A stretch of 64,000 bases of DNA from an uncultured Bacteroides sp. (GTDB lineage Bacteria; Bacteroidota; Bacteroidia; Bacteroidales; GCA-2748055). Positions 1-64,000 of this stretch are shown piece after piece; positions within the stretch are counted from its first letter, which is position 1; each line of letters starts with the position of its first letter. The translations under genes and the position numbers were made by a program. The stretch covers positions 2,224 through 66,223 of the forward strand of contig CAZRPW010000009.1 in NCBI GenBank assembly GCA_964601975.1, given 5' to 3'. The notes beneath the pieces were generated by a model, which did no database searches, was not told where the DNA came from, and saw only the letters and a list, made by a program, of their open reading frames with translations.

Positions 1-845
1 CCTGAGATGCCGGGGATAGTGACCACCTTATCTTCCTGGGCAAGGTCGCCCAATGCAGAACCAAACTGCATTTTCAGTGATTCTGCCTGTCTTTGCAAAA
101 TGGCACAGCCCTCCTTGATATCGCGGGTAATCACATTTCCACCAAAAGGAATGACCGCTGTATGCCTGATCACATCATCATAGTAAACAGCCACGTCGGT
201 GGTTCCGCCTCCAATGTCAACCAGGGCAACCCCGGCCTCTTTCTCATCATCGGTGAGCACAGCCGCACTGGAAGCCAGGGGTTCCAGGACCAGTTGTTTG
301 ACATCCAAACCTACTCTGTTTATACATTTTCCGATATTTCGGGCCGAAGAGGTCTGACCAATTACGATGTGAAAATTCGCTTCCAGTCTCTTCCCGAACA
401 TTCCAACGGGATTCTTCACCCCTGTTTCGCTGTCCACGATGTAGTTCTGGGGAAGCACATGAATAATCTCTTCGCCAACGTCTACAGGAATTTTATGCAT
501 ATCGTCGATAAGATTCTGCAGATCATCACGGGTAATTTCATCCTCATAAGAATCCCGGTTGATGTAACCACGGTTCCGGACAGATTTGATATGTTGTCCG
601 GCGATTCCCACAAAAACTTCATTGAACTTGATGCCTGATTGCTTCATCGCCTCGGACGATGTGGTCTGAATCGCGTTGACTGTCTCCTCAATATTGAGGA
701 CAACCCCGCGTTTTACGCCTTTGGATGCAGTCTGACTGATGCCCAGGACTTCAAGCTTTCCCTGGTCGCTCAACCGGCCCACCAGGCTCACGATCTTCGT
801 GGTCCCGATGTCAACTGCAGCTACGATTTTTCCATTTGTTGCCAT
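1..845 (-). CDS. ftsA: Cell division protein FtsA, N-terminal ~281 aa (gene continues past the left edge)
   Basis: Absent from the ORF track because there is no stop inside the window. The reverse complement from the ATG at 845-843 reads MATNGKIVAAVDIGTTKIVSLVGR...EAGVALVDIGGGTTDVAVYYDDVIRHTAVIPFGGN, which carries actin-like ATPase phosphate-binding motifs. It follows ftsQ in dcw order. The + strand ORFs 93..638 and 639..860 are antisense shadows. Confidence 0.9.
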   Translation of the reverse strand, partial: MATNGKIVAAVDIGTTKIVSLVGRLSDQGKLEVLGISQTASKGVKRGVVLNIEETVNAIQTTSSEAMKQSGIKFNEVFVGIAGQHIKSVRNRGYINRDSYEDEITRDDLQNLIDDMHKIPVDVGEEIIHVLPQNYIVDSETGVKNPVGMFGKRLEANFHIVIGQTSSARNIGKCINRVGLDVKQLVLEPLASSAAVLTDDEKEAGVALVDIGGGTTDVAVYYDDVIRHTAVIPFGGNVITRDIKEGCAILQRQAESLKMQFGSALGDLAQEDKVVTIPGIS

Positions 846-849
846 AGTA

Positions 850-1605
850 TTATCGTTTAGTACATATTACTTGATTCGTATATTTCAAATTAATGGTCTC
901 ATAAGTGTTCCAACCAAATTTTGAGAGCCCCTGTATGTAAAGAAGCTCCAGGTTTCTCAATTTTTTCTCCCACTGATCCATACTGCCCAACAGAATATGG
1001 TGTGCACCCACCCTGGGAATAAGTTCATACTCTCCTTTTGCATTCACATAAATCTGGACCACCTGGTCGTTCCAGAAGGGGTGATCCCTCAGGTAGTTGC
1101 AAAAGAGGTAAATCTCGGCCAGGCGCTGACCCATATGTCCCTCCTCAAATCCATCTGGCAGATTGCCCGAAGCCAGCATAATCATGGGCGTGAAATCGTC
1201 TGACAATGGAAGCAATCTTCCCTCTGTATCAATATAATAGCCCCTTCTTCCGGATGGGAGTATACGTACAAGGGGCACTCTTTGCTCCACCTTAACTTCC
1301 AGTCGGCCCGAAACATCCTTGCTCACTTCAGCATTCCGGATATACGGATTCTCTTCCAGGAGATACTCCAGGCTCCGGGTATTGATTCCTGAAAGAGGAT
1401 ATCCACGGATCTCCAGTCCGGACGACTCCACCAGAGCGCGAACCTCATTATGGGTTACAAAACGGTTGCTCACAGTATCCTGCAGAAGCACGTCAATACG
1501 GTTACAGAGAACCCCTTCTGATTCGGATGATACGAAACCCATCATCACAGCAAACCATGCAAGAATGCCCACCCAGGTCAATATTTTACCGATTTTCCGT
1601 ATCAT
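850..1605 (-). CDS. ftsQ: Cell division protein FtsQ (single TM plus POTRA-like domain)
   Basis: 251 aa with an N-terminal hydrophobic helix (ILTWVGILAWFAVMMGFV) followed by a soluble domain. It lies between murC and ftsA and overlaps the murC stop by 4 nt. Confidence 0.75.
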   Translation of the reverse strand: MIRKIGKILTWVGILAWFAVMMGFVSSESEGVLCNRIDVLLQDTVSNRFVTHNEVRALVESSGLEIRGYPLSGINTRSLEYLLEENPYIRNAEVSKDVSGRLEVKVEQRVPLVRILPSGRRGYYIDTEGRLLPLSDDFTPMIMLASGNLPDGFEEGHMGQRLAEIYLFCNYLRDHPFWNDQVVQIYVNAKGEYELIPRVGAHHILLGSMDQWEKKLRNLELLYIQGLSKFGWNTYETINLKYTNQVICTKR

Positions 1606-2975
1606 AAGCCTTCCAACCAGCTTTTAATGGGTGAAACAAACTGATTAATATCTCCCGCCCCCATGCTTACAAGCAATGCGGGCTTTTGCTCCAGAAGCAC
1701 TTTCAAAACCTGCTCCCGGGATACCAGGTATTTCTCTTTCAGTTTTACCTGGTCAAATATCAATGAAGAACTTACACCTGGAACCGGCTCCTCACGAGCA
1801 GGGTAAATATCCATAAGGATCAATACGTCGAGCAGTCCAAGACTCTCTGCAAACTGATCTGCAAAATCTTTGGTCCTTGAAAAAAGGTGGGGCTGAAAGA
1901 TACCCGTAAGCTTCTTCTCCGGGAAAAGTCCTTTCACCGATGTTAAAAATGCCCTGATCTCCTCAGGATGATGCGCATAGTCGTCGATGTAAATATGATT
2001 TTCAGTATGAACCTGCACATCGAATCTCCTTTCAACACCCAGGTAATCGGAAAGATTCAGCGCAATGGACTCAGGGCTTAATCCCAGTTGATGAGCCACT
2101 GCAATTGCTGCCACAGCATTCTCCACATTCAGGCGACCGGGAAGCTTCAACCTGATTTCCGGAATAATTCCACCAGGAGTTTGCATTGAAAACTGAGTTC
2201 CTATACCCCAGGGCGACATCTCCTTGGCATAATAATCGGAACGGGGATCATCCAGTGAATAGCTAAAGCGCTCCACATGGGCTGGAATAAACGGTGTCAG
2301 ACCAAATTTATAAATCAACTTACCCTTATCCCGTATCTGGGCGATATAGGATTCAAATCCCTTTATGATATTCTCTTTGGAGTGATAGATATCCAGGTGA
2401 TCGGCATCCATGGAGGATACCACAGCAATCTCCGGGTAAAGGGCCAGGAAAGAACGGTCAAACTCATCGGCTTCGGCAACAATCACAGAAGATACAGGAT
2501 CCAGGTAGAAATTACTCTTTGTATTTTTACTGATTCCCCCAAGAAATGCGTTACAGCCCAGTTTTGATTTATGAACGATGTGGGCCAGCATTGTAGAAAT
2601 GGATGTTTTCCCATGGGTACCGGCCACCCCAATACCGCGACCAGTATTAAAGATCTCCCCGAGGGCTACCGAGCGTTTGATTACCCGAAATCCCCGCTTA
2701 CGAAAATAGTTCAACTGAGCATGATCCTTGGGAACTGCAGGTGTATAAATCACCAGGGTCCGTTCGGGATTCCTGAATACCTCGGGAATCAATACTGACC
2801 TGTCCTCAAAAAAGATTTTGACACCCTCTCGGGTAAGCTGATCGGTAAGCGCGGTGGACACCCGGTCATATCCGGCTACCTGCTTGCCCAAACTCAAAAA
2901 GTAGCGGGCAAGCGCACTCATCCCAATGCCACCAGCACCAATAAAATAGACGCTATCAAGATTTGCCCATATCAT
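1602..2975 (-). CDS. murC: UDP-N-acetylmuramate--L-alanine ligase
   Basis: 457 aa. It has N-terminal GAGGIGMS and the Mur-ligase P-loop GTHGKTS. It overlaps both neighbours by 4 nt. Confidence 0.95.
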   Translation of the reverse strand: MIWANLDSVYFIGAGGIGMSALARYFLSLGKQVAGYDRVSTALTDQLTREGVKIFFEDRSVLIPEVFRNPERTLVIYTPAVPKDHAQLNYFRKRGFRVIKRSVALGEIFNTGRGIGVAGTHGKTSISTMLAHIVHKSKLGCNAFLGGISKNTKSNFYLDPVSSVIVAEADEFDRSFLALYPEIAVVSSMDADHLDIYHSKENIIKGFESYIAQIRDKGKLIYKFGLTPFIPAHVERFSYSLDDPRSDYYAKEMSPWGIGTQFSMQTPGGIIPEIRLKLPGRLNVENAVAAIAVAHQLGLSPESIALNLSDYLGVERRFDVQVHTENHIYIDDYAHHPEEIRAFLTSVKGLFPEKKLTGIFQPHLFSRTKDFADQFAESLGLLDVLILMDIYPAREEPVPGVSSSLIFDQVKLKEKYLVSREQVLKVLLEQKPALLVSMGAGDINQFVSPIKSWLEGL

Positions 2976-4096
2976 AAGATTTCCATAAGCTTTATGACCT
3001 CCACAGCAATCCTTTCGGCTGCATTGGAAATACCCAGTTTCTTTATATTTTCCGACAGTTCTTCCTGCCGCTTTTCATCCTTCAATAATTCAAGCATGGT
3101 ATCCACCAGCCTCTCCTCCGCCTCATGGTCAACAATCATCACCGCTGCATTCTGTCCGGAAAGGGCTTCTGCATTCCTTGTCTGGTGATCCTCTGCCACA
3201 TTGGGTGAGGGAACCAGGATTACCGGCTTCCCGATAACACAAAGTTCAGAGATGGAAATAGCCCCGGCCCTGGAAACGATCAAATCGGCTGCACCATAGG
3301 CACACTCCATCCTGGATATGAAAGGTAGCAGCCTGATATTCTTCAGTCCGGAAACCTCCACCTGCGCCTTTATCTCTTTGTAATTATTTTTTCCACACTG
3401 CCATATCAACTGAATGTCTTCCCGACCCAGCTTCTCCAGCCCGGCCAGCAGACTTCGATTCAGGGTTCTTGCCCCCAGGCTTCCTCCAATCACCAAACAG
3501 GTTTTTTTACCCATCTCCAATGCAAATTCCCGCAGGTCAGCAGAGCGATCGGCAGAAGGGACAACCAGGTGCTGACGGATAGGATTGCCGGTCAGATGGA
3601 TTTTTTCTTCCGGGAAGTAGCGTTCCATTCCCTCATAAGCCACGCAAATTGAGCGGGCCGAACGTGCCAGCAAACGATTGGTTACTCCCGCATATGAGTT
3701 CTGTTCCTGGATAAGGATGGGAACACCCCTTCTGGCTGCTGCTTTCAGAATAGGACCACTGGCATAGCCACCCACACCCACGGCAACATGAGGTTTATAG
3801 CGCCTCACAATCCGACGTGATATCAACAGGCTGGAGACCAGCTTAAAGAAAAATGAAATGTTTTTTAGCGTCAACCTCCTCTGAAAACCAGCCACCGGCA
3901 AGCCCTCTATTGCATAACCCGCTTCGGGCACCTTCTCCATCTCAAGTCTTCCACGAGCGCCCACAAACAGGAATTCGGCTCCGGGATGCATCACCTTCAA
4001 GGCATCAGCAATGGCAATGGCCGGAAACACATGTCCGCCAGTACCACCACCTCCTATGAGGATCCTGTATGTTTCGCCTTTAAACATGTTGATCAA
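2972..4096 (-). CDS. murG: UDP-GlcNAc:lipid I N-acetylglucosaminyltransferase MurG
   Basis: 374 aa with the GT28 N-terminal motif GGGTGGHVFPAIAIA. It sits in the dcw position. Confidence 0.95.
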   Translation of the reverse strand: MINMFKGETYRILIGGGGTGGHVFPAIAIADALKVMHPGAEFLFVGARGRLEMEKVPEAGYAIEGLPVAGFQRRLTLKNISFFFKLVSSLLISRRIVRRYKPHVAVGVGGYASGPILKAAARRGVPILIQEQNSYAGVTNRLLARSARSICVAYEGMERYFPEEKIHLTGNPIRQHLVVPSADRSADLREFALEMGKKTCLVIGGSLGARTLNRSLLAGLEKLGREDIQLIWQCGKNNYKEIKAQVEVSGLKNIRLLPFISRMECAYGAADLIVSRAGAISISELCVIGKPVILVPSPNVAEDHQTRNAEALSGQNAAVMIVDHEAEERLVDTMLELLKDEKRQEELSENIKKLGISNAAERIAVEVIKLMEIL

Positions 4097-5387
4097 ATTC
4101 AGTTCTCTTTTTCTTCTCTTTCCTCCTGCCCGTCATCTCGGCAGCTGTATTTCGTTTCTCCTTGCCTGCAATTTCTGACTCGAGTGGTCCGGCCGCCTCA
4201 TAGATGGGCCTCTCCTGCTGAGTCTCTGATCCGGGATCGTCCCCATCGTCCTCCTGGGCCTGTAGCCTGGATTCGTCAGTACCCCAGCTTACCGAAAGAA
4301 TCATACCGGCAGCCATACTTGTGAAAATGATAGAGGATCCCCCCATACTCACCAATGGAAGGGTCTGGCCGGTTACAGGCACAAGCCCCACCGCAACCGC
4401 CATATTTACAAAGGCCTGCAGTACCAAACCCATGGAAAGGCCAAATGCGAGGAAGGCTCCATAGGTGCTGCGGCTGCGCCGGATGATCAACCCGGCTCTG
4501 TAAAATAGCCACAGATACAAGGCCAGTACAAGGACTCCACCAACCAGGCTTCCATACTCCTCAATAATAATTGCGTAAATAAAATCGGAATAGGGATGGG
4601 GAACCAGGTTCCTCTGGGTACTGTTCCCGGGTCCCTTTCCGAACAGCCCACCCTGAACTATGGCTACCTTAGCCTGGTCGGCCTGGTAACTATCTCCTTC
4701 CCCACTCATAAAATTTTCAATCCTGTTTTTCCAGGTAGATGTACGTCCTTCCTTACCCAGCAGTTCGGATGCACCCAGAAACAGTCCAAATGCAAACACC
4801 CCTGCAAATATCATCAGCGCCAGGTACTTCACCGGGATCCGGGCCACAAACATGAGGGAAAATGCGGTGAGGAATACCAGCGCTGCTGTGGATAAATTAG
4901 CAGGCAGGATCAGGCCACAAACTACCACAATGGCCATGGTCACCTTCCCAAATACATCCCTGAACTCACCAATATTATTCTGGTTTGCAGAAAGCACTTT
5001 AGCCAGGTACATGATCAGAGCAATTTTGGCAAAGTCAGAGGTCTGAATTGTAAAAGAGGTCCCAGGAATTTGCAGCCAGCGCGTAGCATCATTAATGTTT
5101 TGTCCGGCCACCAGCGTAAGCACCAGAAGCGGCACTGCAACCCAAAGAGCCACCACTGAAAGACGGCCAAAAACCTGGTAGGGAATCAGGTGCACAAAAA
5201 AGATGATGAATACCCCCAGCAGAATAAATCTAAACTGCCTGAGCAGATAGTAGACTGTATCGCCGCCGCGGACCTGGTATGCCAGCGAACCGGTGGAGCT
5301 GTACACCGACAAGAGGGAGATCACCAGCAGAATCAAAACCACCAGCCAGATCACCTTATCACCCTTTATGTACTTCTTAATCTTCAC
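4080..5387 (-). CDS. ftsW: SEDS-family peptidoglycan polymerase FtsW with a ~67-aa charged C-terminal tail
   Basis: 435 aa, multi-TM, with QIPGTSFTIQTSDFAKI and GQTLPLVSMGGSS motifs. The start at 5387-5385 is GTG, preceded by a purine-rich aagagagag. The tail overlaps the murG start by 17 nt. Confidence 0.9.
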   Translation of the reverse strand: MKIKKYIKGDKVIWLVVLILLVISLLSVYSSTGSLAYQVRGGDTVYYLLRQFRFILLGVFIIFFVHLIPYQVFGRLSVVALWVAVPLLVLTLVAGQNINDATRWLQIPGTSFTIQTSDFAKIALIMYLAKVLSANQNNIGEFRDVFGKVTMAIVVVCGLILPANLSTAALVFLTAFSLMFVARIPVKYLALMIFAGVFAFGLFLGASELLGKEGRTSTWKNRIENFMSGEGDSYQADQAKVAIVQGGLFGKGPGNSTQRNLVPHPYSDFIYAIIIEEYGSLVGGVLVLALYLWLFYRAGLIIRRSRSTYGAFLAFGLSMGLVLQAFVNMAVAVGLVPVTGQTLPLVSMGGSSIIFTSMAAGMILSVSWGTDESRLQAQEDDGDDPGSETQQERPIYEAAGPLESEIAGKEKRNTAAEMTGRRKEKKKRTEFDQHV

Positions 5388-5401
5388 CTCTCTCTTTTTA
5401 C

Positions 5402-5473
5402 TTTACAGACTTTACAGACTTTACAGACTTTACAGACTTTACGGACTTTACAGACTTTACAGACTTTACAGAC
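5402..5473 (-). repeat. Tandem repeat, 9 bp x 8 (coding-strand unit AGTCTGTAA; one unit has A->G)
   Basis: The + strand reads tttacagac eight times (fifth unit tttacggac). The first coding-strand unit supplies the last two murD codons plus the TAA stop. The array ends 14 nt before the ftsW GTG start. Confidence 0.95.
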
Positions 5474-6812
5474 TTCGCACAGCAGATTTGAACTGTCGTC
5501 CGCGATCTTCAAAACTTTCAAATAAGTCGAAGCTGGCGCAGGCCGGAGAGAGCATTACTGTCTCACCGTCGGAAGCCAGGTAGTAGGCGGCCTTCACAGC
5601 ATCATCCATACTGGTAGACTCGACAATTGACTCCACCTTACCGGTAAAAGCCTTGATCACCCGCTCATTGTCTTTACCCAGACAGACAATGGCCTTTACC
5701 TTATTCTCCACCAGGTTGTTCAGTTCGCTATAATCATTTCCCTTGTCTACCCCTCCAACGATCCAGACCATACTGCCCTTCACACTTTCAAGGGCATACC
5801 AGGTCGCATTTACGTTGGTGGCTTTGGAATCATTTATAAAGTTGATCCCATGAACCTTCGTTACATTCTCAAGGCGGTGCTCCACTCCCTGAAAATCCAT
5901 CAGGGCTTCACGGATCACTTCATTGCGGATTTTCAGAACATTGCCTGCAATTCCTGCAGCCATGCTGTTGTAGGTATTGTGTCTTCCCTTCAGTGACAGC
6001 TCTTCAACAGACATGGAAAAATCCACATCGTCGAATTCTATATGCATATGCCTGTCCTCGTCAACCCAGGCCACATCATTCTTCTTTTTCTGATAGGCAA
6101 AGGGCAGTTGCTGAGCCTTGGATACGATCTTTTCAAGTTCCTTGATGGTAATCTCGTCATCGGAACAGAAAACAAAATATTCATCCTCGGTGAGGTTCTG
6201 ACCCACCCTGAATTTTGAATCTATATAATTCTGAAAGTTGTAGTCGTACCTGTCAAGATGGTCGGGGGTAATATTCAACAGGATGGCTATATCGGCTTTA
6301 AACTCATACATCCCATCCAGTTGGAAACTGCTTAGCTCCAACACAAAGTAGTCGAAGGTTTCGGTGGCCACCTGCAGGGCAAAACTTCGCCCCACATTCC
6401 CTGCGATACCCACATTCAATCCAGCTTTTCGCATCATATGATGAATCAGCGAGGTAGTAGTGGTTTTCCCGTTGCTACCGGTAATACAAATTTTCTTCGC
6501 AGAAGTATAGCGACCTGCAAACTCAATTTCTGAAATGATTGGAATTTCCTTTTTGCGCAGCAGTTTTATAATGGGTGCACTTTCAGGGATGCCCGGGCTT
6601 TTAATTACCTCTGTGGCGTTAAGAATCGAACGCTCGGAATGACCACCAGATTCATATAGGACCTGGTATTCATCTAATAAATCCCTGTAAAAGGGTTTAA
6701 TCTTACCAGCATCTGATACAAAAACATCAAATCCCTTTTGCCGGGCCAGTATTGCTGCTCCAGTTCCACTTTCTCCCGCTCCAAGGATGACTATTCTCTC
6801 TCTATTTTCCAT
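5466..6812 (-). CDS. murD: UDP-N-acetylmuramoylalanine--D-glutamate ligase
   Basis: 448 aa with N-terminal GAGESGTGAA and the P-loop GSNGKTTT. Confidence 0.95.
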   Translation of the reverse strand: MENRERIVILGAGESGTGAAILARQKGFDVFVSDAGKIKPFYRDLLDEYQVLYESGGHSERSILNATEVIKSPGIPESAPIIKLLRKKEIPIISEIEFAGRYTSAKKICITGSNGKTTTTSLIHHMMRKAGLNVGIAGNVGRSFALQVATETFDYFVLELSSFQLDGMYEFKADIAILLNITPDHLDRYDYNFQNYIDSKFRVGQNLTEDEYFVFCSDDEITIKELEKIVSKAQQLPFAYQKKKNDVAWVDEDRHMHIEFDDVDFSMSVEELSLKGRHNTYNSMAAGIAGNVLKIRNEVIREALMDFQGVEHRLENVTKVHGINFINDSKATNVNATWYALESVKGSMVWIVGGVDKGNDYSELNNLVENKVKAIVCLGKDNERVIKAFTGKVESIVESTSMDDAVKAAYYLASDGETVMLSPACASFDLFESFEDRGRQFKSAVRSL

Positions 6813-6832
6813 AGGTTATTTGGTGGTTTGGT

Positions 6833-8083
6833 TTATCGTATTTTTAGGGTTACCAGGGTTAGCACTGCCAGCATGATCCCAACAATCCAAAACCTGGTAA
6901 CAATTTTAGGTTCAGGATAGCCCTTCTTCTGGTAGTGATGATGAATGGGCGACATCAGGAAAATCCTTCGTCCCTCCCCATATTTTCTTTTTGTTTGTTT
7001 GAAATAGCTCACCTGCAGGATCACCGAAAGGCTCTCGAACAAGTAGATTCCGCAGAGGATGGGAATCAGGAGTTCCTTGCGGATAATTATAGCGAATACT
7101 GCAATGATCCCTCCGAGTGCAAGACTTCCTGTATCGCCCATGAATACCTGGGCCGGATAGGAGTTATACCACAGGAAGCCAATGGTAGCTCCTATAAAGG
7201 CTGCAGCAAAAATGAGCAGCTCACCCGTATAGGGTATGTGCATGATATTCAGATAGTTTGAATATATAGCATTTCCCGATAACCAGGCCAGTATACCCAG
7301 GGTCACGCCGATAATCGCAGCCGATCCCGTGGCCAGACCATCCAGGCCGTCCGTGAGATTAGCCCCGTTAGAAACGGAAGTCACAATAAAAATAACGGCA
7401 AGAACGAAGATAATCCAGACAAGGCCATCGGCATATTTACCTGTAAACCATACCAGCCATGAGTAATCAAATTCATTATTCTTCACAAAGGGAATGGTGG
7501 TCAAAGGTCTCTTGTGCTCCTGGATTACGAAAAGATTCCCTCCACGGTCAACCTGCATCTCCTGGGTGCTGTACTCTGTGAAATTATCATCCGTGATGGT
7601 GATCCGTTCCCGGATTTTTACATCATCACTAAGGTAGAGGGTTACACCCACAATCAGTCCCAGAACAACCTGACCCAACACCTTGAATTTTCCCCGCAGT
7701 CCCTCTTTATTCTTCTTAAACACCTTGATATAGTCATCCACAAAACCTATAATCCCCAGCCAGATGGTGGTGACCAGCATCAGGATAATATAGATATTGC
7801 CCAGATCAGCAAAGAGCAATACCGGGATCACAATGGACGCCAGAATAATTATGCCCCCCATGGTCGGAGTTCCCTGTTTTTGAGACTGGCCTTCCAGTCC
7901 AAGATCACGAACCGACTCCCCGATCTGTTTTTTGTGAAGCAGTTTGATGATCTTCTTACCGATAACCATGGAAATCAGCAAGGAGGTGATGATGGTAATG
8001 GAAGCCCTGAAGGTGAGGTACTGAAACAAACCGGCACCCGGGAAATCAAACTGATCAAGGTAAAAGAACAGGTGGTAGAGCAT
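6833..8083 (-). CDS. mraY: Phospho-N-acetylmuramoyl-pentapeptide transferase
   Basis: 416 aa polytopic membrane protein with [20 protein letters not shown] and [11 protein letters not shown] motifs. Confidence 0.95.
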
Positions 8084-8089
8084 TCCTTC

Positions 8090-9538
8090 CTAGTTTAAAT
8101 TTTGTTTAAGTATCATCATGTCGTCAAAGGGTATCTTTTTGTCCCCGATGACCTGGTAGTCCTCATGTCCTTTTCCGGCGACCAGGATGATATCTCCAGC
8201 CTGGGCAAGCATGCAGGCAGTGCGAATTGCCTCTTCCCGGTTCTGGATGCGCAACACCCGGTCTTTGCTTCTGGCTGGAACACCCTCCATCATCTCATCG
8301 AGTATCGTTTCCGGATCTTCTGTTCGGGGATTATCTGAAGTAAGAATCACCTTATGGCTGATTTCGGATGCAATCCGTGCCATCTGTGGCCTTTTGCCCC
8401 GATCCCTGTCGCCGCCGGCTCCCACCACGGTGATGACATGACTGCCCGAAATATTCACTTCCCGGATAGTTTCCAGCACATTGCTTAATGCATCCGGAGT
8501 GTGGGCATAATCTACAACACCCGTGATTCCCTTCTCCGAATGGAATGTCTCGAACCTTCCTTTTACCGGATCCACATTGCTCAATTCGCGTAGCACATCT
8601 TCACTTTCCTGGCCCAACAGGGCGCATACAGCATAGGTGCACAACAGGTTACTTGCATTAAAACGTCCGGGTAGTTTTACCCATAGCTCTTTCCCATTTA
8701 TTTCCAGGAAGCTCCCCTCCATGAGCATTTCTCCAATCCTCCCCCTGAACTCACTCATGGCCCTGAGGCTGTAGCTGTGTTTTTTTGCTTTACAGTTCTG
8801 TACCATCACCTGTGCGTTCTTATCATCTTCATTCACCAGGGCAAAAGCCGCTGCAGGTAAAAGGTCGAAGAAGCGCTTCTTTACATTCAGATAGGTCTTA
8901 AAATCATGATGGTAATCCAGGTGATCACGGGTGAGATTCGTGAAGACCGCCCCGTTAAAATCAAGTCCGGAAATACGATCCTGATCGATGGCGTGGGATG
9001 ATACTTCCATGAAACAGAAACCACAACCCGAATCCACCATTTTTCTGAGATAGGCATTGATCTGAACCGGATCGGGGGTGGTGTGGGTTGCCGGGAATAC
9101 TTCATCCCCGATCACCACCTGTATGGTGGAGAGTAAGCCGGCACGGTATCCCAGCGAGCTATGTATCTGGTGAAGCAGGGTGGCAATGGTGGTTTTCCCG
9201 TTTGTACCGGTAATCCCTACCATCTGAAGATCTCTTGAAGGGTGACCGTAAAAGGCCGATGCCAACAATGCCAGGGCCTCCCTCGAGTTGTCCAACTTCA
9301 GCCAGCAAATACCCTCATGGCCCTGAAGAGGTTCCTCTTCGGAAACCACCGCCTTTGCCCCGGCTGAGATAGCCCCGGAAATATATGCATGGCCATCGGA
9401 ACCGCTCCCGCGGATAGCCACAAAAAGATCACCAGGAATCACCTTCCTGGAATCGAAGCTTAGTCCCCCGATTTCCACATGGGTGGTCCCCGTAATCTCC
9501 ACGGCACCCAGTTCCTCTATGATCGTAAGCAGTTTCAC
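8090..9538 (-). CDS. murE: UDP-MurNAc-L-Ala-D-Glu--2,6-diaminopimelate ligase
   Basis: 482 aa with the P-loop GTNGKTT. A DNPR motif (TSDNPRTEDP) suggests meso-DAP specificity. Confidence 0.95.
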   Translation of the reverse strand: MKLLTIIEELGAVEITGTTHVEIGGLSFDSRKVIPGDLFVAIRGSGSDGHAYISGAISAGAKAVVSEEEPLQGHEGICWLKLDNSREALALLASAFYGHPSRDLQMVGITGTNGKTTIATLLHQIHSSLGYRAGLLSTIQVVIGDEVFPATHTTPDPVQINAYLRKMVDSGCGFCFMEVSSHAIDQDRISGLDFNGAVFTNLTRDHLDYHHDFKTYLNVKKRFFDLLPAAAFALVNEDDKNAQVMVQNCKAKKHSYSLRAMSEFRGRIGEMLMEGSFLEINGKELWVKLPGRFNASNLLCTYAVCALLGQESEDVLRELSNVDPVKGRFETFHSEKGITGVVDYAHTPDALSNVLETIREVNISGSHVITVVGAGGDRDRGKRPQMARIASEISHKVILTSDNPRTEDPETILDEMMEGVPARSKDRVLRIQNREEAIRTACMLAQAGDIILVAGKGHEDYQVIGDKKIPFDDMMILKQNLN

Positions 9539-11652
9539 TATCCTTCTTTAATACTCATATTCAATCTCACTTCCATTCCTTTGCTGATCCTGGCGCCAGC
9601 CTGTACCGACTGCTGGCGCACGGTTCCGCGACCATTCACAACGACCCTGATCCCATGACTCTCCAAAAGGTAAAGGGCATCCTTCAGCCCCATATCCACC
9701 ACATTCGGCACCAGGGCGTCTGGAATCGTGCGCTCCCTGAGAATCATGGTCTCCGGAGTGCTTTTTGTGGATACCCACCAGCCCAGCTCCTCGCCCGACT
9801 GAATGGGGAGACCCAGGTGACTGTATGTATTTTCAAGAGGCACGCGCATTCCACTTTTGGAATAGGGAACCTGTACCCCGTTCTGCGCCAGCTCAGGACT
9901 GTTATCGTGCATTTCATATTCCCGCACATAGATCCGGTCGGTAACCGACCGGAAAATGGGGCCAGCTACCAGGTTCCCGTAATAGATATGCTTGGATGGT
10001 GCATTCACCACAACGATGCAGGAATACTTGGGTTTGTCGGCTGGAAAATAGCCCACAAAGGAAGCCTGGTAGAGCGACTTGGTATAACCCTCCTTGCTGA
10101 GAGAAACCTGGGCAGTTCCGGTTTTCCCGGCAATCTGGTAGTGCGAATTGGACAGGTTCCGCGCTGTGCCATTATTTACAACCCCCTCCATCATCGACCT
10201 AACCTGGCCCAGAGTCTCCTTTGAGCAGATATGGCTGTTCAGTACTTCGGGATGAAGCTTCCTGACCACTTTCCCGTGGGAACGCAGCTCCTCAACAAAC
10301 ATGGGCTTCATCATGGTTCCATTGTTGGCAATTGCGTTGTAGAAAGCCAGAATCTGCAGGGGGGTCATACGCACCTCGTATCCAATAGACATCATCGGAA
10401 GAGAAACACCCGACCAATACTCGCTGTCGGTATATTTTATATCAGGCTTTCCTTCACCCCGAATCCCGATATCCAGTTTCCGGTTAAGTCCCATCTCATA
10501 GAGGCGATCCACAAAATGTTCCGGCTTCGACTTGTAATTTTCATTTACCAGCATGGAAATCCCCACGTTGGAGGAGGCCTCGAAGGCGCGTTGCACGGTA
10601 ATCTTACCAAGTCCTTCATCCCCGCTATCCTCCATCCGGTGATTATAATAGTAGGTAACGCCATCACCCACATCCACAATGTCATCGGGTTTCACATAAC
10701 CATCCTCGAGCAGGGCAATCATCGAAGCCAGCTTAAAGGTGGAACCCGGTTCGGTACTTTCTCCAATGGCATAGTTGTAATCCTCACTGTAAGTGCCATT
10801 CTTACCCAGGGCCAGGTTGGCTATGGCCCTGACTTTCCCTGTTTCAACTTCCATGAGAACCACTGTTCCATGATCGGCCCCATGCCTGAGAAGCTGGGTA
10901 TGCAGGGCATCCTGCGCCACATCCTGAAGATCCACATCAATGGTGGTCACCACGTCATAACCGTCTTCCGGTTCAATTTCATTTGCATCGCTGATAGGCA
11001 TCCAAATATCGCCCCTGATCTTTCTCATGAGCCGGTAACCCTCAACTCCCTTCAGATCGGATTCATATGCGCCCTCTATTCCCACAACACTTCGGAGATT
11101 CCCGCTCATTGTATAACCTACCGTTCTGGCTGCTAACATCCCATAGGGCCTAACCCGCTTGTTGGACTGAACATAAAGGACGCCTGCTTTGAAACGGCCC
11201 AGTCTGTATATGGGAAATTGTTTTACTTTTTGGAGCTGGGTATAGCTCACATTTCTTTTGACAAGGTAGTAGCGCTCACCCTTCTGGCGTGCTCTCACCA
11301 GATCCCTTTTGTAGGTTGACCAGTGCCGGTCGCCGAAAAGACTGGACAGCGCTTTTGAGAGTCCGTCAACCCCGTCATAGAAAATCTCATCGGTGAACGA
11401 TTCGGATTTAAAGTCCATCCGGATTTCATAATATGGCACATCCACTGCCAGCAAACGATTATCGGACGAGTAGATATTGCCCCGGTTGGGTTCAATCACC
11501 TTATGGCGCACGGTACTGTTCTCCTCCTGAGCCCACTGATCCTTCTCAAAAAACTGCAGATGCAGAGCCTTGCCAAAAATAAGCAAGCCCATCACCAGCA
11601 TCAGGATGTAGACCAGTGAAGCACGAATCAGTATGTCCCGCTTTAACGACAT
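9538..11652 (-). CDS. ftsI: Penicillin-binding protein 3 / FtsI transpeptidase with a C-terminal PASTA-like domain
   Basis: 704 aa with an N-terminal TM helix. It has SxxK (GSTFK), SxN (ASSNVG) and KTG (GKTGTA) motifs. The C-terminal segment VPNVVDMGLKDALYLLESHGIRVVVNG is PASTA-like. Confidence 0.9.
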   Translation of the reverse strand: MSLKRDILIRASLVYILMLVMGLLIFGKALHLQFFEKDQWAQEENSTVRHKVIEPNRGNIYSSDNRLLAVDVPYYEIRMDFKSESFTDEIFYDGVDGLSKALSSLFGDRHWSTYKRDLVRARQKGERYYLVKRNVSYTQLQKVKQFPIYRLGRFKAGVLYVQSNKRVRPYGMLAARTVGYTMSGNLRSVVGIEGAYESDLKGVEGYRLMRKIRGDIWMPISDANEIEPEDGYDVVTTIDVDLQDVAQDALHTQLLRHGADHGTVVLMEVETGKVRAIANLALGKNGTYSEDYNYAIGESTEPGSTFKLASMIALLEDGYVKPDDIVDVGDGVTYYYNHRMEDSGDEGLGKITVQRAFEASSNVGISMLVNENYKSKPEHFVDRLYEMGLNRKLDIGIRGEGKPDIKYTDSEYWSGVSLPMMSIGYEVRMTPLQILAFYNAIANNGTMMKPMFVEELRSHGKVVRKLHPEVLNSHICSKETLGQVRSMMEGVVNNGTARNLSNSHYQIAGKTGTAQVSLSKEGYTKSLYQASFVGYFPADKPKYSCIVVVNAPSKHIYYGNLVAGPIFRSVTDRIYVREYEMHDNSPELAQNGVQVPYSKSGMRVPLENTYSHLGLPIQSGEELGWWVSTKSTPETMILRERTIPDALVPNVVDMGLKDALYLLESHGIRVVVNGRGTVRQQSVQAGARISKGMEVRLNMSIKEG

Positions 11653-11653
11653 A

Positions 11654-12034
11654 TTACTCCTCTGTATTAATCAGTTTCTTAGGTGGTTCCAGATTCTCTT
11701 CAAGCCCCAATTCATACCTGTTCACCAACCTTACAACTTCGCTTTGCCGGCTAATCCTTACCAGGTCAGATGATATCGTAATGGACTGGGACCTCAGTTC
11801 TTTCACATCCCCCTGCAAACGATTTAGCCTGATTACCGTTTTCTCGGCATGGTTCCTGTTGGCAATGGAGAGAAAAGCAAGCATTACCAGCAGGAATATG
11901 AAACGGGATTGCTTAGCCACCGCTTTCCGCGTCAGCACGTTCCCATCCAGCAGGTCACGCAGGGAAAAGGACTTCCCGCCCTCTTCCAGGGAGGTGTCAA
12001 ATTCAACGTTCTTATGCTTATGCTCCTTTGTCAT
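11654..12034 (-). CDS. FtsL-like small bitopic cell-division protein
   Basis: 126 aa with one TM helix (FIFLLVMLAFLSIA) followed by a coiled-coil-like region. It sits between rsmH and ftsI, with a 17-nt overlap with rsmH. Confidence 0.55.
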   Translation of the reverse strand: MTKEHKHKNVEFDTSLEEGGKSFSLRDLLDGNVLTRKAVAKQSRFIFLLVMLAFLSIANRNHAEKTVIRLNRLQGDVKELRSQSITISSDLVRISRQSEVVRLVNRYELGLEENLEPPKKLINTEE

Positions 12035-12935
12035 TCTCTACTCTTTCTGCAATTCTCAATTTCGCACTCCTGGCCCGGTTGTTCACCTCCAGCTCCTCAG
12101 CAGACGGGGTAATCACACTGCGGTTTATCAGTTTCCAGGGTGTCTGGGGACGACCATAAAAATCCTTTTCTATCCTACCCTCAAGATTCCCTGAACGCAT
12201 AAAATTTTTAACCAGGCGATCCTCAATGGAATGGTAGGTGATCACCACAAGCCTTCCACCAGGCACAAGTGCTTCAGTGGTCTGTAACAACATCTCCTTC
12301 AAAGCATCCATCTCGGCATTCACCTCAATGCGAAGGGCCTGGTATACCTTAGCCAAAAATTTACTGGGCTTTCCCTTGGGGATAAAATTCAGAAGCGCCT
12401 CCTCCAGATCAAGCGTGGAGGCAAGAGGCTGCTTCTTCCTTGCATGATCCACCGCATTGGCCAGGGCCCAGGCATTCCCAATCTCCCCCCAGTTCCTGAA
12501 AACCGCAGTCAGATCCTGAACCGTATAAGTATTCAGAACCATGGCCGCTGTAGTAAGACCACGCACATCCATGCGCATGTCCAAACCGGCATCCGATTTA
12601 AACGAGAACCCTCTTTCAGGAATATCAATCTGATGAGATGAGATACCCAGGTCTGCCAGTATTCCGTCTGCCTTATCAATGGCATGGTATCTCAGGTAAT
12701 TTCTTAAATATCTGAAGTTTGATCCGACAAAGGTTACCCGCTTATCCTCCGGAACATTGGCAAAAGCATCCTGATCCTGGTCAAATGCCACCAGCCTTCC
12801 TTTTCTGCCCAATTTTTTAAGAACTTCGAGGGAGTGCCCCCCTCCACCAAAGGTCAGATCGATGTAAATGCCCCCTGGTCTAATATTTAACCCTTCAATG
12901 CATTCATGCAAAAGTGCCGGCCTGTGGTAGCCCAT
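12018..12935 (-). CDS. rsmH: 16S rRNA (cytosine1402-N4)-methyltransferase
   Basis: 305 aa with DLTFGGGGHS and DLGISSHQID motifs. It is the second gene of the dcw cluster. Confidence 0.95.
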   Translation of the reverse strand: MGYHRPALLHECIEGLNIRPGGIYIDLTFGGGGHSLEVLKKLGRKGRLVAFDQDQDAFANVPEDKRVTFVGSNFRYLRNYLRYHAIDKADGILADLGISSHQIDIPERGFSFKSDAGLDMRMDVRGLTTAAMVLNTYTVQDLTAVFRNWGEIGNAWALANAVDHARKKQPLASTLDLEEALLNFIPKGKPSKFLAKVYQALRIEVNAEMDALKEMLLQTTEALVPGGRLVVITYHSIEDRLVKNFMRSGNLEGRIEKDFYGRPQTPWKLINRSVITPSAEELEVNNRARSAKLRIAERVENDKGA

Positions 12936-13402
12936 TATGTATCCGGTTCGTCAAAAGTTCCTCCTAAAATTTTCTCAGCCATAGCCGCAAAGTCCTCATC
13001 GACACCACTAACACCATCATACTTCTCCGACGCCCAGATCTCAATCTTTCCCGATTGTCCGGCCATCACCACTTCAGCATCTATCTCAGCATACTCCTGC
13101 AATCTTTTAGGAATCAGCATCCGGTTATTGGCATCAAGGGAGACCTCTGCTGTACCAGAGAAAAACATCCTCAGAAATCGTGCATGCTCCTTGTTGTAAG
13201 GATTGGTACGCGCCCGGATGATCTTATTCTGGCGCTCCCACTCCTCCATGGGGTACATGATCAGACATGGCTCAAATACATCCCGCTTCAGAACAAAACC
13301 ATCCTGAAGAGCCTCCCTGATCTGCTTCTTAAAAGCAGCAGGAAAGGAAAGCCTTCCTTTCGGGTCAAGTCTGACTGTATAATCTCCAATGAAAGTTGTC
13401 AT
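12935..13402 (-). CDS. mraZ: Transcriptional regulator MraZ
   Basis: 155 aa with two SpoVT/AbrB-like halves, each with a DxxxR motif (LDPKGRLSFP, LDANNRMLIP). It is the first gene of the cluster. Confidence 0.95.
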   Translation of the reverse strand: MTTFIGDYTVRLDPKGRLSFPAAFKKQIREALQDGFVLKRDVFEPCLIMYPMEEWERQNKIIRARTNPYNKEHARFLRMFFSGTAEVSLDANNRMLIPKRLQEYAEIDAEVVMAGQSGKIEIWASEKYDGVSGVDEDFAAMAEKILGGTFDEPDT

Positions 13403-13442
13403 AGAGTTTCTGCGGGTTTAAACGTAAAAATAGTACTTTTTC

Positions 13443-13480
13443 ACCACTTTACTCCATTCTACCCCACTTTTTCCCACTTT
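13443..13480 (-). promoter_or_regulatory. Putative MraZ operator: four direct-repeat boxes with exact 10-bp phasing
   Basis: The coding strand upstream of mraZ reads AAAGTGGG-aa-AAAGTGGG-gt-AGAATGGA-gt-AAAGTGGT. On the + strand the boxes start at 13473, 13463, 13453 and 13443. They lie 41-78 nt upstream of the mraZ ATG. Confidence 0.55.
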
Positions 13481-13537
13481 GTTAATAACTTTTGAACGAT
13501 GGTAGCAGGGAATTTTTTAATACTTTTGTGATTCATC

Positions 13538-14407
13538 ATGGATGAAGCAACACATAAAAAGAACTACAAACCCATCACTCTACGTGATATGTTTATGGAT
13601 AAAAATCCTAAACTTGGGAGATGGATACCCGGCTTTGTATTTCGCATTCTGTCAAAAATGTTGAGGATAGATTTCTTTAACTATCCCCTTCTTTATGAGC
13701 ATGGATATAAGAAAGATGTAGACTTTGCGAGGGCCTCGAAAAAGACTTTTAATGTTACAGTTGATGTACGGGGACGCGAGCACCTGGTGAAGGATGGACG
13801 ATTCATTTTCGCCTCGAATCATCCCCTGGGAGGTTTTGACGGCATGATCATCATGGTGGAGATAGGAGACATCTACCCTCACATGAAAGTACTTGTAAAT
13901 GACCTGCTTGCCAAGGTGGATAACATGGATGGCACCTTTGTTCCCGTCAACAAACACGGGGCTTTGGGAACAGAAAACGTGAGACGTATTAATGCCATTT
14001 TTGAATCCGATGAGCAGGTGATTACATTCCCGGCAGGACTGGTTTCGAGACGAAAAAAAGGATTAATCAGGGACCCTGAATGGCAAAAGAGCATCATCGT
14101 CAAGGCTAAGTCGAGCAAACGTGACATCATCCCCATACACGTATCTGGCAGGTGCTCTAACTTCTTTTACAATCTGTCGAATTTCAGGAAATTCCTGGGC
14201 ATCAAAGCCAACCTGGAGATGTTTTTCCTCCCTAATGAAACTTATAAACACAGGAACAAACATTATACACTAACTTTTGGGAAACCCATCCCCTATAATA
14301 CCTTTGACAAACGCTTCACTCCCATAGAGTGGGCCCAACTTGTGAAAGATCATGTATATATAATCGCTGAAGACCCGGAAAGGGAATTCAGTTATATTCG
14401 AAATTAA
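13538..14407 (+). CDS. Lysolipid O-acyltransferase of the PlsC/LPLAT family (GlsA/OlsA-like)
   Basis: 289 aa with an acyltransferase histidine/aspartate block (FASNHPLGGFDG) and ITFPAGLVSRR. It sits directly upstream of an OlsB/GlsB-like N-acyltransferase. Confidence 0.7.
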   Translation: MDEATHKKNYKPITLRDMFMDKNPKLGRWIPGFVFRILSKMLRIDFFNYPLLYEHGYKKDVDFARASKKTFNVTVDVRGREHLVKDGRFIFASNHPLGGFDGMIIMVEIGDIYPHMKVLVNDLLAKVDNMDGTFVPVNKHGALGTENVRRINAIFESDEQVITFPAGLVSRRKKGLIRDPEWQKSIIVKAKSSKRDIIPIHVSGRCSNFFYNLSNFRKFLGIKANLEMFFLPNETYKHRNKHYTLTFGKPIPYNTFDKRFTPIEWAQLVKDHVYIIAEDPEREFSYIRN

Positions 14408-14418
14408 AGTCCATAGCC

Positions 14419-15441
14419 ATGTCCATGAAGGATATTATACCTCCTGTACCCCTTGAAGCACTTAAAGACGAGCTGACCCAGGAAAGATTTATCAGGAAAA
14501 CCAATAAGGCCGGTAATAAAATCTACATCGTAAATGCCGCCAACTCCCCGAACACCATGAGGGAAATTGGAAGGCTCAGGGAACTCGCTTTCCGGCATGC
14601 GGGGGGTGGTACCGGGCTGGAATGCGACCTGGACGGATACGACACCGGGGAGGATTCTTATCAGCAGCTGATCGTATGGGATCCTGAGGAACAAGCCATC
14701 CTTGGGGGCTACCGCTTTATTCTCTGTGATTCTAACCGATGCATCAAGGACGGGAAACCGCACCTGGCCACATCCAAATTGTTTGATTTTTCCGACGAAT
14801 TCATTTCCGACTACCTGCCCCACATGATAGAGCTTGGCCGTTCATTTGTGCAGCCCAAGTATCAGTCAACCCAGCTTCGTCGCAAAGGCCTTTATGCCCT
14901 GGATAACTTATGGGACGGATTGGGGACTCTGACACTTGACTATCCCGATAAGAAATATATGTTTGGGAAGGTTACCATGTACCTGCACTACCACCAGATG
15001 GCCCGCGACATGATACTTTTCTTCCTGAACAAGCATTTCCCGGACCATGACGGGCTTGTGATCCCAAAAAATCCGCTGCAAATGGTCACCGACAGGGCCA
15101 GGCTTACTGCTGTTTTTACAGGACAGGATTACTCGGAGGATTACAAGATTCTATCCAAAGAGGTAAGGGCGCTCGGGGAAAATATCCCACCGCTGATTAA
15201 TGCCTACATGAACCTGTCGCCATCTATGAAAACCTTTGGAACTGTATTAAACCAGGGTTTTGGCGATGTAGAGGAAACCGGGATTATGATTACCCTGAAT
15301 GATCTTTACAAAGCCAAGATCGAGCGGCATGTAATGAATTATGTGCCCAAGCAGCTTTTGAAGATCAAGAACCTCCGGCGGCGCGACCTGAAACTCAAAC
15401 GCCTTACGAAAAGATTCCACTCTAATAGGCACGGGAATTAA
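14419..15441 (+). CDS. GNAT-fold N-acyl amino acid synthase (OlsB/GlsB-like, often annotated as hemolysin-like)
   Basis: 340 aa. The REIGRLRELAFRHAGGGTGLECDLDGYD and ELGRSFV blocks are typical of amino-acid N-acyltransferases that make aminolipids. It is paired with the O-acyltransferase. Confidence 0.65.
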   Translation: MSMKDIIPPVPLEALKDELTQERFIRKTNKAGNKIYIVNAANSPNTMREIGRLRELAFRHAGGGTGLECDLDGYDTGEDSYQQLIVWDPEEQAILGGYRFILCDSNRCIKDGKPHLATSKLFDFSDEFISDYLPHMIELGRSFVQPKYQSTQLRRKGLYALDNLWDGLGTLTLDYPDKKYMFGKVTMYLHYHQMARDMILFFLNKHFPDHDGLVIPKNPLQMVTDRARLTAVFTGQDYSEDYKILSKEVRALGENIPPLINAYMNLSPSMKTFGTVLNQGFGDVEETGIMITLNDLYKAKIERHVMNYVPKQLLKIKNLRRRDLKLKRLTKRFHSNRHGN

Positions 15442-17323
15442 CCCCGTGGATGTAGTTCAGGAATGATGTACTTACGACCTTATTCCCTCCCGGGGTGGGA
15501 TAGTTGCCTGTGAAATACCAGTCACCCTTGTCGTTCGGTACAGCTTTATGAAGATTTTCTATACTCTGGTATACAATCCTGACCTCGGCCTTAATATCTG
15601 AATCGGTAAGCATTTCACCAATCTTCCTGCTGATTTGCTCATCGCTAAAGGGCTTGTATATGTCCTTTACATAATTTACATACTCCTCCTTTGGCAGGTC
15701 CTTCTGCATATCGCATTTCTTATAGACTTCGTTGATCACATGCTCCATCTCATTCTCCTTAAGTAGCGCAATGGCAGCCTGGAAAGCAATAAAATCACCC
15801 AGCTTGGCCATATCAATACCATAGCAATCGGGGTACCTGATCTGGGGAGAGGAGGAGACCACCACAATTTTCACGGGATCCAACCTGTCGAGAATTTTGA
15901 TAATACTCTGTTTCAGGGTGGTTCCCCTGACAATGCTGTCATCAATGATCACCAGGTTATCCTTGCCACGCCTCAGCGATCCATAGGTAACATCGTATAC
16001 ATGGCTCACCATGTCTTTACGCCCCTTGTCCTGCGAGATAAAAGTTCTCAGCTTCAAGTCCTTAATAGCCACCTTCTCAATTCGGGCCCGCTCGGTCATT
16101 ATCTTCAGCACCTCCTCCTGGTCGCAACTCCCATTCAGTTTCTTAAGCTTCTCAAACTTTTGAAGAATCGTATGGTCCTCTACCCCTTTTACCATTCCAT
16201 AAAAAGCCGACTCGGCTGTATTTGGAATGAAGGAAAATACTGTATTGTCCACATCATTGTTGATGGCTTTCAGAATACCAGGAACCAGAAGTTCTCCCAA
16301 TTTTTTTCGCTCACGATAGATCTCACGGTCCGAACCCCTTGAAAAATAGATCCTCTCGAAAGAACAGGATTTTTTCTCCTCCTCTTTCCTGATTCGATCA
16401 AGTCTAATTTCACCATCTTTCTTAATCACAAGGGCGTGGCCTGCTGGTAATTCATTGACCTCATCAAATTTCAGGTTCATAGCAGTTTGAATCACCGGCC
16501 TTTCTGAGGTTACAATTACAATTTCATCATCATGGTAATAGTAGGCTGGCCTGATACCCCAGGGATCGCGCATGGCGAACATATCTCCATGCCCCATCAT
16601 TCCTGCGACCGTATAACCCCCATCCCAGTATTTACTTGCTTCTCCCAAAACTTTCCCCACATCCAAACGTTTACCTATCCGGTCTGTAATATCACGATTG
16701 GTATATCCCAGCAATTTGAATTCATCGAATAATTTCTGATTCTCATTATCCAGAAAATGCCCTACCTTCTCGAGCATCGTGACCGTATCAGTGTAGTCCT
16801 TTGGATACTGGCCAAGATCCACCAGTCTGGCGAACAGTTCATCCACATTGGTCAGATTGAAGTTGCCTGCAAGCACCAGGTTCCGGGTCTTCCAGTTGTT
16901 CTGCCTCATAACCGGATGAAGATTATCTATAGAGTTGGAGCCAAAAGTTCCGTAACGCAGGTGACCCAGGTAGGCCTCTGCAACAAAGGGCAGGTGCATC
17001 TTGGCCCACTGTGGGTCATTGAAAGCCTTTGGATGCTTACGTTCAGCCTTGGCATAATCCTTATAAACCTTACGGAAGATCTCGTTGATTGCACTTGATC
17101 CGGTTTCCCTTTGCCGACTAAAATATTTCATACCCGGAGGGGTATCCAGTTTCAGGCTTACTACCCCGGCCCCGTCCTGACCTCTGTTTCTCTGCTTCTC
17201 CATCAGCAGGTACAACTTTTCCAAGCCGTACCTCCACGATCCATGGGTCAGCTGGTAATGCTCCAGGGGCTTAAGTAGCCGCACCATTGCAATACCGCAT
17301 TTATGCTTAATTCCGTCGGTCAT
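15422..17323 (-). CDS. purF: Amidophosphoribosyltransferase (long Bacteroidota form)
   Basis: 633 aa with an Ntn-type N-terminal Cys context (HKCGIAMV) and a PRPP loop (LVIIDDSIVRGTT). Its 3' end overlaps the convergent upstream gene by 20 nt. Confidence 0.9.
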   Translation of the reverse strand: MTDGIKHKCGIAMVRLLKPLEHYQLTHGSWRYGLEKLYLLMEKQRNRGQDGAGVVSLKLDTPPGMKYFSRQRETGSSAINEIFRKVYKDYAKAERKHPKAFNDPQWAKMHLPFVAEAYLGHLRYGTFGSNSIDNLHPVMRQNNWKTRNLVLAGNFNLTNVDELFARLVDLGQYPKDYTDTVTMLEKVGHFLDNENQKLFDEFKLLGYTNRDITDRIGKRLDVGKVLGEASKYWDGGYTVAGMMGHGDMFAMRDPWGIRPAYYYHDDEIVIVTSERPVIQTAMNLKFDEVNELPAGHALVIKKDGEIRLDRIRKEEEKKSCSFERIYFSRGSDREIYRERKKLGELLVPGILKAINNDVDNTVFSFIPNTAESAFYGMVKGVEDHTILQKFEKLKKLNGSCDQEEVLKIMTERARIEKVAIKDLKLRTFISQDKGRKDMVSHVYDVTYGSLRRGKDNLVIIDDSIVRGTTLKQSIIKILDRLDPVKIVVVSSSPQIRYPDCYGIDMAKLGDFIAFQAAIALLKENEMEHVINEVYKKCDMQKDLPKEEYVNYVKDIYKPFSDEQISRKIGEMLTDSDIKAEVRIVYQSIENLHKAVPNDKGDWYFTGNYPTPGGNKVVSTSFLNYIHGVNSRAY

Positions 17324-17766
17324 TGAATGTTTATAAAATCCTCGACGAGGATTGGATTGGGAAATTTATTATCGATAAGGTCCTTTAATTTTATGGCCTC
17401 ACTACGTGTTCGGCAATCACCCACATACACCTTGAAGTAGGGCTCATCATAATCATCATAGGCATCAATCTCGGGGAAACTTGACAGAAACCTGGCTCTT
17501 TCACGTTGCTGCTTTTCCCGGGCTCCAACTCCACTCTCGGAATAGATTCGAATCCGGTAGCCGGGAATGCCTTTCACATCAATATTTTTCAATAATAGCT
17601 TATAGTAATTGGCTTCAAGAAGAGAATCGAGTATGATCTCAACCTGGCCCTGGCCTCCATCCTTCAAGCGCGCCAGAACATCCTCTTCGGATCCCGACTG
17701 AGCAAAGGTTAATGAAGCCGTCAGAAGAAGACTTCCGAAAAAAAGAATATAGGATTTCATGAGCAC
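17320..17766 (-). CDS. SPOR-domain protein (secreted)
   Basis: 148 aa with a signal peptide. The C-terminal GYRIRIYSESGVGAREKQ...YFKVYVGDCRTRSEAIKLKDLI resembles a SPOR peptidoglycan-binding fold. Confidence 0.65.
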   Translation of the reverse strand: MLMKSYILFFGSLLLTASLTFAQSGSEEDVLARLKDGGQGQVEIILDSLLEANYYKLLLKNIDVKGIPGYRIRIYSESGVGAREKQQRERARFLSSFPEIDAYDDYDEPYFKVYVGDCRTRSEAIKLKDLIDNKFPNPILVEDFINIQ

Positions 17767-17829
17767 CTTGTTCCCTGATTTTGCACCACAAAATTAATCA
17801 AATTTGCATAAAATGATTAATTTCACTCT

Positions 17830-18528
17830 ATGCAGAAAAAAAAAGGCAGAGGAGGAAGGCGCAATGAAGTAACAACCGGGCTTTTACTGATTCTATTAGC
17901 CACTTCCTATGTAGCTTCTTTACTGCTGGATTTCAAATTTGTAAGCCCCTATGCCACCCTGCAGGAAGATCTAAGCTACCTCACAGAGCATATTTTAAGT
18001 CAGAAATTAAGCTCCATTGCCTGGCTGATCACAGCCCTGACCACAGCCCTGACGGCACCCTTTTACTTCTTTCTTTTCAGGAAGAAGCTCAAAATGATAC
18101 CCTACCTGAATACACTTTTCATGCTCTGCGCCTCAACGGGCTTCCTGCTTATGTCCCTCAGCGGACTGGGACTCCACAGGGAGATTTCAGGACTTCTCAC
18201 TGAAAGCATTGAATTAAGCGGAGATCAAATGAAATTGCAATTGCTTGATCAATTCAGAAAAGAGCAGTTTTACCGGCTTGTGGGAAGTAGTTTCGTAGGG
18301 GCATGGTCCCTGGGCTTAAGCCTGAGCAGATTCCGGATTCCACGCTTCCCCCTGGTCTCAAGCATCCTATTGATGATATCCGGACCTGCACTTATCTTCT
18401 TCAACTGGTATGAACCCGAGCACCTGGGGCATACGGGGGCTATGGCTGGCATTATTGTAGGCGTCGCAGTATTTTGTGTGCGCCTTATCAATAAAGGATT
18501 GGCCACTTACACAAACAACCCGGGATAG
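17830..18528 (+). CDS. Hypothetical polytopic membrane protein
   Basis: 232 aa with several hydrophobic helices. I recognise no motif. Confidence 0.45.
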   Translation: MQKKKGRGGRRNEVTTGLLLILLATSYVASLLLDFKFVSPYATLQEDLSYLTEHILSQKLSSIAWLITALTTALTAPFYFFLFRKKLKMIPYLNTLFMLCASTGFLLMSLSGLGLHREISGLLTESIELSGDQMKLQLLDQFRKEQFYRLVGSSFVGAWSLGLSLSRFRIPRFPLVSSILLMISGPALIFFNWYEPEHLGHTGAMAGIIVGVAVFCVRLINKGLATYTNNPG

Positions 18529-18706
18529 CCATCCACCATTTGTTGCTCCTTCGTTTCATTTGTTAAAAAGCGTCTTTTCCATCCATAGGCTTAGATCCTG
18601 TTATACTGATTGTTGCGTTTTTTGTTTAACTTTAATATGTTAAATATTAAACATTATTCATTGGTTTTTGTTTAAGTTTTGAATAAATTAATTAAACACA
18701 TTCATC

Positions 18707-20311
18707 ATGAAAACAAGACTACTAAATTTTAAAAAATTGAATCCATTGAGATTCTTCAGAATTTCGATTCTGACAATGTTAGCTCTATTTTACGTCAATT
18801 CAACCTACAGTCAAACAACTGTTTGGGACATAATCATTAATAGTTCTGACCATAATACCCTGGAAGCAGCCCTAAGGGCGGCTGAGTTGGAAGGGCCACT
18901 ATGGAACCATAGTAGTAATCTTACAGTATTTGCTCCCACCGATGATGCCTTTGATGCACTGCCTGCTGGAACGGTTGATGCACTGCTTGCAGATCCAACA
19001 GGGACACTCACTGATATTCTGCTCTACCATATAGTAGGTGCAGAAGCTTTTTCAACTGACCTTTCAGATGGTCAGATGATCACCACTCTGAATGGCGACA
19101 GCGTGACTGTGAAGTTCATGGATGGTTCTGTATACATCGACAACGCCATGGTTACTGTGGCCGATCTGGAGGCCGATAATGGTGTGGTTCATGTAATCGA
19201 CGCGGTTATCCTGCCCAAAACAACTGTTCTGGACATAATTGTAGCCAGTGAAAACCACAACACACTCGAAGCAGCAGTAATTGCAGCCGAACTAGATGGA
19301 GCTCTTGATGGAGACGGTCCTTTTACAGTATTTGCTCCCACCGATGACGCCTTTGCTGCATTACCCGCGGGAACGGTTGACGCACTGCTGGCAGATCCAA
19401 CAGGTGATCTGGCCCAGATCCTTCTTTATCATGTGGTAGGTGCCAAAGCATTGTCAACTGATCTTTCAGATGGTCAGATGATTACCACTCTGAATGGCGA
19501 CAGCGTGACTGTGAAATTCATGGATGGAGCTGTATATATCGACAACGCAATGGTTACTGTTGCCGATCTGGAAGCTGATAATGGAGTGGTTCATGTAATC
19601 GACGCGGTTATCCTGCCCAAATATACTGTTCTGGACATAATTGTAGCCAGTGACAACCACAACACCCTGGAAGCAGCGGTTATTGCAGCCGAACTCGATG
19701 GCGCACTTGCCGGAGACGGTCCTTTTACCGTATTTGCTCCCACCGATGATGCATTCGCTGCATTGCCCGAAGGAACGGTTGAGGCCCTTCTGGAAGATCC
19801 CACAGGAGCCCTGGCTCAGATCCTTCTTTATCACGTGGTAGGTGCAAAAGCTCTATCGACCGACCTGTCGGACGGACAAATGATAGAAACCCTGAACGGA
19901 CAGGAAGTAACTGTTAAGTTGATGGATGGCAATGTCTATATTGACAATGCAATGGTCACTGTAGCTGACCTGGAGGCCGACAATGGCGTGGTACATGTAA
20001 TTGATGCTGTGATCCTGCCCAGTACAACTGGAATCAAGGAAAGAATTGCTGAAGTAGGAAATGTAAGTGTATATCCAAACCCGGCTCGTGAGTTCGTAAA
20101 CATCAAGTATGAGATTGTAAACAGTAGCAATGTCAGTCTTGAAATGTATAACCTGAGCGGTCGTTTGGTAGCATCTGAAGACCATGGATATGCTTATGAA
20201 GGAAGTTATACGACCGAACTTCCGGTACAAAACCTGGAGCCAGGCATGTATATTCTAATTCTCAACACCGGAAACAGTCAGGTTGCAAATAAAGTTAGGG
20301 TTGTGAAGTAG
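18707..20311 (+). CDS. Secreted protein with three fasciclin (FAS1) domains and a T9SS C-terminal sorting domain
   Basis: 534 aa with a signal peptide. The FAS1 signatures TVFAPTDDAF and NGVVHVIDAVILP each occur three times. The C-terminus VSVYPNPAREFVNIKY...GMYILILNTGNSQVANKVRVVK is a Por/T9SS CTD. Confidence 0.85.
   Translation: MKTRLLNFKKLNPLRFFRISILTMLALFYVNSTYSQTTVWDIIINSSDHNTLEAALRAAELEGPLWNHSSNLTVFAPTDDAFDALPAGTVDALLADPTGTLTDILLYHIVGAEAFSTDLSDGQMITTLNGDSVTVKFMDGSVYIDNAMVTVADLEADNGVVHVIDAVILPKTTVLDIIVASENHNTLEAAVIAAELDGALDGDGPFTVFAPTDDAFAALPAGTVDALLADPTGDLAQILLYHVVGAKALSTDLSDGQMITTLNGDSVTVKFMDGAVYIDNAMVTVADLEADNGVVHVIDAVILPKYTVLDIIVASDNHNTLEAAVIAAELDGALAGDGPFTVFAPTDDAFAALPEGTVEALLEDPTGALAQILLYHVVGAKALSTDLSDGQMIETLNGQEVTVKLMDGNVYIDNAMVTVADLEADNGVVHVIDAVILPSTTGIKERIAEVGNVSVYPNPAREFVNIKYEIVNSSNVSLEMYNLSGRLVASEDHGYAYEGSYTTELPVQNLEPGMYILILNTGNSQVANKVRVVK
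18815..20027 (+). repeat. In-frame tandem triplication of a FAS1-domain unit (periods 408 and 402 bp)
   Basis: Units start at TVWDII (18815), TVLDII (19223) and TVLDII (19625). Units 2 and 3 share long identical peptide runs (DLSDGQMI, YIDNAMVTVADLEADNGVVHVIDAVILP). Confidence 0.9.
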
Positions 20312-20350
20312 GAAATGATGCAACTTAAAAACCAAGTACCGGTTTATGAG

Positions 20351-20395
20351 AAGAGGCTGCCCTCCGCCTGTGGTGGAGAGCAGCCTCTTTTTTTT
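20351..20395 (+). terminator. Rho-independent terminator after the fasciclin gene
   Basis: A perfect 10-bp stem (aagaggctgc at 20351-60 pairs with gcagcctctt at 20380-89) has a 19-nt loop and is followed by a T8 run. It lies between convergent genes. Confidence 0.75.
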
Positions 20396-20419
20396 CCCGG
20401 CCCGACGCAAGCATAAGTA

Positions 20420-21169
20420 TTATGCGGACTCATCCATAGCCGCATTCACCTCATCGGTGACCTCAAGGTTGTGAGATACGGCCTGAACATCATCGTCGTC
20501 CTCGAACTCTTCAATGATCTTCATAATCTGAATAGACTGCTCAAGCGTCAGCTCAATGGTATCATTGGGAATCCGCTGCAGTTCGGCACTCTCGGTCTCC
20601 AGGCCCATTTCTGCAAGCTTCAGCTGAACATTGTTAAACTCTTCCATGGGGGTGGTAATCATAAAAGTGTCATCCACAAGTTCCACTTCTTCCACACCCG
20701 CATCGATGATTTCCAGTTCAAACTCGTCAGGATCCAGATCCCCTTTGGGCAGACTTATAACTCCCTTCCGTTCAAACATAAAGCCCAGTGAACCATTGGT
20801 TCCCAGGCTACCCCCCCTTTTATTGAAGATAGCGCGTACGTTACTGACTGTACGATTGCGGTTATCGGTAAGTGAATCGACAAAGACCCCTATTCCGTAG
20901 GGGAGCATACCCTCAAAGGTAAGTTCCAGAAAGGATGAGTTATCCCTGTCAGCCTTATTTATGGCCCGCTGGATCGTATCCTTTGGCATATTCAGTCCCT
21001 TGGCAGTCTGCACTGCGGAACGGAGCCTCGGATTGGCATCAATTTCTGAACCACCTGTACTGGCAGCTACCGTGATCTCTTTAATAAGCTTGGTGAATAA
21101 TTTCCCCCGTCGGGCATCGTTCGCACCCTTCTTACGCTTAATGGTTGACCATTTACTGTGTCCTGACAT
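20420..21169 (-). CDS. YebC/PmpR-family DNA-binding regulatory protein
   Basis: 249 aa starting MSGHSKWSTIKRKKGANDARRGKLFTKL, the hallmark N-terminus of the YebC family. Confidence 0.9.
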   Translation of the reverse strand: MSGHSKWSTIKRKKGANDARRGKLFTKLIKEITVAASTGGSEIDANPRLRSAVQTAKGLNMPKDTIQRAINKADRDNSSFLELTFEGMLPYGIGVFVDSLTDNRNRTVSNVRAIFNKRGGSLGTNGSLGFMFERKGVISLPKGDLDPDEFELEIIDAGVEEVELVDDTFMITTPMEEFNNVQLKLAEMGLETESAELQRIPNDTIELTLEQSIQIMKIIEEFEDDDDVQAVSHNLEVTDEVNAAMDESA

Positions 21170-21222
21170 AGTTTTGCTAGATTTTCTACAAAACTAATAA
21201 ATTGCCGCTAAGTGAAAAATGA

Positions 21223-21774
21223 TTAACGACTGATTACCTGGGCACCTCCGAATACCACATCAATTTTGATGTTAATACTGGCCGAATCGGGTGTCCACAA
21301 GTCATTTTCATACACGCTTGACCCAAATACTGCAGTGCTGCCATCTGGCAACTCGGCACCGGCAAAAACCGCATCGGCAGTAATCCTCACAGGAAGCTCC
21401 CTCGGCACTATGATCTGGGTTCCACCAAAAACCGTACTGATCTTCGTGTGATAGCTCCCCTTGCTCAGATCCACATCGGTAAAATCGTATACCCCTTTCC
21501 CAAACAGCACCGTGTATTCCTTTCCCGAATCCGGATTATGATAAGTCCGTTCGTTAAAGATGGTCTCTTCCGGATCAAAATGACGGGACGGGATAATGAA
21601 CCGCCCGAAAAGCACCTTAATACCCAACAAGACCAGGAAAATCCCAACCAGCACCTTAAATACCGGGAAATCAATCTGAAATACAACCTTGATAATCAGC
21701 GCGACACCCAGAAGAAGTAAAAACGCACCCCAAAAAATACCTGCTCCCATTTTCATATGATTTTTAGTTTTCAT
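21223..21774 (-). CDS. Membrane protein, possibly LiaF/DUF2154-like
   Basis: 183 aa with two N-terminal TM helices. The C-terminal beta-rich region has repeated FGG..Q/V motifs (VFGGTQIIV, VFGGAQVI). The family assignment is tentative. Confidence 0.35.
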   Translation of the reverse strand: MKTKNHMKMGAGIFWGAFLLLLGVALIIKVVFQIDFPVFKVLVGIFLVLLGIKVLFGRFIIPSRHFDPEETIFNERTYHNPDSGKEYTVLFGKGVYDFTDVDLSKGSYHTKISTVFGGTQIIVPRELPVRITADAVFAGAELPDGSTAVFGSSVYENDLWTPDSASINIKIDVVFGGAQVISR

Positions 21775-21910
21775 TGCTTGAAATTTCTAATGCAATTTTA
21801 GGGAGAAAACAAAAGCCCTGAAACAATTAATCGGCGAAGGGGGTTATTATGTCGGTAAATAGGCTCAATTTGACCTTTATTCCTGAAAACTTCATGTTGG
21901 TTTTATAACT

Positions 21911-23245
21911 TTGCGCACTGTGACTGAAAGAAAACTATATATAGAGACCTATGGCTGCCAGATGAATGTGGTTGACAGTGAGGTCGTAGCAGCTATTCTG
22001 CAAAAGCAGGATTACGTGCTAACCGAAGAAATAGAAGAGGCGGATCTCATCCTGGTGAATACCTGTTCCATCAGGGATAATGCAGAGCAACGAATCAGGG
22101 CAAGGCTGAAGGAATTTGGCCGTGTCAAGAAAGAAAACAAGGGGGTATCGGTAGGGCTCATAGGTTGTATGGCCGAGAGGCTGAAAGAGCAACTATTGGA
22201 GGAGGAACCGGTGATTGACCTGGTGGTGGGCCCGGATGCCTACCGTGAACTCCCCGCCCTGCTCGCACAGGTGGAGACCGGGCAAAAAGGCATCGACACC
22301 CTGCTTTCCACCACGGAGACTTACAGCGATATTGAGCCGGTGCGAATGGATAAAAACCGGGTGAGCTCCTTTGTCTCCATCATGCGTGGCTGCAATAATT
22401 TCTGCGCCTATTGTGTGGTTCCCGGAACCAGGGGCAGGGAAAGGAGCCGGGATCCTGAAACCATCGTCGAAGAGGCAGCAGAACTGTTTCGGAAGGGCTA
22501 CCGTGAGGTAACGCTGCTGGGGCAAAATGTGAATTCCTATCGCTGGGGTGATAAAGAGACAGGGCTATCCTTTGAACTTCTTCTGGAAAGGGTAGCCGGG
22601 ATCGACCCCCTCCTGAGGGTACGCTTTGCCACCTCGCATCCAAAGGACATGTCCGATGAACTACTGAAAGTAATGGCAAAGCATCCCAACCTTTGCCGGG
22701 CCATCCATCTTCCGGTTCAGTCGGGAAGCACCTCCGTACTGGAGCGTATGAAGCGCAGGTATACAAGAGAGCATTACATGGACCGGGTAAAGGCCATCCG
22801 AAAATACCTGCCCGATGCCAGTATTTCTACAGATATCATTGCCGGTTTTTGTGGCGAAAGCGAAGAGGAGCACCAGGATACCCTGAGTATGATGGAATGG
22901 GTTGGATATGACCTATCCTACATGTTCAAATACAGTGAAAGGGCGGAAACATTTGCCGCAAGGAAAATGAAGGACGATGTGCCCGAAAATATTAAAACAA
23001 GGCGATTGAATGAGATCATTGAATTACAGAACAGGCTCTCCCTGGCTGGAAAGAAGAAAGACATAGGCCTTACCTATGAAGTCCTGGCTGAAGGCAGTTC
23101 AAAAAAATCGGAAGCGCAACTTTATGGCCGTACTTCTCAGAATAAGGTGGTAGTATTTCCCCGGGGATCGGTTAAAGCGGGTGAGTATATTCAGGTGCGC
23201 ATCACCCACTGCACTTCCGCCACACTGATCGGGGAACAGGTTTAA
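21911..23245 (+). CDS. miaB: tRNA-i6A37 methylthiotransferase MiaB
   Basis: 444 aa with N-terminal YIETYGCQMN, a radical-SAM CNNFCAYC motif and a C-terminal TRAM-like region. The start is uncertain: it is TTG at 21911 in the track, or GTG at 21920. Confidence 0.9.
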   Translation: MRTVTERKLYIETYGCQMNVVDSEVVAAILQKQDYVLTEEIEEADLILVNTCSIRDNAEQRIRARLKEFGRVKKENKGVSVGLIGCMAERLKEQLLEEEPVIDLVVGPDAYRELPALLAQVETGQKGIDTLLSTTETYSDIEPVRMDKNRVSSFVSIMRGCNNFCAYCVVPGTRGRERSRDPETIVEEAAELFRKGYREVTLLGQNVNSYRWGDKETGLSFELLLERVAGIDPLLRVRFATSHPKDMSDELLKVMAKHPNLCRAIHLPVQSGSTSVLERMKRRYTREHYMDRVKAIRKYLPDASISTDIIAGFCGESEEEHQDTLSMMEWVGYDLSYMFKYSERAETFAARKMKDDVPENIKTRRLNEIIELQNRLSLAGKKKDIGLTYEVLAEGSSKKSEAQLYGRTSQNKVVVFPRGSVKAGEYIQVRITHCTSATLIGEQV

Positions 23246-23258
23246 CCGAGCCTGCGAG

Positions 23259-23606
23259 CTAGTCGAGTACCAGCAGGATCTTTTCCCGGGTATTTTCGCA
23301 GTTCACAAAGGAAAACTTTCCCTCCAGTTCCAGCAAAATCACCAGCTCCTTCACATCATCACTTACATTACAGAGCTTAAACTGGCTTCCCACCTGCTTT
23401 GCACGCTCTGAGATTTCCATTAATACTTCAAATCCAGAGGTATCGATGAAGCGTATTCCTTCCAGGTTGAAAATTACATCTGCACCTGGCTCCTCGATGA
23501 GCTCCCTGAGCTGCTCCTTTACAAGTTCTGAGAATAGGGTGTTCAGTCTGTCCACCTGGAACAACCCCACCCTGTACTGGCTCCCTTCCTTCGCAATCTT
23601 TAACAT
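23259..23606 (-). CDS. STAS-domain protein (anti-sigma-factor-antagonist-like)
   Basis: 115 aa. IRFIDTSGFEVLMEISERAKQVGSQFKLCNV matches the STAS/SpoIIAA layout. No partner kinase or anti-sigma gene is nearby. Confidence 0.7.
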   Translation of the reverse strand: MLKIAKEGSQYRVGLFQVDRLNTLFSELVKEQLRELIEEPGADVIFNLEGIRFIDTSGFEVLMEISERAKQVGSQFKLCNVSDDVKELVILLELEGKFSFVNCENTREKILLVLD

Positions 23607-24094
23607 TTCTATGTTTATCTAAAAATCTGCTACAAAGTAAATCACATGCTTTTCAATCCATGTAAAATCTCGGCGAAGATATTCACAAATAATTGTGAAT
23701 TAACGCATGAGACAAAGAGTTGAAACAATTTGTAATAAGTATAAATAACAAACTTTTGCACCCTTGCTCAGCTTGTAATCAGTATCTTAATTCCATTGAA
23801 GATCGTTGATAAGGGTATTGTCAATAAAACTTGCTACCACATGGATGTACTTGTACTGGGTGCTGGGGTCTCGGGGCACACTGCCGCAGCCTTTTTAAGA
23901 AAAAAACCTGGGGGAAAACAACACGAAGCAAGAGGATATAAGGACGAATTTTATCCACCCATTCCTACGAGGTTCACGAAACACATCCGCACCAATATAC
24001 TGGTTCAGATCTACAAATTTTTCAGGCTGAATCTGAAAATCATGCGAATTGTGGTGAAGGGGCACTCCTGATATACAGTAGCGAATAAGCCACA

Positions 24095-25672
24095 CTAGTG
24101 CTTTAGTTCAAAGATCGGGATACTATTTAATGGAACTGCCAGTTCGAGTTTCTTAGGGCCTTTAATCCTTCGCCCGTTCCGATCTTTCCAAACCCCTTCC
24201 GGGATCACCACCGTACGTGTTCCCTCACCTGGCGCCAGCATGGGCGCCACCAGAATATGATCGCCCAGCATGAATTGGTCATCTATGGCCTGGTATCCCT
24301 GGTGGGGAAATACATATTCCAAGGAACGCACAATGGGTTCACCTGAACCTGCCGATTCCTCTGCCAGATCCAGGATCAGGTCTGTATATTCCGCTCGTAT
24401 ATCAACCGCTCGTTGTACGGCCATGAAGTGCGCCGGATCGAGAATTCTCCAGGGTGCCACGGAAAACTGCATCATAGGCATCAGGGCATGGGTCTGTGCC
24501 GAACGCACAATCAGGTCCTGGTCCATCTCTGCTCCCGGAAGAAAAGAGACAAAATCTCCTCCCCCTACCATATCCGGACAGGTGAAGTTATAACCAACCA
24601 TTCCCTGTAAAAGAATGTCGGGGATCAAGGTTTGGACATCTTCCCAGGTATGGAGCTTATCCCTTAACCTGTTCACGAGGGGCTGACCTGCCATTTTCCA
24701 CATGGCCCTGTATTCATTCAGGGGATAATCCAGTCCAATGTGTGCATATAATTCACAAAGATCATTGGGCCCCATATTGCCATAAGAAACCAGGCCCTGG
24801 TATGCTCCCAGGTCACCGGCATCAAATTTAAAACCATCTACGCCATACTTGTTTTGCAAAGCATCCAGCTGTTCCTTAAACCAAAGGGCTGTTTCAGGAT
24901 TAGAAAGGTCAAGCGATCCACTGGCTCCGTTCCACCACCTGACGATCGCGCTTAATCCTGTGCTATCTTGGAGTAACAGTGCCTTACTATCCAAAAACCG
25001 GTATACATCACAATCCGGACTCACAAATGGGACCACCCACAGCATGACTTTAAAACCCATTTGATGCAATGAATCCATCATCTCCGCCGGATCGGGAAAG
25101 CGTCCCGGGTGAAAATCCCATTTCCCATAATCTTCCTGCCAGTTATCGTCGATCATCAGGACACCCGGAGCAAAGCCATTTTTCAGGATATCGTTGGCAT
25201 ACTTCAAAATATCCTGCTGATTCTGGTCGTACTGCAATTCAATCCACGTGTTGTACTGGGGTGCTGAGAATAATAATATATCCGGAAGGATACCTGCAGG
25301 TGGGAAATAGGTCTTGCTTGCATATAGAAAGGCCTCTTTCAGGGTAGATCCGGATTCATGGTAGATCAGCCCGGCAGCTCCAGCCTGGACAAGCAGGGTA
25401 TCATCCTTCACCTCAACCGTAAATGGCTCCTCAGACCAGATCGTCTGCCCAAGGTTTGAAATAAGCAGAGGCTGGATCTGGTTACCATAATTTCCATTGA
25501 AGTCTGCGGAATAACCTTCTTCCAGCGGCATAAATTCTCCATGACTTACGACCCCGCACCACCAGGCTGTTTCATTCATTTTGATTTTAATATTTGCAGG
25601 ATCAATCTTTTGTCCAAAGCCTGTCACGGGCAGTAGGAAAACGATTAAAACGATACTCCAGAACTTGGTCAT
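24095..25672 (-). CDS. Glycoside hydrolase family 31 (secreted)
   Basis: 525 aa with a signal peptide. It has the GH31 nucleophile-region pattern GVDGFKFDAGD (compare YicI-type ..DCFKTDFGE) and WQEDYGKWDFHPGRFPDP. Confidence 0.75.
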   Translation of the reverse strand: MTKFWSIVLIVFLLPVTGFGQKIDPANIKIKMNETAWWCGVVSHGEFMPLEEGYSADFNGNYGNQIQPLLISNLGQTIWSEEPFTVEVKDDTLLVQAGAAGLIYHESGSTLKEAFLYASKTYFPPAGILPDILLFSAPQYNTWIELQYDQNQQDILKYANDILKNGFAPGVLMIDDNWQEDYGKWDFHPGRFPDPAEMMDSLHQMGFKVMLWVVPFVSPDCDVYRFLDSKALLLQDSTGLSAIVRWWNGASGSLDLSNPETALWFKEQLDALQNKYGVDGFKFDAGDLGAYQGLVSYGNMGPNDLCELYAHIGLDYPLNEYRAMWKMAGQPLVNRLRDKLHTWEDVQTLIPDILLQGMVGYNFTCPDMVGGGDFVSFLPGAEMDQDLIVRSAQTHALMPMMQFSVAPWRILDPAHFMAVQRAVDIRAEYTDLILDLAEESAGSGEPIVRSLEYVFPHQGYQAIDDQFMLGDHILVAPMLAPGEGTRTVVIPEGVWKDRNGRRIKGPKKLELAVPLNSIPIFELKH

Positions 25673-25692
25673 AATTATATTTTTTATTGGTT

Positions 25693-27186
25693 TTATTTGA
25701 TTGAAACTGATCCCAGTGCAACAAATCCATCGGAATCGAAACTGTTTTGTTGAAGGCCCAGATCTATAGGCAGGTAATTTTCACCTGAGGACTCAATCAG
25801 TTTGAATTTAAGGAAATAATTCCCGTTTTCTATATTATCAGGTAATTGGAAAGTGTACTCGGTCACTGTTGGAGAATCAGGCAACCAGTTTTCATTGCCG
25901 GAATCTTCGATCAGGATATCGGTATGGTGATTATTTTCTGTATCGCTAAGCCGCAGTAAAAGACTAAATGGTTTGTAGGCAGGAGCTATTCCCTTATTAA
26001 GCCATTCGATGTATAATGTGTTCTTTCCTTCAGACAATTCAGAATCAAATTCAGCTTTAAGCGGAAAATACCAGTAGCCACAAAGATTGGCCAATTCTTT
26101 TGTCAGCTCGGGATTGTCGGCCAACCATTCTTCCGCATATCCATGATAACCTATGTAAGTGGCATGCATGACTTTGATAGCATTACGCATAATCTCGGCA
26201 CCTGAATAAGCATATTTTGAGATCTTTTCACTGCCGTTTTTCCCCAGCCAATTCCCTTTATCTTTGACAGTCCCATAATGCTCCAGCTCAAACACAATAG
26301 GCTTTTGAAGGTAAAGGGGATCGTAGTAGTGGGGATGACTATGCGTCCAGGTTTCTAAATGGTCCTGAAGGTAGGAATCCACGAGCGGGCTGTCGCACCG
26401 AAGCGAAATTCCCTTACTGGTGGCATATTGGAATAGCTCCTCCTCTTCGCTTTTTGATTTTCCGGTAAAAAGATAGTTATAGCATACAAGGATTTGAGTT
26501 TTTTTATAGTTGTTCAAATAGATATCCATATTGGCTTTCACCTCTGACATGGTGGCGGGAACTTTAGTCGTAAAATATGTATGTCCTTCACCCCAGTCAC
26601 CAATGCTGCCAATATCCACATAACTAACCCAGGCCTGACCATCATAACGAGCGGCAAAAGCATTGTGAAACTGGTTCAGCTTCTCAAGATAAACAGGATC
26701 GCCCCAGGCTGGCACCCAGTTTTTGCTCTCCCCTCTTTCGTCGATGATGCCTTTTGCCCCGGCTTTTTCGACCCAACTTGGTGTGGCGTATTGCACATCA
26801 TTCACTTGCTCACCAACCGAACCGGGATATCTTCCGGTTTCACTGCAGGTTATCCTGAAAGAAATTTTATAGCCCCTGGGTACATATTTTTCTACTACCC
26901 GATCTATATACGACCAATCGAATTCGCCCTCCCCGGGCTCCAGGTAACTCCAGGCTAATCTCAGGTAGATATGATCCATTCCGGGAAAAGTGGCAAAAAC
27001 GGAATCGTCTGTAATCGCATATCGGCTTATCCCATTATCAAGTAAATGATGGTACCAGCCTTTATAAGGATTTTCTAAAACACGGCAGCTATCCCATTGA
27101 TTCGTAAGAGAAATTTCACGCTGAGACGAACATCCGATATTTGTCGAAAATACAACTACGATTAAAAGATTAAATATTTGTCTCAT
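25693..27186 (-). CDS. Putative glycoside hydrolase, DUF4832-like (lipoprotein)
   Basis: 497 aa with a lipobox-like VFSTNIGCSS. The N-terminal TIM-barrel-like block is LRLAWSYLEPGEGEFDWSYID. The C-terminal block WLNKGIAPAYKPFSLLLRL is shared with the paralog at 41709..43175. Confidence 0.55.
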   Translation of the reverse strand: MRQIFNLLIVVVFSTNIGCSSQREISLTNQWDSCRVLENPYKGWYHHLLDNGISRYAITDDSVFATFPGMDHIYLRLAWSYLEPGEGEFDWSYIDRVVEKYVPRGYKISFRITCSETGRYPGSVGEQVNDVQYATPSWVEKAGAKGIIDERGESKNWVPAWGDPVYLEKLNQFHNAFAARYDGQAWVSYVDIGSIGDWGEGHTYFTTKVPATMSEVKANMDIYLNNYKKTQILVCYNYLFTGKSKSEEEELFQYATSKGISLRCDSPLVDSYLQDHLETWTHSHPHYYDPLYLQKPIVFELEHYGTVKDKGNWLGKNGSEKISKYAYSGAEIMRNAIKVMHATYIGYHGYAEEWLADNPELTKELANLCGYWYFPLKAEFDSELSEGKNTLYIEWLNKGIAPAYKPFSLLLRLSDTENNHHTDILIEDSGNENWLPDSPTVTEYTFQLPDNIENGNYFLKFKLIESSGENYLPIDLGLQQNSFDSDGFVALGSVSIK

Positions 27187-27229
27187 TATCCAGGTTCCGG
27201 TCCACTGATCAGATATTGTTTTTTTTGGA

Positions 27230-28267
27230 TTAATATTTTCCGTCCCTTACTTCATAGTGGGTTGGTTTGCCCAGTAATTCTTTACCTTCACCCATCCAAC
27301 CGGCAACCCATTTGATAATCTGAGAAGTTGAAACCTTTGGGCGGCCAAATATTTTAAAGGCCTGTTCAGCGTTATTGAGCAGCGCCGTTTTTGCTTCTTC
27401 ATTAAAGAATTCAGGGCTTACATTGAATAATTTTCCAAATTCCAGTGCAACTTCCTTTACGGATAAGATTTCCTCACCAGTGATGTTTAATATTTTAGCC
27501 GGGCTTTCGCAGATTCCCAGCGAACGAAGTACCACGTCGTTCACATCGCCCTGCCAGATCACATTGAAGTATCCCATGGACAAATCGATGGGCTCCTGGT
27601 TTTTGACTTTGGTGGCAATGTCCACCAGGACACCATAGCGCAGCTCCACTGAATAATTCAGGCGGATCAGGCATACTTTTGTCTGGTATTTTTTACTTCC
27701 ATATTCAAACATCCTCTCTCTTCCCAGGCATGATTGTGCATATTCACCAACGGGTGTGGGCGTATCAGACTCGAGCGATCCGCCCGAATTCACAGGGACC
27801 AGCGGGTAGACGCATCCGGTTGAGAAGGCCACAATTCTGGATCCCTTAAAATGCTCCGCCACAAGTGCCGGCATGTAGGAGTTGACCGCCCAGGTGAGGG
27901 AGATATTCTCTTCAGACCCAAATTTCATTCCGGCCAGGAAAATCACATTCTTTGCCAGTGGCAAACCTTTTATAAAGTCGCTGTCCAGTAAATCTCCATG
28001 TATGGTTTCAATTCCAATGTCCTCGAACTGTTTGCGTTGCTGATCCGATTTGAACAGAGAAACTCCATATAAACGTTTTTTTACACCTGCCTGATCACAG
28101 GCCCTTAGGGCCATCATTGCCAGTGTCGGTCCTATTTTACCACCTATCCCGAGGAACATCATGTCCCCTTCTAAAGCTGAAAACATTTTCACCGCAGCAT
28201 CGGTGGGCTGGGATAGCAGGTCCTCTAATATCGATTTGTCAGCTATTTTATCCGGATATTCATTCAT
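27230..28267 (-). CDS. NAD(P)-dependent epimerase/dehydratase-family protein (cytoplasmic)
   Basis: 345 aa with a Rossmann motif FLGIGGKIGPTL and no signal peptide. Confidence 0.65.
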   Translation of the reverse strand: MNEYPDKIADKSILEDLLSQPTDAAVKMFSALEGDMMFLGIGGKIGPTLAMMALRACDQAGVKKRLYGVSLFKSDQQRKQFEDIGIETIHGDLLDSDFIKGLPLAKNVIFLAGMKFGSEENISLTWAVNSYMPALVAEHFKGSRIVAFSTGCVYPLVPVNSGGSLESDTPTPVGEYAQSCLGRERMFEYGSKKYQTKVCLIRLNYSVELRYGVLVDIATKVKNQEPIDLSMGYFNVIWQGDVNDVVLRSLGICESPAKILNITGEEILSVKEVALEFGKLFNVSPEFFNEEAKTALLNNAEQAFKIFGRPKVSTSQIIKWVAGWMGEGKELLGKPTHYEVRDGKY

Positions 28268-28314
28268 TATATTTTCTCCTGTTTAATATAAAATATTGGA
28301 TGGATCACCATTGT

Positions 28315-29964
28315 TTACTGAGAAAAAATAGTGAGATTAAACTTCTTCCCCCGCTTTCTGATTTCCAATATACTTAAAGGTTCTTTAATGCGTTTCACCA
28401 GAAATACGAATGAATGTTCAAGCTCCGATTCAACTTTCAATTCACCCTTATCAATTGAAATGTGAATCTCCTCGTATTCAATACCATCTCCAATCGGATG
28501 GTAATACATGAGGTGGCTTTCCTTGTCCGGGTAAATTAAAAGGGTAATTTTTCCCTCGCAAGACTCACTGCCGATACCTGTAATATCATTGGTAATCTCC
28601 ATCGGAATAATGGCTCCGTTTCTAATAAACAAGGGCATCTGGCTAATATCGTACTGTTTTCTGATCTCCGTCCCTCCCTCAAAAATCTCATCTGTCCAGA
28701 AATCAATCCACCGATCACCCTTTGGAAGGATGAAAGAGATTGCGCCAGCATCTGAGGTGATTGCCTTAAAAAAAATATCATTCCCAAATTTATGGCTCTC
28801 CTGATCAAAGGAGGCATCTTTCAGAAGAGAACCACCATTGAGATGAGCGTCGACAAGCGTACTAAATATATAGGGTCTTAACTGGTAATGAAGCGTGGTA
28901 AAGTACCGGTAAATCTCAGTAGTCTCTTCATCATGATACCAGGGCAGATGATTTGTAAATGCTCCATTTTCGCCACCATTTACCATGCAGGCTGTCATCG
29001 ACCCAAATTGCGCATATCGAATAAGCTGCTCTTTGGTGGATCGACTCTCATAAAAGCCTCCAATTTCGCATGCAATAGCTCCATAACCGGCTCTTGCAGA
29101 AGCATAAATATTATTAATCTGTAACTTCAAGCCATCCCAATTCCCCTCAAAATCCCCGCACCATCCAAGGCTCACTTTGGATATATTTGCCGCAAAGTCC
29201 CCCTGGTGAGAAAAGGGCCTCGCCATGATCATGCCGGCAGGGTCTTTAGAAGTGGCATAATCAAACATATGATCATAATAACGGCCCTTAAAATTTCTAA
29301 GAGAGATTCTGCCTATGGAAGTGATCAGTGAATCTCCGTAGAAACGATTATCCTGTCCGGCTACTCTGTTCTCGGGTGTTAAACTTAAGGAGTCTCCAAA
29401 ATAGTATTCCCCCTGATCCACTTTCCATCCTGCCACACCATCGCGAAAAACCTTATCCATTTTACAGTCCCACCATTTTATAGCCTCCGGATTTGTAAAA
29501 TCAATATGCACGCCTTTCCCCTTCCACCATTCTGAAGGCTGGCCATTGTTTACAGCAAATCCTTTCTCAATGACATAATCATAGTCCGGACTCTTCTCAA
29601 CAGGCACATCTCTTGCTGTCAAATTTACACATCCGGTTAACCACAGCATGACCTTTATATTTTGCTCCCTGAAGCTCTTTAGCATTTCTTCGGGTTCGGG
29701 GTACCTTGCCCTGTTCCAATTAAAGTCATTGTAGCTCTGCGACCATGGACTGTCAATGATAATCCCACCCACCGGGAGCTTATGTTCGACATAGAGGCCC
29801 ACCAGGTTTTGTGCCGCCTCCTGGGTATTGACGCTGTCTTCCCAGACCATATGACCCAGCGCCCAATAAGGTGTGACAGGCGGTTTCTCAACAGGAAGGG
29901 AAGTGCAGGCCATGGTAATGAGAACCATTAATACGCCCAAAACAATTTTATTTTTTATAATCAC
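28315..29964 (-). CDS. Glycoside hydrolase family 31 (lipoprotein)
   Basis: It has a GH31 nucleophile-region pattern GVAGWKVDQGE. I moved the start to the GTG at 29964-29962, which gives MIIKNKIVLGVLMVLITMAC, a lipoprotein signal. The track's 574-aa start at 30039 adds an implausible N-terminus. Confidence 0.75.
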   Translation of the reverse strand: MIIKNKIVLGVLMVLITMACTSLPVEKPPVTPYWALGHMVWEDSVNTQEAAQNLVGLYVEHKLPVGGIIIDSPWSQSYNDFNWNRARYPEPEEMLKSFREQNIKVMLWLTGCVNLTARDVPVEKSPDYDYVIEKGFAVNNGQPSEWWKGKGVHIDFTNPEAIKWWDCKMDKVFRDGVAGWKVDQGEYYFGDSLSLTPENRVAGQDNRFYGDSLITSIGRISLRNFKGRYYDHMFDYATSKDPAGMIMARPFSHQGDFAANISKVSLGWCGDFEGNWDGLKLQINNIYASARAGYGAIACEIGGFYESRSTKEQLIRYAQFGSMTACMVNGGENGAFTNHLPWYHDEETTEIYRYFTTLHYQLRPYIFSTLVDAHLNGGSLLKDASFDQESHKFGNDIFFKAITSDAGAISFILPKGDRWIDFWTDEIFEGGTEIRKQYDISQMPLFIRNGAIIPMEITNDITGIGSESCEGKITLLIYPDKESHLMYYHPIGDGIEYEEIHISIDKGELKVESELEHSFVFLVKRIKEPLSILEIRKRGKKFNLTIFSQ

Positions 29965-30132
29965 TTTAAATCCTAATATATATCTTATTATTATGAAGCC
30001 AGTTACAGATATACCATAGCAAAAACAGAACGGTGACACTTGTCAGCATAGTCGCAGCCAGGGGTCCCATCCAGCCAAAAAGGAGAATAGACTCGTGTAC
30101 TCGGCATTCAATAGAAACATAGTTGCGCCACG

Positions 30133-30158
30133 AAAAAAAAGCTGAATTTTGTAAGCTT
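30133..30158 (-). terminator. Weak hairpin plus U8 directly after the PHP gene
   Basis: The minus strand reads gAAGCTtacaaaattcAGCTTtttttttc: a 5-bp stem, a 10-nt loop and a T8 run, starting 7 nt after the stop at 30165. Confidence 0.3.
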
Positions 30159-30164
30159 CAAAAA

Positions 30165-31232
30165 CTATTTGCTCACAAAAACAGGAGAGGAAATCGCTTC
30201 ATTTCCATCCTGCTGTGTAATCTTAGTATAAAAGTAATCACCGGGTGAAACATCGAAAGTCTCCTGTATGTTTACTTCGGTTTTAATAATCTGCCACTCC
30301 TTAAGTAGTGATCCGTTTTTATACACCTGCACCTGGGTGAAAATCTCCAGCTCCCGGTCTTTCGCAGTAACCTGGAATTCATAAGTTCCGCTTTCGATTG
30401 TGGATCCCATTTCATTTCCACCCACCTTAAAGGATAGGGCAAGGCTAAGATCCAGGGTTGAATAAAATCGCCTGGCTTTCAGCGACTCGTAAAGCGCGCT
30501 TCGGGTCAGGGTATCTGCAAGAATGGCTAATCTTCTCTGGGTATAATTACCATGGTCACCCCGGTGATTATCCTCCGAGCCTGCAGCTCCCACCTTCCAT
30601 CCTCTTAAATTAGCTTCGTCGTAGTATGACATATTTCCATCATCCGGGAAATAACCGTCGTTATAATAATACCGGCTAAAGTCATTTCGGCCATTCCACA
30701 GTTCAATTCCGACAAAATTATCAGAAGGTTCATCCATAAAATGATTAAACTCAGTACCTAAAACATCCTCCCTGCCGGGGTGATTAAAAAATGCCACACA
30801 ATCATGATCTCTCACCCAATTTAAAAATCCCGTAAACGTATCCTCAGGCACCTTCTGGCAGGTAGTATAGTCTTCACTGTTAATAACGGCAACATGCTGG
30901 TACTCGTGTGACCACTCAAATCCGCGAAATGCTGTAAACACGCCATCTTCATTAAACTTATCAGCCATTTTTCCCGTCTCTTCCCACTCCAGGGAATCGA
31001 TCAGGAAGGCATGATCGGCTAATCCGAAAAAATCCATACCCCCAAACCTGGAGGCATAATAGTATGCTTCCCTGGGGGTTCCCATACCATCAGAAACACT
31101 GGAATGGTTGTGTAAGGTCCCAAAATATACATTGAATCCACCTATTGAATTTGCCTGTGAAAAACCTTCGCTTAAACCCAGGGAAAAAACGATTATAATG
31201 ATTGCTATATTTCTATACTTCATTCCATTCAT
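30165..31232 (-). CDS. Secreted PHP-domain (CehA/McbA-like) metallo-phosphoesterase with a C-terminal beta-sandwich
   Basis: 355 aa with a signal peptide. It has PHP histidine clusters GTLHNHSSVSDG, GLADHAF and FFNHPGRE. Confidence 0.6.
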   Translation of the reverse strand: MNGMKYRNIAIIIIVFSLGLSEGFSQANSIGGFNVYFGTLHNHSSVSDGMGTPREAYYYASRFGGMDFFGLADHAFLIDSLEWEETGKMADKFNEDGVFTAFRGFEWSHEYQHVAVINSEDYTTCQKVPEDTFTGFLNWVRDHDCVAFFNHPGREDVLGTEFNHFMDEPSDNFVGIELWNGRNDFSRYYYNDGYFPDDGNMSYYDEANLRGWKVGAAGSEDNHRGDHGNYTQRRLAILADTLTRSALYESLKARRFYSTLDLSLALSFKVGGNEMGSTIESGTYEFQVTAKDRELEIFTQVQVYKNGSLLKEWQIIKTEVNIQETFDVSPGDYFYTKITQQDGNEAISSPVFVSK

Positions 31233-31234
31233 TA

Positions 31235-31723
31235 TTAATTATTAATACGAAAAAAACGATCCAAGCCGATTCTGTGTCCGCTTGGGAAAAAGAATAAAAT
31301 CAGGAGGGTAAATAACTCAATCAGGTTCTTATTTACAATCAGGTAAGAGCCTTCTGCCATGCCGGAAATATCCAAGCCGATTAGTGGAGGATTGCATAAA
31401 TAATACATGGACAATAGTGCCATGCCTCCCAGACAGGCCCAGCGACTCAAAAGGCCCAGAATAAGGCTTAATCCAATAAGAACCAGTCCCCATTGATTGC
31501 TAAAATTTATGACTTCCAATACCCCGGAATTTGAAGCCATTGCCTTAAATAAGTTTGCAAAAGGCCCCTGTGCTGCATTAAGGAAAGAGGCTGCCGACCA
31601 ATTTGGGTTGATCACTTTTACCCATCCTTCATACAGGAAATGCCATCCAATTAAGACCCTGACTATGACCAATGCAGCTACCTGCCAGTTGGAATAATTT
31701 AACTCACTTCTATGCTTTTTCAT
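31235..31723 (-). CDS. DoxX-family integral membrane protein
   Basis: 162 aa with four hydrophobic helices. VIVRVLIGWHFLYEGWVKV is typical of DoxX. It lies 2 nt from the PHP start. Confidence 0.6.
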   Translation of the reverse strand: MKKHRSELNYSNWQVAALVIVRVLIGWHFLYEGWVKVINPNWSAASFLNAAQGPFANLFKAMASNSGVLEVINFSNQWGLVLIGLSLILGLLSRWACLGGMALLSMYYLCNPPLIGLDISGMAEGSYLIVNKNLIELFTLLILFFFPSGHRIGLDRFFRINN

Positions 31724-31745
31724 TTCAATCCTGATTATTTAGCGA

Positions 31746-33314
31746 CTATCCAATTACTGCTTTCTCCTTTACAGGATCCCATCTGACCATCTTTTGGTGA
31801 TCATAAGCCAGATTTGCCAGGTTGAAGGTAACGGCCTCTTCAAAACCCTCATCAACTCCACAACTTGGTACCCCATGACCACGGATGGCATCAACCCATT
31901 CCTTCAAATGAAGCAAGGTTGCATTAAACAATTTGCCATCCACAGAGGTTGGCCCATAACCCCCTTTCATATAAGCCTTTGAAGTGGCAGATGATATGGC
32001 ATCAATATTATCATCGGGAGCGTAGTAATAGTAGGGATCAGAGGGATGAACGTTTATGTCCTTGTATCGCTCCGAATTGTTGTCCTTATACATCAGGATG
32101 GCCCTGTCAACATCAACGGTCCCGGCAGAGCCCAGTATCCGGGAGGGCCTGTAGGCGTCATTTCTCAGATTTCCATCGTAGGTCAAAGTCAGTCCCCGTT
32201 CAGGATAATTAAAAACAGCATTGAATATATCGGGCATATCCCCGTGGTGTTTATAATAATATTGCCCTCCCAGGGCAACCACTGTTTCCGGAATGCCCAG
32301 ATTTAATACCTGGTTCATGCAATCATATTGATGAGACAGGTCATTCCCGGTTAAACTCGTCCCATAATCGCTGTAGCGCTGCCAGCTAAAGAATCTCTTC
32401 AGATCGAATTTTTGCCAGGGTGCATCCCCAAGGAATTCTTCCCAATTAATATTATCCCTGTTACCCAGTTTGTGGTCAAAGGCATCATCCCTGATCCAGG
32501 CTCCAAAGTCAGTATTCCGGTTCGTATAGACCTGAACCATACTAACATCTCCGAAAACACCTTTATTGTATAACTCATTTGCAATTTTAAAACTCGTCTG
32601 CTGACGATTCTCATGCCCCAGCTGAAAAACAACCCCGGTAGCTTTTATGACATCTCTCAGCATGACTGCTTCCTCGATGCTATGGGTCATGGGCTTCTCA
32701 AGATATACATGTATGCCTGCTTTAGCTGCCGCAATAGCGATCTGCGCATGGGTATGATCGGCCGTTGCAATAATAATGGCATCAATCTCATTGCTGGCAA
32801 TCATCTCTCTGTAACTGGAATATACTTTTGCCTGTTTCCTTTTCCCGGTACCCGGATGAATATCATTTGCAGAAATTTCAAGGCCGCGTTGTGTATGAAC
32901 TTCAAAAGTATCGCAAACGGCAGTAAACTCAAGGTTAAAATCTTCCTGGTCTAAAAAGGCTTCCAATCGCTCGTCTGGTTTCCCGTTTACAGTACTTTCC
33001 TTAACAAAATCAGGGTGAACATAACCTAGACGTCGTAATAATTGCTCTCCACGCCAACCGTTTCCAACTAAACCAAACCTTATACGATTGCCGCTGTTCC
33101 CGGTTGGAGGGTTCAACTTCTTATCCAGGGTTTCAATTCGATTAATTTTCAACCTTTCCCTGAAATCCCCCCCTGCCCTTGCTGTCCCTGCAGCCATATG
33201 TGCTTTTATGGCATATCCAAAGTAGCCAAGAACGGGTATGGTTGCCAATGCCTTAATGGTATCCCGACGGGATATTTTATACTTTTTTTTCTGGTCCATA
33301 TACTCGGTTTTCAA
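31746..33314 (-). CDS. Tat-exported Gfo/Idh/MocA-family NAD(P)-dependent oxidoreductase
   Basis: 522 aa with a twin-arginine leader (KISRRDTIKALATIPVLG), a Rossmann motif (RFGLVGNGWRG) and the family EKP motif (HVYLEKPMTH). Confidence 0.85.
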   Translation of the reverse strand: MKTEYMDQKKKYKISRRDTIKALATIPVLGYFGYAIKAHMAAGTARAGGDFRERLKINRIETLDKKLNPPTGNSGNRIRFGLVGNGWRGEQLLRRLGYVHPDFVKESTVNGKPDERLEAFLDQEDFNLEFTAVCDTFEVHTQRGLEISANDIHPGTGKRKQAKVYSSYREMIASNEIDAIIIATADHTHAQIAIAAAKAGIHVYLEKPMTHSIEEAVMLRDVIKATGVVFQLGHENRQQTSFKIANELYNKGVFGDVSMVQVYTNRNTDFGAWIRDDAFDHKLGNRDNINWEEFLGDAPWQKFDLKRFFSWQRYSDYGTSLTGNDLSHQYDCMNQVLNLGIPETVVALGGQYYYKHHGDMPDIFNAVFNYPERGLTLTYDGNLRNDAYRPSRILGSAGTVDVDRAILMYKDNNSERYKDINVHPSDPYYYYAPDDNIDAISSATSKAYMKGGYGPTSVDGKLFNATLLHLKEWVDAIRGHGVPSCGVDEGFEEAVTFNLANLAYDHQKMVRWDPVKEKAVIG

Positions 33315-34255
33315 CTTCTTAATATTGAATTCTTAAAATATTGAAGGTCCCGGTTCAATAGTTTATAAATCTTCTCCGGAGCCATTGTGGGACTTAGCTT
33401 GCCCAGCTCGGCTCCGCCAAGGTCGTATTCATAATGAAGGGTGATGGGGACTGAAGAAATGATTGAATCGATTTCATCCATATACTTCTCAAAATTCACC
33501 ATCCCTTCTCCCAGGGGAACCCATTTTGTCCTCCACCTTTTCTCTCCATTTTCCCAGACAAAATCTTTAATAGCCAGGCTGTTTATCCACGGGAATATTA
33601 ATTCTAAAACAAGTTCCCAGGAAAATCCGCCTTCGGCTGTGGCATGTGCAATATCATACTGCACCCCGATATACTCCGGTTCAAAATCCTTTAATACATA
33701 ATGCAGATCCCAAACAGCTCCTCCCATCATTCCCCATGGACCGGAGTGGTTCTGGTAGCCCCCCCGGATATTATATTTTCTATTGAGCTTCTCAAGTTTT
33801 TCAAGTTTCCGCCTATGGATGTCCAGATTCTCAAATAGACTTATCTTGTGGTCGTAGCTATAAACCCCCATCCTGTAATAGGGTATCCCTGCATCGGCTG
33901 CCGATCCAAGCACTTGTTCGGTAAGAGGATCAACTGCATCATTAATACTGGTAGCGATCATGGGGACCTTAATGCCTGATTTCCCAAGGGCTTTAACTGC
34001 TTTTGGCAAATCCTTTTTTACATTTTCAGGAAGTACGTGCCCCTTGGGCCGTACCGTTAAATCTACACCATCGAAACCCAGATCGGCGACCACTTCACCC
34101 AATTCCCGGTAAGCTAAAAACTGCAGACACTTGGAGAAAACACACAGTGGATATGGGCTGATCTTTAAGGGAGGCATAGCCATGCCGGGAGCCAGGCTAA
34201 TTCCAGCTGCGGAAGCTGTACCAAGCTTTATAAACTTCCTCCTGTCTAGTTTCAT
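33311..34255 (-). CDS. Tat-exported xylose-isomerase-like TIM-barrel protein (sugar phosphate isomerase/epimerase family)
   Basis: 314 aa with a twin-arginine leader (MKLDRRKFIKLGTASAAGISLA). It overlaps both neighbours by 4 nt. Confidence 0.75.
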   Translation of the reverse strand: MKLDRRKFIKLGTASAAGISLAPGMAMPPLKISPYPLCVFSKCLQFLAYRELGEVVADLGFDGVDLTVRPKGHVLPENVKKDLPKAVKALGKSGIKVPMIATSINDAVDPLTEQVLGSAADAGIPYYRMGVYSYDHKISLFENLDIHRRKLEKLEKLNRKYNIRGGYQNHSGPWGMMGGAVWDLHYVLKDFEPEYIGVQYDIAHATAEGGFSWELVLELIFPWINSLAIKDFVWENGEKRWRTKWVPLGEGMVNFEKYMDEIDSIISSVPITLHYEYDLGGAELGKLSPTMAPEKIYKLLNRDLQYFKNSILRS

Positions 34256-35475
34256 GGCCCGACGAATTTCTTGAAATACTCATCAAAAACCGGGCATAGC
34301 TGTCCTCCGAGATCCAGCCAATCGGATGAAAGCGGCATTTTTTCAAGGCTCTTTATCCAATGGGCATTAAGCTCGTAAACCAGCGCATTGATACCGTACC
34401 TCAACATCAGGCCCTCCTCGAAGGATTCGCTCCCAAAATAGGAGGTTCGCTCACCAAACCAGGTTTTTTCCCGCAACAGGGCTTCCAGCAATTCCATGTT
34501 TTTCACATAGCTTTCATTTTGTTTCCCTGCAGAAGCAAAAAATAAGGCCCCGTTGGAGTCGTTATGAAAATCAATCGCCAGTCCGGGTTTATTCCCCCGT
34601 GCAATCATTCCTTCCAGCCAACTTTCCATGGCTGCATTTTCGGGAGACAGAACCGGATCGGCAGGTGCAAGCAGCTTCCGGTTTAAATCCATGCCATTCA
34701 TGTTAAACCTTGAAACACCATTTGCCACACCATCCATATTTGCCATGGGCAATATATAAACAGCGTAGTTGCTCAGGTAGTCTTTTCCCCGGCCCGACTC
34801 ATCCAGGAGGGTGCGTATGATTCCTTCTACAACCCAGTTACCGCCAGCTTCCCAGGGATGAACCCTTGCTCGGATAAACAAGTTGTTTGGAGCATGATCA
34901 TCTCCAATTTGAATGATTTGAAGCGTTCTTCCCTCTACCGTTTTACCGATTGGGGTAATCTTTGCTCTTTTTTCTTCCTGAAGGCTTTCAATTAAATGCT
35001 GAAGGTTGCTCAAGCGATATGGTTCCACCCGTGCAATGTATAAGGAATCCGAGTCCATGTGAATCTTCACCTTCATCCTTTCTCCTTCAAGCCATTCGAC
35101 AGGAACATGGCTCCAGTCAAGGTCATCGGGAGAAGTAATACAATCCATGATCCATGTTCTGAAGGGCATGGTCTTCCCATTGTATACCTCACTAAAATTG
35201 TGAAAAATCAGGGTGATATCTGATCCGGCTTCAGCCTCCAGTAAAAAATGCCAGTGATCGTATGCCCTGTTCAGAGACACCCGCTCATAATCATAAGCCA
35301 GGTAAATATGTACGCTGCCATCCTCTGCAATGTCCCAGTTCAGATGGGAACCATTTTCAATTTTGTTATTGATGTAGGTCACAGGACTTTTATCTCCCCC
35401 GGAGGAGGCCTTCACTGAAATCCCAAATGTTAATGGCACCAGGAATAGCAAGCTTAAAAAGAAGTTTTTTAGCAT
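34252..35475 (-). CDS. Secreted M14 zinc carboxypeptidase, cytosolic-carboxypeptidase (M14D)-like layout
   Basis: 407 aa with a signal peptide and a ~170-aa N-terminal beta-rich domain. This is followed by ARVHPWEAGGNWVVEG (HxxE zinc site), YILPMANMDGV and GMDLNRK. Confidence 0.7.
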   Translation of the reverse strand: MLKNFFLSLLFLVPLTFGISVKASSGGDKSPVTYINNKIENGSHLNWDIAEDGSVHIYLAYDYERVSLNRAYDHWHFLLEAEAGSDITLIFHNFSEVYNGKTMPFRTWIMDCITSPDDLDWSHVPVEWLEGERMKVKIHMDSDSLYIARVEPYRLSNLQHLIESLQEEKRAKITPIGKTVEGRTLQIIQIGDDHAPNNLFIRARVHPWEAGGNWVVEGIIRTLLDESGRGKDYLSNYAVYILPMANMDGVANGVSRFNMNGMDLNRKLLAPADPVLSPENAAMESWLEGMIARGNKPGLAIDFHNDSNGALFFASAGKQNESYVKNMELLEALLREKTWFGERTSYFGSESFEEGLMLRYGINALVYELNAHWIKSLEKMPLSSDWLDLGGQLCPVFDEYFKKFVGP

Positions 35476-36510
35476 CTACGAATCTCTTAATCTATTTTGC
35501 ATTTCTGTAGCACTTTTGATGTGCTCTTCATGAGTAAGCAGATCGAACTCCTTGATGAGATCTGCTACTTTAACATCCGGGGAAAGGCTTTCAATGATGG
35601 ACCATTCTTCCTCATCAAAACTTGTGATTTTTACCTTCCGTCCATATTTCGCAGAGATTTCTTTAAAACGTTGGTAATAAGGCCATGAATGCAAAAATAC
35701 TTTCTCCAGATTTAATGGAGCGATTACCCAGTTCCTTTGCCATCTTCCGGTCTTTCCGATCTCTGTTCCCGAGATATCGCATATTTTTGCTGTGCCGGCC
35801 AGGGTGCTTGAGACCACATTAAACTTGTTTTGCCAGGCCAAGGTATTTACAGCAACTCCACCGGGGTAAGCAGAGCAGAAAAATACTATCTCAGCGCCTT
35901 TTTCTCTCAACTTTTTCCACCCGTCGTCCCATTCCAAATCGAAACATATCTGCACCCCTATTGTCCCAAAGTCCGTTTTAAAAACAGGCGGATCCAGGGG
36001 TCCCGGAGATACACCCTTCCCCATTTCGCCCTCGGTACAGTGTATTTTTCTATATTCGCCAAGTACTTTCCCTTCCCTGTCAATTACACGGGCGGCGTTA
36101 TAGTACTTTCCCTTTTCATGGGTATAAAGTGGACAAATAATATAGCAGCCATATTTTTTTGCAAAAGCTGCAAACCTGGAGGTAATTTCCCCGTCAGGAC
36201 CTTCGGCAACATCCTGAATTGATATTTTTTCAGAAATGTGGAAGAAGGGGAAAATTTCGGGCAGACAAATGACGTCAGGTTTAAAATTAACAATCCCCTC
36301 CATCTCCTCCAGAACCTGATCGACCATTTCCGCATAATTGGCCGCCTCAAACCTTTCCAATGAGAAACTGGCAATCCACACTTCTCCTGGTAATTTGTCA
36401 ATTTTTCCCTCCTCAATAAGGTCTTTTGAATGAGCCAGTGAAGAGGAAGTTAATGTCAGCCCTGAACCTAAACCAAGCGCTGAATTCCTTATAAATTTGC
36501 GTCGTTCCAT
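35476..36510 (-). CDS. Tat-exported carbon-nitrogen hydrolase (nitrilase-superfamily amidase)
   Basis: 344 aa with a twin-arginine leader (MERRKFIRNSALGLGSG). It has E-K-C triad contexts VICLPEIF, YRKIHC and GVQICFDLEW. Its stop abuts the M14 start. Confidence 0.8.
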   Translation of the reverse strand: MERRKFIRNSALGLGSGLTLTSSSLAHSKDLIEEGKIDKLPGEVWIASFSLERFEAANYAEMVDQVLEEMEGIVNFKPDVICLPEIFPFFHISEKISIQDVAEGPDGEITSRFAAFAKKYGCYIICPLYTHEKGKYYNAARVIDREGKVLGEYRKIHCTEGEMGKGVSPGPLDPPVFKTDFGTIGVQICFDLEWDDGWKKLREKGAEIVFFCSAYPGGVAVNTLAWQNKFNVVSSTLAGTAKICDISGTEIGKTGRWQRNWVIAPLNLEKVFLHSWPYYQRFKEISAKYGRKVKITSFDEEEWSIIESLSPDVKVADLIKEFDLLTHEEHIKSATEMQNRLRDS

Positions 36511-36567
36511 TGTTAAAGCTATTACTTAATAATTATGCTCATCACAATTTTGCTCAGAAAAACTCAC

Positions 36568-36622
36568 CAAAAAATAAAGTTTCCCGATTGAATACACCAT
36601 TACAAATATCCAACCGGGAAAC
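36568..36622 (-). terminator. Strong, strand-specific intrinsic terminator after the T9SS repeat protein
   Basis: The minus-strand RNA forms GUUUCCCGGUUGGAUA, a 12-nt loop, then UAUUCAAUCGGGAAAC. That is 16 contiguous pairs including 2 G.U, followed by UUUAUUUUUUGG. The two wobble pairs become C.A mismatches on the + strand. Confidence 0.7.
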
Positions 36623-36634
36623 CTTAGCAATCTA

Positions 36635-38128
36635 CTATTTAACTACTACTTTGTGTGTTTCGGATTTCTCACCGCTAATTACATTAATAAGATACATTCC
36701 TTTAGTCAGGCTTGACAGATCAACCTCCACTTTCGAGCTGTTGATGCTATGCTTACCTCCTACTAACATCCCACTGATACTGTAGATGTTGTAGCTGGAA
36801 ATATCTGAAGAGGAATTCTCAATATAAAGTCTTCCTTCTGCCGGGTTTGGATATACAACCATTTGAAGATCGTAAGATTGAAGGTCTTTAACTCCGGTAG
36901 TACCACCGCCGGTAAACCAAACATGGAAAACCGGACCTTCTTCATCCATATCAAAGGAATAGGCATTCCTGTTTGCATCCTCATTAACCAAGCCTGTCAA
37001 TACAAACATCATATTGTTACCGGCTTCCCATCCGTCATTGGCAATAATTTCAGTAACGATTGCACTTAAATCAGGGGTCTGCTGTGCCTCAAGAACATCA
37101 AATTCTGCAAGCCATGGTGCAGGAGCCCAGTCAACCGTTGCTGTTGTACTGGCTTTTCCGGAAACACCAAAACTGATTGCCTTGATGGAATCCACCTGGG
37201 CTGAATCAACACCATAAATTTGGAGATCGATAGCAGCGTCTGAATCAGTTTTAGCAACAAACTGGATATATGCCTTACTGATGGTTGCACCGGCTGGAAT
37301 CTGTACATCACGGAATAAGGTTCCAATGTATTGTGGGACGTCATCCCAGTATAATTCCAGGTCAGAGCTACCTCTCGATACATCTCCTACTTCTATCTCC
37401 CAATCAGGGACTGCGAGTGAGGCTTCTTCAGCATCATCATTTCCATCGACAATCGGTATTGCCAGGTGATCGGGTTCTGCTACAGCCTCGGTATACCAAA
37501 CATGGAAAACCGGACCTTCTTCATCCATATCAAAGGAATAGGCATTCCTGTTTGCATCCTCATTAACCAAGCCTGTCAATACAAACATCATATTGTTACC
37601 GGCTTCCCATCCGTCATTGGCAATAATTTCAGTAACGATTGCACTTAAATCAGGGGTCTGCTGTGCCTCAAGAACATCAAATTCTGCCAGCCATGGTGCC
37701 GGAGCCCAGTCAACCATTGCTGTTGTTCTGGCTTTTCCGGAAACACCAAAGCTAATTGCCTTGATGGAATCCACCTGGGCTGAATCAACACCATAAATTT
37801 GAAGATCGATAGCGGCGTCTGAATCAGTTTTAGCAACAAACTGGATGTATGCAGAATCAATGGTTGCGCCTGCGGGTATCTGAACACCACGGAAGAGCGT
37901 CCCAATGAATTGTGGAACGTCATCCCAGTATAATTCCAGGTCAGAGCTACCTCTCGATACATCTCCTACTTCTATCTCCCAATCAGGGACTGCGAGTGAG
38001 GCTTCTTCAGCATCATCATTGCCATCGACAATCGGAATTGCCAGGTGTGTCTGCTGTGCTGAAATCCCCATGAACATGAAGAAAGCGACACAAAGCATTA
38101 CCATTCTAAAGTAAAATTTTGTTCTCAT
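36635..38128 (-). CDS. T9SS-secreted protein made of two ~193-aa copies of an uncharacterised module
   Basis: I set the start at MRTKFYFRMVMLCVAFFMFMGISAQQ (38128), which gives a signal peptide. The track start at 38179 is unlikely. Two modules run HLAIPIVDGNDDAEEASLAVPDWEIEVGDVSRGSSDLELYWDD...PVFHVW. The C-terminal VVYPNPAEGRLYIEN...GMYLINVISGEKSETHKVVVK is a T9SS CTD. Confidence 0.8.
   Translation of the reverse strand: MRTKFYFRMVMLCVAFFMFMGISAQQTHLAIPIVDGNDDAEEASLAVPDWEIEVGDVSRGSSDLELYWDDVPQFIGTLFRGVQIPAGATIDSAYIQFVAKTDSDAAIDLQIYGVDSAQVDSIKAISFGVSGKARTTAMVDWAPAPWLAEFDVLEAQQTPDLSAIVTEIIANDGWEAGNNMMFVLTGLVNEDANRNAYSFDMDEEGPVFHVWYTEAVAEPDHLAIPIVDGNDDAEEASLAVPDWEIEVGDVSRGSSDLELYWDDVPQYIGTLFRDVQIPAGATISKAYIQFVAKTDSDAAIDLQIYGVDSAQVDSIKAISFGVSGKASTTATVDWAPAPWLAEFDVLEAQQTPDLSAIVTEIIANDGWEAGNNMMFVLTGLVNEDANRNAYSFDMDEEGPVFHVWFTGGGTTGVKDLQSYDLQMVVYPNPAEGRLYIENSSSDISSYNIYSISGMLVGGKHSINSSKVEVDLSSLTKGMYLINVISGEKSETHKVVVK
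36890..38047 (-). repeat. In-frame tandem duplication, period 579 bp (2 copies)
   Basis: Antisense track ORFs recur at an offset of 579 bp with identical peptides (36863..37069 vs 37466..37648; 37014..37217 vs 37593..37796). Long stretches are therefore nucleotide-identical. Confidence 0.9.
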
Positions 38129-38206
38129 AATTGAAATTTTTAGATTATTACTGTAAATAATAGTGAAAATTGATATCAAAAATATTTAGGACTATGATTA
38201 TAATTT

Positions 38207-39382
38207 TTATGGCTCAGTGACTTTATTGATGTATACATCATTCTTCTCAAAAGTGAATAATATGGGTGTGGTAAGATTAAGTATTTCCATGACCTGGCTG
38301 AGTGTTTCCTTATGCGCAAACTCGCCGGTATAGCAGTAGCTCTTTAATTCCTCATCCTGTATATGGATCTTCACATCATACCATCTTTCAAGTTTGTAGG
38401 CGATATATTCAAGTGTCTCACTTTGAAAGACCAGGCGATCATCTTTCCAGGCGGTATGCAGTTCAGTATTTACCTTTGATGTAACCAGGATCTGTGCATG
38501 TTCGCTTGGTGAATGCGACGATGTTCCCTGCCCTTTTTTCACAAGGGTAGGCTTATTGCTTTCAAGATCGGAAAGGATTGCCTGAGAGCCCTTCTTTACT
38601 AAGGTGATCTTTTGATTGGGTTTTAAAAGTACCTGCTGATCAATCGAAGCTTTCTCACCTCTGCGAACCACATTGATTGAACCCTCCACAAGGGTTGTTT
38701 CAACAGTTTCCTCATCACCATAGGCCATTACATTAAACCGGGTACCCAGAACCTCAACATCCAGCTCAGATGTTCTAACCAGAAACGGTGTTTTCTTTTC
38801 CTTCTTCTGAACCTCAAAAAAAGCCTCCCCTTCAAGATAAACTTCTCTTTTCCTGTTGCTAAAAGTAGCCGGATATTTTAAACTGGTTTCTGAGTTCAGC
38901 CAGACCTTTGTGCCGTCAGATAAGATGATCTGAGATTTTTGCCCTTTGCCTGTGATGATCTGGTTGTAGGCCATAGGCACGCTATCAGGCCTTAAATTGA
39001 GAAAAAAACTAATTGCCCAGGACAATGAAAATGCAAGCATAAATACTGCGGCAATCTTCATAAAATACAAGGGTGATTTCCCGGACCTTGAAGAAACCAA
39101 TGTATTCGACACCCGGGAGCTACCAGCTGTTTGAAGTGAATTATATGTATCCGATTGGCCAATTTTGCCCAGGATCTTTTCCCAGTCAGATGCCTTATCA
39201 GCCTCACTCATTTTCTCACCTGTTCCTGCAGCCCGCCAGAGAAATGCTATTTCATCAAAATCCTGCTTATTTCCTGCGTCCATTTTAATCCAAGACTCTA
39301 CCCATAACTTTTCAGCCTCGGTGGATTCGCCGGCTAAATATTTTATAACCTGTCCTTTGATTGCTATTTGCTTAGATTGCAT
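38207..39382 (-). CDS. FecR-family anti-sigma factor / transmembrane sensor (copy 1)
   Basis: 391 aa. It has an N-terminal anti-sigma region (YLAGESTEAEKLWVESW), one TM helix and a periplasmic FecR domain (VWLNSETSLKYP...EVYLEGEAFFEV). It is a paralog of 53028..54176. Confidence 0.85.
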   Translation of the reverse strand: MQSKQIAIKGQVIKYLAGESTEAEKLWVESWIKMDAGNKQDFDEIAFLWRAAGTGEKMSEADKASDWEKILGKIGQSDTYNSLQTAGSSRVSNTLVSSRSGKSPLYFMKIAAVFMLAFSLSWAISFFLNLRPDSVPMAYNQIITGKGQKSQIILSDGTKVWLNSETSLKYPATFSNRKREVYLEGEAFFEVQKKEKKTPFLVRTSELDVEVLGTRFNVMAYGDEETVETTLVEGSINVVRRGEKASIDQQVLLKPNQKITLVKKGSQAILSDLESNKPTLVKKGQGTSSHSPSEHAQILVTSKVNTELHTAWKDDRLVFQSETLEYIAYKLERWYDVKIHIQDEELKSYCYTGEFAHKETLSQVMEILNLTTPILFTFEKNDVYINKVTEP

Positions 39383-39598
39383 ATTCCTAATAACTATAAT
39401 TAATACGATTGACAGCCCTGTTCCCCTTACAAGGCCTCTGTTCTTTTACATATTTTGATGGAATCCGGACACTTATCTTAGAACTTTCAGTTCTTATGCA
39501 CCAGCATGAGCTTTATTCCTTCCGTGCGAAAAGAATTAAAGCGGTTACATATACACCTGGATATGTGCCTGTTATTTAAGATGAAATTATAATTGCCT

Positions 39599-41038
39599 TT
39601 AAAATGACTGCTTCTGATCAGTAATTTCCATGAACTCTAAAAAAACCACGCCATTGGCAGGAATAAAGAATTGATGGTTAGCATCCATTAGAAATTCTTT
39701 GCCTTCCCAGATATCCTTCATTTTAAATGTATGGGTATTCTCAACCACATTGTAACTATCCTCATATTTCGTAAATCCAAGGTCATACTTTGATAGTTTC
39801 ACTTTCCGGTTTGAAGTGGTTCGATTGAAAATTCCGACCCACCCTTTTCCAGGTTCATCTTTATCTGGTGTATACCACACATCCAGATTGCCAGCGCGGT
39901 AAACATTCACCCCCATTACACCATTCTGGTTACAAGCCAACATATCTCTGTTTGTAAGCAGTGAATATGAAAAATCATCCATCGTAAGCAGGTCGCCGCC
40001 GATAAACAGTGGTGATGCAGCAAGTGCCCTTTGTGTTATGAACGTAAGCATTTGATCCCGGGTAAAAAGGCTTTGCCTGCTTTTTTCTTCATCTGGTATA
40101 TCCTCCAAAAAATCAGGGGATTCAACACATAATCTCCCGAAGGGGATCATATCCAGATCGGGCCAGAAACCATTCCCTTCCAGGCCGGAAAATTTCTCCC
40201 AGGCATAAAACCCTTTTTCAATGCTTAATTGATTATCCCAGATATCCCGGGTAATGCGCAACATATTTGCCTTTTTATAATAGGGTAAATGAGACAGAGA
40301 ATGTACATCTCCGGGCGAAAGGCTATACATCATCTCAGATCCGGAATTGTCAATGGCTTTTGCAATAGCAAGGATTTCTTTTGGATTTGGAACCACATCG
40401 TCGACTTTGATAAAGTCAACACCCCACGATGCTAATTTTTCGATGACTGAATTATAATACTCCTGTGCCCCGGGTTTGCTCATATCAATCCCGTAGTTCT
40501 TATCGCTCCACAAACAAATATTTGTTGTATCTGCAATGTCTTTTGCGCTATACCCTGTACCTTTTATCGGCAGATTTTTCTCGACAGCCAGTTTCGGTAT
40601 GCCCCTGATGAACCAAACCCCAAATTTCAAGCCCTTTTCATGGGCATGATCAGCCAATGCTTTTATTCCATCCGGGAAATACACCTCGCAGGGTTCGAAT
40701 AAACCATACTCATCAATGGCAACACCTAATCTTCTTTTTGGATATTGTGTCCCTTTATAAAGTTCAACGTTATCATACCACCCGGCATCAATTACAAAGT
40801 ATTCATACCCAAATGGCCTGTACTTTTCGGCCATTACATCGATCATTGCATAGGCCTTCTCCTGGCTTAGAAAGACTAAATAGCTGTCAAAGCTATTGTA
40901 TCCAAGAGGAGGCGTGGGGGCCAGGTCAGAAATCAGGCTTCCCCTTACCTCGAGAGGCTCCTGAGATTTTAAAGGAGAATAAAACATTGTAATTGAAACC
41001 CATAACAATATATTGAATGTGAGTTTAAATTTGATCAT
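39599..41038 (-). CDS. Secreted clan GH-D (GH27/GH36-like) alpha-galactosidase-type glycoside hydrolase
   Basis: 479 aa with a signal peptide. YFVIDAGWYDN and WGVDFIKVDD blocks resemble the GH27 TIM barrel. The family assignment is tentative. Confidence 0.6.
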   Translation of the reverse strand: MIKFKLTFNILLWVSITMFYSPLKSQEPLEVRGSLISDLAPTPPLGYNSFDSYLVFLSQEKAYAMIDVMAEKYRPFGYEYFVIDAGWYDNVELYKGTQYPKRRLGVAIDEYGLFEPCEVYFPDGIKALADHAHEKGLKFGVWFIRGIPKLAVEKNLPIKGTGYSAKDIADTTNICLWSDKNYGIDMSKPGAQEYYNSVIEKLASWGVDFIKVDDVVPNPKEILAIAKAIDNSGSEMMYSLSPGDVHSLSHLPYYKKANMLRITRDIWDNQLSIEKGFYAWEKFSGLEGNGFWPDLDMIPFGRLCVESPDFLEDIPDEEKSRQSLFTRDQMLTFITQRALAASPLFIGGDLLTMDDFSYSLLTNRDMLACNQNGVMGVNVYRAGNLDVWYTPDKDEPGKGWVGIFNRTTSNRKVKLSKYDLGFTKYEDSYNVVENTHTFKMKDIWEGKEFLMDANHQFFIPANGVVFLEFMEITDQKQSF

Positions 41039-41042
41039 AGAT

Positions 41043-41693
41043 TTAGAATTGCTTAATATACTTGGATAATTGTTTCTTCAGGGATTTTATTGCCCGGTAC
41101 ATTTGTGTTTCTACAGTTTTTATGGAAATATCCAGTTCTTCCGATATTTCACGATACTTCATCCCTTCATACCTGCTTAATTTGAAAATCTCCTTGCATT
41201 TTTCAGGCAAATTGTCAATGGCTGTCAGAATGGAATTCCTTAATTCTTCGGTAATCAATCCGTCCAGCGGATGATCATCCGATGTGAAAAAGCCTGATTC
41301 AGTTTCCTGCATCTCCCTGACCCGCTTCTTCTCATACTCATATTCAATATTTAAATGTTTCAGATGGTCCAAACACTGATTGCGAACCGAGCGGTAGAGG
41401 TACGATTTTAATGATTGTTCACCCAGAAGCTCAGATCTTTTCTCCCAGATCCTGACGAAAACATCCTGGACAATTTCTCTGGAAGTATCCAGATCACAAA
41501 CAAATCGCTGCGCAAAACGACACAGGGATTCATAATATTCATTGTAGAGTTTCTCAAATGCTTCTATATCGCCGGCCTCTTTTCTTTCCTGCTCAAAGGA
41601 ATCCCTGCCTGCCAAAACCTCGCTTACAATAAGCGGCTGATTCTCCAGGCCCTCAAATACAAGATCCTTATAACTCTTCAGTAAATTAGCCAT
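41043..41693 (-). CDS. ECF (sigma-70 family group IV) RNA polymerase sigma factor (copy 1)
   Basis: 216 aa with region 2 (DTSREIVQDVFVRIWEKR) and region 4 HTH (MKYREISEELDISIKTVETQMYRAIKSLK). It is a paralog of 54314..54898. Confidence 0.85.
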   Translation of the reverse strand: MANLLKSYKDLVFEGLENQPLIVSEVLAGRDSFEQERKEAGDIEAFEKLYNEYYESLCRFAQRFVCDLDTSREIVQDVFVRIWEKRSELLGEQSLKSYLYRSVRNQCLDHLKHLNIEYEYEKKRVREMQETESGFFTSDDHPLDGLITEELRNSILTAIDNLPEKCKEIFKLSRYEGMKYREISEELDISIKTVETQMYRAIKSLKKQLSKYIKQF

Positions 41694-41708
41694 TCATTTT
41701 ATGCTCCT

Positions 41709-43175
41709 TTATTCAACAACATCAATAGTCCCAAGTGGATACCAGCCATCATCTCCTCGGCCTTCAATGGCCAGCTTAACCCTCGGCTCATACCTCAGGC
41801 GGTCCACAACAGCTACCTGGACTTCATAGCTGCCCGCTGGTAAATCAACAGGAATAAACACCGAATGATCATATACAATATCTCCGGGCAACCACTCCCG
41901 AATGTTTGCATCGGTTGGCAATACAAGCATATGATCGGCTGACTTAAGACGAAGGGCAAGTGTGAAATCTTTGTAACAGGGAGCCACCCCTTTATTCTCC
42001 CACCATGATCTGAAGCTTAGTTTGTTGTTTATTTTTACCTCATCCGGATAGGAGAATCGTCTCAGTACAAAGCGGTATCCCATTTTCCTTAACCAGTCAT
42101 CCACCAGGTCTTGCCACTCGGGCGGAACCGGGGAGGATTTAGCATTAAATGAGGACATATGCCATTTCAGAGCCTCATTGAATATGTACTGTACATCATC
42201 CCTGTCATAGCCCTCCTTCTCTTTCCACCTGCCAAATGTTCCACAAATTTCAAAACTGAGCGGTGAGCTGCGCCAATCATCTTGTACACCAAAATTTATG
42301 ATTTCAAGGGGATAATAATCATACATATGGGTAAAGCCATTCTCCTCATCTGCCCAGAACCCTATATCGCCCAGACAATCCACCCTCCAACCCACAGGTA
42401 TTTGGGACTTTGCATAGGTATTGGTTTCCTTATCCATAAGCAGTGCAATCAGGGGGGTCTTCCTGAATACATCCGTATAAGCATCCACGAGGGCTTCCAT
42501 GGTAGGCCTGCCCAGCAATTCTGAACCTTCTCCCTCTCCCCAGGCACCAACGATGGCCAGATCGACTGCCTCCAGGTCGGGATGACCATCATATCGCTCA
42601 CCCATGGCCCTTATAAATCTGCCAAAACATTTGGCATACCTGGGATCCAGAGCATTCACAGCCCACTTATCTTCCAGAACTTTAAATCCCCAATCCTTTC
42701 CGCTTCCTACAATCTCACGATACCAGCCGGGCACATCACTTTCATCAGTTGGGCCATAGGGCGCGATCCTGAGCAGCAGGGACTGTCCTCTCGACCTTGC
42801 AGTCTCCAGGGCCCTGTCAAGCATATCCCATCGATAAAGCCCCTTTTCGGGCTCCATAAACCTCCAGTAAATTCGAAAGTAGGCTATGCTGGTTGCCGGA
42901 TGATCAACATTAGTCAGATCTCCATCGAAATCCTGGTATTCAATAGGAAATCCTTCTGTCCAATCAATGCCTTCATTGAGAGCATCTCCATTAAAGCGCT
43001 GGAAAGTCATGAAACCCATTCCGGGATTGGTAAGAACATCCTGAATTTCAACTGGCCGAATTACAATCTCATTGTTAGCAATGGGTGTCTGGGAAAATAA
43101 CTGAAGCCCTGAAGCTGAAACAAGCAGTGCTAAGAATATCCAGGCCTTATTAAGTTCGATCTTGATCATCATCAA
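41709..43175 (-). CDS. Putative glycoside hydrolase, DUF4832-like (secreted)
   Basis: 488 aa with a signal peptide. It has YFRIYWRFMEPEKGLYRWDMLD and WWENKGVAPCYKDFTLALRL blocks and is a paralog of 25693..27186. Confidence 0.55.
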   Translation of the reverse strand: MMMIKIELNKAWIFLALLVSASGLQLFSQTPIANNEIVIRPVEIQDVLTNPGMGFMTFQRFNGDALNEGIDWTEGFPIEYQDFDGDLTNVDHPATSIAYFRIYWRFMEPEKGLYRWDMLDRALETARSRGQSLLLRIAPYGPTDESDVPGWYREIVGSGKDWGFKVLEDKWAVNALDPRYAKCFGRFIRAMGERYDGHPDLEAVDLAIVGAWGEGEGSELLGRPTMEALVDAYTDVFRKTPLIALLMDKETNTYAKSQIPVGWRVDCLGDIGFWADEENGFTHMYDYYPLEIINFGVQDDWRSSPLSFEICGTFGRWKEKEGYDRDDVQYIFNEALKWHMSSFNAKSSPVPPEWQDLVDDWLRKMGYRFVLRRFSYPDEVKINNKLSFRSWWENKGVAPCYKDFTLALRLKSADHMLVLPTDANIREWLPGDIVYDHSVFIPVDLPAGSYEVQVAVVDRLRYEPRVKLAIEGRGDDGWYPLGTIDVVE

Positions 43176-44854
43176 TTCTTTATTAATACTTTACTTCCTT
43201 TTTTATTGGCATACTCGAATGCACCTATATCCGGACCAACACTATTATATCTCATGCTCACTCCAAGGTTTGCTTCCCATGACAGCGCCCTGTCCAGCTT
43301 AAGGGTATTTGTTGTATAATCAATTGAAACAATAAGCGCATAGCAGCTTTGTCCTTCCAATTGAATGGTATCTCCGGAAATGAGACCAAAACCGTCGATA
43401 AACCAACCAGCATCATCCACTTCCATGCTTGTGGCATCCAAGCCTGAAGAGCTTGTAATTGTAAGGAAGGCCCCTGCATCAATCATCGGGCTGCCTTCTT
43501 TCAGATTAAAATCTTTATTTGCTTCATCCACAAAGTCCGGATTGGCCTGCAGGTTGCTATGGTATGCCTCCGGATAATTCGCCTCCCACCAGGTGAGACT
43601 TTCCGGGGCATCATTGGAATCAGAGTTTCGGCGTCCGCGGGCTATAACATACAACTCATCTGGCTCTGAGCTGAAAATATTATTATTCTCAATCCATATT
43701 CCAGAATCCCTGCCCGTAATAATCTGCACAGGTTTGTTATTGAGTTCCTCGTACCATGACCAGCGGAAATCGTTCTGTACAAATTGATTCTTATAAAAGA
43801 TGTTGTTCTTTATTTGCTGATCACTAAAGTCTGGACTGTCACTCCCTGAAATCTGGATCCCTCCGAAATCGTTGTTAAAAAAGACATTGTGAGAAATTCT
43901 GTTGCCATAATTGTTCCCTGCCTCATCAGGATAATAGGTCAATGCAAGAGGCGGCCCAACGTTTTCATAAAAAACATTGTTTCGTATGATCCCATTCTGT
44001 GCAGCATATTGAATTCCACTGTAAGGTGAATGATCACCTGAGGATGCAGTAAAGGCAAATATATTATCCTCAACCACATTATACTTTGCATCATCTACTG
44101 AATGTAGCTTTGGAAAATCACCCTCACCATATCCACAATTTGCACAATCATATATTTCTCCAATTTTTTGAATCTCATTGTGAAAATAGTTGCCTCGTAT
44201 AATGTTATAGTTACTGCATTTTAAAGTCCACAGCACATGAGTGGCTTTTGTAATTGTATTCCCTTCAATCAGATTATAATCACAATCGATCAGACCTATA
44301 TTGTCCTCGTTGCTATCGTGTATAATATTGTTCAGGATTTTCACATTGCTACAGGCCTGTAAGAAAAGCCCTGTTTTCGAACTTCCATATGGATTCAGTG
44401 CGTTTTCGAACTTATTTTCCCGGATAATAATATGGTGACAGCCCAGGGCATTGAACCACCTGTCCACATCGTGTACATGCAAGCCTTCAATAACAATGAA
44501 GTTTCTTTCCATGATCCAGATAGCCGGGGCAAGTAGTTCACCAGTCAGCTCGACCACCTCATTCTTATAATTTTTGAACGTTATGTAAGCGTTTTCCTGA
44601 CCCGAATATTTTGGGCTAAGCTGAACATTGTAAACACCTTCTCTTAAAAGCACCTCTGTGCCTGCATTTGCAGCATTCGCAGCCGATGTTAAGGTTTTAT
44701 AGGCATCGCCGTCAGAACCACTGCAATCCCGGTTTGCTACAGAATAGTTTCCGGCACAATCGGCTGTTAAGAGTGGATCAACATAAATGGTTTGTGCAAA
44801 GGACTGCGCAGCAATTAGTAAAAAAAAAATGTACAGCGGATATTGCTTCTTCAT
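43172..44854 (-). CDS. Secreted right-handed parallel beta-helix protein (polysaccharide lyase/hydrolase-like)
   Basis: 560 aa with a signal peptide. It has repeated beta-helix coils (NIIHDSNEDNIGLIDCDYNLIEGNTI, NNVFYEN, HNVFFNN, NNIFYKN) and no T9SS CTD. It is a close paralog of the core of 44870..47755. Confidence 0.75.
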   Translation of the reverse strand: MKKQYPLYIFFLLIAAQSFAQTIYVDPLLTADCAGNYSVANRDCSGSDGDAYKTLTSAANAANAGTEVLLREGVYNVQLSPKYSGQENAYITFKNYKNEVVELTGELLAPAIWIMERNFIVIEGLHVHDVDRWFNALGCHHIIIRENKFENALNPYGSSKTGLFLQACSNVKILNNIIHDSNEDNIGLIDCDYNLIEGNTITKATHVLWTLKCSNYNIIRGNYFHNEIQKIGEIYDCANCGYGEGDFPKLHSVDDAKYNVVEDNIFAFTASSGDHSPYSGIQYAAQNGIIRNNVFYENVGPPLALTYYPDEAGNNYGNRISHNVFFNNDFGGIQISGSDSPDFSDQQIKNNIFYKNQFVQNDFRWSWYEELNNKPVQIITGRDSGIWIENNNIFSSEPDELYVIARGRRNSDSNDAPESLTWWEANYPEAYHSNLQANPDFVDEANKDFNLKEGSPMIDAGAFLTITSSSGLDATSMEVDDAGWFIDGFGLISGDTIQLEGQSCYALIVSIDYTTNTLKLDRALSWEANLGVSMRYNSVGPDIGAFEYANKKGSKVLIKN

Positions 44855-44869
44855 TGGAGAATATCTTTG

Positions 44870-47755
44870 CTAATATTTTAAAACTTTGGCCTTAGCTACC
44901 TTACCATTCCGGGTAAACACATTTACATAGTACATCCCATCTCCCAATCCCGAGATATCTAATTCATTACTGTTTTCGGACTGTACTACGCTTTGCCCCA
45001 GGCTGTTATAAACAATCACCTTGTCAATATGATTCTTGCTTGCCACTTCAACATGAAGTACGCCACTTGTGGGATTTGGGAAAATATTAATCTTCTCTTC
45101 ATCAGGTACCTGCCAATCCACCTTCGAGGTGAAAGGAGAATATTCGAATGCACCTATATCCGGACCATCATATTCATATTTCATGCCGACACCCTGGCCT
45201 GCTTCCCAGGAAAGAGCCCGGTCCAGGGTCAGGGTACCTGTTGAATAATCGATGGAAACAATGATGGCATAAGTGCTTTGTCCTTCCAATTGAATTGCGT
45301 CTCCGGCTTTGATACCAAAACCGTCCATAAACCAGCCGGCATCATCCACCTGCATGCTAAGGGCATCGGACCCCGAACTACTTGCAGAAGTAAGGAAAGT
45401 CGCAGCATCAATCATCGGGCTGTCTTCTTTCAGATGAAAATCCTTATTCCCCTCATCCACAAAATCCGGATTGGCCTGCAAATTGCTTTTGAAAAGCTCT
45501 GAGTGATTAGCCTCCCACCAGCTAAGAGATTCCGGAGCAGGGTTAGAACTTGAAGAACGGGATCCGTATGCTACAACATAGAGCTCATCTTCCTCTGAGC
45601 TAAAAATATTATTATTCTCAATCAATACATCAGATGTCCTGCCTGTTAAAATCTGTACAGGCTTGTTATCCAGCTCTTCGAACCAGGACCAACGGGAATC
45701 GTTCTGGATAAATTGATTCTTGTAAAAGATGTTGTTCTTTATTTGCTGATCGCTGAAATTCTGACCATCGCTTCCGGAAATATCAAGCCCTCCAAAATCG
45801 TTATCATAAAAAACATTGTGGGAAATCCTGTTGCTATAATTATACTGAGCCTCATCGGAATAGATTGTAAGTGAAAGGGGCGGACCTACACATTCGTAAA
45901 AAACATTGTTCCTTATAATACCGTTCTGTCCGGCATACTGAATGCCACTGTAGGGTGAGCTATCTCCTGAAGATGCGGTATAAGCAAATATGTTATCTTC
46001 CACCACATTGTATTTGGTATCATCCAAAGAAGTTATTTTCGGGAAACTCCCTTCTCCATATCCTACTTCATCACAATCGTATACTTCACCAATTTTCTGG
46101 AGTTCATTGTGAAAATAATTGCCGCGTATAATTGTATAATTGCTGCATTTTAAAGTCCACAGCACATGAACGGCCTTTGTAATTGTATTTCCTTCAATCA
46201 GGTTATAATCACAATCGATCATCCCAATATTATCCTGGGTGCTTTCAGTGATCACATTGTCGAGAATTTTTATATGATTGCAGGCCTGGAAGAATAGCCC
46301 GGTTTTAGAACTTCCGTATTGATTGGTTGCGTTCTCGAACTTGTTGTTCCTGATTATAATATGATGACTTCCCAGGACATTTAACCACCTGTTTACATCG
46401 TGTATATACAAGCCCTCAATAACAATGAAATTCTTTTCTTCGATCCAGATAGCCGGGGCAAGAGATTCACCGGTAAGCTCGACTACTTCATCCCCGTAAT
46501 TTTTAAATGTGATGTAAGCATTTTCCATACCCGAATATTTAGGGCTAAGCTTTACCTGGTAAACACCTTCTCTTATGAGCACCCGGGTGCCTGCAATTGC
46601 TGCATTTGCAGCCGATGTTATTGATTTATAGGCATCACCGTCAGAGCCACTGCAATCCCGGTTTGCCACAGAATAGTTACCAGTACAATCGGCAGATAAG
46701 AGTGGGTCAACATAAATTGTATTTACAGCAAGCTGCGCAACAAACAGTTCCATGGCAGCTCTGAGACCGGCAGTAGCCTGGTCAACTTCAGCTTGGGTTG
46801 TACCACTGACTACGGCTGCTTTGGCTGCTTCGGCTGTTGCAATTGCTGCATTTGCTGCATCTACCCTTACCTGGGTATACTCACCTTCAGCATCGCCAAT
46901 AGTAGCACCGGCAATGACAGCCTTTGATGAATCAATCACAGCAAGAAGTTCAGTGGTATCAGGTAATGGTTCATTGGGAGCAAACAGTTCCATAGCTGCT
47001 CTGAGATCGGCAGTAGCCTGTCCAACTCCAGCCTGCGATACAGCACCGGCAAGTGCTGCTTCGGCTGCTACAAGTGCTGCATTTGCTGCATCTACCTTTG
47101 CCTGAGTATATTCACCTACAGCATCACCAATAGTTACACCGGTAATCACAGCTGAGGATGAATCTATAACAGCAGTGAGTTCCGCTGTATCAGGTGGATC
47201 GACTTCAACTTCCCAGTCATAAAAGAAATGATATTGATTCGTCGTTATACCTCCTCCGGTCCACTTTATATCAGCTGTGACAGTCGCTATATCACCGACA
47301 GCATATGGATAATTCTCATTGTCTGATGTTTTATCACGCCAAAAACCTACCTGGACATCTGATATCAATCTATATCCTGTTCCGGCAGGAATAGACATGT
47401 TTAATATCAATCTTTGCTCTCCAAGCACTACGTTAACCGCTGCAGAAGCAATTGTATCATCGTTGACACTTATCACAGTCAGCGTTCTTAAGCCCTCATA
47501 GCTTTCCCCTAATTCGCTTACGCCATTATATACTTTCACTGAAAGCAACTTCATATCTGTGAGTGCATCAAACTGTAGTCCCCACATGGCGTCTTCATCT
47601 GCCCATTTGTAGTAACTTCCATCAGCTTCAGGGCCTTTGTCAGTTTTGGCCCCTTTTACAGATGTTGCGTCAGCATAGCTGCTAATCATTAATAATACAC
47701 CTAAAAAAAGAAAAGCTCTCTTTATGAAAATTGCTCCTTTAAAATTTGTTTTCAT
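44870..47755 (-). CDS. T9SS-secreted multidomain protein: unknown N-domain, two Ala-rich FIVAR-like repeats, a parallel beta-helix and a CTD
   Basis: 961 aa with a signal peptide. The beta-helix core aligns by eye with 43172..44854 over ~520 aa. The C-terminal INIFPNPTSGVLHVEV...GMYYVNVFTRNGKVAKAKVLKY is a T9SS CTD. Confidence 0.8.
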   Translation of the reverse strand: MKTNFKGAIFIKRAFLFLGVLLMISSYADATSVKGAKTDKGPEADGSYYKWADEDAMWGLQFDALTDMKLLSVKVYNGVSELGESYEGLRTLTVISVNDDTIASAAVNVVLGEQRLILNMSIPAGTGYRLISDVQVGFWRDKTSDNENYPYAVGDIATVTADIKWTGGGITTNQYHFFYDWEVEVDPPDTAELTAVIDSSSAVITGVTIGDAVGEYTQAKVDAANAALVAAEAALAGAVSQAGVGQATADLRAAMELFAPNEPLPDTTELLAVIDSSKAVIAGATIGDAEGEYTQVRVDAANAAIATAEAAKAAVVSGTTQAEVDQATAGLRAAMELFVAQLAVNTIYVDPLLSADCTGNYSVANRDCSGSDGDAYKSITSAANAAIAGTRVLIREGVYQVKLSPKYSGMENAYITFKNYGDEVVELTGESLAPAIWIEEKNFIVIEGLYIHDVNRWLNVLGSHHIIIRNNKFENATNQYGSSKTGLFFQACNHIKILDNVITESTQDNIGMIDCDYNLIEGNTITKAVHVLWTLKCSNYTIIRGNYFHNELQKIGEVYDCDEVGYGEGSFPKITSLDDTKYNVVEDNIFAYTASSGDSSPYSGIQYAGQNGIIRNNVFYECVGPPLSLTIYSDEAQYNYSNRISHNVFYDNDFGGLDISGSDGQNFSDQQIKNNIFYKNQFIQNDSRWSWFEELDNKPVQILTGRTSDVLIENNNIFSSEEDELYVVAYGSRSSSSNPAPESLSWWEANHSELFKSNLQANPDFVDEGNKDFHLKEDSPMIDAATFLTSASSSGSDALSMQVDDAGWFMDGFGIKAGDAIQLEGQSTYAIIVSIDYSTGTLTLDRALSWEAGQGVGMKYEYDGPDIGAFEYSPFTSKVDWQVPDEEKINIFPNPTSGVLHVEVASKNHIDKVIVYNSLGQSVVQSENSNELDISGLGDGMYYVNVFTRNGKVAKAKVLKY
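46733..47194 (-). repeat. In-frame tandem duplication of a ~77-aa Ala-rich helical unit (FIVAR-like)
   Basis: PDTAELTAVIDSSSAVITGVTIGDAVGEYTQAKVDAANAALVAAEAA...RAAMELF is followed by PDTTELLAVIDSSKAVIAGATIGDAEGEYTQVRVDAANAAIATAEAA...RAAMELF. Confidence 0.8.
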
Positions 47756-47916
47756 AATGGGGATAGATTTAATAATCTACTTTTTAAGCACAGCATAGCC
47801 ACATTACATGCCAGGCATTCATATTAAAAAACTTGGAAAAGTTGGAAAAGAAGGGGCTGTCCCGAAAGTAATAGCCCTGCTAGAACCCTCATGGACAGCC
47901 TCTTTACCTATTGTTA

Positions 47917-49512
47917 TTAATAACCCGGGTTCTGAGGCTTCAGATTCGGGCTCTTATCAATTTCAGTTTGTGGAATGGGCCACAGGTAGTTTTTGGTTTT
48001 ATCAAAACTGTCCCATGTTTCAAAACCATCGGACCCAAATACCTGGTCTCCCATATCTCTTCTTACAATATCATGCCATCTCTTATACTCGAAAGCCAGT
48101 TCAAGCCTTCTTTCCTCAAGTACAAGTGTTCTGAATTCATCCTTGCTGATTCCCGAAGCAACATCGGCAGGAGAAGCACTGGGTCCGTATGAACCGTATC
48201 CGCCTCCGTCCCAGTTGATGACACCTCCTGAACGGGCGCGTTCACGTAGCTGGTTTACATAGCCTGCAGCTTCGGTGGTAAGGCCAATCTCATTCCCTGC
48301 TTCTGCAGCAATTAATAATACCTCCCCGTACCTGTAAACTATGTAATTCAGATCTGATCTCCATCCGGCAGTTGCACTCTTTATTTCACCGCAAAAACGG
48401 TTGTGTTTTGCAGCATGAGGCCTTGGAATATCAGGAAATTCAGTATAAGGGCTTACAACATCCTGGTTGGAAAGGAGAATGGAATCTGTAAAGCTTACCT
48501 TTTTCCTGTAATCATTATCGTCCCAATCTTCATAAACTTTCAGGCTCGGAACAAGCATGCTCCACCCCCTGTAATATCGTTCGGCTCCCTCAATTGCCTC
48601 ATATGCCCCCAGCTCATGACCATTTTCCTGGGTAAAACTATTTGTCGGATTGTCTCCTCTCATGTTACCCATGAAATCCACAGCAAAAATATATTCCTTG
48701 GAATTATCCTGGGTCTCAGCCCTGAACAGATCCTGGAAATCAGTTTCCAGAGCATAATTCAGCGTTGCAGCATTGTCAATCACCCATTTGGCCTGATCGT
48801 AGGACTCCTGCCAGTTCCCCAGCGTAAGGTGTACGGACGCAAGAACAGTGGCAGCAGAACCTTTAGAAGGCCTTGTGCGTCTGTCTGATTCGGGGTGTTG
48901 CATAGGCAGATACTCCAGCGCAAATTCCAGATCACTAATAATTCCTTCATATATAATATCGACGGAGGACTTCTCCACTTTACTTACGTCGAAATTCAGA
49001 TCCGTCAGGTAAGGAAGTTCTCCAAAGCCACGTACCAGGTCGTAATAAACCAAAGCCCTTACAAACCTGGCCTCTGCTTCCAGCGCATCTTTTGTACTTT
49101 GTGATTCATCGATCTGACTTACACCAAATATGGCTGTATTTGCAATACTGACGACTCCATAAGCACATTCCCAAAATTGCAAAGTGTAAGTATTAACGGG
49201 ATCAACCGTAAACCGGTTGTAATCGGCATAGCCTGATGCAAAATCGAGACCGACGTCCATCATATCACTGCCCAGGCAGAGTGCCCCGACATACCTGGAT
49301 CCATAATAATTTGTGGAAGCCATAGAGCCATAGCAACCATTAATGGCTGACAGAACTTCTGCAGCGGAGGCAAAGTACCCTTCCGGGGCAAGCAATCCTA
49401 CAGGGTCTTCGTCCAGGTCGACACAACTACTGGAGAAAACCAAAACAATGCTTATAATATATAGTTTAAATATCCTTTTCATGACGTTTCCTTTAAATAA
49501 GTTAGTCTTCAT
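47917..49512 (-). CDS. susD: SusD/RagB-family glycan-binding lipoprotein
   Basis: 531 aa with a lipoprotein signal (LVFSSSC). It lies immediately downstream of the SusC-like gene. An alternative start at 49482 (MKRIFKLY...) is equally plausible. Confidence 0.85.
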   Translation of the reverse strand: MKTNLFKGNVMKRIFKLYIISIVLVFSSSCVDLDEDPVGLLAPEGYFASAAEVLSAINGCYGSMASTNYYGSRYVGALCLGSDMMDVGLDFASGYADYNRFTVDPVNTYTLQFWECAYGVVSIANTAIFGVSQIDESQSTKDALEAEARFVRALVYYDLVRGFGELPYLTDLNFDVSKVEKSSVDIIYEGIISDLEFALEYLPMQHPESDRRTRPSKGSAATVLASVHLTLGNWQESYDQAKWVIDNAATLNYALETDFQDLFRAETQDNSKEYIFAVDFMGNMRGDNPTNSFTQENGHELGAYEAIEGAERYYRGWSMLVPSLKVYEDWDDNDYRKKVSFTDSILLSNQDVVSPYTEFPDIPRPHAAKHNRFCGEIKSATAGWRSDLNYIVYRYGEVLLIAAEAGNEIGLTTEAAGYVNQLRERARSGGVINWDGGGYGSYGPSASPADVASGISKDEFRTLVLEERRLELAFEYKRWHDIVRRDMGDQVFGSDGFETWDSFDKTKNYLWPIPQTEIDKSPNLKPQNPGY

Positions 49513-52500
49513 TAAAATCCAACATTTACACCTACGGTAATCGACTTAACACTCGGATAACCCGCATAATCCAGGCCCAGGCTGGTGCTGTTACTTCCAT
49601 AGGAAATCTCAGGATCAACTCCCTTGTATTTTGTAAGTGTTAGGATGTTCTGTGCACTTACATAGATTCTCGCTGAACGGATTTTTGTTTTGCTTAGAAG
49701 GCTTTCACTAAAATTATATCCCAGGGAGACATTCTTTAAACGAATGTAACTCCCATCTTCGACCCACCTGTCGGAAAAAACCGCGGAATTACTAACGTTC
49801 GCCATTGGAATATCCGTATCAGTATTTGTCGGGGTCCAACGATCCAGGGCCTCTAATGTGGCATTGTTCCGACCATTCAGGGTTCCCAGTTCCATCCTGG
49901 TATAGTTGATCATATCACCACCCTGGGAGCCCTGGATAATCAGGTTCAGATCAAAACCGCCATAGGTGAAGCTATTATTCCAGCTCCAGATAAAATCAGG
50001 ATGGGGATTACCCACAATTACCCGGTCGTTATCATCCAGTATACCATCAGGAGTCACATCCTTAAATTTCTCACCCCCTACACCATCGGCATTTACCAAT
50101 TGATCTTCACCTTCCTGCAATACACCCTCATATACATATCCGTAGAAAACACCCACAGACTCTCCTTCTCTCAATACCTGGGTATACTGACTCCCTGCCC
50201 CTTCAATGGGTGCAGTGCCATAATAAATATCATTAAACTCATTATCATTCTCTACCAGGGTAAGGATCTTATTCCTGTTAAATGAGATATTGGCATTGGT
50301 ATTCCATTTCAACTTACCTGTGAGGACTTTCGCATTAAGCGCAAATTCAACCCCACTGTTCTGTACCTGTCCAATATTCTGCAACTGGTAGCTAAAACCG
50401 CTAAACCGGGCAACCGGTACACTGAATAGGAGGTCCGAAGTAATCATATTGTAGTAATCTGCAGTCATCCCGATCCTGTTTTCCAGAAGTCCGATATCCA
50501 AACCGATATCCGTCTGCGCTGTTGATTCCCATGTGAGATTCGGATTGGATGTGGATCCGGGTTTAATCGCAGAAACGATCGTTCCCCTGTCGGTTGTAAA
50601 CACATCGGTTAATGTTGCAAGTGACTGGTAAGGACTAATGGCCTGGTTACCGGTAATACCATAACTCACCCTTAATTTTAACTGGCTGATATCGTCCACA
50701 TTTGACATAAACCCTTCCTTTTTTATATTCCAGGCCAGGGCCCCTGATGGAAAGAATGCCCATTTATTGTTTGCGGCAAACCTCGATGAACCATCATATC
50801 GTGCATTAAAAGTGAAGAGGTACTTGCTATTAAAACCATAATTCAGTCGTCCGTAATAGGATGCCAATTTAGATTTTGTGAGGTAAGAATCATATACGGG
50901 TATTCCGGTTGCTGAACCCAAATTCCAGTATAAAAAGGCATCCGTTGGAAAACCACTGGCATATTCATTTCCCATTCCTTCCGAATTAAAAGCCTGGTAT
51001 GAATATCCTGCCATTACATTCACATCATGCACACCATTAAAAACAGTTGCGTAAGTAAAATAATTCTCACTTGCAAGATTCGTAGACAGGTCATAGGAAA
51101 GATTTGCTTCCCCATCCACCGAAGATCCACGTTCAGTCTTACTGGTTATATATCGTCCATCTCGCCCACTTTCTGTGCTAAGACCCAGCGTTGTTTTAAA
51201 TTTCAAGCCTTTCAACAGGTCAAGCTCCGTAAAAAAATTACCCTGCTTCAAATCAGTGATCTCCTGTATAATATACTCAGTAGCTGCAGCATATGGGTTG
51301 TCGGAAGGGATTCCCCTGTCTGTCAAAGTCAAATTTCCATCCTCATCATAGATCCCCACAGTTGGACTGAATTTGTAAGCCATGTCAGGTACACTCGGGG
51401 CATAATAACCTCCGGTCTGTGATCTCACACCATTCCGATCTACACTCCGTGCATGGATATTGGCTCCTACGCTGACCCAATCCAATACCTGGGCTTTAAT
51501 GTTACTTGTAAATGAATATCTCTGGTAATCTGAGCTAAGCACAATCCCCTGCTGATCATAGTAGGTTCCTGATAAATAATAAGTGATTTCATCTGTCCCC
51601 CCGGAAACAGACATTTGATAATTTTGAAGCAGTCCGTTCCGGTAGATAACATCCTGCCAGTTAGTTCCCTCACCATAACTGGAGGGTTCATTATAAAAAC
51701 CCGGGTCAATTTCATTTATAAGTGTGGCATAATCAGTTGCATTAAGCACCTCCAGGCGGTTAATTTCCCGCTGGAAAGAAGTGGATGCACTGAAATCAAT
51801 TTTAAAAACCCCGCTTTTCCCGCTTTTTGTCGTAACCAGCACAACACCGTTGGCTCCCCGGGAACCGTAGATGGCAGTTGAAGAAGCATCTTTCAAAACC
51901 TCCATAGAGGCGATATCCTCAGGCGGTGGCATTTCCGCACCGGGAAATCCATCCACAACAATCAGGGGATCACTGCTTGCATTTATGGAAGTGTTACCCC
52001 TGATACTAATACTGTAACCCGAGCCCGGCTCACCATTTGTGGATTGAACCTGCACACCCGCAGCCATCCCTTGCAAGGCCTGAATTGCATCAGCAGCGGG
52101 ATAAGCAGTTAAATCATCAGCAGTGACAGAAGCTACTGAACCGGTAATGTCGCTCTTCTTCACGGTACCATATCCAACCACCACCAATTCTTCAAGGAGT
52201 TCTGTACTTTCCTTCAGGCTTACATTTATTTCGGATCTTCCTGAAACAGGAACTTCTATGCTTGTAAAACCGATGTAGGAAAATAAAAGGACCGAATTCG
52301 CATCCGGAACTTCAATGGAATAGCTACCATCTATTCCACTAATAGTGCCTATCGCCGTACCTTTAACCAGGATATTAACACCCGGAAGGGTTTCTCCCGT
52401 GCTGGCTGATGTTAAAATTCCCCTAATCTCAAGATTTTGAAATTCCGTACTGGGTGTAATTACAATGACTTTATCTACTACCTTATAAGAAACCCCGGCA

Positions 52501-52817
52501 TCTTTAAATGCACTTTTCAGAACATCTTCGATGGAACTGTTCTTAGCTTCAACGCTAATTACCTTGTCAACATCTATCTGATCGTCTTTATAAAAGAAAT
52601 TGAACTCACTCTGTTTCTCTATTTCATTAAACAGCTCTTTTATAGTTGCATCCTTCAGAGATACATCTAAACGTGCCTGTTGAGAATACCCACTTGCTGT
52701 AACGCTCAGGACACTTACCAGTAATAAGAATGTTGAAAGTTTCATTACCATCAGGATTTTCAGCGCATTCTTGTTTTTAGTAAAAAACCGAATGCCCGGT
52801 TCATCAATATTTTTCAT
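49512..52817 (-). CDS. susC: SusC-like TonB-dependent transducer (STN signalling domain, carboxypeptidase-regulatory-like domain, plug and barrel)
   Basis: 1101 aa. It has an STN region (LDVSLKDATIKELFNEIEKQSEFNFFY...VIVITP), a CarboxypepD_reg-like IRGILTSASTGETLPGVNILVKGT and a plug (VVVGYGTVKKSDITGSV). It ends in a terminal Phe. Confidence 0.9.
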   Translation of the reverse strand: MKNIDEPGIRFFTKNKNALKILMVMKLSTFLLLVSVLSVTASGYSQQARLDVSLKDATIKELFNEIEKQSEFNFFYKDDQIDVDKVISVEAKNSSIEDVLKSAFKDAGVSYKVVDKVIVITPSTEFQNLEIRGILTSASTGETLPGVNILVKGTAIGTISGIDGSYSIEVPDANSVLLFSYIGFTSIEVPVSGRSEINVSLKESTELLEELVVVGYGTVKKSDITGSVASVTADDLTAYPAADAIQALQGMAAGVQVQSTNGEPGSGYSISIRGNTSINASSDPLIVVDGFPGAEMPPPEDIASMEVLKDASSTAIYGSRGANGVVLVTTKSGKSGVFKIDFSASTSFQREINRLEVLNATDYATLINEIDPGFYNEPSSYGEGTNWQDVIYRNGLLQNYQMSVSGGTDEITYYLSGTYYDQQGIVLSSDYQRYSFTSNIKAQVLDWVSVGANIHARSVDRNGVRSQTGGYYAPSVPDMAYKFSPTVGIYDEDGNLTLTDRGIPSDNPYAAATEYIIQEITDLKQGNFFTELDLLKGLKFKTTLGLSTESGRDGRYITSKTERGSSVDGEANLSYDLSTNLASENYFTYATVFNGVHDVNVMAGYSYQAFNSEGMGNEYASGFPTDAFLYWNLGSATGIPVYDSYLTKSKLASYYGRLNYGFNSKYLFTFNARYDGSSRFAANNKWAFFPSGALAWNIKKEGFMSNVDDISQLKLRVSYGITGNQAISPYQSLATLTDVFTTDRGTIVSAIKPGSTSNPNLTWESTAQTDIGLDIGLLENRIGMTADYYNMITSDLLFSVPVARFSGFSYQLQNIGQVQNSGVEFALNAKVLTGKLKWNTNANISFNRNKILTLVENDNEFNDIYYGTAPIEGAGSQYTQVLREGESVGVFYGYVYEGVLQEGEDQLVNADGVGGEKFKDVTPDGILDDNDRVIVGNPHPDFIWSWNNSFTYGGFDLNLIIQGSQGGDMINYTRMELGTLNGRNNATLEALDRWTPTNTDTDIPMANVSNSAVFSDRWVEDGSYIRLKNVSLGYNFSESLLSKTKIRSARIYVSAQNILTLTKYKGVDPEISYGSNSTSLGLDYAGYPSVKSITVGVNVGF

Positions 52818-53027
52818 AAATTTGAATGTTTTTAAATAGGTAAACCCATTTGTTATTTAGCATTTTCATCTAGCACTGGGGCTGTTTAAATTCATTTTTC
52901 GGGAAATGTCTCCAGCATTTCCCGATTTTTTTAACTCGATGTTTTTCAGGATATTATCATATTATTTAATTTTCAGGCACGATTTAATTCTATTTCGGGT
53001 CACCATAGTCTCCGTATATTATATATC

Positions 53028-54176
53028 CTAATCTCTGACTTTATCGATGTATAAATCATTCTTCTCAAAGGTGAAATGAATGGGCGTGGTAAGATTTAAG
53101 ATTTCCATTACCTGGGGCAGTGTTTCCTTGTGTGCAAACTCCCCGGTGTAAGAGTAGCTTTTCAATTCCTCATCCTGTATATGTATCTTCACATCATACC
53201 ATCTTTCCAGCTTATAGGCTATGTTTTCAAGCGTTTCACTTTGAAAGATTAAGCGGTCGTCTTTCCAGGCGGTGTGTAGTTCAACATCTACGCTTGAGGA
53301 AACCAGGATCTGTACCTTTTCACTGGGTGAATGGTTCGATGTTCCTTTCCCGCTTATGACCAGGCTTGGCTTATTGCTCTCAAGTTCGGAAAGGACGGCC
53401 TTCGAACCCTCCTTGATAAGGGTGATCTTCTGATTTGGCTTCAACATAAGCTGCTGATCCGACGAAGGCTGCAAACCTCTGCGAATCACATTGATCGATC
53501 CCTCCACAAGGGTTGTTTCAACGGTTTCTTCATCCGCGTATGCCATTACATTAAAACGCGTACCCAGGACCTCAATGTCCATGTCGGAGGTATGAACAAA
53601 AAATGGGGTCTTCCCCTCTTTCTTCTGAACCTCGAAAAATGCTTCCCCTTCAAGATATACTTCGCGTTGTCTGTCACTAAATGTGGCCGGGTATTTTAAA
53701 CTAGTTTCCGAATTCAGCCAAACCTTTGTACCATCAGATAAAATAAGTTGTGATTTTTGCCCTTTGACTGTAATAATCTGGTTGTATGCTATGGACCCGC
53801 TATCAGGCCTCAGTTTTAGAAAATAGATGCTTGCCCAGGACACAGAAAATGCAAGAAAAAACACGGCTGCGATCTTCAGAAAATATCCTGGCACTTTCCC
53901 TGATTTGATCGATCTTACCCTGGTTAATTCCTTTGAACTGTCTGAGGGTACCCCGATTCTACCAAGGATTTTATTCCAGTCATCCGCCTTATCTGCCTCG
54001 CTCATAGTCTTATTGACTCCCGAAGCACGCCAGAGAAATTCTATTTCATCAAAATACAGCTTATTCTCAGCGCTCATTTTGACCCATTTCTCTATCATCA
54101 GCTTCTCAGCTTCGGTAGATTCGCCGGTTAAATACCTGATAACCTGCTCTTTAGTTGCTATTTGATCAGCTTGCAT
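53028..54176 (-). CDS. FecR-family anti-sigma factor / transmembrane sensor (copy 2)
   Basis: I set the start at MQADQIATKEQVIRYLTGE (54176) by alignment with the paralog's MQSKQIAIKGQVIKYLAGE. The track's 22 extra N-terminal residues fall in a spacer that is homologous to non-coding sequence at the paralogous locus. Confidence 0.85.
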   Translation of the reverse strand: MQADQIATKEQVIRYLTGESTEAEKLMIEKWVKMSAENKLYFDEIEFLWRASGVNKTMSEADKADDWNKILGRIGVPSDSSKELTRVRSIKSGKVPGYFLKIAAVFFLAFSVSWASIYFLKLRPDSGSIAYNQIITVKGQKSQLILSDGTKVWLNSETSLKYPATFSDRQREVYLEGEAFFEVQKKEGKTPFFVHTSDMDIEVLGTRFNVMAYADEETVETTLVEGSINVIRRGLQPSSDQQLMLKPNQKITLIKEGSKAVLSELESNKPSLVISGKGTSNHSPSEKVQILVSSSVDVELHTAWKDDRLIFQSETLENIAYKLERWYDVKIHIQDEELKSYSYTGEFAHKETLPQVMEILNLTTPIHFTFEKNDLYIDKVRD

Positions 54177-54313
54177 TTTCCTTATTACATTATTAATACG
54201 ATCGATTGTCTTTTTACCCCTACAAGTGCTGGCCTGATTCATTCATAAACCCACAATTTACTTGTTTTTATACGCTTATCTTATGAGTGCCTCACTGGTC
54301 TTTTCACTAATTA

Positions 54314-54898
54314 TCAGCCTTTTCCATGCTCTTGAGAAACAATACCGGATAGTTGTTTCTTCAGGGATTTTATTGCCCGGGACATTTGTGTTTCTACTGT
54401 TTTTACAGAGATATTCAGTGCTTTAGAGATTTCCCGATATTTCAGTCCCTCAAACCTGCTTAATTCGAAAACCTCTCTGCATTTTTCAGGCAGATTTTCA
54501 ATGGCAGAATGAATAGCATCCCTTATCTCCTTATTAATTAAGCCATCCAAGGGATGATCCTCCGCCCTAAACGAGTTATAACCTGTTTCCTGAATCTCTC
54601 TGATCCGCATTTTTTCATATTCTAATGCTACATTTAAATGCTTCAGATGATCCAAACACTGATTATGTACTGAACGGTATAAATATGATTTTAATGATTC
54701 TTCACCCAGGAGTGCAGCTCTTTTCTCCCAGATCCTGACGAAAACATCCTGCACAATTTCTCTGGAGGTATCCAGATCAAAGACAAATCCCTGTGCATAA
54801 TGACACAAGGATTCATAATGCTCATCATAGAGCATTTCAAAAGCTTTTAAATCCCCTTTCGCCAACCTGTTCGATATGTAGCTTTTAGAGGAACTCAT
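54314..54898 (-). CDS. ECF RNA polymerase sigma factor (copy 2)
   Basis: 194 aa with DTSREIVQDVFVRIWEKR and LKYREISKALNISVKTVETQMSRAIKSLK. It is the first gene of the glycan locus. Confidence 0.85.
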   Translation of the reverse strand: MSSSKSYISNRLAKGDLKAFEMLYDEHYESLCHYAQGFVFDLDTSREIVQDVFVRIWEKRAALLGEESLKSYLYRSVHNQCLDHLKHLNVALEYEKMRIREIQETGYNSFRAEDHPLDGLINKEIRDAIHSAIENLPEKCREVFELSRFEGLKYREISKALNISVKTVETQMSRAIKSLKKQLSGIVSQEHGKG

Positions 54899-54992
54899 TT
54901 AGCCGATTTTCTATAAGGAAGCCAATTATTGCTGACCTCATCAAATATAAGAGAAGTTCCCGAACGATAACCAAACGACGGCTCCCAAAAAA

Positions 54993-56759
54993 CTATTTAG
55001 TGCTATCATCCTTTAAATCCACCTTCAGCGATAGCTCTTCCAGTTGCTCATCAGAAATGGTGGAAGGGGTATCGATCATCACATCGCGGCCCGAGTTATT
55101 CTTCGGGAAGGCAATCACGTCACGGATCGATTCGATTCCTGCAAACATTGCTACCCAGCGGTCGAAGCCAAAGGCAATCCCACCGTGGGGAGGAGCACCA
55201 TACCTGAATGCGCTCATCAGGAATCCAAATTGTTTTTGGGCCTCTTCTTTTGTGAATCCCAGGTTATCGAACATCTGGCTCTGCAGGGCCTCATCATGGA
55301 TCCTGATGGAACCTCCACCAATCTCCACACCATTAATCACAAGGTCGTAAGCCTTGGCGCGAACCTTGCCCGGATCTGTCCCGAAGAGCTCAACATCCTC
55401 TTCGTATGGACTTGTAAAAGGATGGTGCATGGCATGGAAACGCTTCGAATCCTCATCCCATTCCAGGAGGGGGAAGTCAACCACCCACAGGGGTTTGAAC
55501 ATTTCAGGATCTCGCAGTTCCAGGCGATCGCCCATCTCAAGCCTCAACTCGCTCAGCGCTTTCAGAGTAAGACTCCTCTCACCTGCCAGCACCAGGATCA
55601 GATCTCCCGGTTTGGCACCGAACTGTTCTGCCCACTGCTTCAGCGCCGCTTCATCAAAGAATTTGTCCACGGAAGACTTCAGGCTTCCGTCTTCATTATA
55701 TTTTACATAAACAAGTCCTCTCATCCCAATCTGTGGCCTCTTCACCCAATCGGTGAGGGCATCAAGCTGTTTGCGGCTGTAAGCGGCACATCCTTCTGCA
55801 CAAATACCTCCCACATATTCAACCGCATCAAAAACCTGGAATCCCTTCCCCTGAACCAGGGCAGTCATTTCACCCAGTTCCATTCCAAAACGGATGTCCG
55901 GCTTATCATTCCCATAACGGCTCATGGCCTCGGAGTAGGGCATTTTTGGAAACGCTCCTTCAATCTCCACATCCTTGATGGTTCTGAAAAGGTGTTTGGC
56001 CAGTCCTTCAAAGGCTTCCAGGATATCGTCGCGCTCCACAAAGGACATTTCGCAGTCGATCTGGGTAAACTCGGGTTGCCGGTCGGCCCTCAGGTCCTCA
56101 TCGCGAAAACATTTTACAATCTGGAAATATTTATCAAAACCCGCTACCATCAGCAACTGCTTAAAGGTCTGAGGTGATTGGGGAAGGGCATAAAACTCTC
56201 CCGGATTCATCCTGGAAGGAACCACAAAATCCCTGGCTCCCTCGGGGGTTGATTTAATCAAAACCGGAGTCTCCACCTCCAGGAAATCATTTTCACTAAG
56301 GTATTTTCTGATCTCCATGGCCATGCGGTGCCGAAGCATCAGGTTTTTCTTTACCCCGGGACGGCGCAAATCAAGATAACGGTATTTCATCCTGATATCA
56401 TCACCTCCATCGGTATGATCTTCAATCGTGAAGGGAGGCACCTGCGATTTATTCAGAATCTTCATACGCTCCACCAGGATCTCAATATCGCCGGTGGCCA
56501 TGTGGGGATTCTTATTACTACGCTCGGCTACTTTCCCCGATGCCTGTATGACAAATTCACGGCCCAGCTTCCTTGCTTCCTCACACAGGCCTGCATCAGC
56601 TTCCATATTAAATACAAGCTGTGTAATCCCGTAGCGGTCTCTCATATCCACAAAGGTCATCCCCCCTAAATCCCTCGATTTCTGGACCCATCCCGAAAGA
56701 GTGATCTGCTCCCCCACCTGTTCCATTCTTAACTGACCGCAGTTGTGTGTTCTGTACAT
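54993..56759 (-). CDS. aspS: Aspartate--tRNA ligase
   Basis: 588 aa with class II motifs [18 protein letters not shown] and [10 protein letters not shown], plus an N-terminal OB fold. Confidence 0.95.
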
Positions 56760-56838
56760 TTTTACATATTTTATATGATAAGCAAGCCTGTATGCCTATT
56801 TTTGTGTTTAACGAGCTGCAAATTTAGTAACTTTTGGT

Positions 56839-57288
56839 ATGGAGCATGCACTATTTCCCGATGAATATTTTATGAAGGAGGCCCTTAAGGAGGCTGAGAA
56901 GGCATATGAGATGAACGAGGTTCCCGTAGGAGCAGTAATAGTGAACCGGGATCGCATCATTGCCAGGGCTCACAATATGACCCAGCAACTAAGCGACGTG
57001 ACTGCTCATGCCGAGATGATTGCCATTACCTCCGCCGCCAACTACCTGGGAGCCAAATACCTGACCGGATGCACCCTTTTTGTTACACTTGAACCCTGCG
57101 TGATGTGTGCTGCCGCACTTAAATGGGCACAGCTGGATCGGATTGTCTACGCTGCATCAGATCCGAAGGAAGGATTCTCCAGGATTAAATCTTCCATCCT
57201 GCATGCGAAAACCAGTGTGGTTCCGGGTATTATGGAAGAGCCTGCCTCGCAAATTCTGAAGCGCTTCTTCCAGGAACGGCGCGATTAA
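56839..57288 (+). CDS. tadA: tRNA adenosine(34) deaminase
   Basis: 149 aa with deaminase zinc motifs HAEMIAI and PCVMCAAAL. Confidence 0.9.
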   Translation: MEHALFPDEYFMKEALKEAEKAYEMNEVPVGAVIVNRDRIIARAHNMTQQLSDVTAHAEMIAITSAANYLGAKYLTGCTLFVTLEPCVMCAAALKWAQLDRIVYAASDPKEGFSRIKSSILHAKTSVVPGIMEEPASQILKRFFQERRD

Positions 57289-58517
57289 CAGCTTTTAACC
57301 GAGAATCCTGCCTTCTCCAGGTCCGTCCAATATGTGGGGTAGGATTTGGTAACTACCATGGGATCATCCACAGAAAGTACGCCAAAGGGAATCGCCAGGG
57401 GTGCAAAAGCCATGGCCATACGATGATCGTGATAAGTTTCAATCAAGGGTTCTTTTTCTGCAGGGCCCTTCTCCCCATCCCAGCTGATCCAGTCACCCGT
57501 GGCATCTGCCTCAAGCCTGAAACCGAATTTTCCCAATTCTGCCTGCAAAGCTGCCACCCGGTCGGTTTCCTTCACCCTCAGGGTGCGGGTCCCGGTAAAA
57601 TAAAAAGGAATCCCCATGGCACAAAGTGTTACCGCCAGGGTTTGCACCAGGTCGGGACAAGCAGTAAAATCGCAATTATAATGCTCCTTCCTGACATCCC
57701 GGTCGGAACGAAGAATCACCGAAGCGCCTTCGAAATGGCTCTCCACTCCCAGTGGCTCAAAAAGGCGTGTCAGTACAGCATCCCCCTGGAGGCTGTCTTT
57801 TTCCAATTGGGGAAGGGTAATGACAGAGCCAGGCTTTAGTGCCGCTATCTGGTACCAGTATGAGGCCGCACTCCAGTCCGATTCCACCCGAAAACGATCA
57901 AAGCTGTAGTTTCCCTGTTCAATTGAAATCTCCCGCCCGTCAAAAGATGCCGTAATGCCTCCTTTTTGCATCAGGGCAAGTGTCATCCGGATATAAGTAG
58001 ATGAAACCACATCGCCTGAAAGGGAAATCTGCAGTCCGCCTTCCAATACCGGACCAATCATCATCAGGGCACTGATGAACTGGGAACTAATGCCGCCATC
58101 CACGGTAATCCGGCCCCCTATTTTCAATCCACCACTGATCTCCAGTGGCGGACAGGCCTTTTTTTCAAGATAGGTAATTTCTGCTCCCAATTCCCTCAGG
58201 GCATCTACCAGTGCTCCCACCGGCCTCTGTTTCATCCGATCCGAACCCGTAAGGACCACCTTTTGGTTTCCGCAGGCCAAAAAAGCAGTCAAAAACCGCA
58301 TGGCGGTTCCGGCATGACCAATATCTTTCACCCGGGATTCCTGTTTTACAGCATCATTCAGCACCCTTGTATCGTCACTCTCCGAAAGGTTATCCAGTTC
58401 AAAGCCGCTACCAGAAAGGGCCCGCATAATCAGCATCCGGTTTGAAATGCTCTTCGAGGAAGGAATATAGATTTTATCTTGCACCGCTTTTTGTGGTCCG
58501 GAGATGACATTTTTCAT
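57285..58517 (-). CDS. aroA: 3-phosphoshikimate 1-carboxyvinyltransferase (EPSP synthase)
   Basis: 410 aa with IPSSKSISNRMLI and GHAGTAMRFLTA motifs. Confidence 0.9.
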   Translation of the reverse strand: MKNVISGPQKAVQDKIYIPSSKSISNRMLIMRALSGSGFELDNLSESDDTRVLNDAVKQESRVKDIGHAGTAMRFLTAFLACGNQKVVLTGSDRMKQRPVGALVDALRELGAEITYLEKKACPPLEISGGLKIGGRITVDGGISSQFISALMMIGPVLEGGLQISLSGDVVSSTYIRMTLALMQKGGITASFDGREISIEQGNYSFDRFRVESDWSAASYWYQIAALKPGSVITLPQLEKDSLQGDAVLTRLFEPLGVESHFEGASVILRSDRDVRKEHYNCDFTACPDLVQTLAVTLCAMGIPFYFTGTRTLRVKETDRVAALQAELGKFGFRLEADATGDWISWDGEKGPAEKEPLIETYHDHRMAMAFAPLAIPFGVLSVDDPMVVTKSYPTYWTDLEKAGFSVKSC

Positions 58518-58587
58518 GATTCAAAGATAATAAATAGCATATATTAGGCCTTGCAAAATATACAGCAATAGCAGAAACACGACCATC

Positions 58588-59754
58588 ATGAACTTTGAAG
58601 ATACCAAAACAGCCTTCAGCATTAAATCGGACCGCGATCTCTTCCGGGCAAACATTCTTTTTAAGCTGATCTCCTACCCCATCCTTGTAAAAATCGCCAA
58701 CCCCTTTATCTGGATCTGTTCCACACTGAGGATTCCCATCGGATGGATAGTGAAACCTACTGCATTTAAACATTTCGTGGGAGGTGAAACTCTGAAAGAC
58801 TGCCAGCCAGCCGTAGAAAAGCTCATGAGTGCAGGTGTATATTCAATCCTGGATTACTCGGTGGAAGGAAAGGAGTCGGATAAGGCCATCGATGCAGCCC
58901 TGCAGGAAACCCTCAGGGCAGTGAAGAATGCCGGAGCTAACCCGGACATCCCCTTTGCCGTTTTCAAGCCCACCGCTTTCGGCAACAACCAGGCCCTCGA
59001 AGCACTCAGTGGTGCATCTGTACCTGACAAGGAGATCATGAAGGAGGGTGAGAAATTCCGCGCACGCATCGACCAGCTCTGCCAAACGGCTTTCGACAAT
59101 GACATCCCCATCATGATTGATGCCGAAGATACTTTTTATCAGAATTTCATCGACCAGGTGGTGATGGATATGATGCGTAAGTACAACTATAAGAGAGCCA
59201 TCGTATTCAATACCTACCAGATGTACCGCCACGATCGAGTGGGTGTACTGGAACATGATATTCGTACCGCCAGGGAGGAGAAATTTTTCCTGGGAGCAAA
59301 GTTTGTCAGGGGAGCCTACATGGAAAGAGAGCGGGAACGTGCACGGAAGCTGCGCTACCCGGATCCCATCCAGCCCGATAAGGAAAGTACAGACAGGGAT
59401 TTCAACCTGGCTCTGAAAATTTCACTGGACAACATCGATGTGGTCTCCATTTTCAACGGGACTCATAACGAATACAGCAGCAAGTACCTGGCCGAGTTGA
59501 TGATCGAACGGAAAATGGATCCGGGCGACAAACGGGTATGGTTCTCTCAGCTCTACGGGATGAGTGAGCACATCAGTTTTAACATGGCTGCAGCTGGTTT
59601 TAATGTGGCAAAATATGTACCTTACGGTCCGGTTCGCTACGTGCTCCCCTACCTTATGAGAAGGGTGGAGGAGAATACCTCGGTAAAGGGACAGACCGGA
59701 CGCGAGCTCGCCCTGATCAGAAAAGAGCGAAACAGGCGTAAAAATGAGAATTGA
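58588..59754 (+). CDS. Proline dehydrogenase (monofunctional)
   Basis: 388 aa with the PutA-type TIM-barrel blocks HFVGGETL, MIDAEDTFYQ and SQLYGMSEH. Confidence 0.8.
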   Translation: MNFEDTKTAFSIKSDRDLFRANILFKLISYPILVKIANPFIWICSTLRIPIGWIVKPTAFKHFVGGETLKDCQPAVEKLMSAGVYSILDYSVEGKESDKAIDAALQETLRAVKNAGANPDIPFAVFKPTAFGNNQALEALSGASVPDKEIMKEGEKFRARIDQLCQTAFDNDIPIMIDAEDTFYQNFIDQVVMDMMRKYNYKRAIVFNTYQMYRHDRVGVLEHDIRTAREEKFFLGAKFVRGAYMERERERARKLRYPDPIQPDKESTDRDFNLALKISLDNIDVVSIFNGTHNEYSSKYLAELMIERKMDPGDKRVWFSQLYGMSEHISFNMAAAGFNVAKYVPYGPVRYVLPYLMRRVEENTSVKGQTGRELALIRKERNRRKNEN

Positions 59755-60223
59755 CAACCAGAAAAACACCTACAGAATTTGGCTGAGAAGACTGATTATG
59801 GCCATTGGATTTACAATGGGCATCGTAGTGCTTATACTTGTCCCCTGGTTTAGCAATCCAGATCTGAAACTGACCGAATACCATGTAATCATTTTCATTG
59901 CCGTTATATACGTGGGGATTAACATTTTCAACTCTGGAAAGAAACCCTGTTTTTTTTCTTACAGCGACCATGGTGACATGCTTGTAATACGCTATTATCC
60001 ACTAAGCCTGATGAATAGCAAAAAGCACTCCATCGAAATCCCGAAACAACAGTTTGTGAAATACGAGCTGAAACCTTTTTTCTTCGGCCGTCACCAAAAG
60101 ATCATCCTCTACCAGCACTTCCGCAACAAGGTGGTGACCTACCCTCCCATCAGCCTTTCGGCCCTTGAAGAGGAAGACCGTTCCCGGATCATCGCCTCTC
60201 TTCAGAAATACAGCAGGACATAG
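59744..60223 (+). CDS. Hypothetical membrane protein (two N-terminal TM helices)
   Basis: 159 aa. Its last 12 sense codons contain the left copy of the 37-bp direct repeat. Confidence 0.5.
   Translation: MRIDNQKNTYRIWLRRLIMAIGFTMGIVVLILVPWFSNPDLKLTEYHVIIFIAVIYVGINIFNSGKKPCFFSYSDHGDMLVIRYYPLSLMNSKKHSIEIPKQQFVKYELKPFFFGRHQKIILYQHFRNKVVTYPPISLSALEEEDRSRIIASLQKYSRT
60176..60212 (+). repeat. Left copy of a perfect 37-bp direct repeat (candidate attL)
   Basis: gaccgttcccggatcatcgcctctcttcagaaataca is identical to 63564..63600. The bases immediately outside differ on both sides. Confidence 0.95.
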
Positions 60224-60251
60224 CGTTTCGCGTTTTCCTCCATCTGAAACA

Positions 60252-61085
60252 TTAAAAAGCATCAAAATCAGCAAGCTCAAAACAAATATCCCCTTTACCA
60301 AATATTGGTATATTACCTTGTAAATCTTTAAAAAGCAGATTTAAAGGTGACGGTTTTAAAAAATCAGGCATATTAAAGAACATTCCACTTTCCTTTTTTT
60401 CTTTAGATAATCCAATCCAAATATTAAAGTTTGATTTATGACTTTTTAGAAGCAATTCATCAATTTCTAATATATCTAGATACTTTAATTGAGCACACAA
60501 TCCTATTTTGTTAACTTTTGCGAGAATTGACTGGTTGTCATGATGATAACATATTGCTGGATTCTTTAGTCGCCATGCTAAGGATTCTTTAGTCCAGCAA
60601 GAATAAACATTCTGAGTTCTAATATCTAATGGAATTATCTTACCAAAACCAATTTTCACAGCAAGTGGAGAAATTAACCTAAATCCAAATTTATTTAGAT
60701 AACCATGTGTACTGTTTGCATTTGTAACTGTAATTACAAAATCATAATTCAGTCTTTTGGCTTCATTAAAAGTAGCATTACCTAATTCAGTAAGTAAACC
60801 TTTACCCTGATGGTCTGGATGTGTAACATTATTAATAGCTAATATCCCTTTATATTGTTTCCCGAAAAAACTATATACAACAGGAATTGTAGCATGATGT
60901 GCAATTAATTCACCATTAAAAAATGCATCTGACCCAATTATTGACCCATTCGGATTTTGTGAATATTGCCAAAGTAGAAATTCAGGTGTAAACTTTGGGT
61001 TTTTATTAAAAACTCGAGACAAAAGTTTTGAATAAGCAATAATATTTTCAGTTGATGTATTCGATTTTAAAATTTGATAATACAT
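60252..61085 (-). CDS. GNAT-family N-acetyltransferase
   Basis: The acetyl-CoA-binding motif-A-like block is VTHPDHQGKGLLTELGNATFNEAKRL. I set the start at MYYQILK (61085). The track start at 61115 would overlap the upstream gene by 23 nt. Confidence 0.65.
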   Translation of the reverse strand: MYYQILKSNTSTENIIAYSKLLSRVFNKNPKFTPEFLLWQYSQNPNGSIIGSDAFFNGELIAHHATIPVVYSFFGKQYKGILAINNVTHPDHQGKGLLTELGNATFNEAKRLNYDFVITVTNANSTHGYLNKFGFRLISPLAVKIGFGKIIPLDIRTQNVYSCWTKESLAWRLKNPAICYHHDNQSILAKVNKIGLCAQLKYLDILEIDELLLKSHKSNFNIWIGLSKEKKESGMFFNMPDFLKPSPLNLLFKDLQGNIPIFGKGDICFELADFDAF

Positions 61086-61092
61086 AATTCTT

Positions 61093-61953
61093 TTACAGCT
61101 TAGAATTTTTAACAAAACTTGAATATGTACAAATATTATACCCCTGAGCCATTATACCATCCAAGCGATTAAATACTTTACTTCTATTATAATACATAAG
61201 GAAATTATAAAAATGGCTGTCATTAATTCCTGGATTCATATATCTTTCCTGTTCTGAATCAATGTCATATGGATGAAAATAACCTACTACAGGCATCTTG
61301 TTTTTAAGGCGTTTTTTTGTAATGCTTTTTATACTCAGAAAAGGTAATACCCTAAAATATACTCCACCAACGGCAGGAACAATTACTGGGCCGAACTTTC
61401 CCATTGTTAAAGGAATTTCAACTATTTTATTATTTACCCTTTTGGGAGAATATCCAAAATTCTCCCAGCCATAAAATGGATTCTTTGCAGGCAAAACAGA
61501 ACTTGAATAAGTGAACCCCAATTCAAAAAGTATATCATATGCCCATTGTGTTTTGGGAGTTAATGAAAATATAGGAGCTCTAAAACCCTCTATTTTCTTT
61601 GCTCCTGCACGTTCTAATGCTAATATATTTTTTTCCAGATCGATTCTGAATTCTATTGGTGTTTGTTTATCTAATGGCAAATGATCATTAGTATGACAAG
61701 CTATTTCATGACCCTCACTAATTATTTCATTAATAAGTGAAGGATATAATCTAGCTATATCGCCTGTAACAAAAAAAGTACATTTAGAATTAGAACTTTT
61801 AAGCCATTCAAGATACCTATGAGTATTAACCGGAACTCTTTCTTTAAAATCCTCAGGCTTTGCTAGCCTTAATCTAATATCCTCTAAATCAATACTAAAC
61901 AAAAATGTGCTGCATTTTGAGTTTATTTCCATACTTCTATTTATTATATACAA
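61093..61953 (-). CDS. Polysaccharide deacetylase (CE4-like, of the type found in exopolysaccharide/PEP-CTERM loci)
   Basis: 286 aa. FSIDLEDIRL...CTFFVTGDIARLYPSLINEIISEGHEIACHTNDH matches the NodB-type deacetylase layout (D-x-E/D and H-x-x-x-H blocks). Confidence 0.75.
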   Translation of the reverse strand: MYIINRSMEINSKCSTFLFSIDLEDIRLRLAKPEDFKERVPVNTHRYLEWLKSSNSKCTFFVTGDIARLYPSLINEIISEGHEIACHTNDHLPLDKQTPIEFRIDLEKNILALERAGAKKIEGFRAPIFSLTPKTQWAYDILFELGFTYSSSVLPAKNPFYGWENFGYSPKRVNNKIVEIPLTMGKFGPVIVPAVGGVYFRVLPFLSIKSITKKRLKNKMPVVGYFHPYDIDSEQERYMNPGINDSHFYNFLMYYNRSKVFNRLDGIMAQGYNICTYSSFVKNSKL

Positions 61954-61994
61954 CTATCAACTCTTTCATTTTTAATTGAATCTAGCATTATACC

Positions 61995-62649
61995 TGACCC
62001 CCTCCCATTATCCTGTGCCAGACAGAAGTAGAGAATTTGGGCTTTCTGTGTGTTCCGAATGTACTTCACTCGGAGTTAAATTATTTAATGAACTATGGGG
62101 TCTAAACCCATAGTAATCTCTTCGCCACTGTTCGATTTTCTGCTTAGCGTCGAGTAAAGATAGAAACCAATTTACATTAAAACACTCATCTCGGAAACTT
62201 CCATTATCAACCTGAATCCTCTTAGGCATCTCATTCTCTTCGAAATTTATACGGTTACGAATATCCACCACTCAGCTCCCCTGATGAATTGATCTGCGTG
62301 TATAGCCATGCATTTGCGACTATAATTATCGACTATAGATAAAGCCCGGAATCTTTGTCCATTGAAGAGTTGATCAGCTACAAAATCTATACTTCAGCAC
62401 TGAATTAATCCTTAAGATACAGGGGTGAGCGCTCCGGTTTAACCTTATTTTACAGGGATGACCAAAACCTAGACCTTCTAGCCCAAAGCCATACCTTTAT
62501 AACTATATCATACAAGGTCAATTCTAACCGGTAAACTTTTCGCGATTGTATCGCGGATGTGGCTCAACATAAAATCCGTCTTCAGATGATTTTTTATGTG
62601 AGACGCATCGCTGGAGCTTGCTCCAGCTCGGTGCGAGGGGGGAGTTACA
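61995..62649 (-). mobile_element. Decayed IS3-family insertion-sequence remnant with candidate imperfect terminal inverted repeats
   Basis: The low end read inward is TGACCCCCTCCCA (61995-). The high end read inward on the other strand is TGTAACTCCCCCCTCGCA (62649-). Both start with TG, as IS3-family ends do. At ~655 bp it is far shorter than an intact IS3. Confidence 0.4.
62008..62393 (-). pseudogene. IS3-family DDE transposase (OrfB) pseudogene
   Basis: 62271..62008 reads ...RIQVDNGSFRDECFNVNWFLSLLDAKQKIEQWRRDYYGFRPHSSLNNLTPSEV, the C-terminal rve/IS3 signature. A different frame at 62393..62281 reads SIDFVADQLFNGQRFRALSIVDNYSRKCMAIHADQFIRGAE. That frame is preceded by an in-frame TGA. There is a frameshift at ~62275 and roughly 60 aa are missing between DNG and FRDEC. 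Confidence 0.7.
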
Positions 62650-62735
62650 GTATCTTTACCTTGTTATATATTCACACACATCGAGGTGAAACTTCCAAAC
62701 TGCAGTAGGTCCTTAACAATGCCTTAACAGCCTGC

Positions 62736-63440
62736 TCAAAGCTTTGTTTTTAAACTAAAAAAGAACATTGAGTAGTAATCCCCTCCAAATTCATAAGCGC
62801 CTTTGATCCATACCGGCATTCTAGGATTCCTAATTGCTAAATACTCAATGAAAACATTTGGGTGCAACATTTTTGATTGATTAATCCGGAATAAAAAATC
62901 TTGGGAATAATGCTTGGAATCGACTTCACCTCTTATATAATACTTCCAAACTGTTAGTTCCCAAATGATAAACTTAGCGCCAATTCCAATGTTAAATCTT
63001 CCAATATTATAGGCTAATTCGGATGGAATTTCAATGGTGTGATAAATATCTTTCACTCTGTAATCCCCTAAAGTTGGGTAGTATACTTTGCTGATAGAAT
63101 CACGATAAAGCCTAAAATGATATTTTCTGGTGTTCCATTCAAGACCTATTCTGAGATTTAATGATTTGAAAATCTCAAAATTATAATGAGTGCCGATATG
63201 AGTTGAAAAGCAATCGTAGGAATAAGTGCTATCAATGTGCGGAAATGTTGGATCTATAACATATGGATTAGATATATGCAGCCTGCTTTCTGTAATAAAT
63301 TTCCAATTTAGCCCTCCATACAAGTAAAACCCATTTTTGTCTTTTTGGATTTTATAGGAATACTGACCATTTACTTCAACGATTCCAAAAGATGTAATTA
63401 ATAGTATTATCCCAGCCAACATTACATTTGTAATCTTCAT
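62736..63440 (-). CDS. Hypothetical secreted protein, possibly an outer-membrane beta-barrel
   Basis: 234 aa with a signal peptide (MLAGIILLITSFGIVEVNG). It is rich in alternating aromatic/polar residues (Y, F, W), its codon usage is AT-rich, and I recognise no motif. Confidence 0.4.
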   Translation of the reverse strand: MKITNVMLAGIILLITSFGIVEVNGQYSYKIQKDKNGFYLYGGLNWKFITESRLHISNPYVIDPTFPHIDSTYSYDCFSTHIGTHYNFEIFKSLNLRIGLEWNTRKYHFRLYRDSISKVYYPTLGDYRVKDIYHTIEIPSELAYNIGRFNIGIGAKFIIWELTVWKYYIRGEVDSKHYSQDFLFRINQSKMLHPNVFIEYLAIRNPRMPVWIKGAYEFGGDYYSMFFFSLKTKL

Positions 63441-63563
63441 TGCAGGTATTACTTGTGGGGTTCCTCTTTTTAACGCTTGAAAACTAAGCTAGATTGTCAA
63501 AGAAGTTAAATTCTCCGAGTGAAATGTTTCCAATCAAGGCTAAGCGAAATTCAATCCATTGTG

Positions 63564-63600
63564 GACCGTTCCCGGATCATCGCCTCTCTTCAGAAATACA
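63564..63600 (+). repeat. Right copy of the perfect 37-bp direct repeat (candidate attR)
   Basis: It is identical to 60176..60212. In the same frame it would read ...DRSRIIASLQKYTIK*, an alternative 3' end for ORF 59744..60223. Confidence 0.95.
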
Positions 63601-63649
63601 CAATTAAGTAACAACGGTGGAAAGCCCTCCCTGCGGCTCTATAGAACGA

Positions 63650-64000
63650 TTATTGAATTTGTTGCGACTGAATGACGCTGTCTGCTTTCACCATGTATAA
63701 ATCGAATCCTCCCAGCCCCCCGGGTCTGTTGGATGAAAAGATCATGAGGTACTCGTTATCGTAAAAAGGAAAAGTAATGGGTCTGTATTCATCATATTCG
63801 GTGTTGATCTCCGGTCCGAAGTTCACAGGGCTGGTCCACTCCCCATTTTGAAGGAGCGAAAAGTAGAGATCGAATCCTCCCTGCCCACCCTCTCTGTCTG
63901 AAGCAAATACAAGAAGGTCCTTGTAAATGGATGGACACTTATCATTATAATCACTGGACAACACCTGATTCAAAGCCACCTGTCCGGGTTCAGTACCGGT
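63650..64000 (-). CDS. PD40 (TolB-like beta-propeller repeat) protein, C-terminal part (gene continues past the right edge)
   Basis: It has two PD40-type repeats, FASDREGGQGGFDLYFSLLQNGEWTSPVNFGPEINTEYDEYRP and FSSNRPGGLGGFDLYMV. The reading frame stays open to the window edge, so the track's Met at 63979 is not the true start. Confidence 0.6.
   Translation of the reverse strand, partial: TGTEPGQVALNQVLSSDYNDKCPSIYKDLLVFASDREGGQGGFDLYFSLLQNGEWTSPVNFGPEINTEYDEYRPITFPFYDNEYLMIFSSNRPGGLGGFDLYMVKADSVIQSQQIQ

Follow-up and report, generated by a model that had tools for sequence, protein, structure and literature searches.

A 3-keto-glycoside pathway proceeding by oxidation, elimination and hydration has been described for BT2156-2159 of B. 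thetaiotaomicron and AL1-4 of Alistipes (Liou 2020; Liu 2021, PMC8121099; Nasseri et al., bioRxiv 10.1101/2024.03.25.586180). In the published mechanism, a Tat-leader Gfo protein with tightly bound NAD is the C3 oxidase and a TIM-barrel 'sugar phosphate isomerase' is the 3-keto-glycoside lyase, and galactosides are not accepted by the AL/BT enzymes. In this pathway the enzyme is re-oxidised by the 3-keto sugar product, so that no outside electron acceptor is required.

The relatives of DoxX include the thiosulfate:quinone oxidoreductase DoxDA, M. tuberculosis DoxX and B. subtilis MhqP. The named members of the CehA/McbA family are carbamate-pesticide hydrolases.

We analysed a window of 64,000 nucleotides, the whole stretch of DNA presented here, in which a first-pass annotation had delimited a six-gene periplasmic block that it considered to match no characterised pathway. 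The latter view is only partly right, since the TIM barrel and the Tat-leader Gfo protein match the 3-keto-glycoside route in kind. The six-gene block as a whole was confirmed, and its interpretation was partly supported.

Organization of the six-gene block

All six minus-strand ORFs between 36510 and 30165 were recovered at their coordinates, and Pfam and NCBIfam searches upheld their family assignments. They lie within a polysaccharide utilization locus (PUL) comprising the following features:

24095-54898, minus strand: enclosing PUL, all genes on the minus strand (Pfam)
36568-36626, minus strand: terminator-like hairpin, 21-bp stem and 10-nt loop, then a U-run
35476-36510, minus strand: CN hydrolase (nitrilase superfamily), Tat leader, 344 aa (PF00795, 97 bits)
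34252-35475, minus strand: M14 metallocarboxypeptidase, Sec leader, 407 aa (PF00246, 59.5 bits)
33311-34255, minus strand: xylose-isomerase-like TIM barrel, Tat leader, 314 aa (PF01261, 66.9 bits)
31746-33299 (open to TTG 33314), minus strand: Gfo/Idh/MocA oxidoreductase, N-terminal Tat-type motif (PF01408 and PF02894)
31235-31723, minus strand: DoxX-family integral membrane protein, 162 aa (PF07681, 24.9 bits, cut-off 23.6)
30165-31232, minus strand: PHP-like CehA/McbA-family metallohydrolase, Sec leader, 355 aa (NF038032, 93.3 bits, cut-off 80)
30133-30159, minus strand: weak hairpin and U8, just past the PHP stop codon

In transcription order, the PUL starts with genes for an ECF sigma factor, FecR, SusC (with an STN domain), SusD and two beta-helix proteins, followed by a DUF4832/GH42-like protein, a second ECF sigma factor, a GH27, FecR and a T9SS-tailed repeat protein. 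After the six genes it ends with a GH31, an NAD-epimerase-like gene, a DUF4832 and a GH31 alpha-galactosidase. The last of these (24095-25672) matches the GH31 alpha-galactosidase 8j50 (E 1.7e-174), and the GH27 matches the beta-L-arabinopyranosidase 4nx0 (E 4e-77).

Four of the junctions first reported were read directly from the window sequence: the CN hydrolase and M14 genes abut (35476/35475), M14 and TIM overlap by 4 nt (34252-34255), Gfo and DoxX are 22 nt apart, and DoxX and PHP are 2 nt apart on the longest PHP ORF (11 nt in public gene calls, which start PHP at Met4, 31223). The fifth, a 4-nt TIM/Gfo overlap at 33311-33314, was rejected, as it needs a TTG start and orthologue starts favour ATG. 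Five of seven Gfo orthologues open at an ATG about 9 residues ahead of the RR motif, and the longest ORF of the other two opens with TTG but has an in-frame Met at the ATG position. Judging from these seven starts, Gfo most likely begins at ATG 33299, leaving an 11-nt TIM/Gfo gap that is still tight.

The upstream hairpin, situated just past the stop of the T9SS-tailed repeat protein and 57 nt ahead of the CN hydrolase start codon (ATG), proved to be real and strong (-27.5 kcal/mol, z = -5.36, 0/200 shuffles as stable), and two related loci (L006 and L007) carry a homologous hairpin at the equivalent place after the same upstream gene. The downstream hairpin (GAAGCU...AGCU and U8) is indeed weak: its 6-bp stem is included in the MFE structure, and the region is no stabler than shuffles (z = -0.93). 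Transcription of the unit may end there; with the GH31 start of public gene calls, about 224 nt separate the PHP gene from this next gene. Inside the block, terminator-like sites show no excess (7 versus 7.6 expected from shuffles). Co-directional, spaced 0-22 nt apart and preceded by the strong terminator-like hairpin, the six genes probably form one transcription unit.

RR-type motifs are conserved in homologues of the CN hydrolase, TIM and Gfo, in agreement with the Tat leaders first proposed. With export read from such motifs, all six products look periplasm-facing, including M14 because of its Sec leader.

The TIM barrel, Gfo oxidoreductase and DoxX protein

TIM residues H170, D201, H204, E208, D231, H274 and E276 are invariant in the homologue alignment, as are leader residues R5/R6/F8 in 16 homologues. 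Foldseek analysis of its AF2 model (pLDDT 81) retrieved xylose-isomerase-like TIM enzymes, among them AtHYD (a 3-keto-glucal hydratase) and YcjR (a 3-keto-glucoside epimerase); these fold matches do not tell lyase, hydratase and epimerase apart. The match to the published lyase structure 8tcs is marginal (E 2.7e-3). We consider TIM a candidate lyase, hydratase or epimerase of 3-keto-glycosides.

The best NCBIfam model for Gfo is the BT_2158 glycoside 3-dehydrogenase, at 113 bits far below the cut-off of 750, with inositol and levoglucosan dehydrogenases as further relatives. Among solved structures, 8tdh and 8tdf come closest to it (E 4e-22), and from their shared 8TD* deposition series we take them to be BT3/AL3-type dehydrogenases. 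The RR pair was found in all Gfo orthologues examined. These matches make Gfo a candidate glycoside C3-dehydrogenase.

Among 80 metagenomic loci of DoxX homologues, which are related sequences rather than independent samples, a Gfo gene directly adjoins DoxX on the same strand in 46 (upstream in 26, downstream in 20); for loci visible on both sides the count is 21 of 29. DUF1080 3-keto-disaccharide hydrolase genes and xylose-isomerase-like TIM genes are also recurrent DoxX neighbours. Of the full-length Gfo proteins in the DoxX-neighbour cluster, 31 of 34 have the N-terminal motif RRD[FIL][LI]KGLA[TA]xP[VF][LF]G, as do all five of the genome set, but it is present in none of nine Gfo proteins that lack a DoxX neighbour. 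Since the DoxX-adjoining Gfo proteins share this motif and the others lack it, a membrane-bound Gfo-DoxX unit is suggested.

The CN hydrolase, M14 carboxypeptidase and PHP-like hydrolase

The catalytic residues anticipated for these three enzymes (the CN hydrolase triad, the M14 zinc/catalytic set and the PHP-type His/Asp residues) are all present in alignments. We found 1379 homologues of the CN hydrolase, whose triad E85-K155-C189 and RR pair are invariant in the 13 aligned and which has a conserved 75-residue C-terminal extension. Comparison with decarbamoylases and amidases (beta-ureidopropionase, N-carbamoylputrescine amidase, N-carbamoyl-D-amino-acid amidohydrolase and PH0642) gave E values of 1e-14 to 1e-9, and even the best PDB matches, PH0642, beta-ureidopropionase and N-carbamoylputrescine amidase, reach only E ~1e-14. 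The protein reaches no NCBIfam equivalog, scoring at most 59 bits against the 355-500 cut-offs of amidase and decarbamoylase models. By its sequence it belongs to an uncharacterised, highly conserved branch of the nitrilase superfamily, predicted to be periplasmic.

The M14 enzyme has an N-terminal domain and belongs with the bacterial cytosolic-carboxypeptidase-like (M14D-like) enzymes; it aligns from residue 72 with 3l2n, 4b6z, 3k2k and 4a37 (E 1e-21 to 1e-17), PDB entries none of which carries a substrate-specific name. Residues H206, E209, R256, N265, R266, H304 and E368 are invariant in eight orthologues.

The PHP-like protein had been taken for a phosphoesterase, which is too narrow, the CehA/McbA metallohydrolase domain being the only model passed. 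It shows a faint DUF3604 match, a C-terminal beta-sandwich and invariant H41, H43, D73, H74, E106, H113, H151, D221 and H223. No PDB match was obtained at sequence level; in Foldseek, its AF2 model (pLDDT 83.5) best matched the two-domain PHP-like protein 3e38 (E 1.9e-9). Many homologues carry T9SS tails, which mark them as secreted.

Recurrence and modularity in other genomes

The order CN hydrolase-M14-TIM-Gfo-DoxX-PHP recurs in Marinilabiliales (Maribellus, Draconibacterium, MAGs): it is found in L007, L009, L010, L016 and L008, the last with two inserted genes (FAD oxidoreductase and Amidohydro_2) and a divergent Gfo, and in L006 without M14. The six families are thus syntenic in other genomes, and such recurrence indicates that the block did not arise by chance. 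Its description as a discrete operon inside a glycan locus did not hold, as in Maribacter these genes alternate with DUF4832 and GH27 genes and the parts are distributed independently. The CN hydrolase occurs alone in about 60 loci of Planctomycetota and others, and in Saprospiraceae CN hydrolase-M14 forms a pair of its own, with a 4-nt overlap between the two genes and a CE15-type glucuronoyl esterase gene next downstream. A TIM (54%)-Gfo (68%)-DoxX (50% identity) triad follows SusC/SusD in a different PUL with a CE4-GH3 gene (L086), and Gfo-DoxX is a general pair. Tight spacing is conserved for TIM-Gfo-DoxX only: in orthologues, the TIM-Gfo and Gfo-DoxX gaps are always at most 23 nt, whereas elsewhere in the block the spacing widens to 52-192 nt and more.

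A beta-helix (Pel9A-like) gene immediately precedes the CN hydrolase in eight loci. The link of this enzyme to glycans is circumstantial, since in most genomes it has no fixed neighbour.

Proposed roles and alternative explanations

We favour, with moderate confidence, the view that the six genes are one probable transcription unit composed of three independently mobile accessory units within a conserved marine Bacteroidota PUL; this grading covers the composite unit together with the roles proposed here for TIM-Gfo-DoxX, CN hydrolase-M14 and the PHP-like protein, for which we infer every substrate and the electron path. All three units would process imported oligosaccharides on the periplasmic side. 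TIM-Gfo-DoxX would follow the non-Koshland route described for BT2156-2159/AL1-4: Gfo, presumably exported by Tat with NAD bound, would oxidise a sugar hydroxyl of the glycoside, most likely at C3, and the metal-dependent TIM would perform the elimination or hydration (or epimerisation) enabled by the 3-keto group. DoxX would be the dedicated membrane partner of a DoxX-linked Gfo subfamily, which probably docks to it through its conserved N-terminal segment, apparently left uncleaved; DoxX may hand reducing equivalents to the quinone pool. The CN hydrolase, as a thiol amidase, would take off a primary amide or carbamoyl group, and M14, as a zinc carboxypeptidase, an amide-linked amino acid with a free carboxylate; these candidate substrates would probably sit on uronic-acid carboxyls or glycopeptide remnants. 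The PHP-like metallohydrolase would remove another ester-type substituent (phosphoester or carbamate). Removal of amide, amino-acid and phosphate decorations by the block is still a reasonable guess. Several points count against this explanation: the published pathway does without an external electron acceptor, the AL/BT enzymes refuse galactosides whereas this locus encodes alpha-galactosidase-type hydrolases, Gfo scores far below the BT_2158 cut-off, the TIM match to 8tcs is marginal and its fold matches are ambiguous, no DUF1080 gene was found in the window, the CN hydrolase has no fixed neighbour in most genomes, and we know of no redox cofactor in DoxX that could take hydride from NADH.

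It appears unlikely that the six enzymes constitute one dedicated sequential 'finishing line' for a single decorated oligosaccharide, selected as a discrete unit. The identical order in at least five Marinilabiliales loci (63-80% identity), the tight packing in the window, the upstream boundary marked by a conserved hairpin and one metagenomic orthologue in which DoxX and PHP form a single 535-aa read-through protein would fit such a line, but in Maribacter three glycoside hydrolase genes split the block, L006 and L008 depart from it as described, the triad recurs in an unrelated PUL and the CN hydrolase is often solitary. In addition, of 60 visible loci only 1 has PHP next after DoxX, of 32 only 3 have TIM ahead of Gfo-DoxX, and the junctions outside TIM-Gfo-DoxX loosen in orthologues.

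The triad might instead be a respiratory periplasmic sugar (or inositol) dehydrogenase rather than a glycoside-cleaving system, with Gfo oxidising free monosaccharides released by GH27/GH31, electrons passing via DoxX to menaquinone and TIM isomerising or epimerising the keto-sugar for uptake. We regard this as improbable: DoxX does belong to the family of DoxD, the thiosulfate:quinone oxidoreductase subunit that binds quinone (in one JGI record the fused DoxX-PHP orthologue is even labelled as DoxD), Gfo and DoxX are strongly linked, DoxX occasionally has ApbE flavin transferase and NusG_II genes beside it, sugar 3-epimerases and the 3-keto-glucoside 4-epimerase YcjR are among the fold matches of TIM, and inositol and levoglucosan dehydrogenases are further Gfo relatives; yet the closest solved and curated relatives of Gfo are glycoside 3-dehydrogenases, DUF1080 3-keto-disaccharide hydrolase or lyase genes recur next to DoxX genes, and to our knowledge no route leads from enzyme-bound NADH to quinone without flavin or haem. 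That the CN hydrolase, M14 and PHP proteins are general periplasmic scavengers of nitrogen, peptide or phosphate merely sharing an operon is very unlikely. The CN hydrolases of Planctomycetota, Acidobacteriota, Gemmatimonadota and Sumerlaeota share 47-60% identity and lack fixed neighbours, a conservation that fits a common small-molecule substrate, and Clostridia, Spirochaetes and cable bacteria have PHP homologues; against this, in Bacteroidota the CN hydrolase repeatedly comes right after a beta-helix gene and within SusC/SusD loci, its neighbours elsewhere are mostly carbohydrate-active (sulfatases, BD-FAE/GDSL esterases, FG-GAP/ASPIC, DUF1080, GH109), and a CE15 glucuronoyl esterase adjoins the Saprospiraceae pair.

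Comparison with known systems

Under the favoured composite reading, the closest system is BT2156-2159/AL1-4, in which, as here, a Tat-leader Gfo adjoins a metal-dependent xylose-isomerase-like TIM, both periplasm-facing; 8tdh/8tdf are the closest solved structures to Gfo and the BT_2158 family its best curated model. Unlike in BT/AL, Gfo lies far under the equivalog cut-off and TIM is marginal to 8tcs, the window holds no DUF1080 lyase/hydratase gene by profile searches and no second, cytoplasmic Gfo gene, and the cassette sits in a SusC/SusD locus with alpha-galactosidase-type hydrolases.

The CN hydrolase shares the fold and invariant Glu-Lys-Cys triad of decarbamoylases and amidases but differs in its Tat leader, C-terminal extension and predicted periplasmic rather than cytosolic location. 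M14 resembles 3l2n, 4b6z, 3k2k and 4a37 in having an N-terminal beta-sandwich followed by the catalytic domain with all zinc/catalytic residues, and differs in being periplasmic by its Sec leader, PUL-encoded and paired with a CN hydrolase. The PHP-like protein passes the NF038032 cut-off with the conserved His/Asp metal ligands of the CehA/McbA family, whose function is not transferable because its named members act on carbamate pesticides, and its AF2 model combines a PHP-like barrel with a C-terminal beta-sandwich, like BVU_3505 (3e38).

DoxX, with a Pfam score barely over the cut-off, resembles the DoxDA/DoxX family (PF07681) as a small polytopic membrane protein paired with an extracytoplasmic redox enzyme, but its partner is an NAD-dependent Gfo sugar dehydrogenase instead of a sulfur enzyme, and DoxA is absent. 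Neither DoxX nor the conserved N-terminal Gfo motif is described for BT/AL; the Gfo-DoxX linkage and this motif are new here and suggest DoxX as an unreported membrane partner.

Organisation of the six-gene block

The block had been annotated at first pass as a discrete operon of six minus-strand genes, and ORF listing and direct reading of the sequence agree on all six, in order of transcription:

36510-35476, minus strand, CN hydrolase, 344 aa
35475-34252, minus strand, M14 peptidase, 407 aa
34255-33311, minus strand, TIM barrel protein (TIM), 314 aa
33314-31746, minus strand, Gfo/Idh/MocA oxidoreductase (Gfo), 522 aa (longest ORF)
31723-31235, minus strand, DoxX, 162 aa
31232-30165, minus strand, PHP-like hydrolase (PHP), 355 aa

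The junctions read as described (CN hydrolase and M14 abut, M14 and TIM overlap by 4 nt, 22 nt separate Gfo from DoxX and 2 nt DoxX from PHP), except that the 4-nt overlap of TIM and Gfo needs a TTG start. Five of seven Gfo orthologues have an ATG start about nine residues before the RR motif, and in the remaining two the longest ORF opens with TTG and carries an in-frame Met at the same position; since the orthologues start or carry a Met there, Gfo likely starts at ATG 33299, which would leave an 11-nt gap after TIM. On an identical metagenomic contig, public gene calls have PHP begin at Met4 and the next GH31 gene about 224 nt past PHP.

Of the two hairpins noted at first pass, folding showed the one upstream of the block to be strong (-27.5 kcal/mol, z = -5.4; a stem of 21 bp with a U-run after it) and the downstream one with U8 to be weak. 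Two related loci (L006 and L007) have the upstream hairpin in the corresponding position. Terminator-like sites within the block showed no excess over shuffled sequence. An Rfam scan of the whole window gave no match, which leaves no known riboswitch or leader RNA upstream of the block. A sigma-70 promoter scan, which does not cover Bacteroidota promoters, was uninformative (19 sites versus 14.9 expected), and no exact TAnnTTTG box was seen by eye in the 124-nt spacer upstream of the block. Recent horizontal transfer of the block was considered, and there is no sign of it because the block, with a GC content of 0.43-0.45, is in line with its flanks.

Directly 5' of the CN hydrolase gene, in the window as well as in L006 and L007, lies a gene for a T9SS-tailed secreted protein (36635-38179, minus strand), in which no Pfam domain was found beyond the sorting tail. 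The protein consists of a tandem repeat whose two copies, each about 190 aa long, are nearly identical; the conserved hairpin follows the gene.

The enclosing polysaccharide utilization locus

The block lies inside a PUL whose genes are all on one strand:

24095-54898, minus strand, PUL
49512-52817, minus strand, SusC with STN domain (Pfam)
47917-49512, minus strand, SusD (Pfam)

Up to the block the order is ECF sigma, FecR, SusC, SusD, two beta-helix proteins, a DUF4832/GH42-like protein, a second ECF sigma, GH27, a second FecR and the T9SS-tailed repeat protein; the six genes are followed by GH31, an NAD-epimerase-like protein, DUF4832 and a second GH31. With SusC/SusD, ECF sigma plus FecR, GH27, two GH31 and two DUF4832 genes on one strand, the locus is a Bacteroidota PUL. 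The second GH31 is close to solved GH31 alpha-galactosidases (E 1.7e-174) and GH27 to a beta-L-arabinopyranosidase, relatives that would point only to alpha-Gal or beta-L-Arap as target linkages. A PDB sequence search with the beta-helix protein returned nothing useful. For DUF4832 the literature offers only an association with Gram-positive Pel loci and no function; a galactosaminogalactan- or Pel-like target glycan was considered and not adopted.

The second ECF sigma (41693-41043) and its FecR anti-sigma (39382-38207), both on the minus strand, are split by GH27 (41038-39599), and no SusC gene comes after this FecR; trans-envelope signalling pairs are not usually arranged in this way. Housekeeping genes make up the rest of the window, including a complete dcw cell-wall and division cluster at 850-13402 on the minus strand (mraZ, rsmH, a PBP3-type transpeptidase, murE, mraY, murD, ftsW, murG, murC), an aspartyl-tRNA synthetase gene and others. 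The stretch 60001-62000 has a GC content of 0.32 against about 0.45 elsewhere and holds genes for a GNAT acetyltransferase and a polysaccharide deacetylase/DUF3473 protein (60252-61953); it may be a recently acquired island.

Conservation of the block in relatives

All PUL proteins were compared by tblastn with 80 loci carrying the CN hydrolase. The order CN hydrolase-M14-TIM-Gfo-DoxX-PHP is kept in four of them (L007, L009, L010 and L016), so that the six families are syntenic in other genomes. Maribellus luteus (L008) keeps the order apart from two additional genes that follow the CN hydrolase, and L006 keeps it with M14 missing. The Maribacter order is beta-helix, CN hydrolase, Amidohydro_2, M14, TIM, DUF4832, DUF4832, GH27, Gfo and DoxX. 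In Arenibacter CN hydrolase and M14 were the only two of the six to be detected, their surroundings holding beta-helix, GH27 and DUF4832 genes, and in Saprospiraceae only CN hydrolase-M14 is left, overlapping by 4 nt and followed by a CE15-type glucuronoyl esterase. About 60 other loci contain the CN hydrolase alone of the six, among varying and mostly carbohydrate-related neighbours. Intergenic spacing across the orthologous loci is tight only for TIM-Gfo and Gfo-DoxX, and these three genes recur in a different PUL (L086), where SusC and SusD are directly followed by TIM (54% identity), Gfo (68%), DoxX (50%) and CE4-GH3. A TIM-Gfo-DoxX cassette thus moves between different PULs of environmental Bacteroidota. 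A second TIM homologue adjoins a Gfo without DoxX, and a third is solitary.

The earlier observation of the block is confirmed and its interpretation upheld in part: the six genes form a conserved composite, made up of three accessory units that belong to the PUL, and not a discrete novel pathway.

The loci of Maribacter polysiphoniae (L001/L002, 1868-8160) additionally encode a GSDH-cytochrome c fusion (a periplasmic PQQ-type sugar dehydrogenase), GH109, a PF12831 FAD oxidoreductase and an M28/M20 peptidase, so that the window shows fewer periplasmic redox and peptidase functions than this type of locus can hold.

CN hydrolase, M14 and PHP

Profile searches with Pfam and NCBIfam bore out the family assignments of all six proteins, that of DoxX marginally, and the catalytic residues expected for CN hydrolase (triad), M14 (zinc and substrate residues) and PHP (His/Asp ligands) are all present. 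The CN hydrolase matches PF00795 (97.1 bits, gathering score 23.2), and its E85, K155 and C189 do not vary among 13 sequences of 53-75% identity. Its nine matches to NCBIfam amidase and decarbamoylase equivalogs (AguB, beta-ureidopropionase, aliphatic amidase and others) all fall far short of the cut-off, the best being TIGR03381 at 59.4 bits against 410. The protein collection holds 1379 homologues, and the 80 loci recovered by a genome scan, with identities of 47-78%, come from Bacteroidota, Planctomycetota, Acidobacteriota, Gemmatimonadota, Sumerlaeota and other phyla. The Tat-leader CN hydrolase family, predicted to be periplasmic, is large, very well conserved and spread over Bacteroidota, Planctomycetota and further phyla; no characterised member was found.

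M14 matches PF00246 (59.5 bits, cut-off 21.6), and the HxxE...H zinc ligands, catalytic Glu and carboxylate site (H206, E209, H304, E368, R256, N265-R266) are invariant in eight orthologues. Its closest structures are the CCP-like 3l2n, 4b6z, 3k2k and 4a37 (E 1e-21 to 1e-17), in alignments that begin at residues 72-76 and cover both domains; the match to CCP5 has E 7e-7. These alignments support the assignment of M14 to the M14D/CCP-like subfamily, with an N-terminal beta-sandwich before the catalytic domain. PHP matches NF038032 (CehA/McbA metallohydrolase; 93.3 bits, cut-off 80) with H41, H43, D73, H74, E106, H113, H151, D221 and H223 invariant. A PDB sequence search with PHP gave no match; its AF2 model (pLDDT 83.5) is best matched by the two-domain PHP-like protein 3e38, and also by 7ug9.

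We infer the roles of CN hydrolase-M14 and of PHP from residues and neighbours only. The position of the CN hydrolase in PULs, beside M14 or a CE15 esterase, points to a putative removal of amide-linked glycan decorations, an activity poorly covered by CAZy-type annotation; a literature search on CN hydrolases in PULs found nothing relevant. Processing of muropeptides or teichoic acid by CN hydrolase, M14 and PHP was also weighed and set aside, as there are no lysozyme or N-acetylhexosaminidase genes to support it.

TIM, Gfo and their association with DoxX

TIM matches PF01261 (66.9 bits), and its R5, R6 and F8 are invariant, as are His, Asp and Glu residues. The RR pair is likewise invariant in 13 CN hydrolase homologues and is found in every full-length Gfo of the DoxX-neighbour cluster (34 of 34), which, as motif evidence, substantiates the twin-arginine leaders first noted in the three proteins; with the adjoining hydrophobic stretch, CN hydrolase, TIM and Gfo are predicted to be exported by Tat. 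Against the published lyase structure 8tcs the TIM profile reached only E 2.7e-3, and the Foldseek matches of its AF2 model (pLDDT 81) span the xylose-isomerase-like family broadly, including 2-hydroxy-3-keto-glucal hydratase and 3-keto-glucoside epimerase; PDB profile search and Foldseek confirm the fold of TIM but do not separate lyase, hydratase and epimerase functions for it. Gfo matches PF01408/PF02894. Among NCBIfam models the BT_2158 glycoside 3-dehydrogenase fits it best (113.5 bits, cut-off 750), and among PDB entries 8tdh and 8tdf do so (E 4e-22, residues 161-345 only).

DoxX matches PF07681 marginally (24.9 bits, cut-off 23.6), and its alignment shows four hydrophobic segments. Scanning metagenomes with a DoxX alignment gave 80 loci, in 46 of which a same-strand gene of checked Gfo/Idh/MocA family adjoins DoxX (21 of the 29 loci with at least 1.7 kb visible on both sides), upstream in 26 and downstream in 20; the two genes lie -37 to 148 nt apart. 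Adjacency to DoxX is rare for TIM (3/32) and PHP (1/60). Other recurrent neighbours are the DUF1080 3-keto-disaccharide hydrolase, TIM barrels, ApbE and NusG_II.

The motif RRD[FIL][LI]KGLA[TA]xP[VF][LF]G occurs in 31 of the 34 full-length Gfo sequences from the DoxX-neighbour cluster and in 0 of 9 Gfo proteins without a DoxX neighbour; basic residues follow it and there is no conserved AxA cleavage site. Such conservation of a hydrophobic leader, among Gfo proteins as little as 23-27% identical, would be unusual for a cleaved signal peptide. We tentatively raise the possibility, which we regard as rather unlikely, that DoxX is the missing membrane partner of an NAD-bound periplasmic Gfo glycoside dehydrogenase subfamily, that RRDxLKGLATxPVxGxF is an uncleaved Tat signal-anchor docking to DoxX, and that the pair acts as a glycoside:quinone oxidoreductase, re-oxidising the bound cofactor and coupling oxidative glycan cleavage to the respiratory chain.

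ApbE and NusG_II genes adjoin DoxX homologues in L128 (5917-6927), L138 (321-1223) and related loci, a hint that flavin-based electron transfer may take place outside the cytoplasm around this DoxX subfamily. L006 has a second, more divergent DoxX (6725-7129, 51% identity) beside a T9SS beta-helix gene, with no adjacent Gfo. In the metagenomic orthologue P0252 (535 aa) DoxX and PHP form one read-through protein, either a true fusion or an artefact of assembly, sequencing or gene calling; as the PHP signal peptide is internal and an artefact may explain it, P0252 was discounted as evidence of a functional DoxX-PHP link.

Comparison with the 3-keto-glycoside pathway

Non-Koshland oxidative glycoside cleavage was described only recently. 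In the BT2156-2159/AL1-4 systems of B. thetaiotaomicron and Alistipes (Nasseri et al., bioRxiv 10.1101/2024.03.25.586180), a Tat-leader Gfo with tightly bound NAD oxidises C3, the TIM 'sugar phosphate isomerase' acts as 3-keto-beta-glucoside 1,2-lyase, and DUF1080 is an alpha-lyase/hydratase; NAD re-oxidation in vivo was left open, with the suggestion that specialised proteins might be involved. The TIM-Gfo pair of the window has the same architecture but is distant in sequence. DUF1080 (PF06439) matched no window ORF of at least 150 aa, so the window lacks it, though it occurs beside DoxX homologues elsewhere, and the window adds DoxX. A literature search of the searchable library for links of DoxX to Gfo, DUF1080, 3-keto sugars or this pathway found nothing relevant. 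The first-pass view that no characterised pathway matched the block gives way for one unit, a probable variant of the known 3-keto-glycoside system with an unreported partner, DoxX; travelling with one Gfo subfamily that carries its own N-terminal motif, DoxX is a concrete, testable candidate for the component that would re-oxidise NAD.

Follow-up and report, generated by a model that had tools for sequence, protein, structure and literature searches.

How does a block of foreign DNA come to lie between two copies of the 3' end of one gene? The question is raised by a locus in a 64,000-nt stretch of DNA from an uncultured Bacteroides sp., which we analysed over its full length (the window). 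An earlier note on this DNA had described a perfect 37-bp direct repeat within the 3' end of an open reading frame (59744..60223, here ORF159) and had read it as an integration scar (attL/attR) of an element without its own recombinase. We found exactly two copies of the 37-mer GACCGTTCCCGGATCATCGCCTCTCTTCAGAAATACA in the window, and no further one when up to 3 mismatches were allowed. The bases bordering the copies are unlike at either end (A/G before, G/C after), which fixes the repeat length at exactly 37 bp, and both copies run as described into an in-frame stop (...QKYSRT-stop on the left, ...QKYTIK-stop on the right). None of 100 shuffled controls gave a match, and the number of such pairs expected by chance is about 1e-13. 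The scar reading had been considered at risk if the 37-mer were dispersed. With two copies in the window and no additional ones among viral or JGI metagenome contigs, this concern did not materialize. Within the 64 kb, the 37-mer is the sole short exact dispersed repeat; all others come from paralogous genes, from repeated domains or from a 9-nt tandem array.

A foreign islet between two copies of a gene end

The DNA between the copies (60213-63563) has a G+C content of 33.5%, compared with 45.2 +/- 2.6% for 3.3-kb windows elsewhere in the window, and its tetranucleotide distance from the window background is 11.4 sd (z-score). These G+C and k-mer profiles agree with the AT-richness noticed earlier, and the local counts given for it were reproduced (15/60 G+C at 60301-60360, 36/60 at 60121-60180). 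That is, the 3.35-kb interval is foreign DNA, a horizontally acquired and strain-variable islet.

Searches against Pfam and NCBIfam bore out the cargo originally claimed, namely a GNAT, a polysaccharide deacetylase, a decayed IS3 transposase and an orphan ORF (Table 1). The GNAT gene (best homologue 67% identical) comes second in a conserved deacetylase-GNAT pair, which is also present in ordinary chromosomal contexts of other Bacteroidota (L093-L096). Its partner resembles the deacetylase family of XrtA systems, with a score under the curated cut-off. The IS3 remnant carries a frameshift and an internal deletion and lacks the N-terminal part. For the orphan ORF only 4 homologues were found (61-66% identity), and the region upstream of it, similar to that upstream of the L091 homologue, belongs to the same unit. 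The non-coding stretch gave no RNA family and no protein match, the 28-nt spacer matched none of the related loci with which it was compared, and the 45 nt abutting the right repeat copy showed no significant similarity to the ancestral ORF159-dprA spacer. The island was found in no other context, and its proteins were seen only at this locus. No ORF159 sequence lies upstream of the right copy.

Transposons and insertion sequences are recognized by a target duplication of 2-15 bp, terminal inverted repeats and a transposase. Such an element with target-site duplication was rejected, since the repeat measures 37 bp and the sole transposase is the internal, truncated IS3 remnant; terminal inverted repeats at the island ends were not reported.

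Table 1. Features of the island and its flanks (coordinates are those of the window)
Feature	Coordinates	Strand	Remarks
ORF159, conserved hypothetical membrane-protein gene	59744..60223	+	159 aa; ends ...QKYSRT-stop in the window
Left 37-bp copy	60176..60212	+	ORF159 codons D145-Y156 and first base of codon 157
SRT-stop tail, GCAGGACATAG	60213..60223	+	with the preceding A, identical to how the gene ends natively in sister species L008
Spacer, ORF159 stop to GNAT stop	60224..60251		28 nt; left edge of foreign DNA versus sister species
GNAT (Acetyltransf_9) gene	60252..61115	-	Pfam; gene callers: 277 aa, start 61085
Polysaccharide deacetylase gene (Polysacc_deac_1 + DUF3473)	61093..61953	-	Pfam/NCBIfam
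Decayed IS3-family transposase remnant	62008..62400	-	rve_3 E=2e-14 (fragment 62008-62271), transpos_IS3, six-frame reading
Non-coding stretch	62401..62735		~41% G+C
Orphan ORF	62736..63440	-	234 aa; N-terminal signal-like hydrophobic segment
Upstream region of orphan gene	63441..63518	-	~82% identical to region upstream of L091 homologue
45 nt abutting right repeat copy	63519..63563		novel joint ...ccattgtg/GACCG at 63563/63564
Right 37-bp copy	63564..63600	+	detached 3' fragment of ORF159
TIK-stop tail, CAATTAAGTAA	63601..63611	+	working ORF159 end in the island-free haplotype (L004, L092)
PD40-repeat lipoprotein gene, 3' part	63650..64000	-	Pfam; 338 aa, continues past the window

Two alleles and two gene ends

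Two alleles of the locus coexist in the sampled population. The W allele, that of the window, consists of ORF159 with the SRT-stop end, the island, the 37-mer with the TIK-stop end, PD40 and dprA, while the T allele consists of ORF159 with the TIK-stop end, PD40 and dprA. The left junction of W was recovered in L001, L002 and L003 and its right junction in L005, L006 and L177 (four samples overall). The T junction (left flank, one 37-mer, QKYTIK-stop, PD40) was recovered in L004 and L092, which belong to the same metagenome series but to two further samples; the predicted empty site, an ORF ending in ...QKYTIK-stop directly before PD40, is thus present in two independent assemblies. ORF159 remains intact at 159 aa with the island present or absent. 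The islet is a discrete presence/absence polymorphism with edges that coincide exactly with the repeat, and the repeat is not a target duplication, but the stretch common to two alternative 3' ends of ORF159.

L004 and L092 have three linked SNPs in the right flank (at 63608, 63616 and 63642, where the W strains read G, G and T) and therefore represent other strains, not fresh excisions. The right flanks of T and W accordingly show 3 differences in their first 49 nt; within the W contigs, the island is near-invariant (0-2 SNPs). L092 has 16 SNPs at 59639-60001 versus ~0.1% divergence elsewhere, and L004, which has 15 SNPs in 87 nt (57531-57617), shows no other difference from the window as far as the repeat. 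These clusters in flanking core genes are signs of homologous recombination.

Which of the two gene ends is the older can be read from relatives, in which ORF159 lies between a proline dehydrogenase gene and dprA. The protein belongs to no Pfam or NCBIfam family, and 379 homologues were found in Bacteroidota MAGs. In the sister species L008-L010, ORF159 is located directly before dprA, with neither island nor PD40. L008 reads ...CAGAAGTACAGCAGGACATAG, followed by a 57-nt spacer and dprA, and the last 12 nt of its gene, AGCAGGACATAG (SRT-stop), are identical to the left junction of the window; L009 and L010 combine the same architecture with other tails. Among 120 homologues the tails following QKY are diverse, TIK being absent among those listed, and since they vary so widely, independent convergence on SRT is unlikely. 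Contig L005 supplies the full PD40 gene, followed by dprA, gdh and tatD (the right-flank genes encode PD40, DprA, GDH, TatD and an asparaginase). No PD40 homologue was found in 170 related loci, and homology to the L008 spacer persists in the final ~40 nt before dprA (0/500 shuffles reached the score). PD40 is a lineage-specific insertion between ORF159 and dprA. Since L008 carries the same 12 nt, and since the TIK-stop end is contiguous with a PD40 gene absent from all relatives, the left tail is the inherited gene end and the right tail the derived one, in a comparison whose closest reference genome has an ORF159 just 78% identical and for which few close relatives are sampled. This is the reverse of the initial suggestion that the right copy may be the ancestral end.

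Recombination in the ORF159-dprA interval

In 50 of the 68 GTDB loci, dprA is the immediate neighbour of ORF159. The interval holds different inserted genes in 18/68 GTDB and 13/39 metagenome loci, the unrelated inserts being 0.4-7 kb in size, and it is a hotspot of gene transfer between core genes. Many transfer hotspots are known to lack mobile elements and to show recombination in the core genes on either side (Oliveira et al. 2017, PMC5635113). Like these, the present locus is flanked by core genes, contains different genes in relatives, is free of mobility genes and has SNP clusters in its flanks. However, a long exact direct repeat does not normally enclose the islets of such hotspots, whereas here a detached 48-nt gene-end fragment would mark the hybrid joint of two haplotypes.

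We tentatively favour, with somewhat less than even confidence, that the W allele is a hybrid of two conspecific haplotypes, produced by general or illegitimate recombination at this hotspot. The derived TIK-stop end would have arisen through insertion of PD40 between ORF159 and dprA. In an unsampled S-type haplotype the island would directly follow the native SRT-stop, and combination of S type and T type would give the W hybrid; the existence of an S-type intermediate, the enzyme involved and the sequence of events are what we infer here. Most likely, the join would have been made by the general recombination machinery of the cell and not by an island-specific integrase. It could have followed one of two routes: a Campbell-type RecA crossover, in which a circularised S-type fragment and a T-type chromosome recombine within their 37 identical bp, or one-sided homologous recombination combined with an illegitimate join at ...ccattgtg/GACCG. 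The topology fits a single crossover, and RecA or an illegitimate join could equally have been responsible. Later, homologous recombination in the flanking core genes may have shuffled the polymorphism among strains, and a crossover between the two 37-mers could delete the island again.

Neither the S-type haplotype nor a circular or linear intermediate was observed among the sampled contigs, and 37 bp is near the lower limit for RecA-dependent exchange; both points count against a hybrid origin. Homology-facilitated illegitimate recombination and Campbell-type crossover likewise add foreign DNA by means of a homologous anchor and one non-homologous joint, and they can duplicate a short stretch of the recipient. 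Both are known mainly from laboratory transformation experiments. For the organism studied here, natural competence and the donor haplotype are presumed.

Alternative origins of the island allele

A perfect direct repeat with a gene 3' end, a foreign block and a clean single-copy empty site form the classic signature of site-specific integration. A decayed, att-flanked integrative element (CIME-like) is a serious rival to the hybrid origin, even if we regard it as rather unlikely. According to this explanation, a circular element would have integrated into the 3' end of ORF159 in a T-type host. Its attP would have comprised the 45-nt arm, the 37-mer and the SRT-stop as surrogate end, the two 37-mers would be attL and attR, and its tyrosine or serine recombinase gene would have been lost, or the enzyme would act in trans, encoded by another element of the genome. 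The exact coincidence of the direct repeat with both boundaries of a block of foreign composition, the empty site with a single repeat copy in the population, the position of the repeat in a gene 3' end that leaves ORF159 intact in both states, and the IS3 remnant, which indicates a history of decay in the block, all speak for such an element. The SRT-stop tail would fit as well if the element came from conspecific hosts with the inherited end, since such elements normally carry the end of their target gene.

However, the search for a cognate recombinase came back empty: no such gene or fragment was found in the island (Pfam and NCBIfam on ORFs, six-frame reading of gaps) or in the flanking DNA, which covered 60 kb on the left and 5.7 kb on the right. 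The 40 ORFs across 1-55000 comprise dcw-cluster, polysaccharide-utilisation-type (SusC/SusD-like) and sigma/FecR functions. No integrase or conjugation remnants, or any other ICE or IME remnants, were detected in the island, no cognate ICE or IME in the window, L005 or related loci, and no attP junction among the contigs; to our knowledge, no ICE or IME with this specificity has been described. The gene end is not repeated downstream of ORF159 in any of 80 GTDB and 79 metagenome loci of the family, and no second island bracketed by it was found among these ~160 loci. Further points against a CIME-like origin are a cargo of ordinary chromosomal genes, the absence of the 37-mer from viral and JGI metagenome contigs together with an island at one site only, and empty alleles with different linked SNPs, which give no sign of current excision. 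In addition, the 'surrogate' tail is the inherited host tail, so that the element would need to have captured 48 nt from this lineage. Dyad symmetry of the 37-mer and its junctions did not exceed that of shuffled controls (best inverted arms matching at 6/9 positions, the mode of the controls), a weak test given that some core sites are poorly symmetric.

A recognised class of elements has kept attL and attR while losing the genes for integration and transfer (PMC5704250). The streptococcal CIMEs, decayed ICE/IME remnants, share with the present locus a short island devoid of integration and transfer genes, a perfect direct repeat of tens of bp with a gene 3' end, an intact gene and a single-copy empty site elsewhere (PMC5704250). 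In contrast to them, our island is without integrase or conjugation remnants and shows no tandem accretion, its 37-mer has no detectable core-type symmetry, the site is unused in the ~160 related loci, and the tail next to the gene is the one inherited by the host, not a diverged surrogate. The island lacks integration and transfer genes, and its repeats are candidate att sites. Of the integration scar proposed at the outset, the foreign block, the discrete polymorphism and the edges at the repeat have held, while attL and attR are unsupported or unproven, with no recombinase in the island or the flanks searched and no reuse at ~160 loci. Nothing shows that a dedicated integrase made the 37-bp repeat; the locus is a variable islet of an ordinary kind, unusual in just one respect.

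IMEX, which use XerCD at dif, also integrate without encoding a recombinase, and short direct repeats flank them. Sites of the dif type are ~28 bp long, have two inverted arms and are located at the replication terminus. The 37-mer is ORF159 coding sequence and shows no dyad symmetry above shuffled controls, and IMEX at dif were rejected.

Unlikely, in our view, is a minimal recombinase-less integrative cassette that moves into and out of the chromosome by way of a 37-48-bp mimic of the ORF159 gene end and is driven by an unlinked recombinase in trans or by host recombination in natural transformation. If true, no CIME-like or 'gene-end mimic' cassette would have been described in Bacteroidales before, and this one would be a live polymorphism of a natural population. 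Alongside the natural-transformation option, we note that the insertion site adjoins dprA.

Also unlikely is a scenario in which W is the older allele and T arose from it secondarily, when a crossover between the 37-mers deleted the island. The additional gene-end copy would then derive from an earlier tandem duplication or a replication or repair accident and would have been remodelled by the PD40 insertion. Given an inherited SRT-stop and PD40 in both alleles, an ancestor with both tails would need just one later deletion, for which direct repeats of ~37 bp are substrates. But the exact 37-nt copy 3.4 kb downstream is left essentially unexplained, or takes several unobserved steps; moreover, the strongly foreign composition and the near-invariance of the island suggest a recent arrival, and the 3/49 right-flank differences argue against T as a recent derivative of a sampled W strain.

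Finally, it is very improbable that metagenome assembly across a short shared k-mer created the repeat or the 'empty' junction: although all evidence comes from short-read metagenome assemblies, L004 and L006 both end at 63697 and L006 ends 7 nt short of the left repeat (which points to graph branching), and L002 has non-matching ends, independent assemblies from at least 2 samples contain each of the W junctions and the T junction, in L092 the T junction has linked SNPs of its own to the left and to the right, and L003 and L006 overlap by 548 nt over the left part of the island, so that the W allele is contiguous.

The islet and its filled and empty alleles

The DNA at 60213-63563 of the window is bracketed by a perfect direct repeat, the 37-mer GACCGTTCCCGGATCATCGCCTCTCTTCAGAAATACA. 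Since the bases flanking the two copies differ on both sides, the repeat is exactly 37 bp. At up to 3 mismatches only these two copies occur in the window, and no further short exact dispersed repeat was found in the 64 kb. Shuffled controls gave a 37-mer match in 0 of 100 cases (chance expectation ~1e-13 such pairs). The G+C content of the enclosed island is 33.5% versus 45.2 ± 2.6% in other 3.3-kb windows, and its tetranucleotide profile lies 11.4 standard deviations off the window background. The G+C counts of the earlier note were reproduced on recount, and the frames read as it stated (left ...QKYSRT*, right ...QKYTIK*).

Features of the islet and its borders (window coordinates)
Feature	Position	Strand	Remarks
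ORF159, 159-aa conserved hypothetical protein	59744-60223	+	no Pfam/NCBIfam family
Left repeat copy	60176-60212		
Spacer	60224-60251		28 nt
GNAT (Acetyltransf_9) gene	60252-61115	-	
Polysaccharide deacetylase gene	61093-61953	-	with DUF3473
IS3-family transposase remnant	~62008-62400	-	frameshift, internal deletion, N-terminal part absent
Stretch without assigned origin	62401-62735		335 nt
Orphan ORF, 234 aa	62736-63440	-	signal-like N-terminus
Part of the orphan gene unit	63441-63518		78 nt, ~82% identical to the upstream region of the homologue on contig L091
Stretch without assignment	63519-63563		45 nt
Right repeat copy	63564-63600		
TIK* tail	63601-63611		
PD40-repeat gene, 3' end	from 63650	-	

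ORF159 overlaps the end of a proline dehydrogenase gene. Within the island, the GNAT and deacetylase genes overlap as an operon-like pair. The IS3 remnant lacks the central part of its catalytic domain, ...QVDNGS joining FRDEC... directly, and a frameshift separates this stretch from the upstream ...DFVADQLFNGQRFRALSIVDNYSRKC segment. The right end of the island, ...GAAATTCAATCCATTGTG (also given as ...CCATTGTG), runs into the right 37-mer. A tRNA scan and an Rfam search of 58000-64000 (E<=1) returned no match; there is thus no tRNA or tmRNA target.

Exact-protein look-up retrieved short contigs from five samples of one metagenome series (MUDA16-1, SAMN06140898-902). The left junction of the filled (W) allele was found as in the window on L001, L002 and L003 and the right junction on L005, L006 and L177; L003 and L006 share an overlap of 548 nt, which makes the filled allele contiguous. 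The empty site predicted in the earlier note is present. In L004 (sample 901) and L092 (sample 900), the left flank is followed by a single 37-mer, CAATTAAATAA and the PD40 3' region, that is, ORF159 ends ...QKYTIK* directly before PD40. Both contigs differ from all W contigs at three right-flank SNPs (63608 A, 63616 T and 63642 C, versus G, G and T in W), which identifies this empty (T) allele as a real haplotype of other strains. On these contigs it is not an assembly mis-join, nor has it freshly arisen by excision from the W strain. Sample 901 holds W and T contigs together.

Two SNP clusters were observed in the left flank: 16 SNPs in ~360 nt of L092 (59639-60001), across the proline dehydrogenase/ORF159 boundary, and 15 SNPs in 87 nt of L004 (57531-57617), inside the EPSP synthase gene. 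Strain divergence outside them is ~0.1%, and both look like homologous-recombination tracts. Separately, L002 (ENA ERZ23495372, scaffold_44959) matches window positions 58895-60437 and diverges at both ends. Its 1,543 identical nt comprise the 3' part of proline dehydrogenase, ORF159-SRT* and the first 214 island nt, stopping inside the GNAT gene. The remainder (L002 1-52 and 1596-2192) is unrelated AT-rich DNA (33.6% G+C) encoding a membrane protein; CAGCC stands at both breakpoints, and the ends matched none of the fetched sequences. Either the L002 scaffold is chimeric, or the segment truly entered another genome by illegitimate insertion.

Polarity of the two gene ends

The closest relatives with usable contigs are from sister species (ORF159 amino acid identity 89% for L008 and L009, 84% for L010). 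All three carry proline dehydrogenase, ORF159, a ~60-nt spacer, dprA, gdh and tatD in this order, with neither the island nor PD40. The L008 gene ends in ...CAGAAGTACAGCAGGACATAG, and its final 12 nt (SRT*) equal window 60212-60223; the L009 tail is AACAGGAGATAA and that of L010 is different again. What follows QKY is freely variable in the 120 listed homologues, and none of them has TIK. The identity with L008 and the absence of TIK among the listed homologues mark the island-side SRT* as the vertically inherited gene end. The earlier note had suggested that the right copy may be the ancestral end; this polarity has to be reversed, since the inherited SRT* is on the left and TIK* is contiguous with PD40. 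Whatever delivered the island consequently brought or kept 48 nt of the lineage's own gene end.

The PD40-repeat lipoprotein gene (338 aa; window 63601-64000 plus L005:4934-6087) lies between ORF159 and dprA. No PD40 homologue was found among 170 related loci, and PD40 itself is thus an insertion, by this comparison a lineage-specific one. It swaps the last three ORF159 codons from SRT to TIK, and the protein stays exactly 159 aa long. In L005, the final ~40 nt before dprA retain homology to the L008 spacer, with a score that 0 of 500 shuffles reached. An ancestral TIK*/PD40 arrangement was rejected after a PD40 homologue beside ORF159 was sought in relatives and none was found. A degenerate third gene-end copy or the ancestral spacer was searched for at the right end of the island and not found; the L008 spacer did align with GAAATTCA-ATCC, a match that 52 of 500 shuffles equalled and that was dropped as not significant.

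Origin of the filled allele

With R for the repeat and X for the DNA between its copies, W reads left-R-X-R-right and T reads left-R-right; robustly, the two are one reciprocal crossover within R, or its reverse, apart. The inherited tail opens X, and the derived tail comes after the R on the right, which makes W a hybrid of two haplotypes. The partners would have been a T-type chromosome and DNA of a conspecific arrangement with the island just after the native stop (ORF159-SRT*-island, S type). Either (a) a circularised S-type fragment would have entered where the 37 bp are identical, RecA making the crossover, or (b) one-sided homologous recombination would have been completed by an illegitimate join at ...ccattgtg/GACCG. 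Taken jointly, these two routes are our tentative preference, at a little below even: the tail beside the island belongs to the host itself, no remnant of a recombinase or of conjugation genes is present, the cargo consists of ordinary chromosomal genes, the site is reused in none of ~160 relatives, and the interval acts like transfer hotspots that lack mobile elements, its flanks carrying recombination tracts (compare PMC5635113). The S type was sought by looking up every island protein as an exact match; this returned W-type contigs of the series only.

A third route, (c), also fits and is a serious, if less likely, alternative. Here an element with an attP that imitates the inherited gene end over 48 nt would have integrated site-specifically, its recombinase being lost or acting in trans, as in CIMEs, decayed integrative elements that keep attL and attR (PMC5704250). 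This route keeps its weight because the pattern as a whole is what textbooks describe and sampling of close relatives is sparse. Family scans and six-frame reading revealed no recombinase encoded in the island. The cognate enzyme that the earlier note proposed to look for was not found there, among 40 ORFs across 1-55000 (dcw cluster, polysaccharide-utilisation-type loci with SusC/SusD-like genes, glycoside hydrolases, ECF sigma/FecR pairs) or in the 5.7 kb to the right (PD40, DprA, GDH, TatD and asparaginase on L005). The 37-mer had no match in JGI metagenome and viral contigs with third codon positions free. Neither the 37-mer nor any of its four possible junctions had more dyad symmetry than shuffled controls, and dif-like features of the att candidates were rejected as chance level.

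An alignment of the ORF159 family, scanned against the GTDB species representatives, yielded 80 loci, all from uncultured Bacteroidales or Bacteroidota (best identity 78%). In 68 of them dprA was located; it adjoins ORF159 in 50, and 18 hold unrelated insertions of 0.4-7 kb with normal composition; no gene end is repeated downstream. The ~80 JGI metagenome loci agree with this: 26 are adjacent, 13 have insertions and 40 are undetermined, the sole repeat of note being in L163, where 16 nt are locally duplicated in tandem. Such varied insertions mark the interval as a place of repeated insertion that lacks mobility genes. What was found across the window, L005 and the related loci fits a hotspot islet; no recombinase, cognate element or recurrent site use was seen there, nor an attP junction on any contig. 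Across Bacteroidales (L011-L176), ORF159 lies directly upstream of dprA, with a gap of 22-130 nt in most loci, and roughly one lineage in four has unrelated genes (0.4-7 kb) in the interval.

The reverse history, in which W is older and T arose by deletion, is improbable, and an assembly artefact can be set aside as highly implausible. A transposon target-site duplication was rejected: the repeat measures 37 bp, terminal inverted repeats are absent, and only 4 of 11 positions agree between the 11-nt tails that follow the two copies.

In its working the feature would resemble a Campbell-type insertion, and in appearance it is CIME-like; it is a fresh instance of kinds already known, and the kind itself is not new. 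Filled and empty alleles of a small islet coexisting in one environmental population provide a clean natural example in which sister species let the gene ends be polarised. A long perfect direct repeat with a gene 3' end is not by itself proof of an integrase scar. The gene-proximal copy with the inherited end points to a probable hybrid of two conspecific haplotypes, the att-like repeat being, on this evidence, the presumptive overlap of two alternative gene ends. Should excision prove to be precise, this would instead be a rare Bacteroidales example of a mobilizable cassette that lacks an integrase.

Cargo and other features of the window

The best homologues of the GNAT are 67% identical, and a two-gene deacetylase-GNAT cassette is found again in other Bacteroidota (L093-L096), where its chromosomal surroundings are ordinary. 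The orphan protein has four homologues (61-66% identity), one adjoining toxin-antitoxin genes and none among viral contigs; its structure prediction from a 5-sequence alignment was unusable (pLDDT 28.8). PADLOC detected no defence system among the island proteins. The pair and the putatively secreted orphan suggest strain-level variation in cell-surface chemistry.

Elsewhere in the window, ~10 tandem copies of the 9-nt unit ACTTTACAG (5391-5489) lie between murD (5466-6812, -) and ftsW (4080-5387, -), overlapping the last murD codons. Two 300-nt segments (36910-37209 and 37489-37788), 98% identical and 579 nt apart, lie in one gene (36635-38179, -) whose product has a type IX secretion sorting domain; their likeness seems to reflect either a recent duplication within the gene or gene conversion that is still going on. 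In addition, two paralogous ECF sigma/FecR-like anti-sigma pairs (38218-39394/53036-54188 and 41064-41363/54347-54646) share 75-82% DNA identity, each heading a glycan-utilisation-type cluster.
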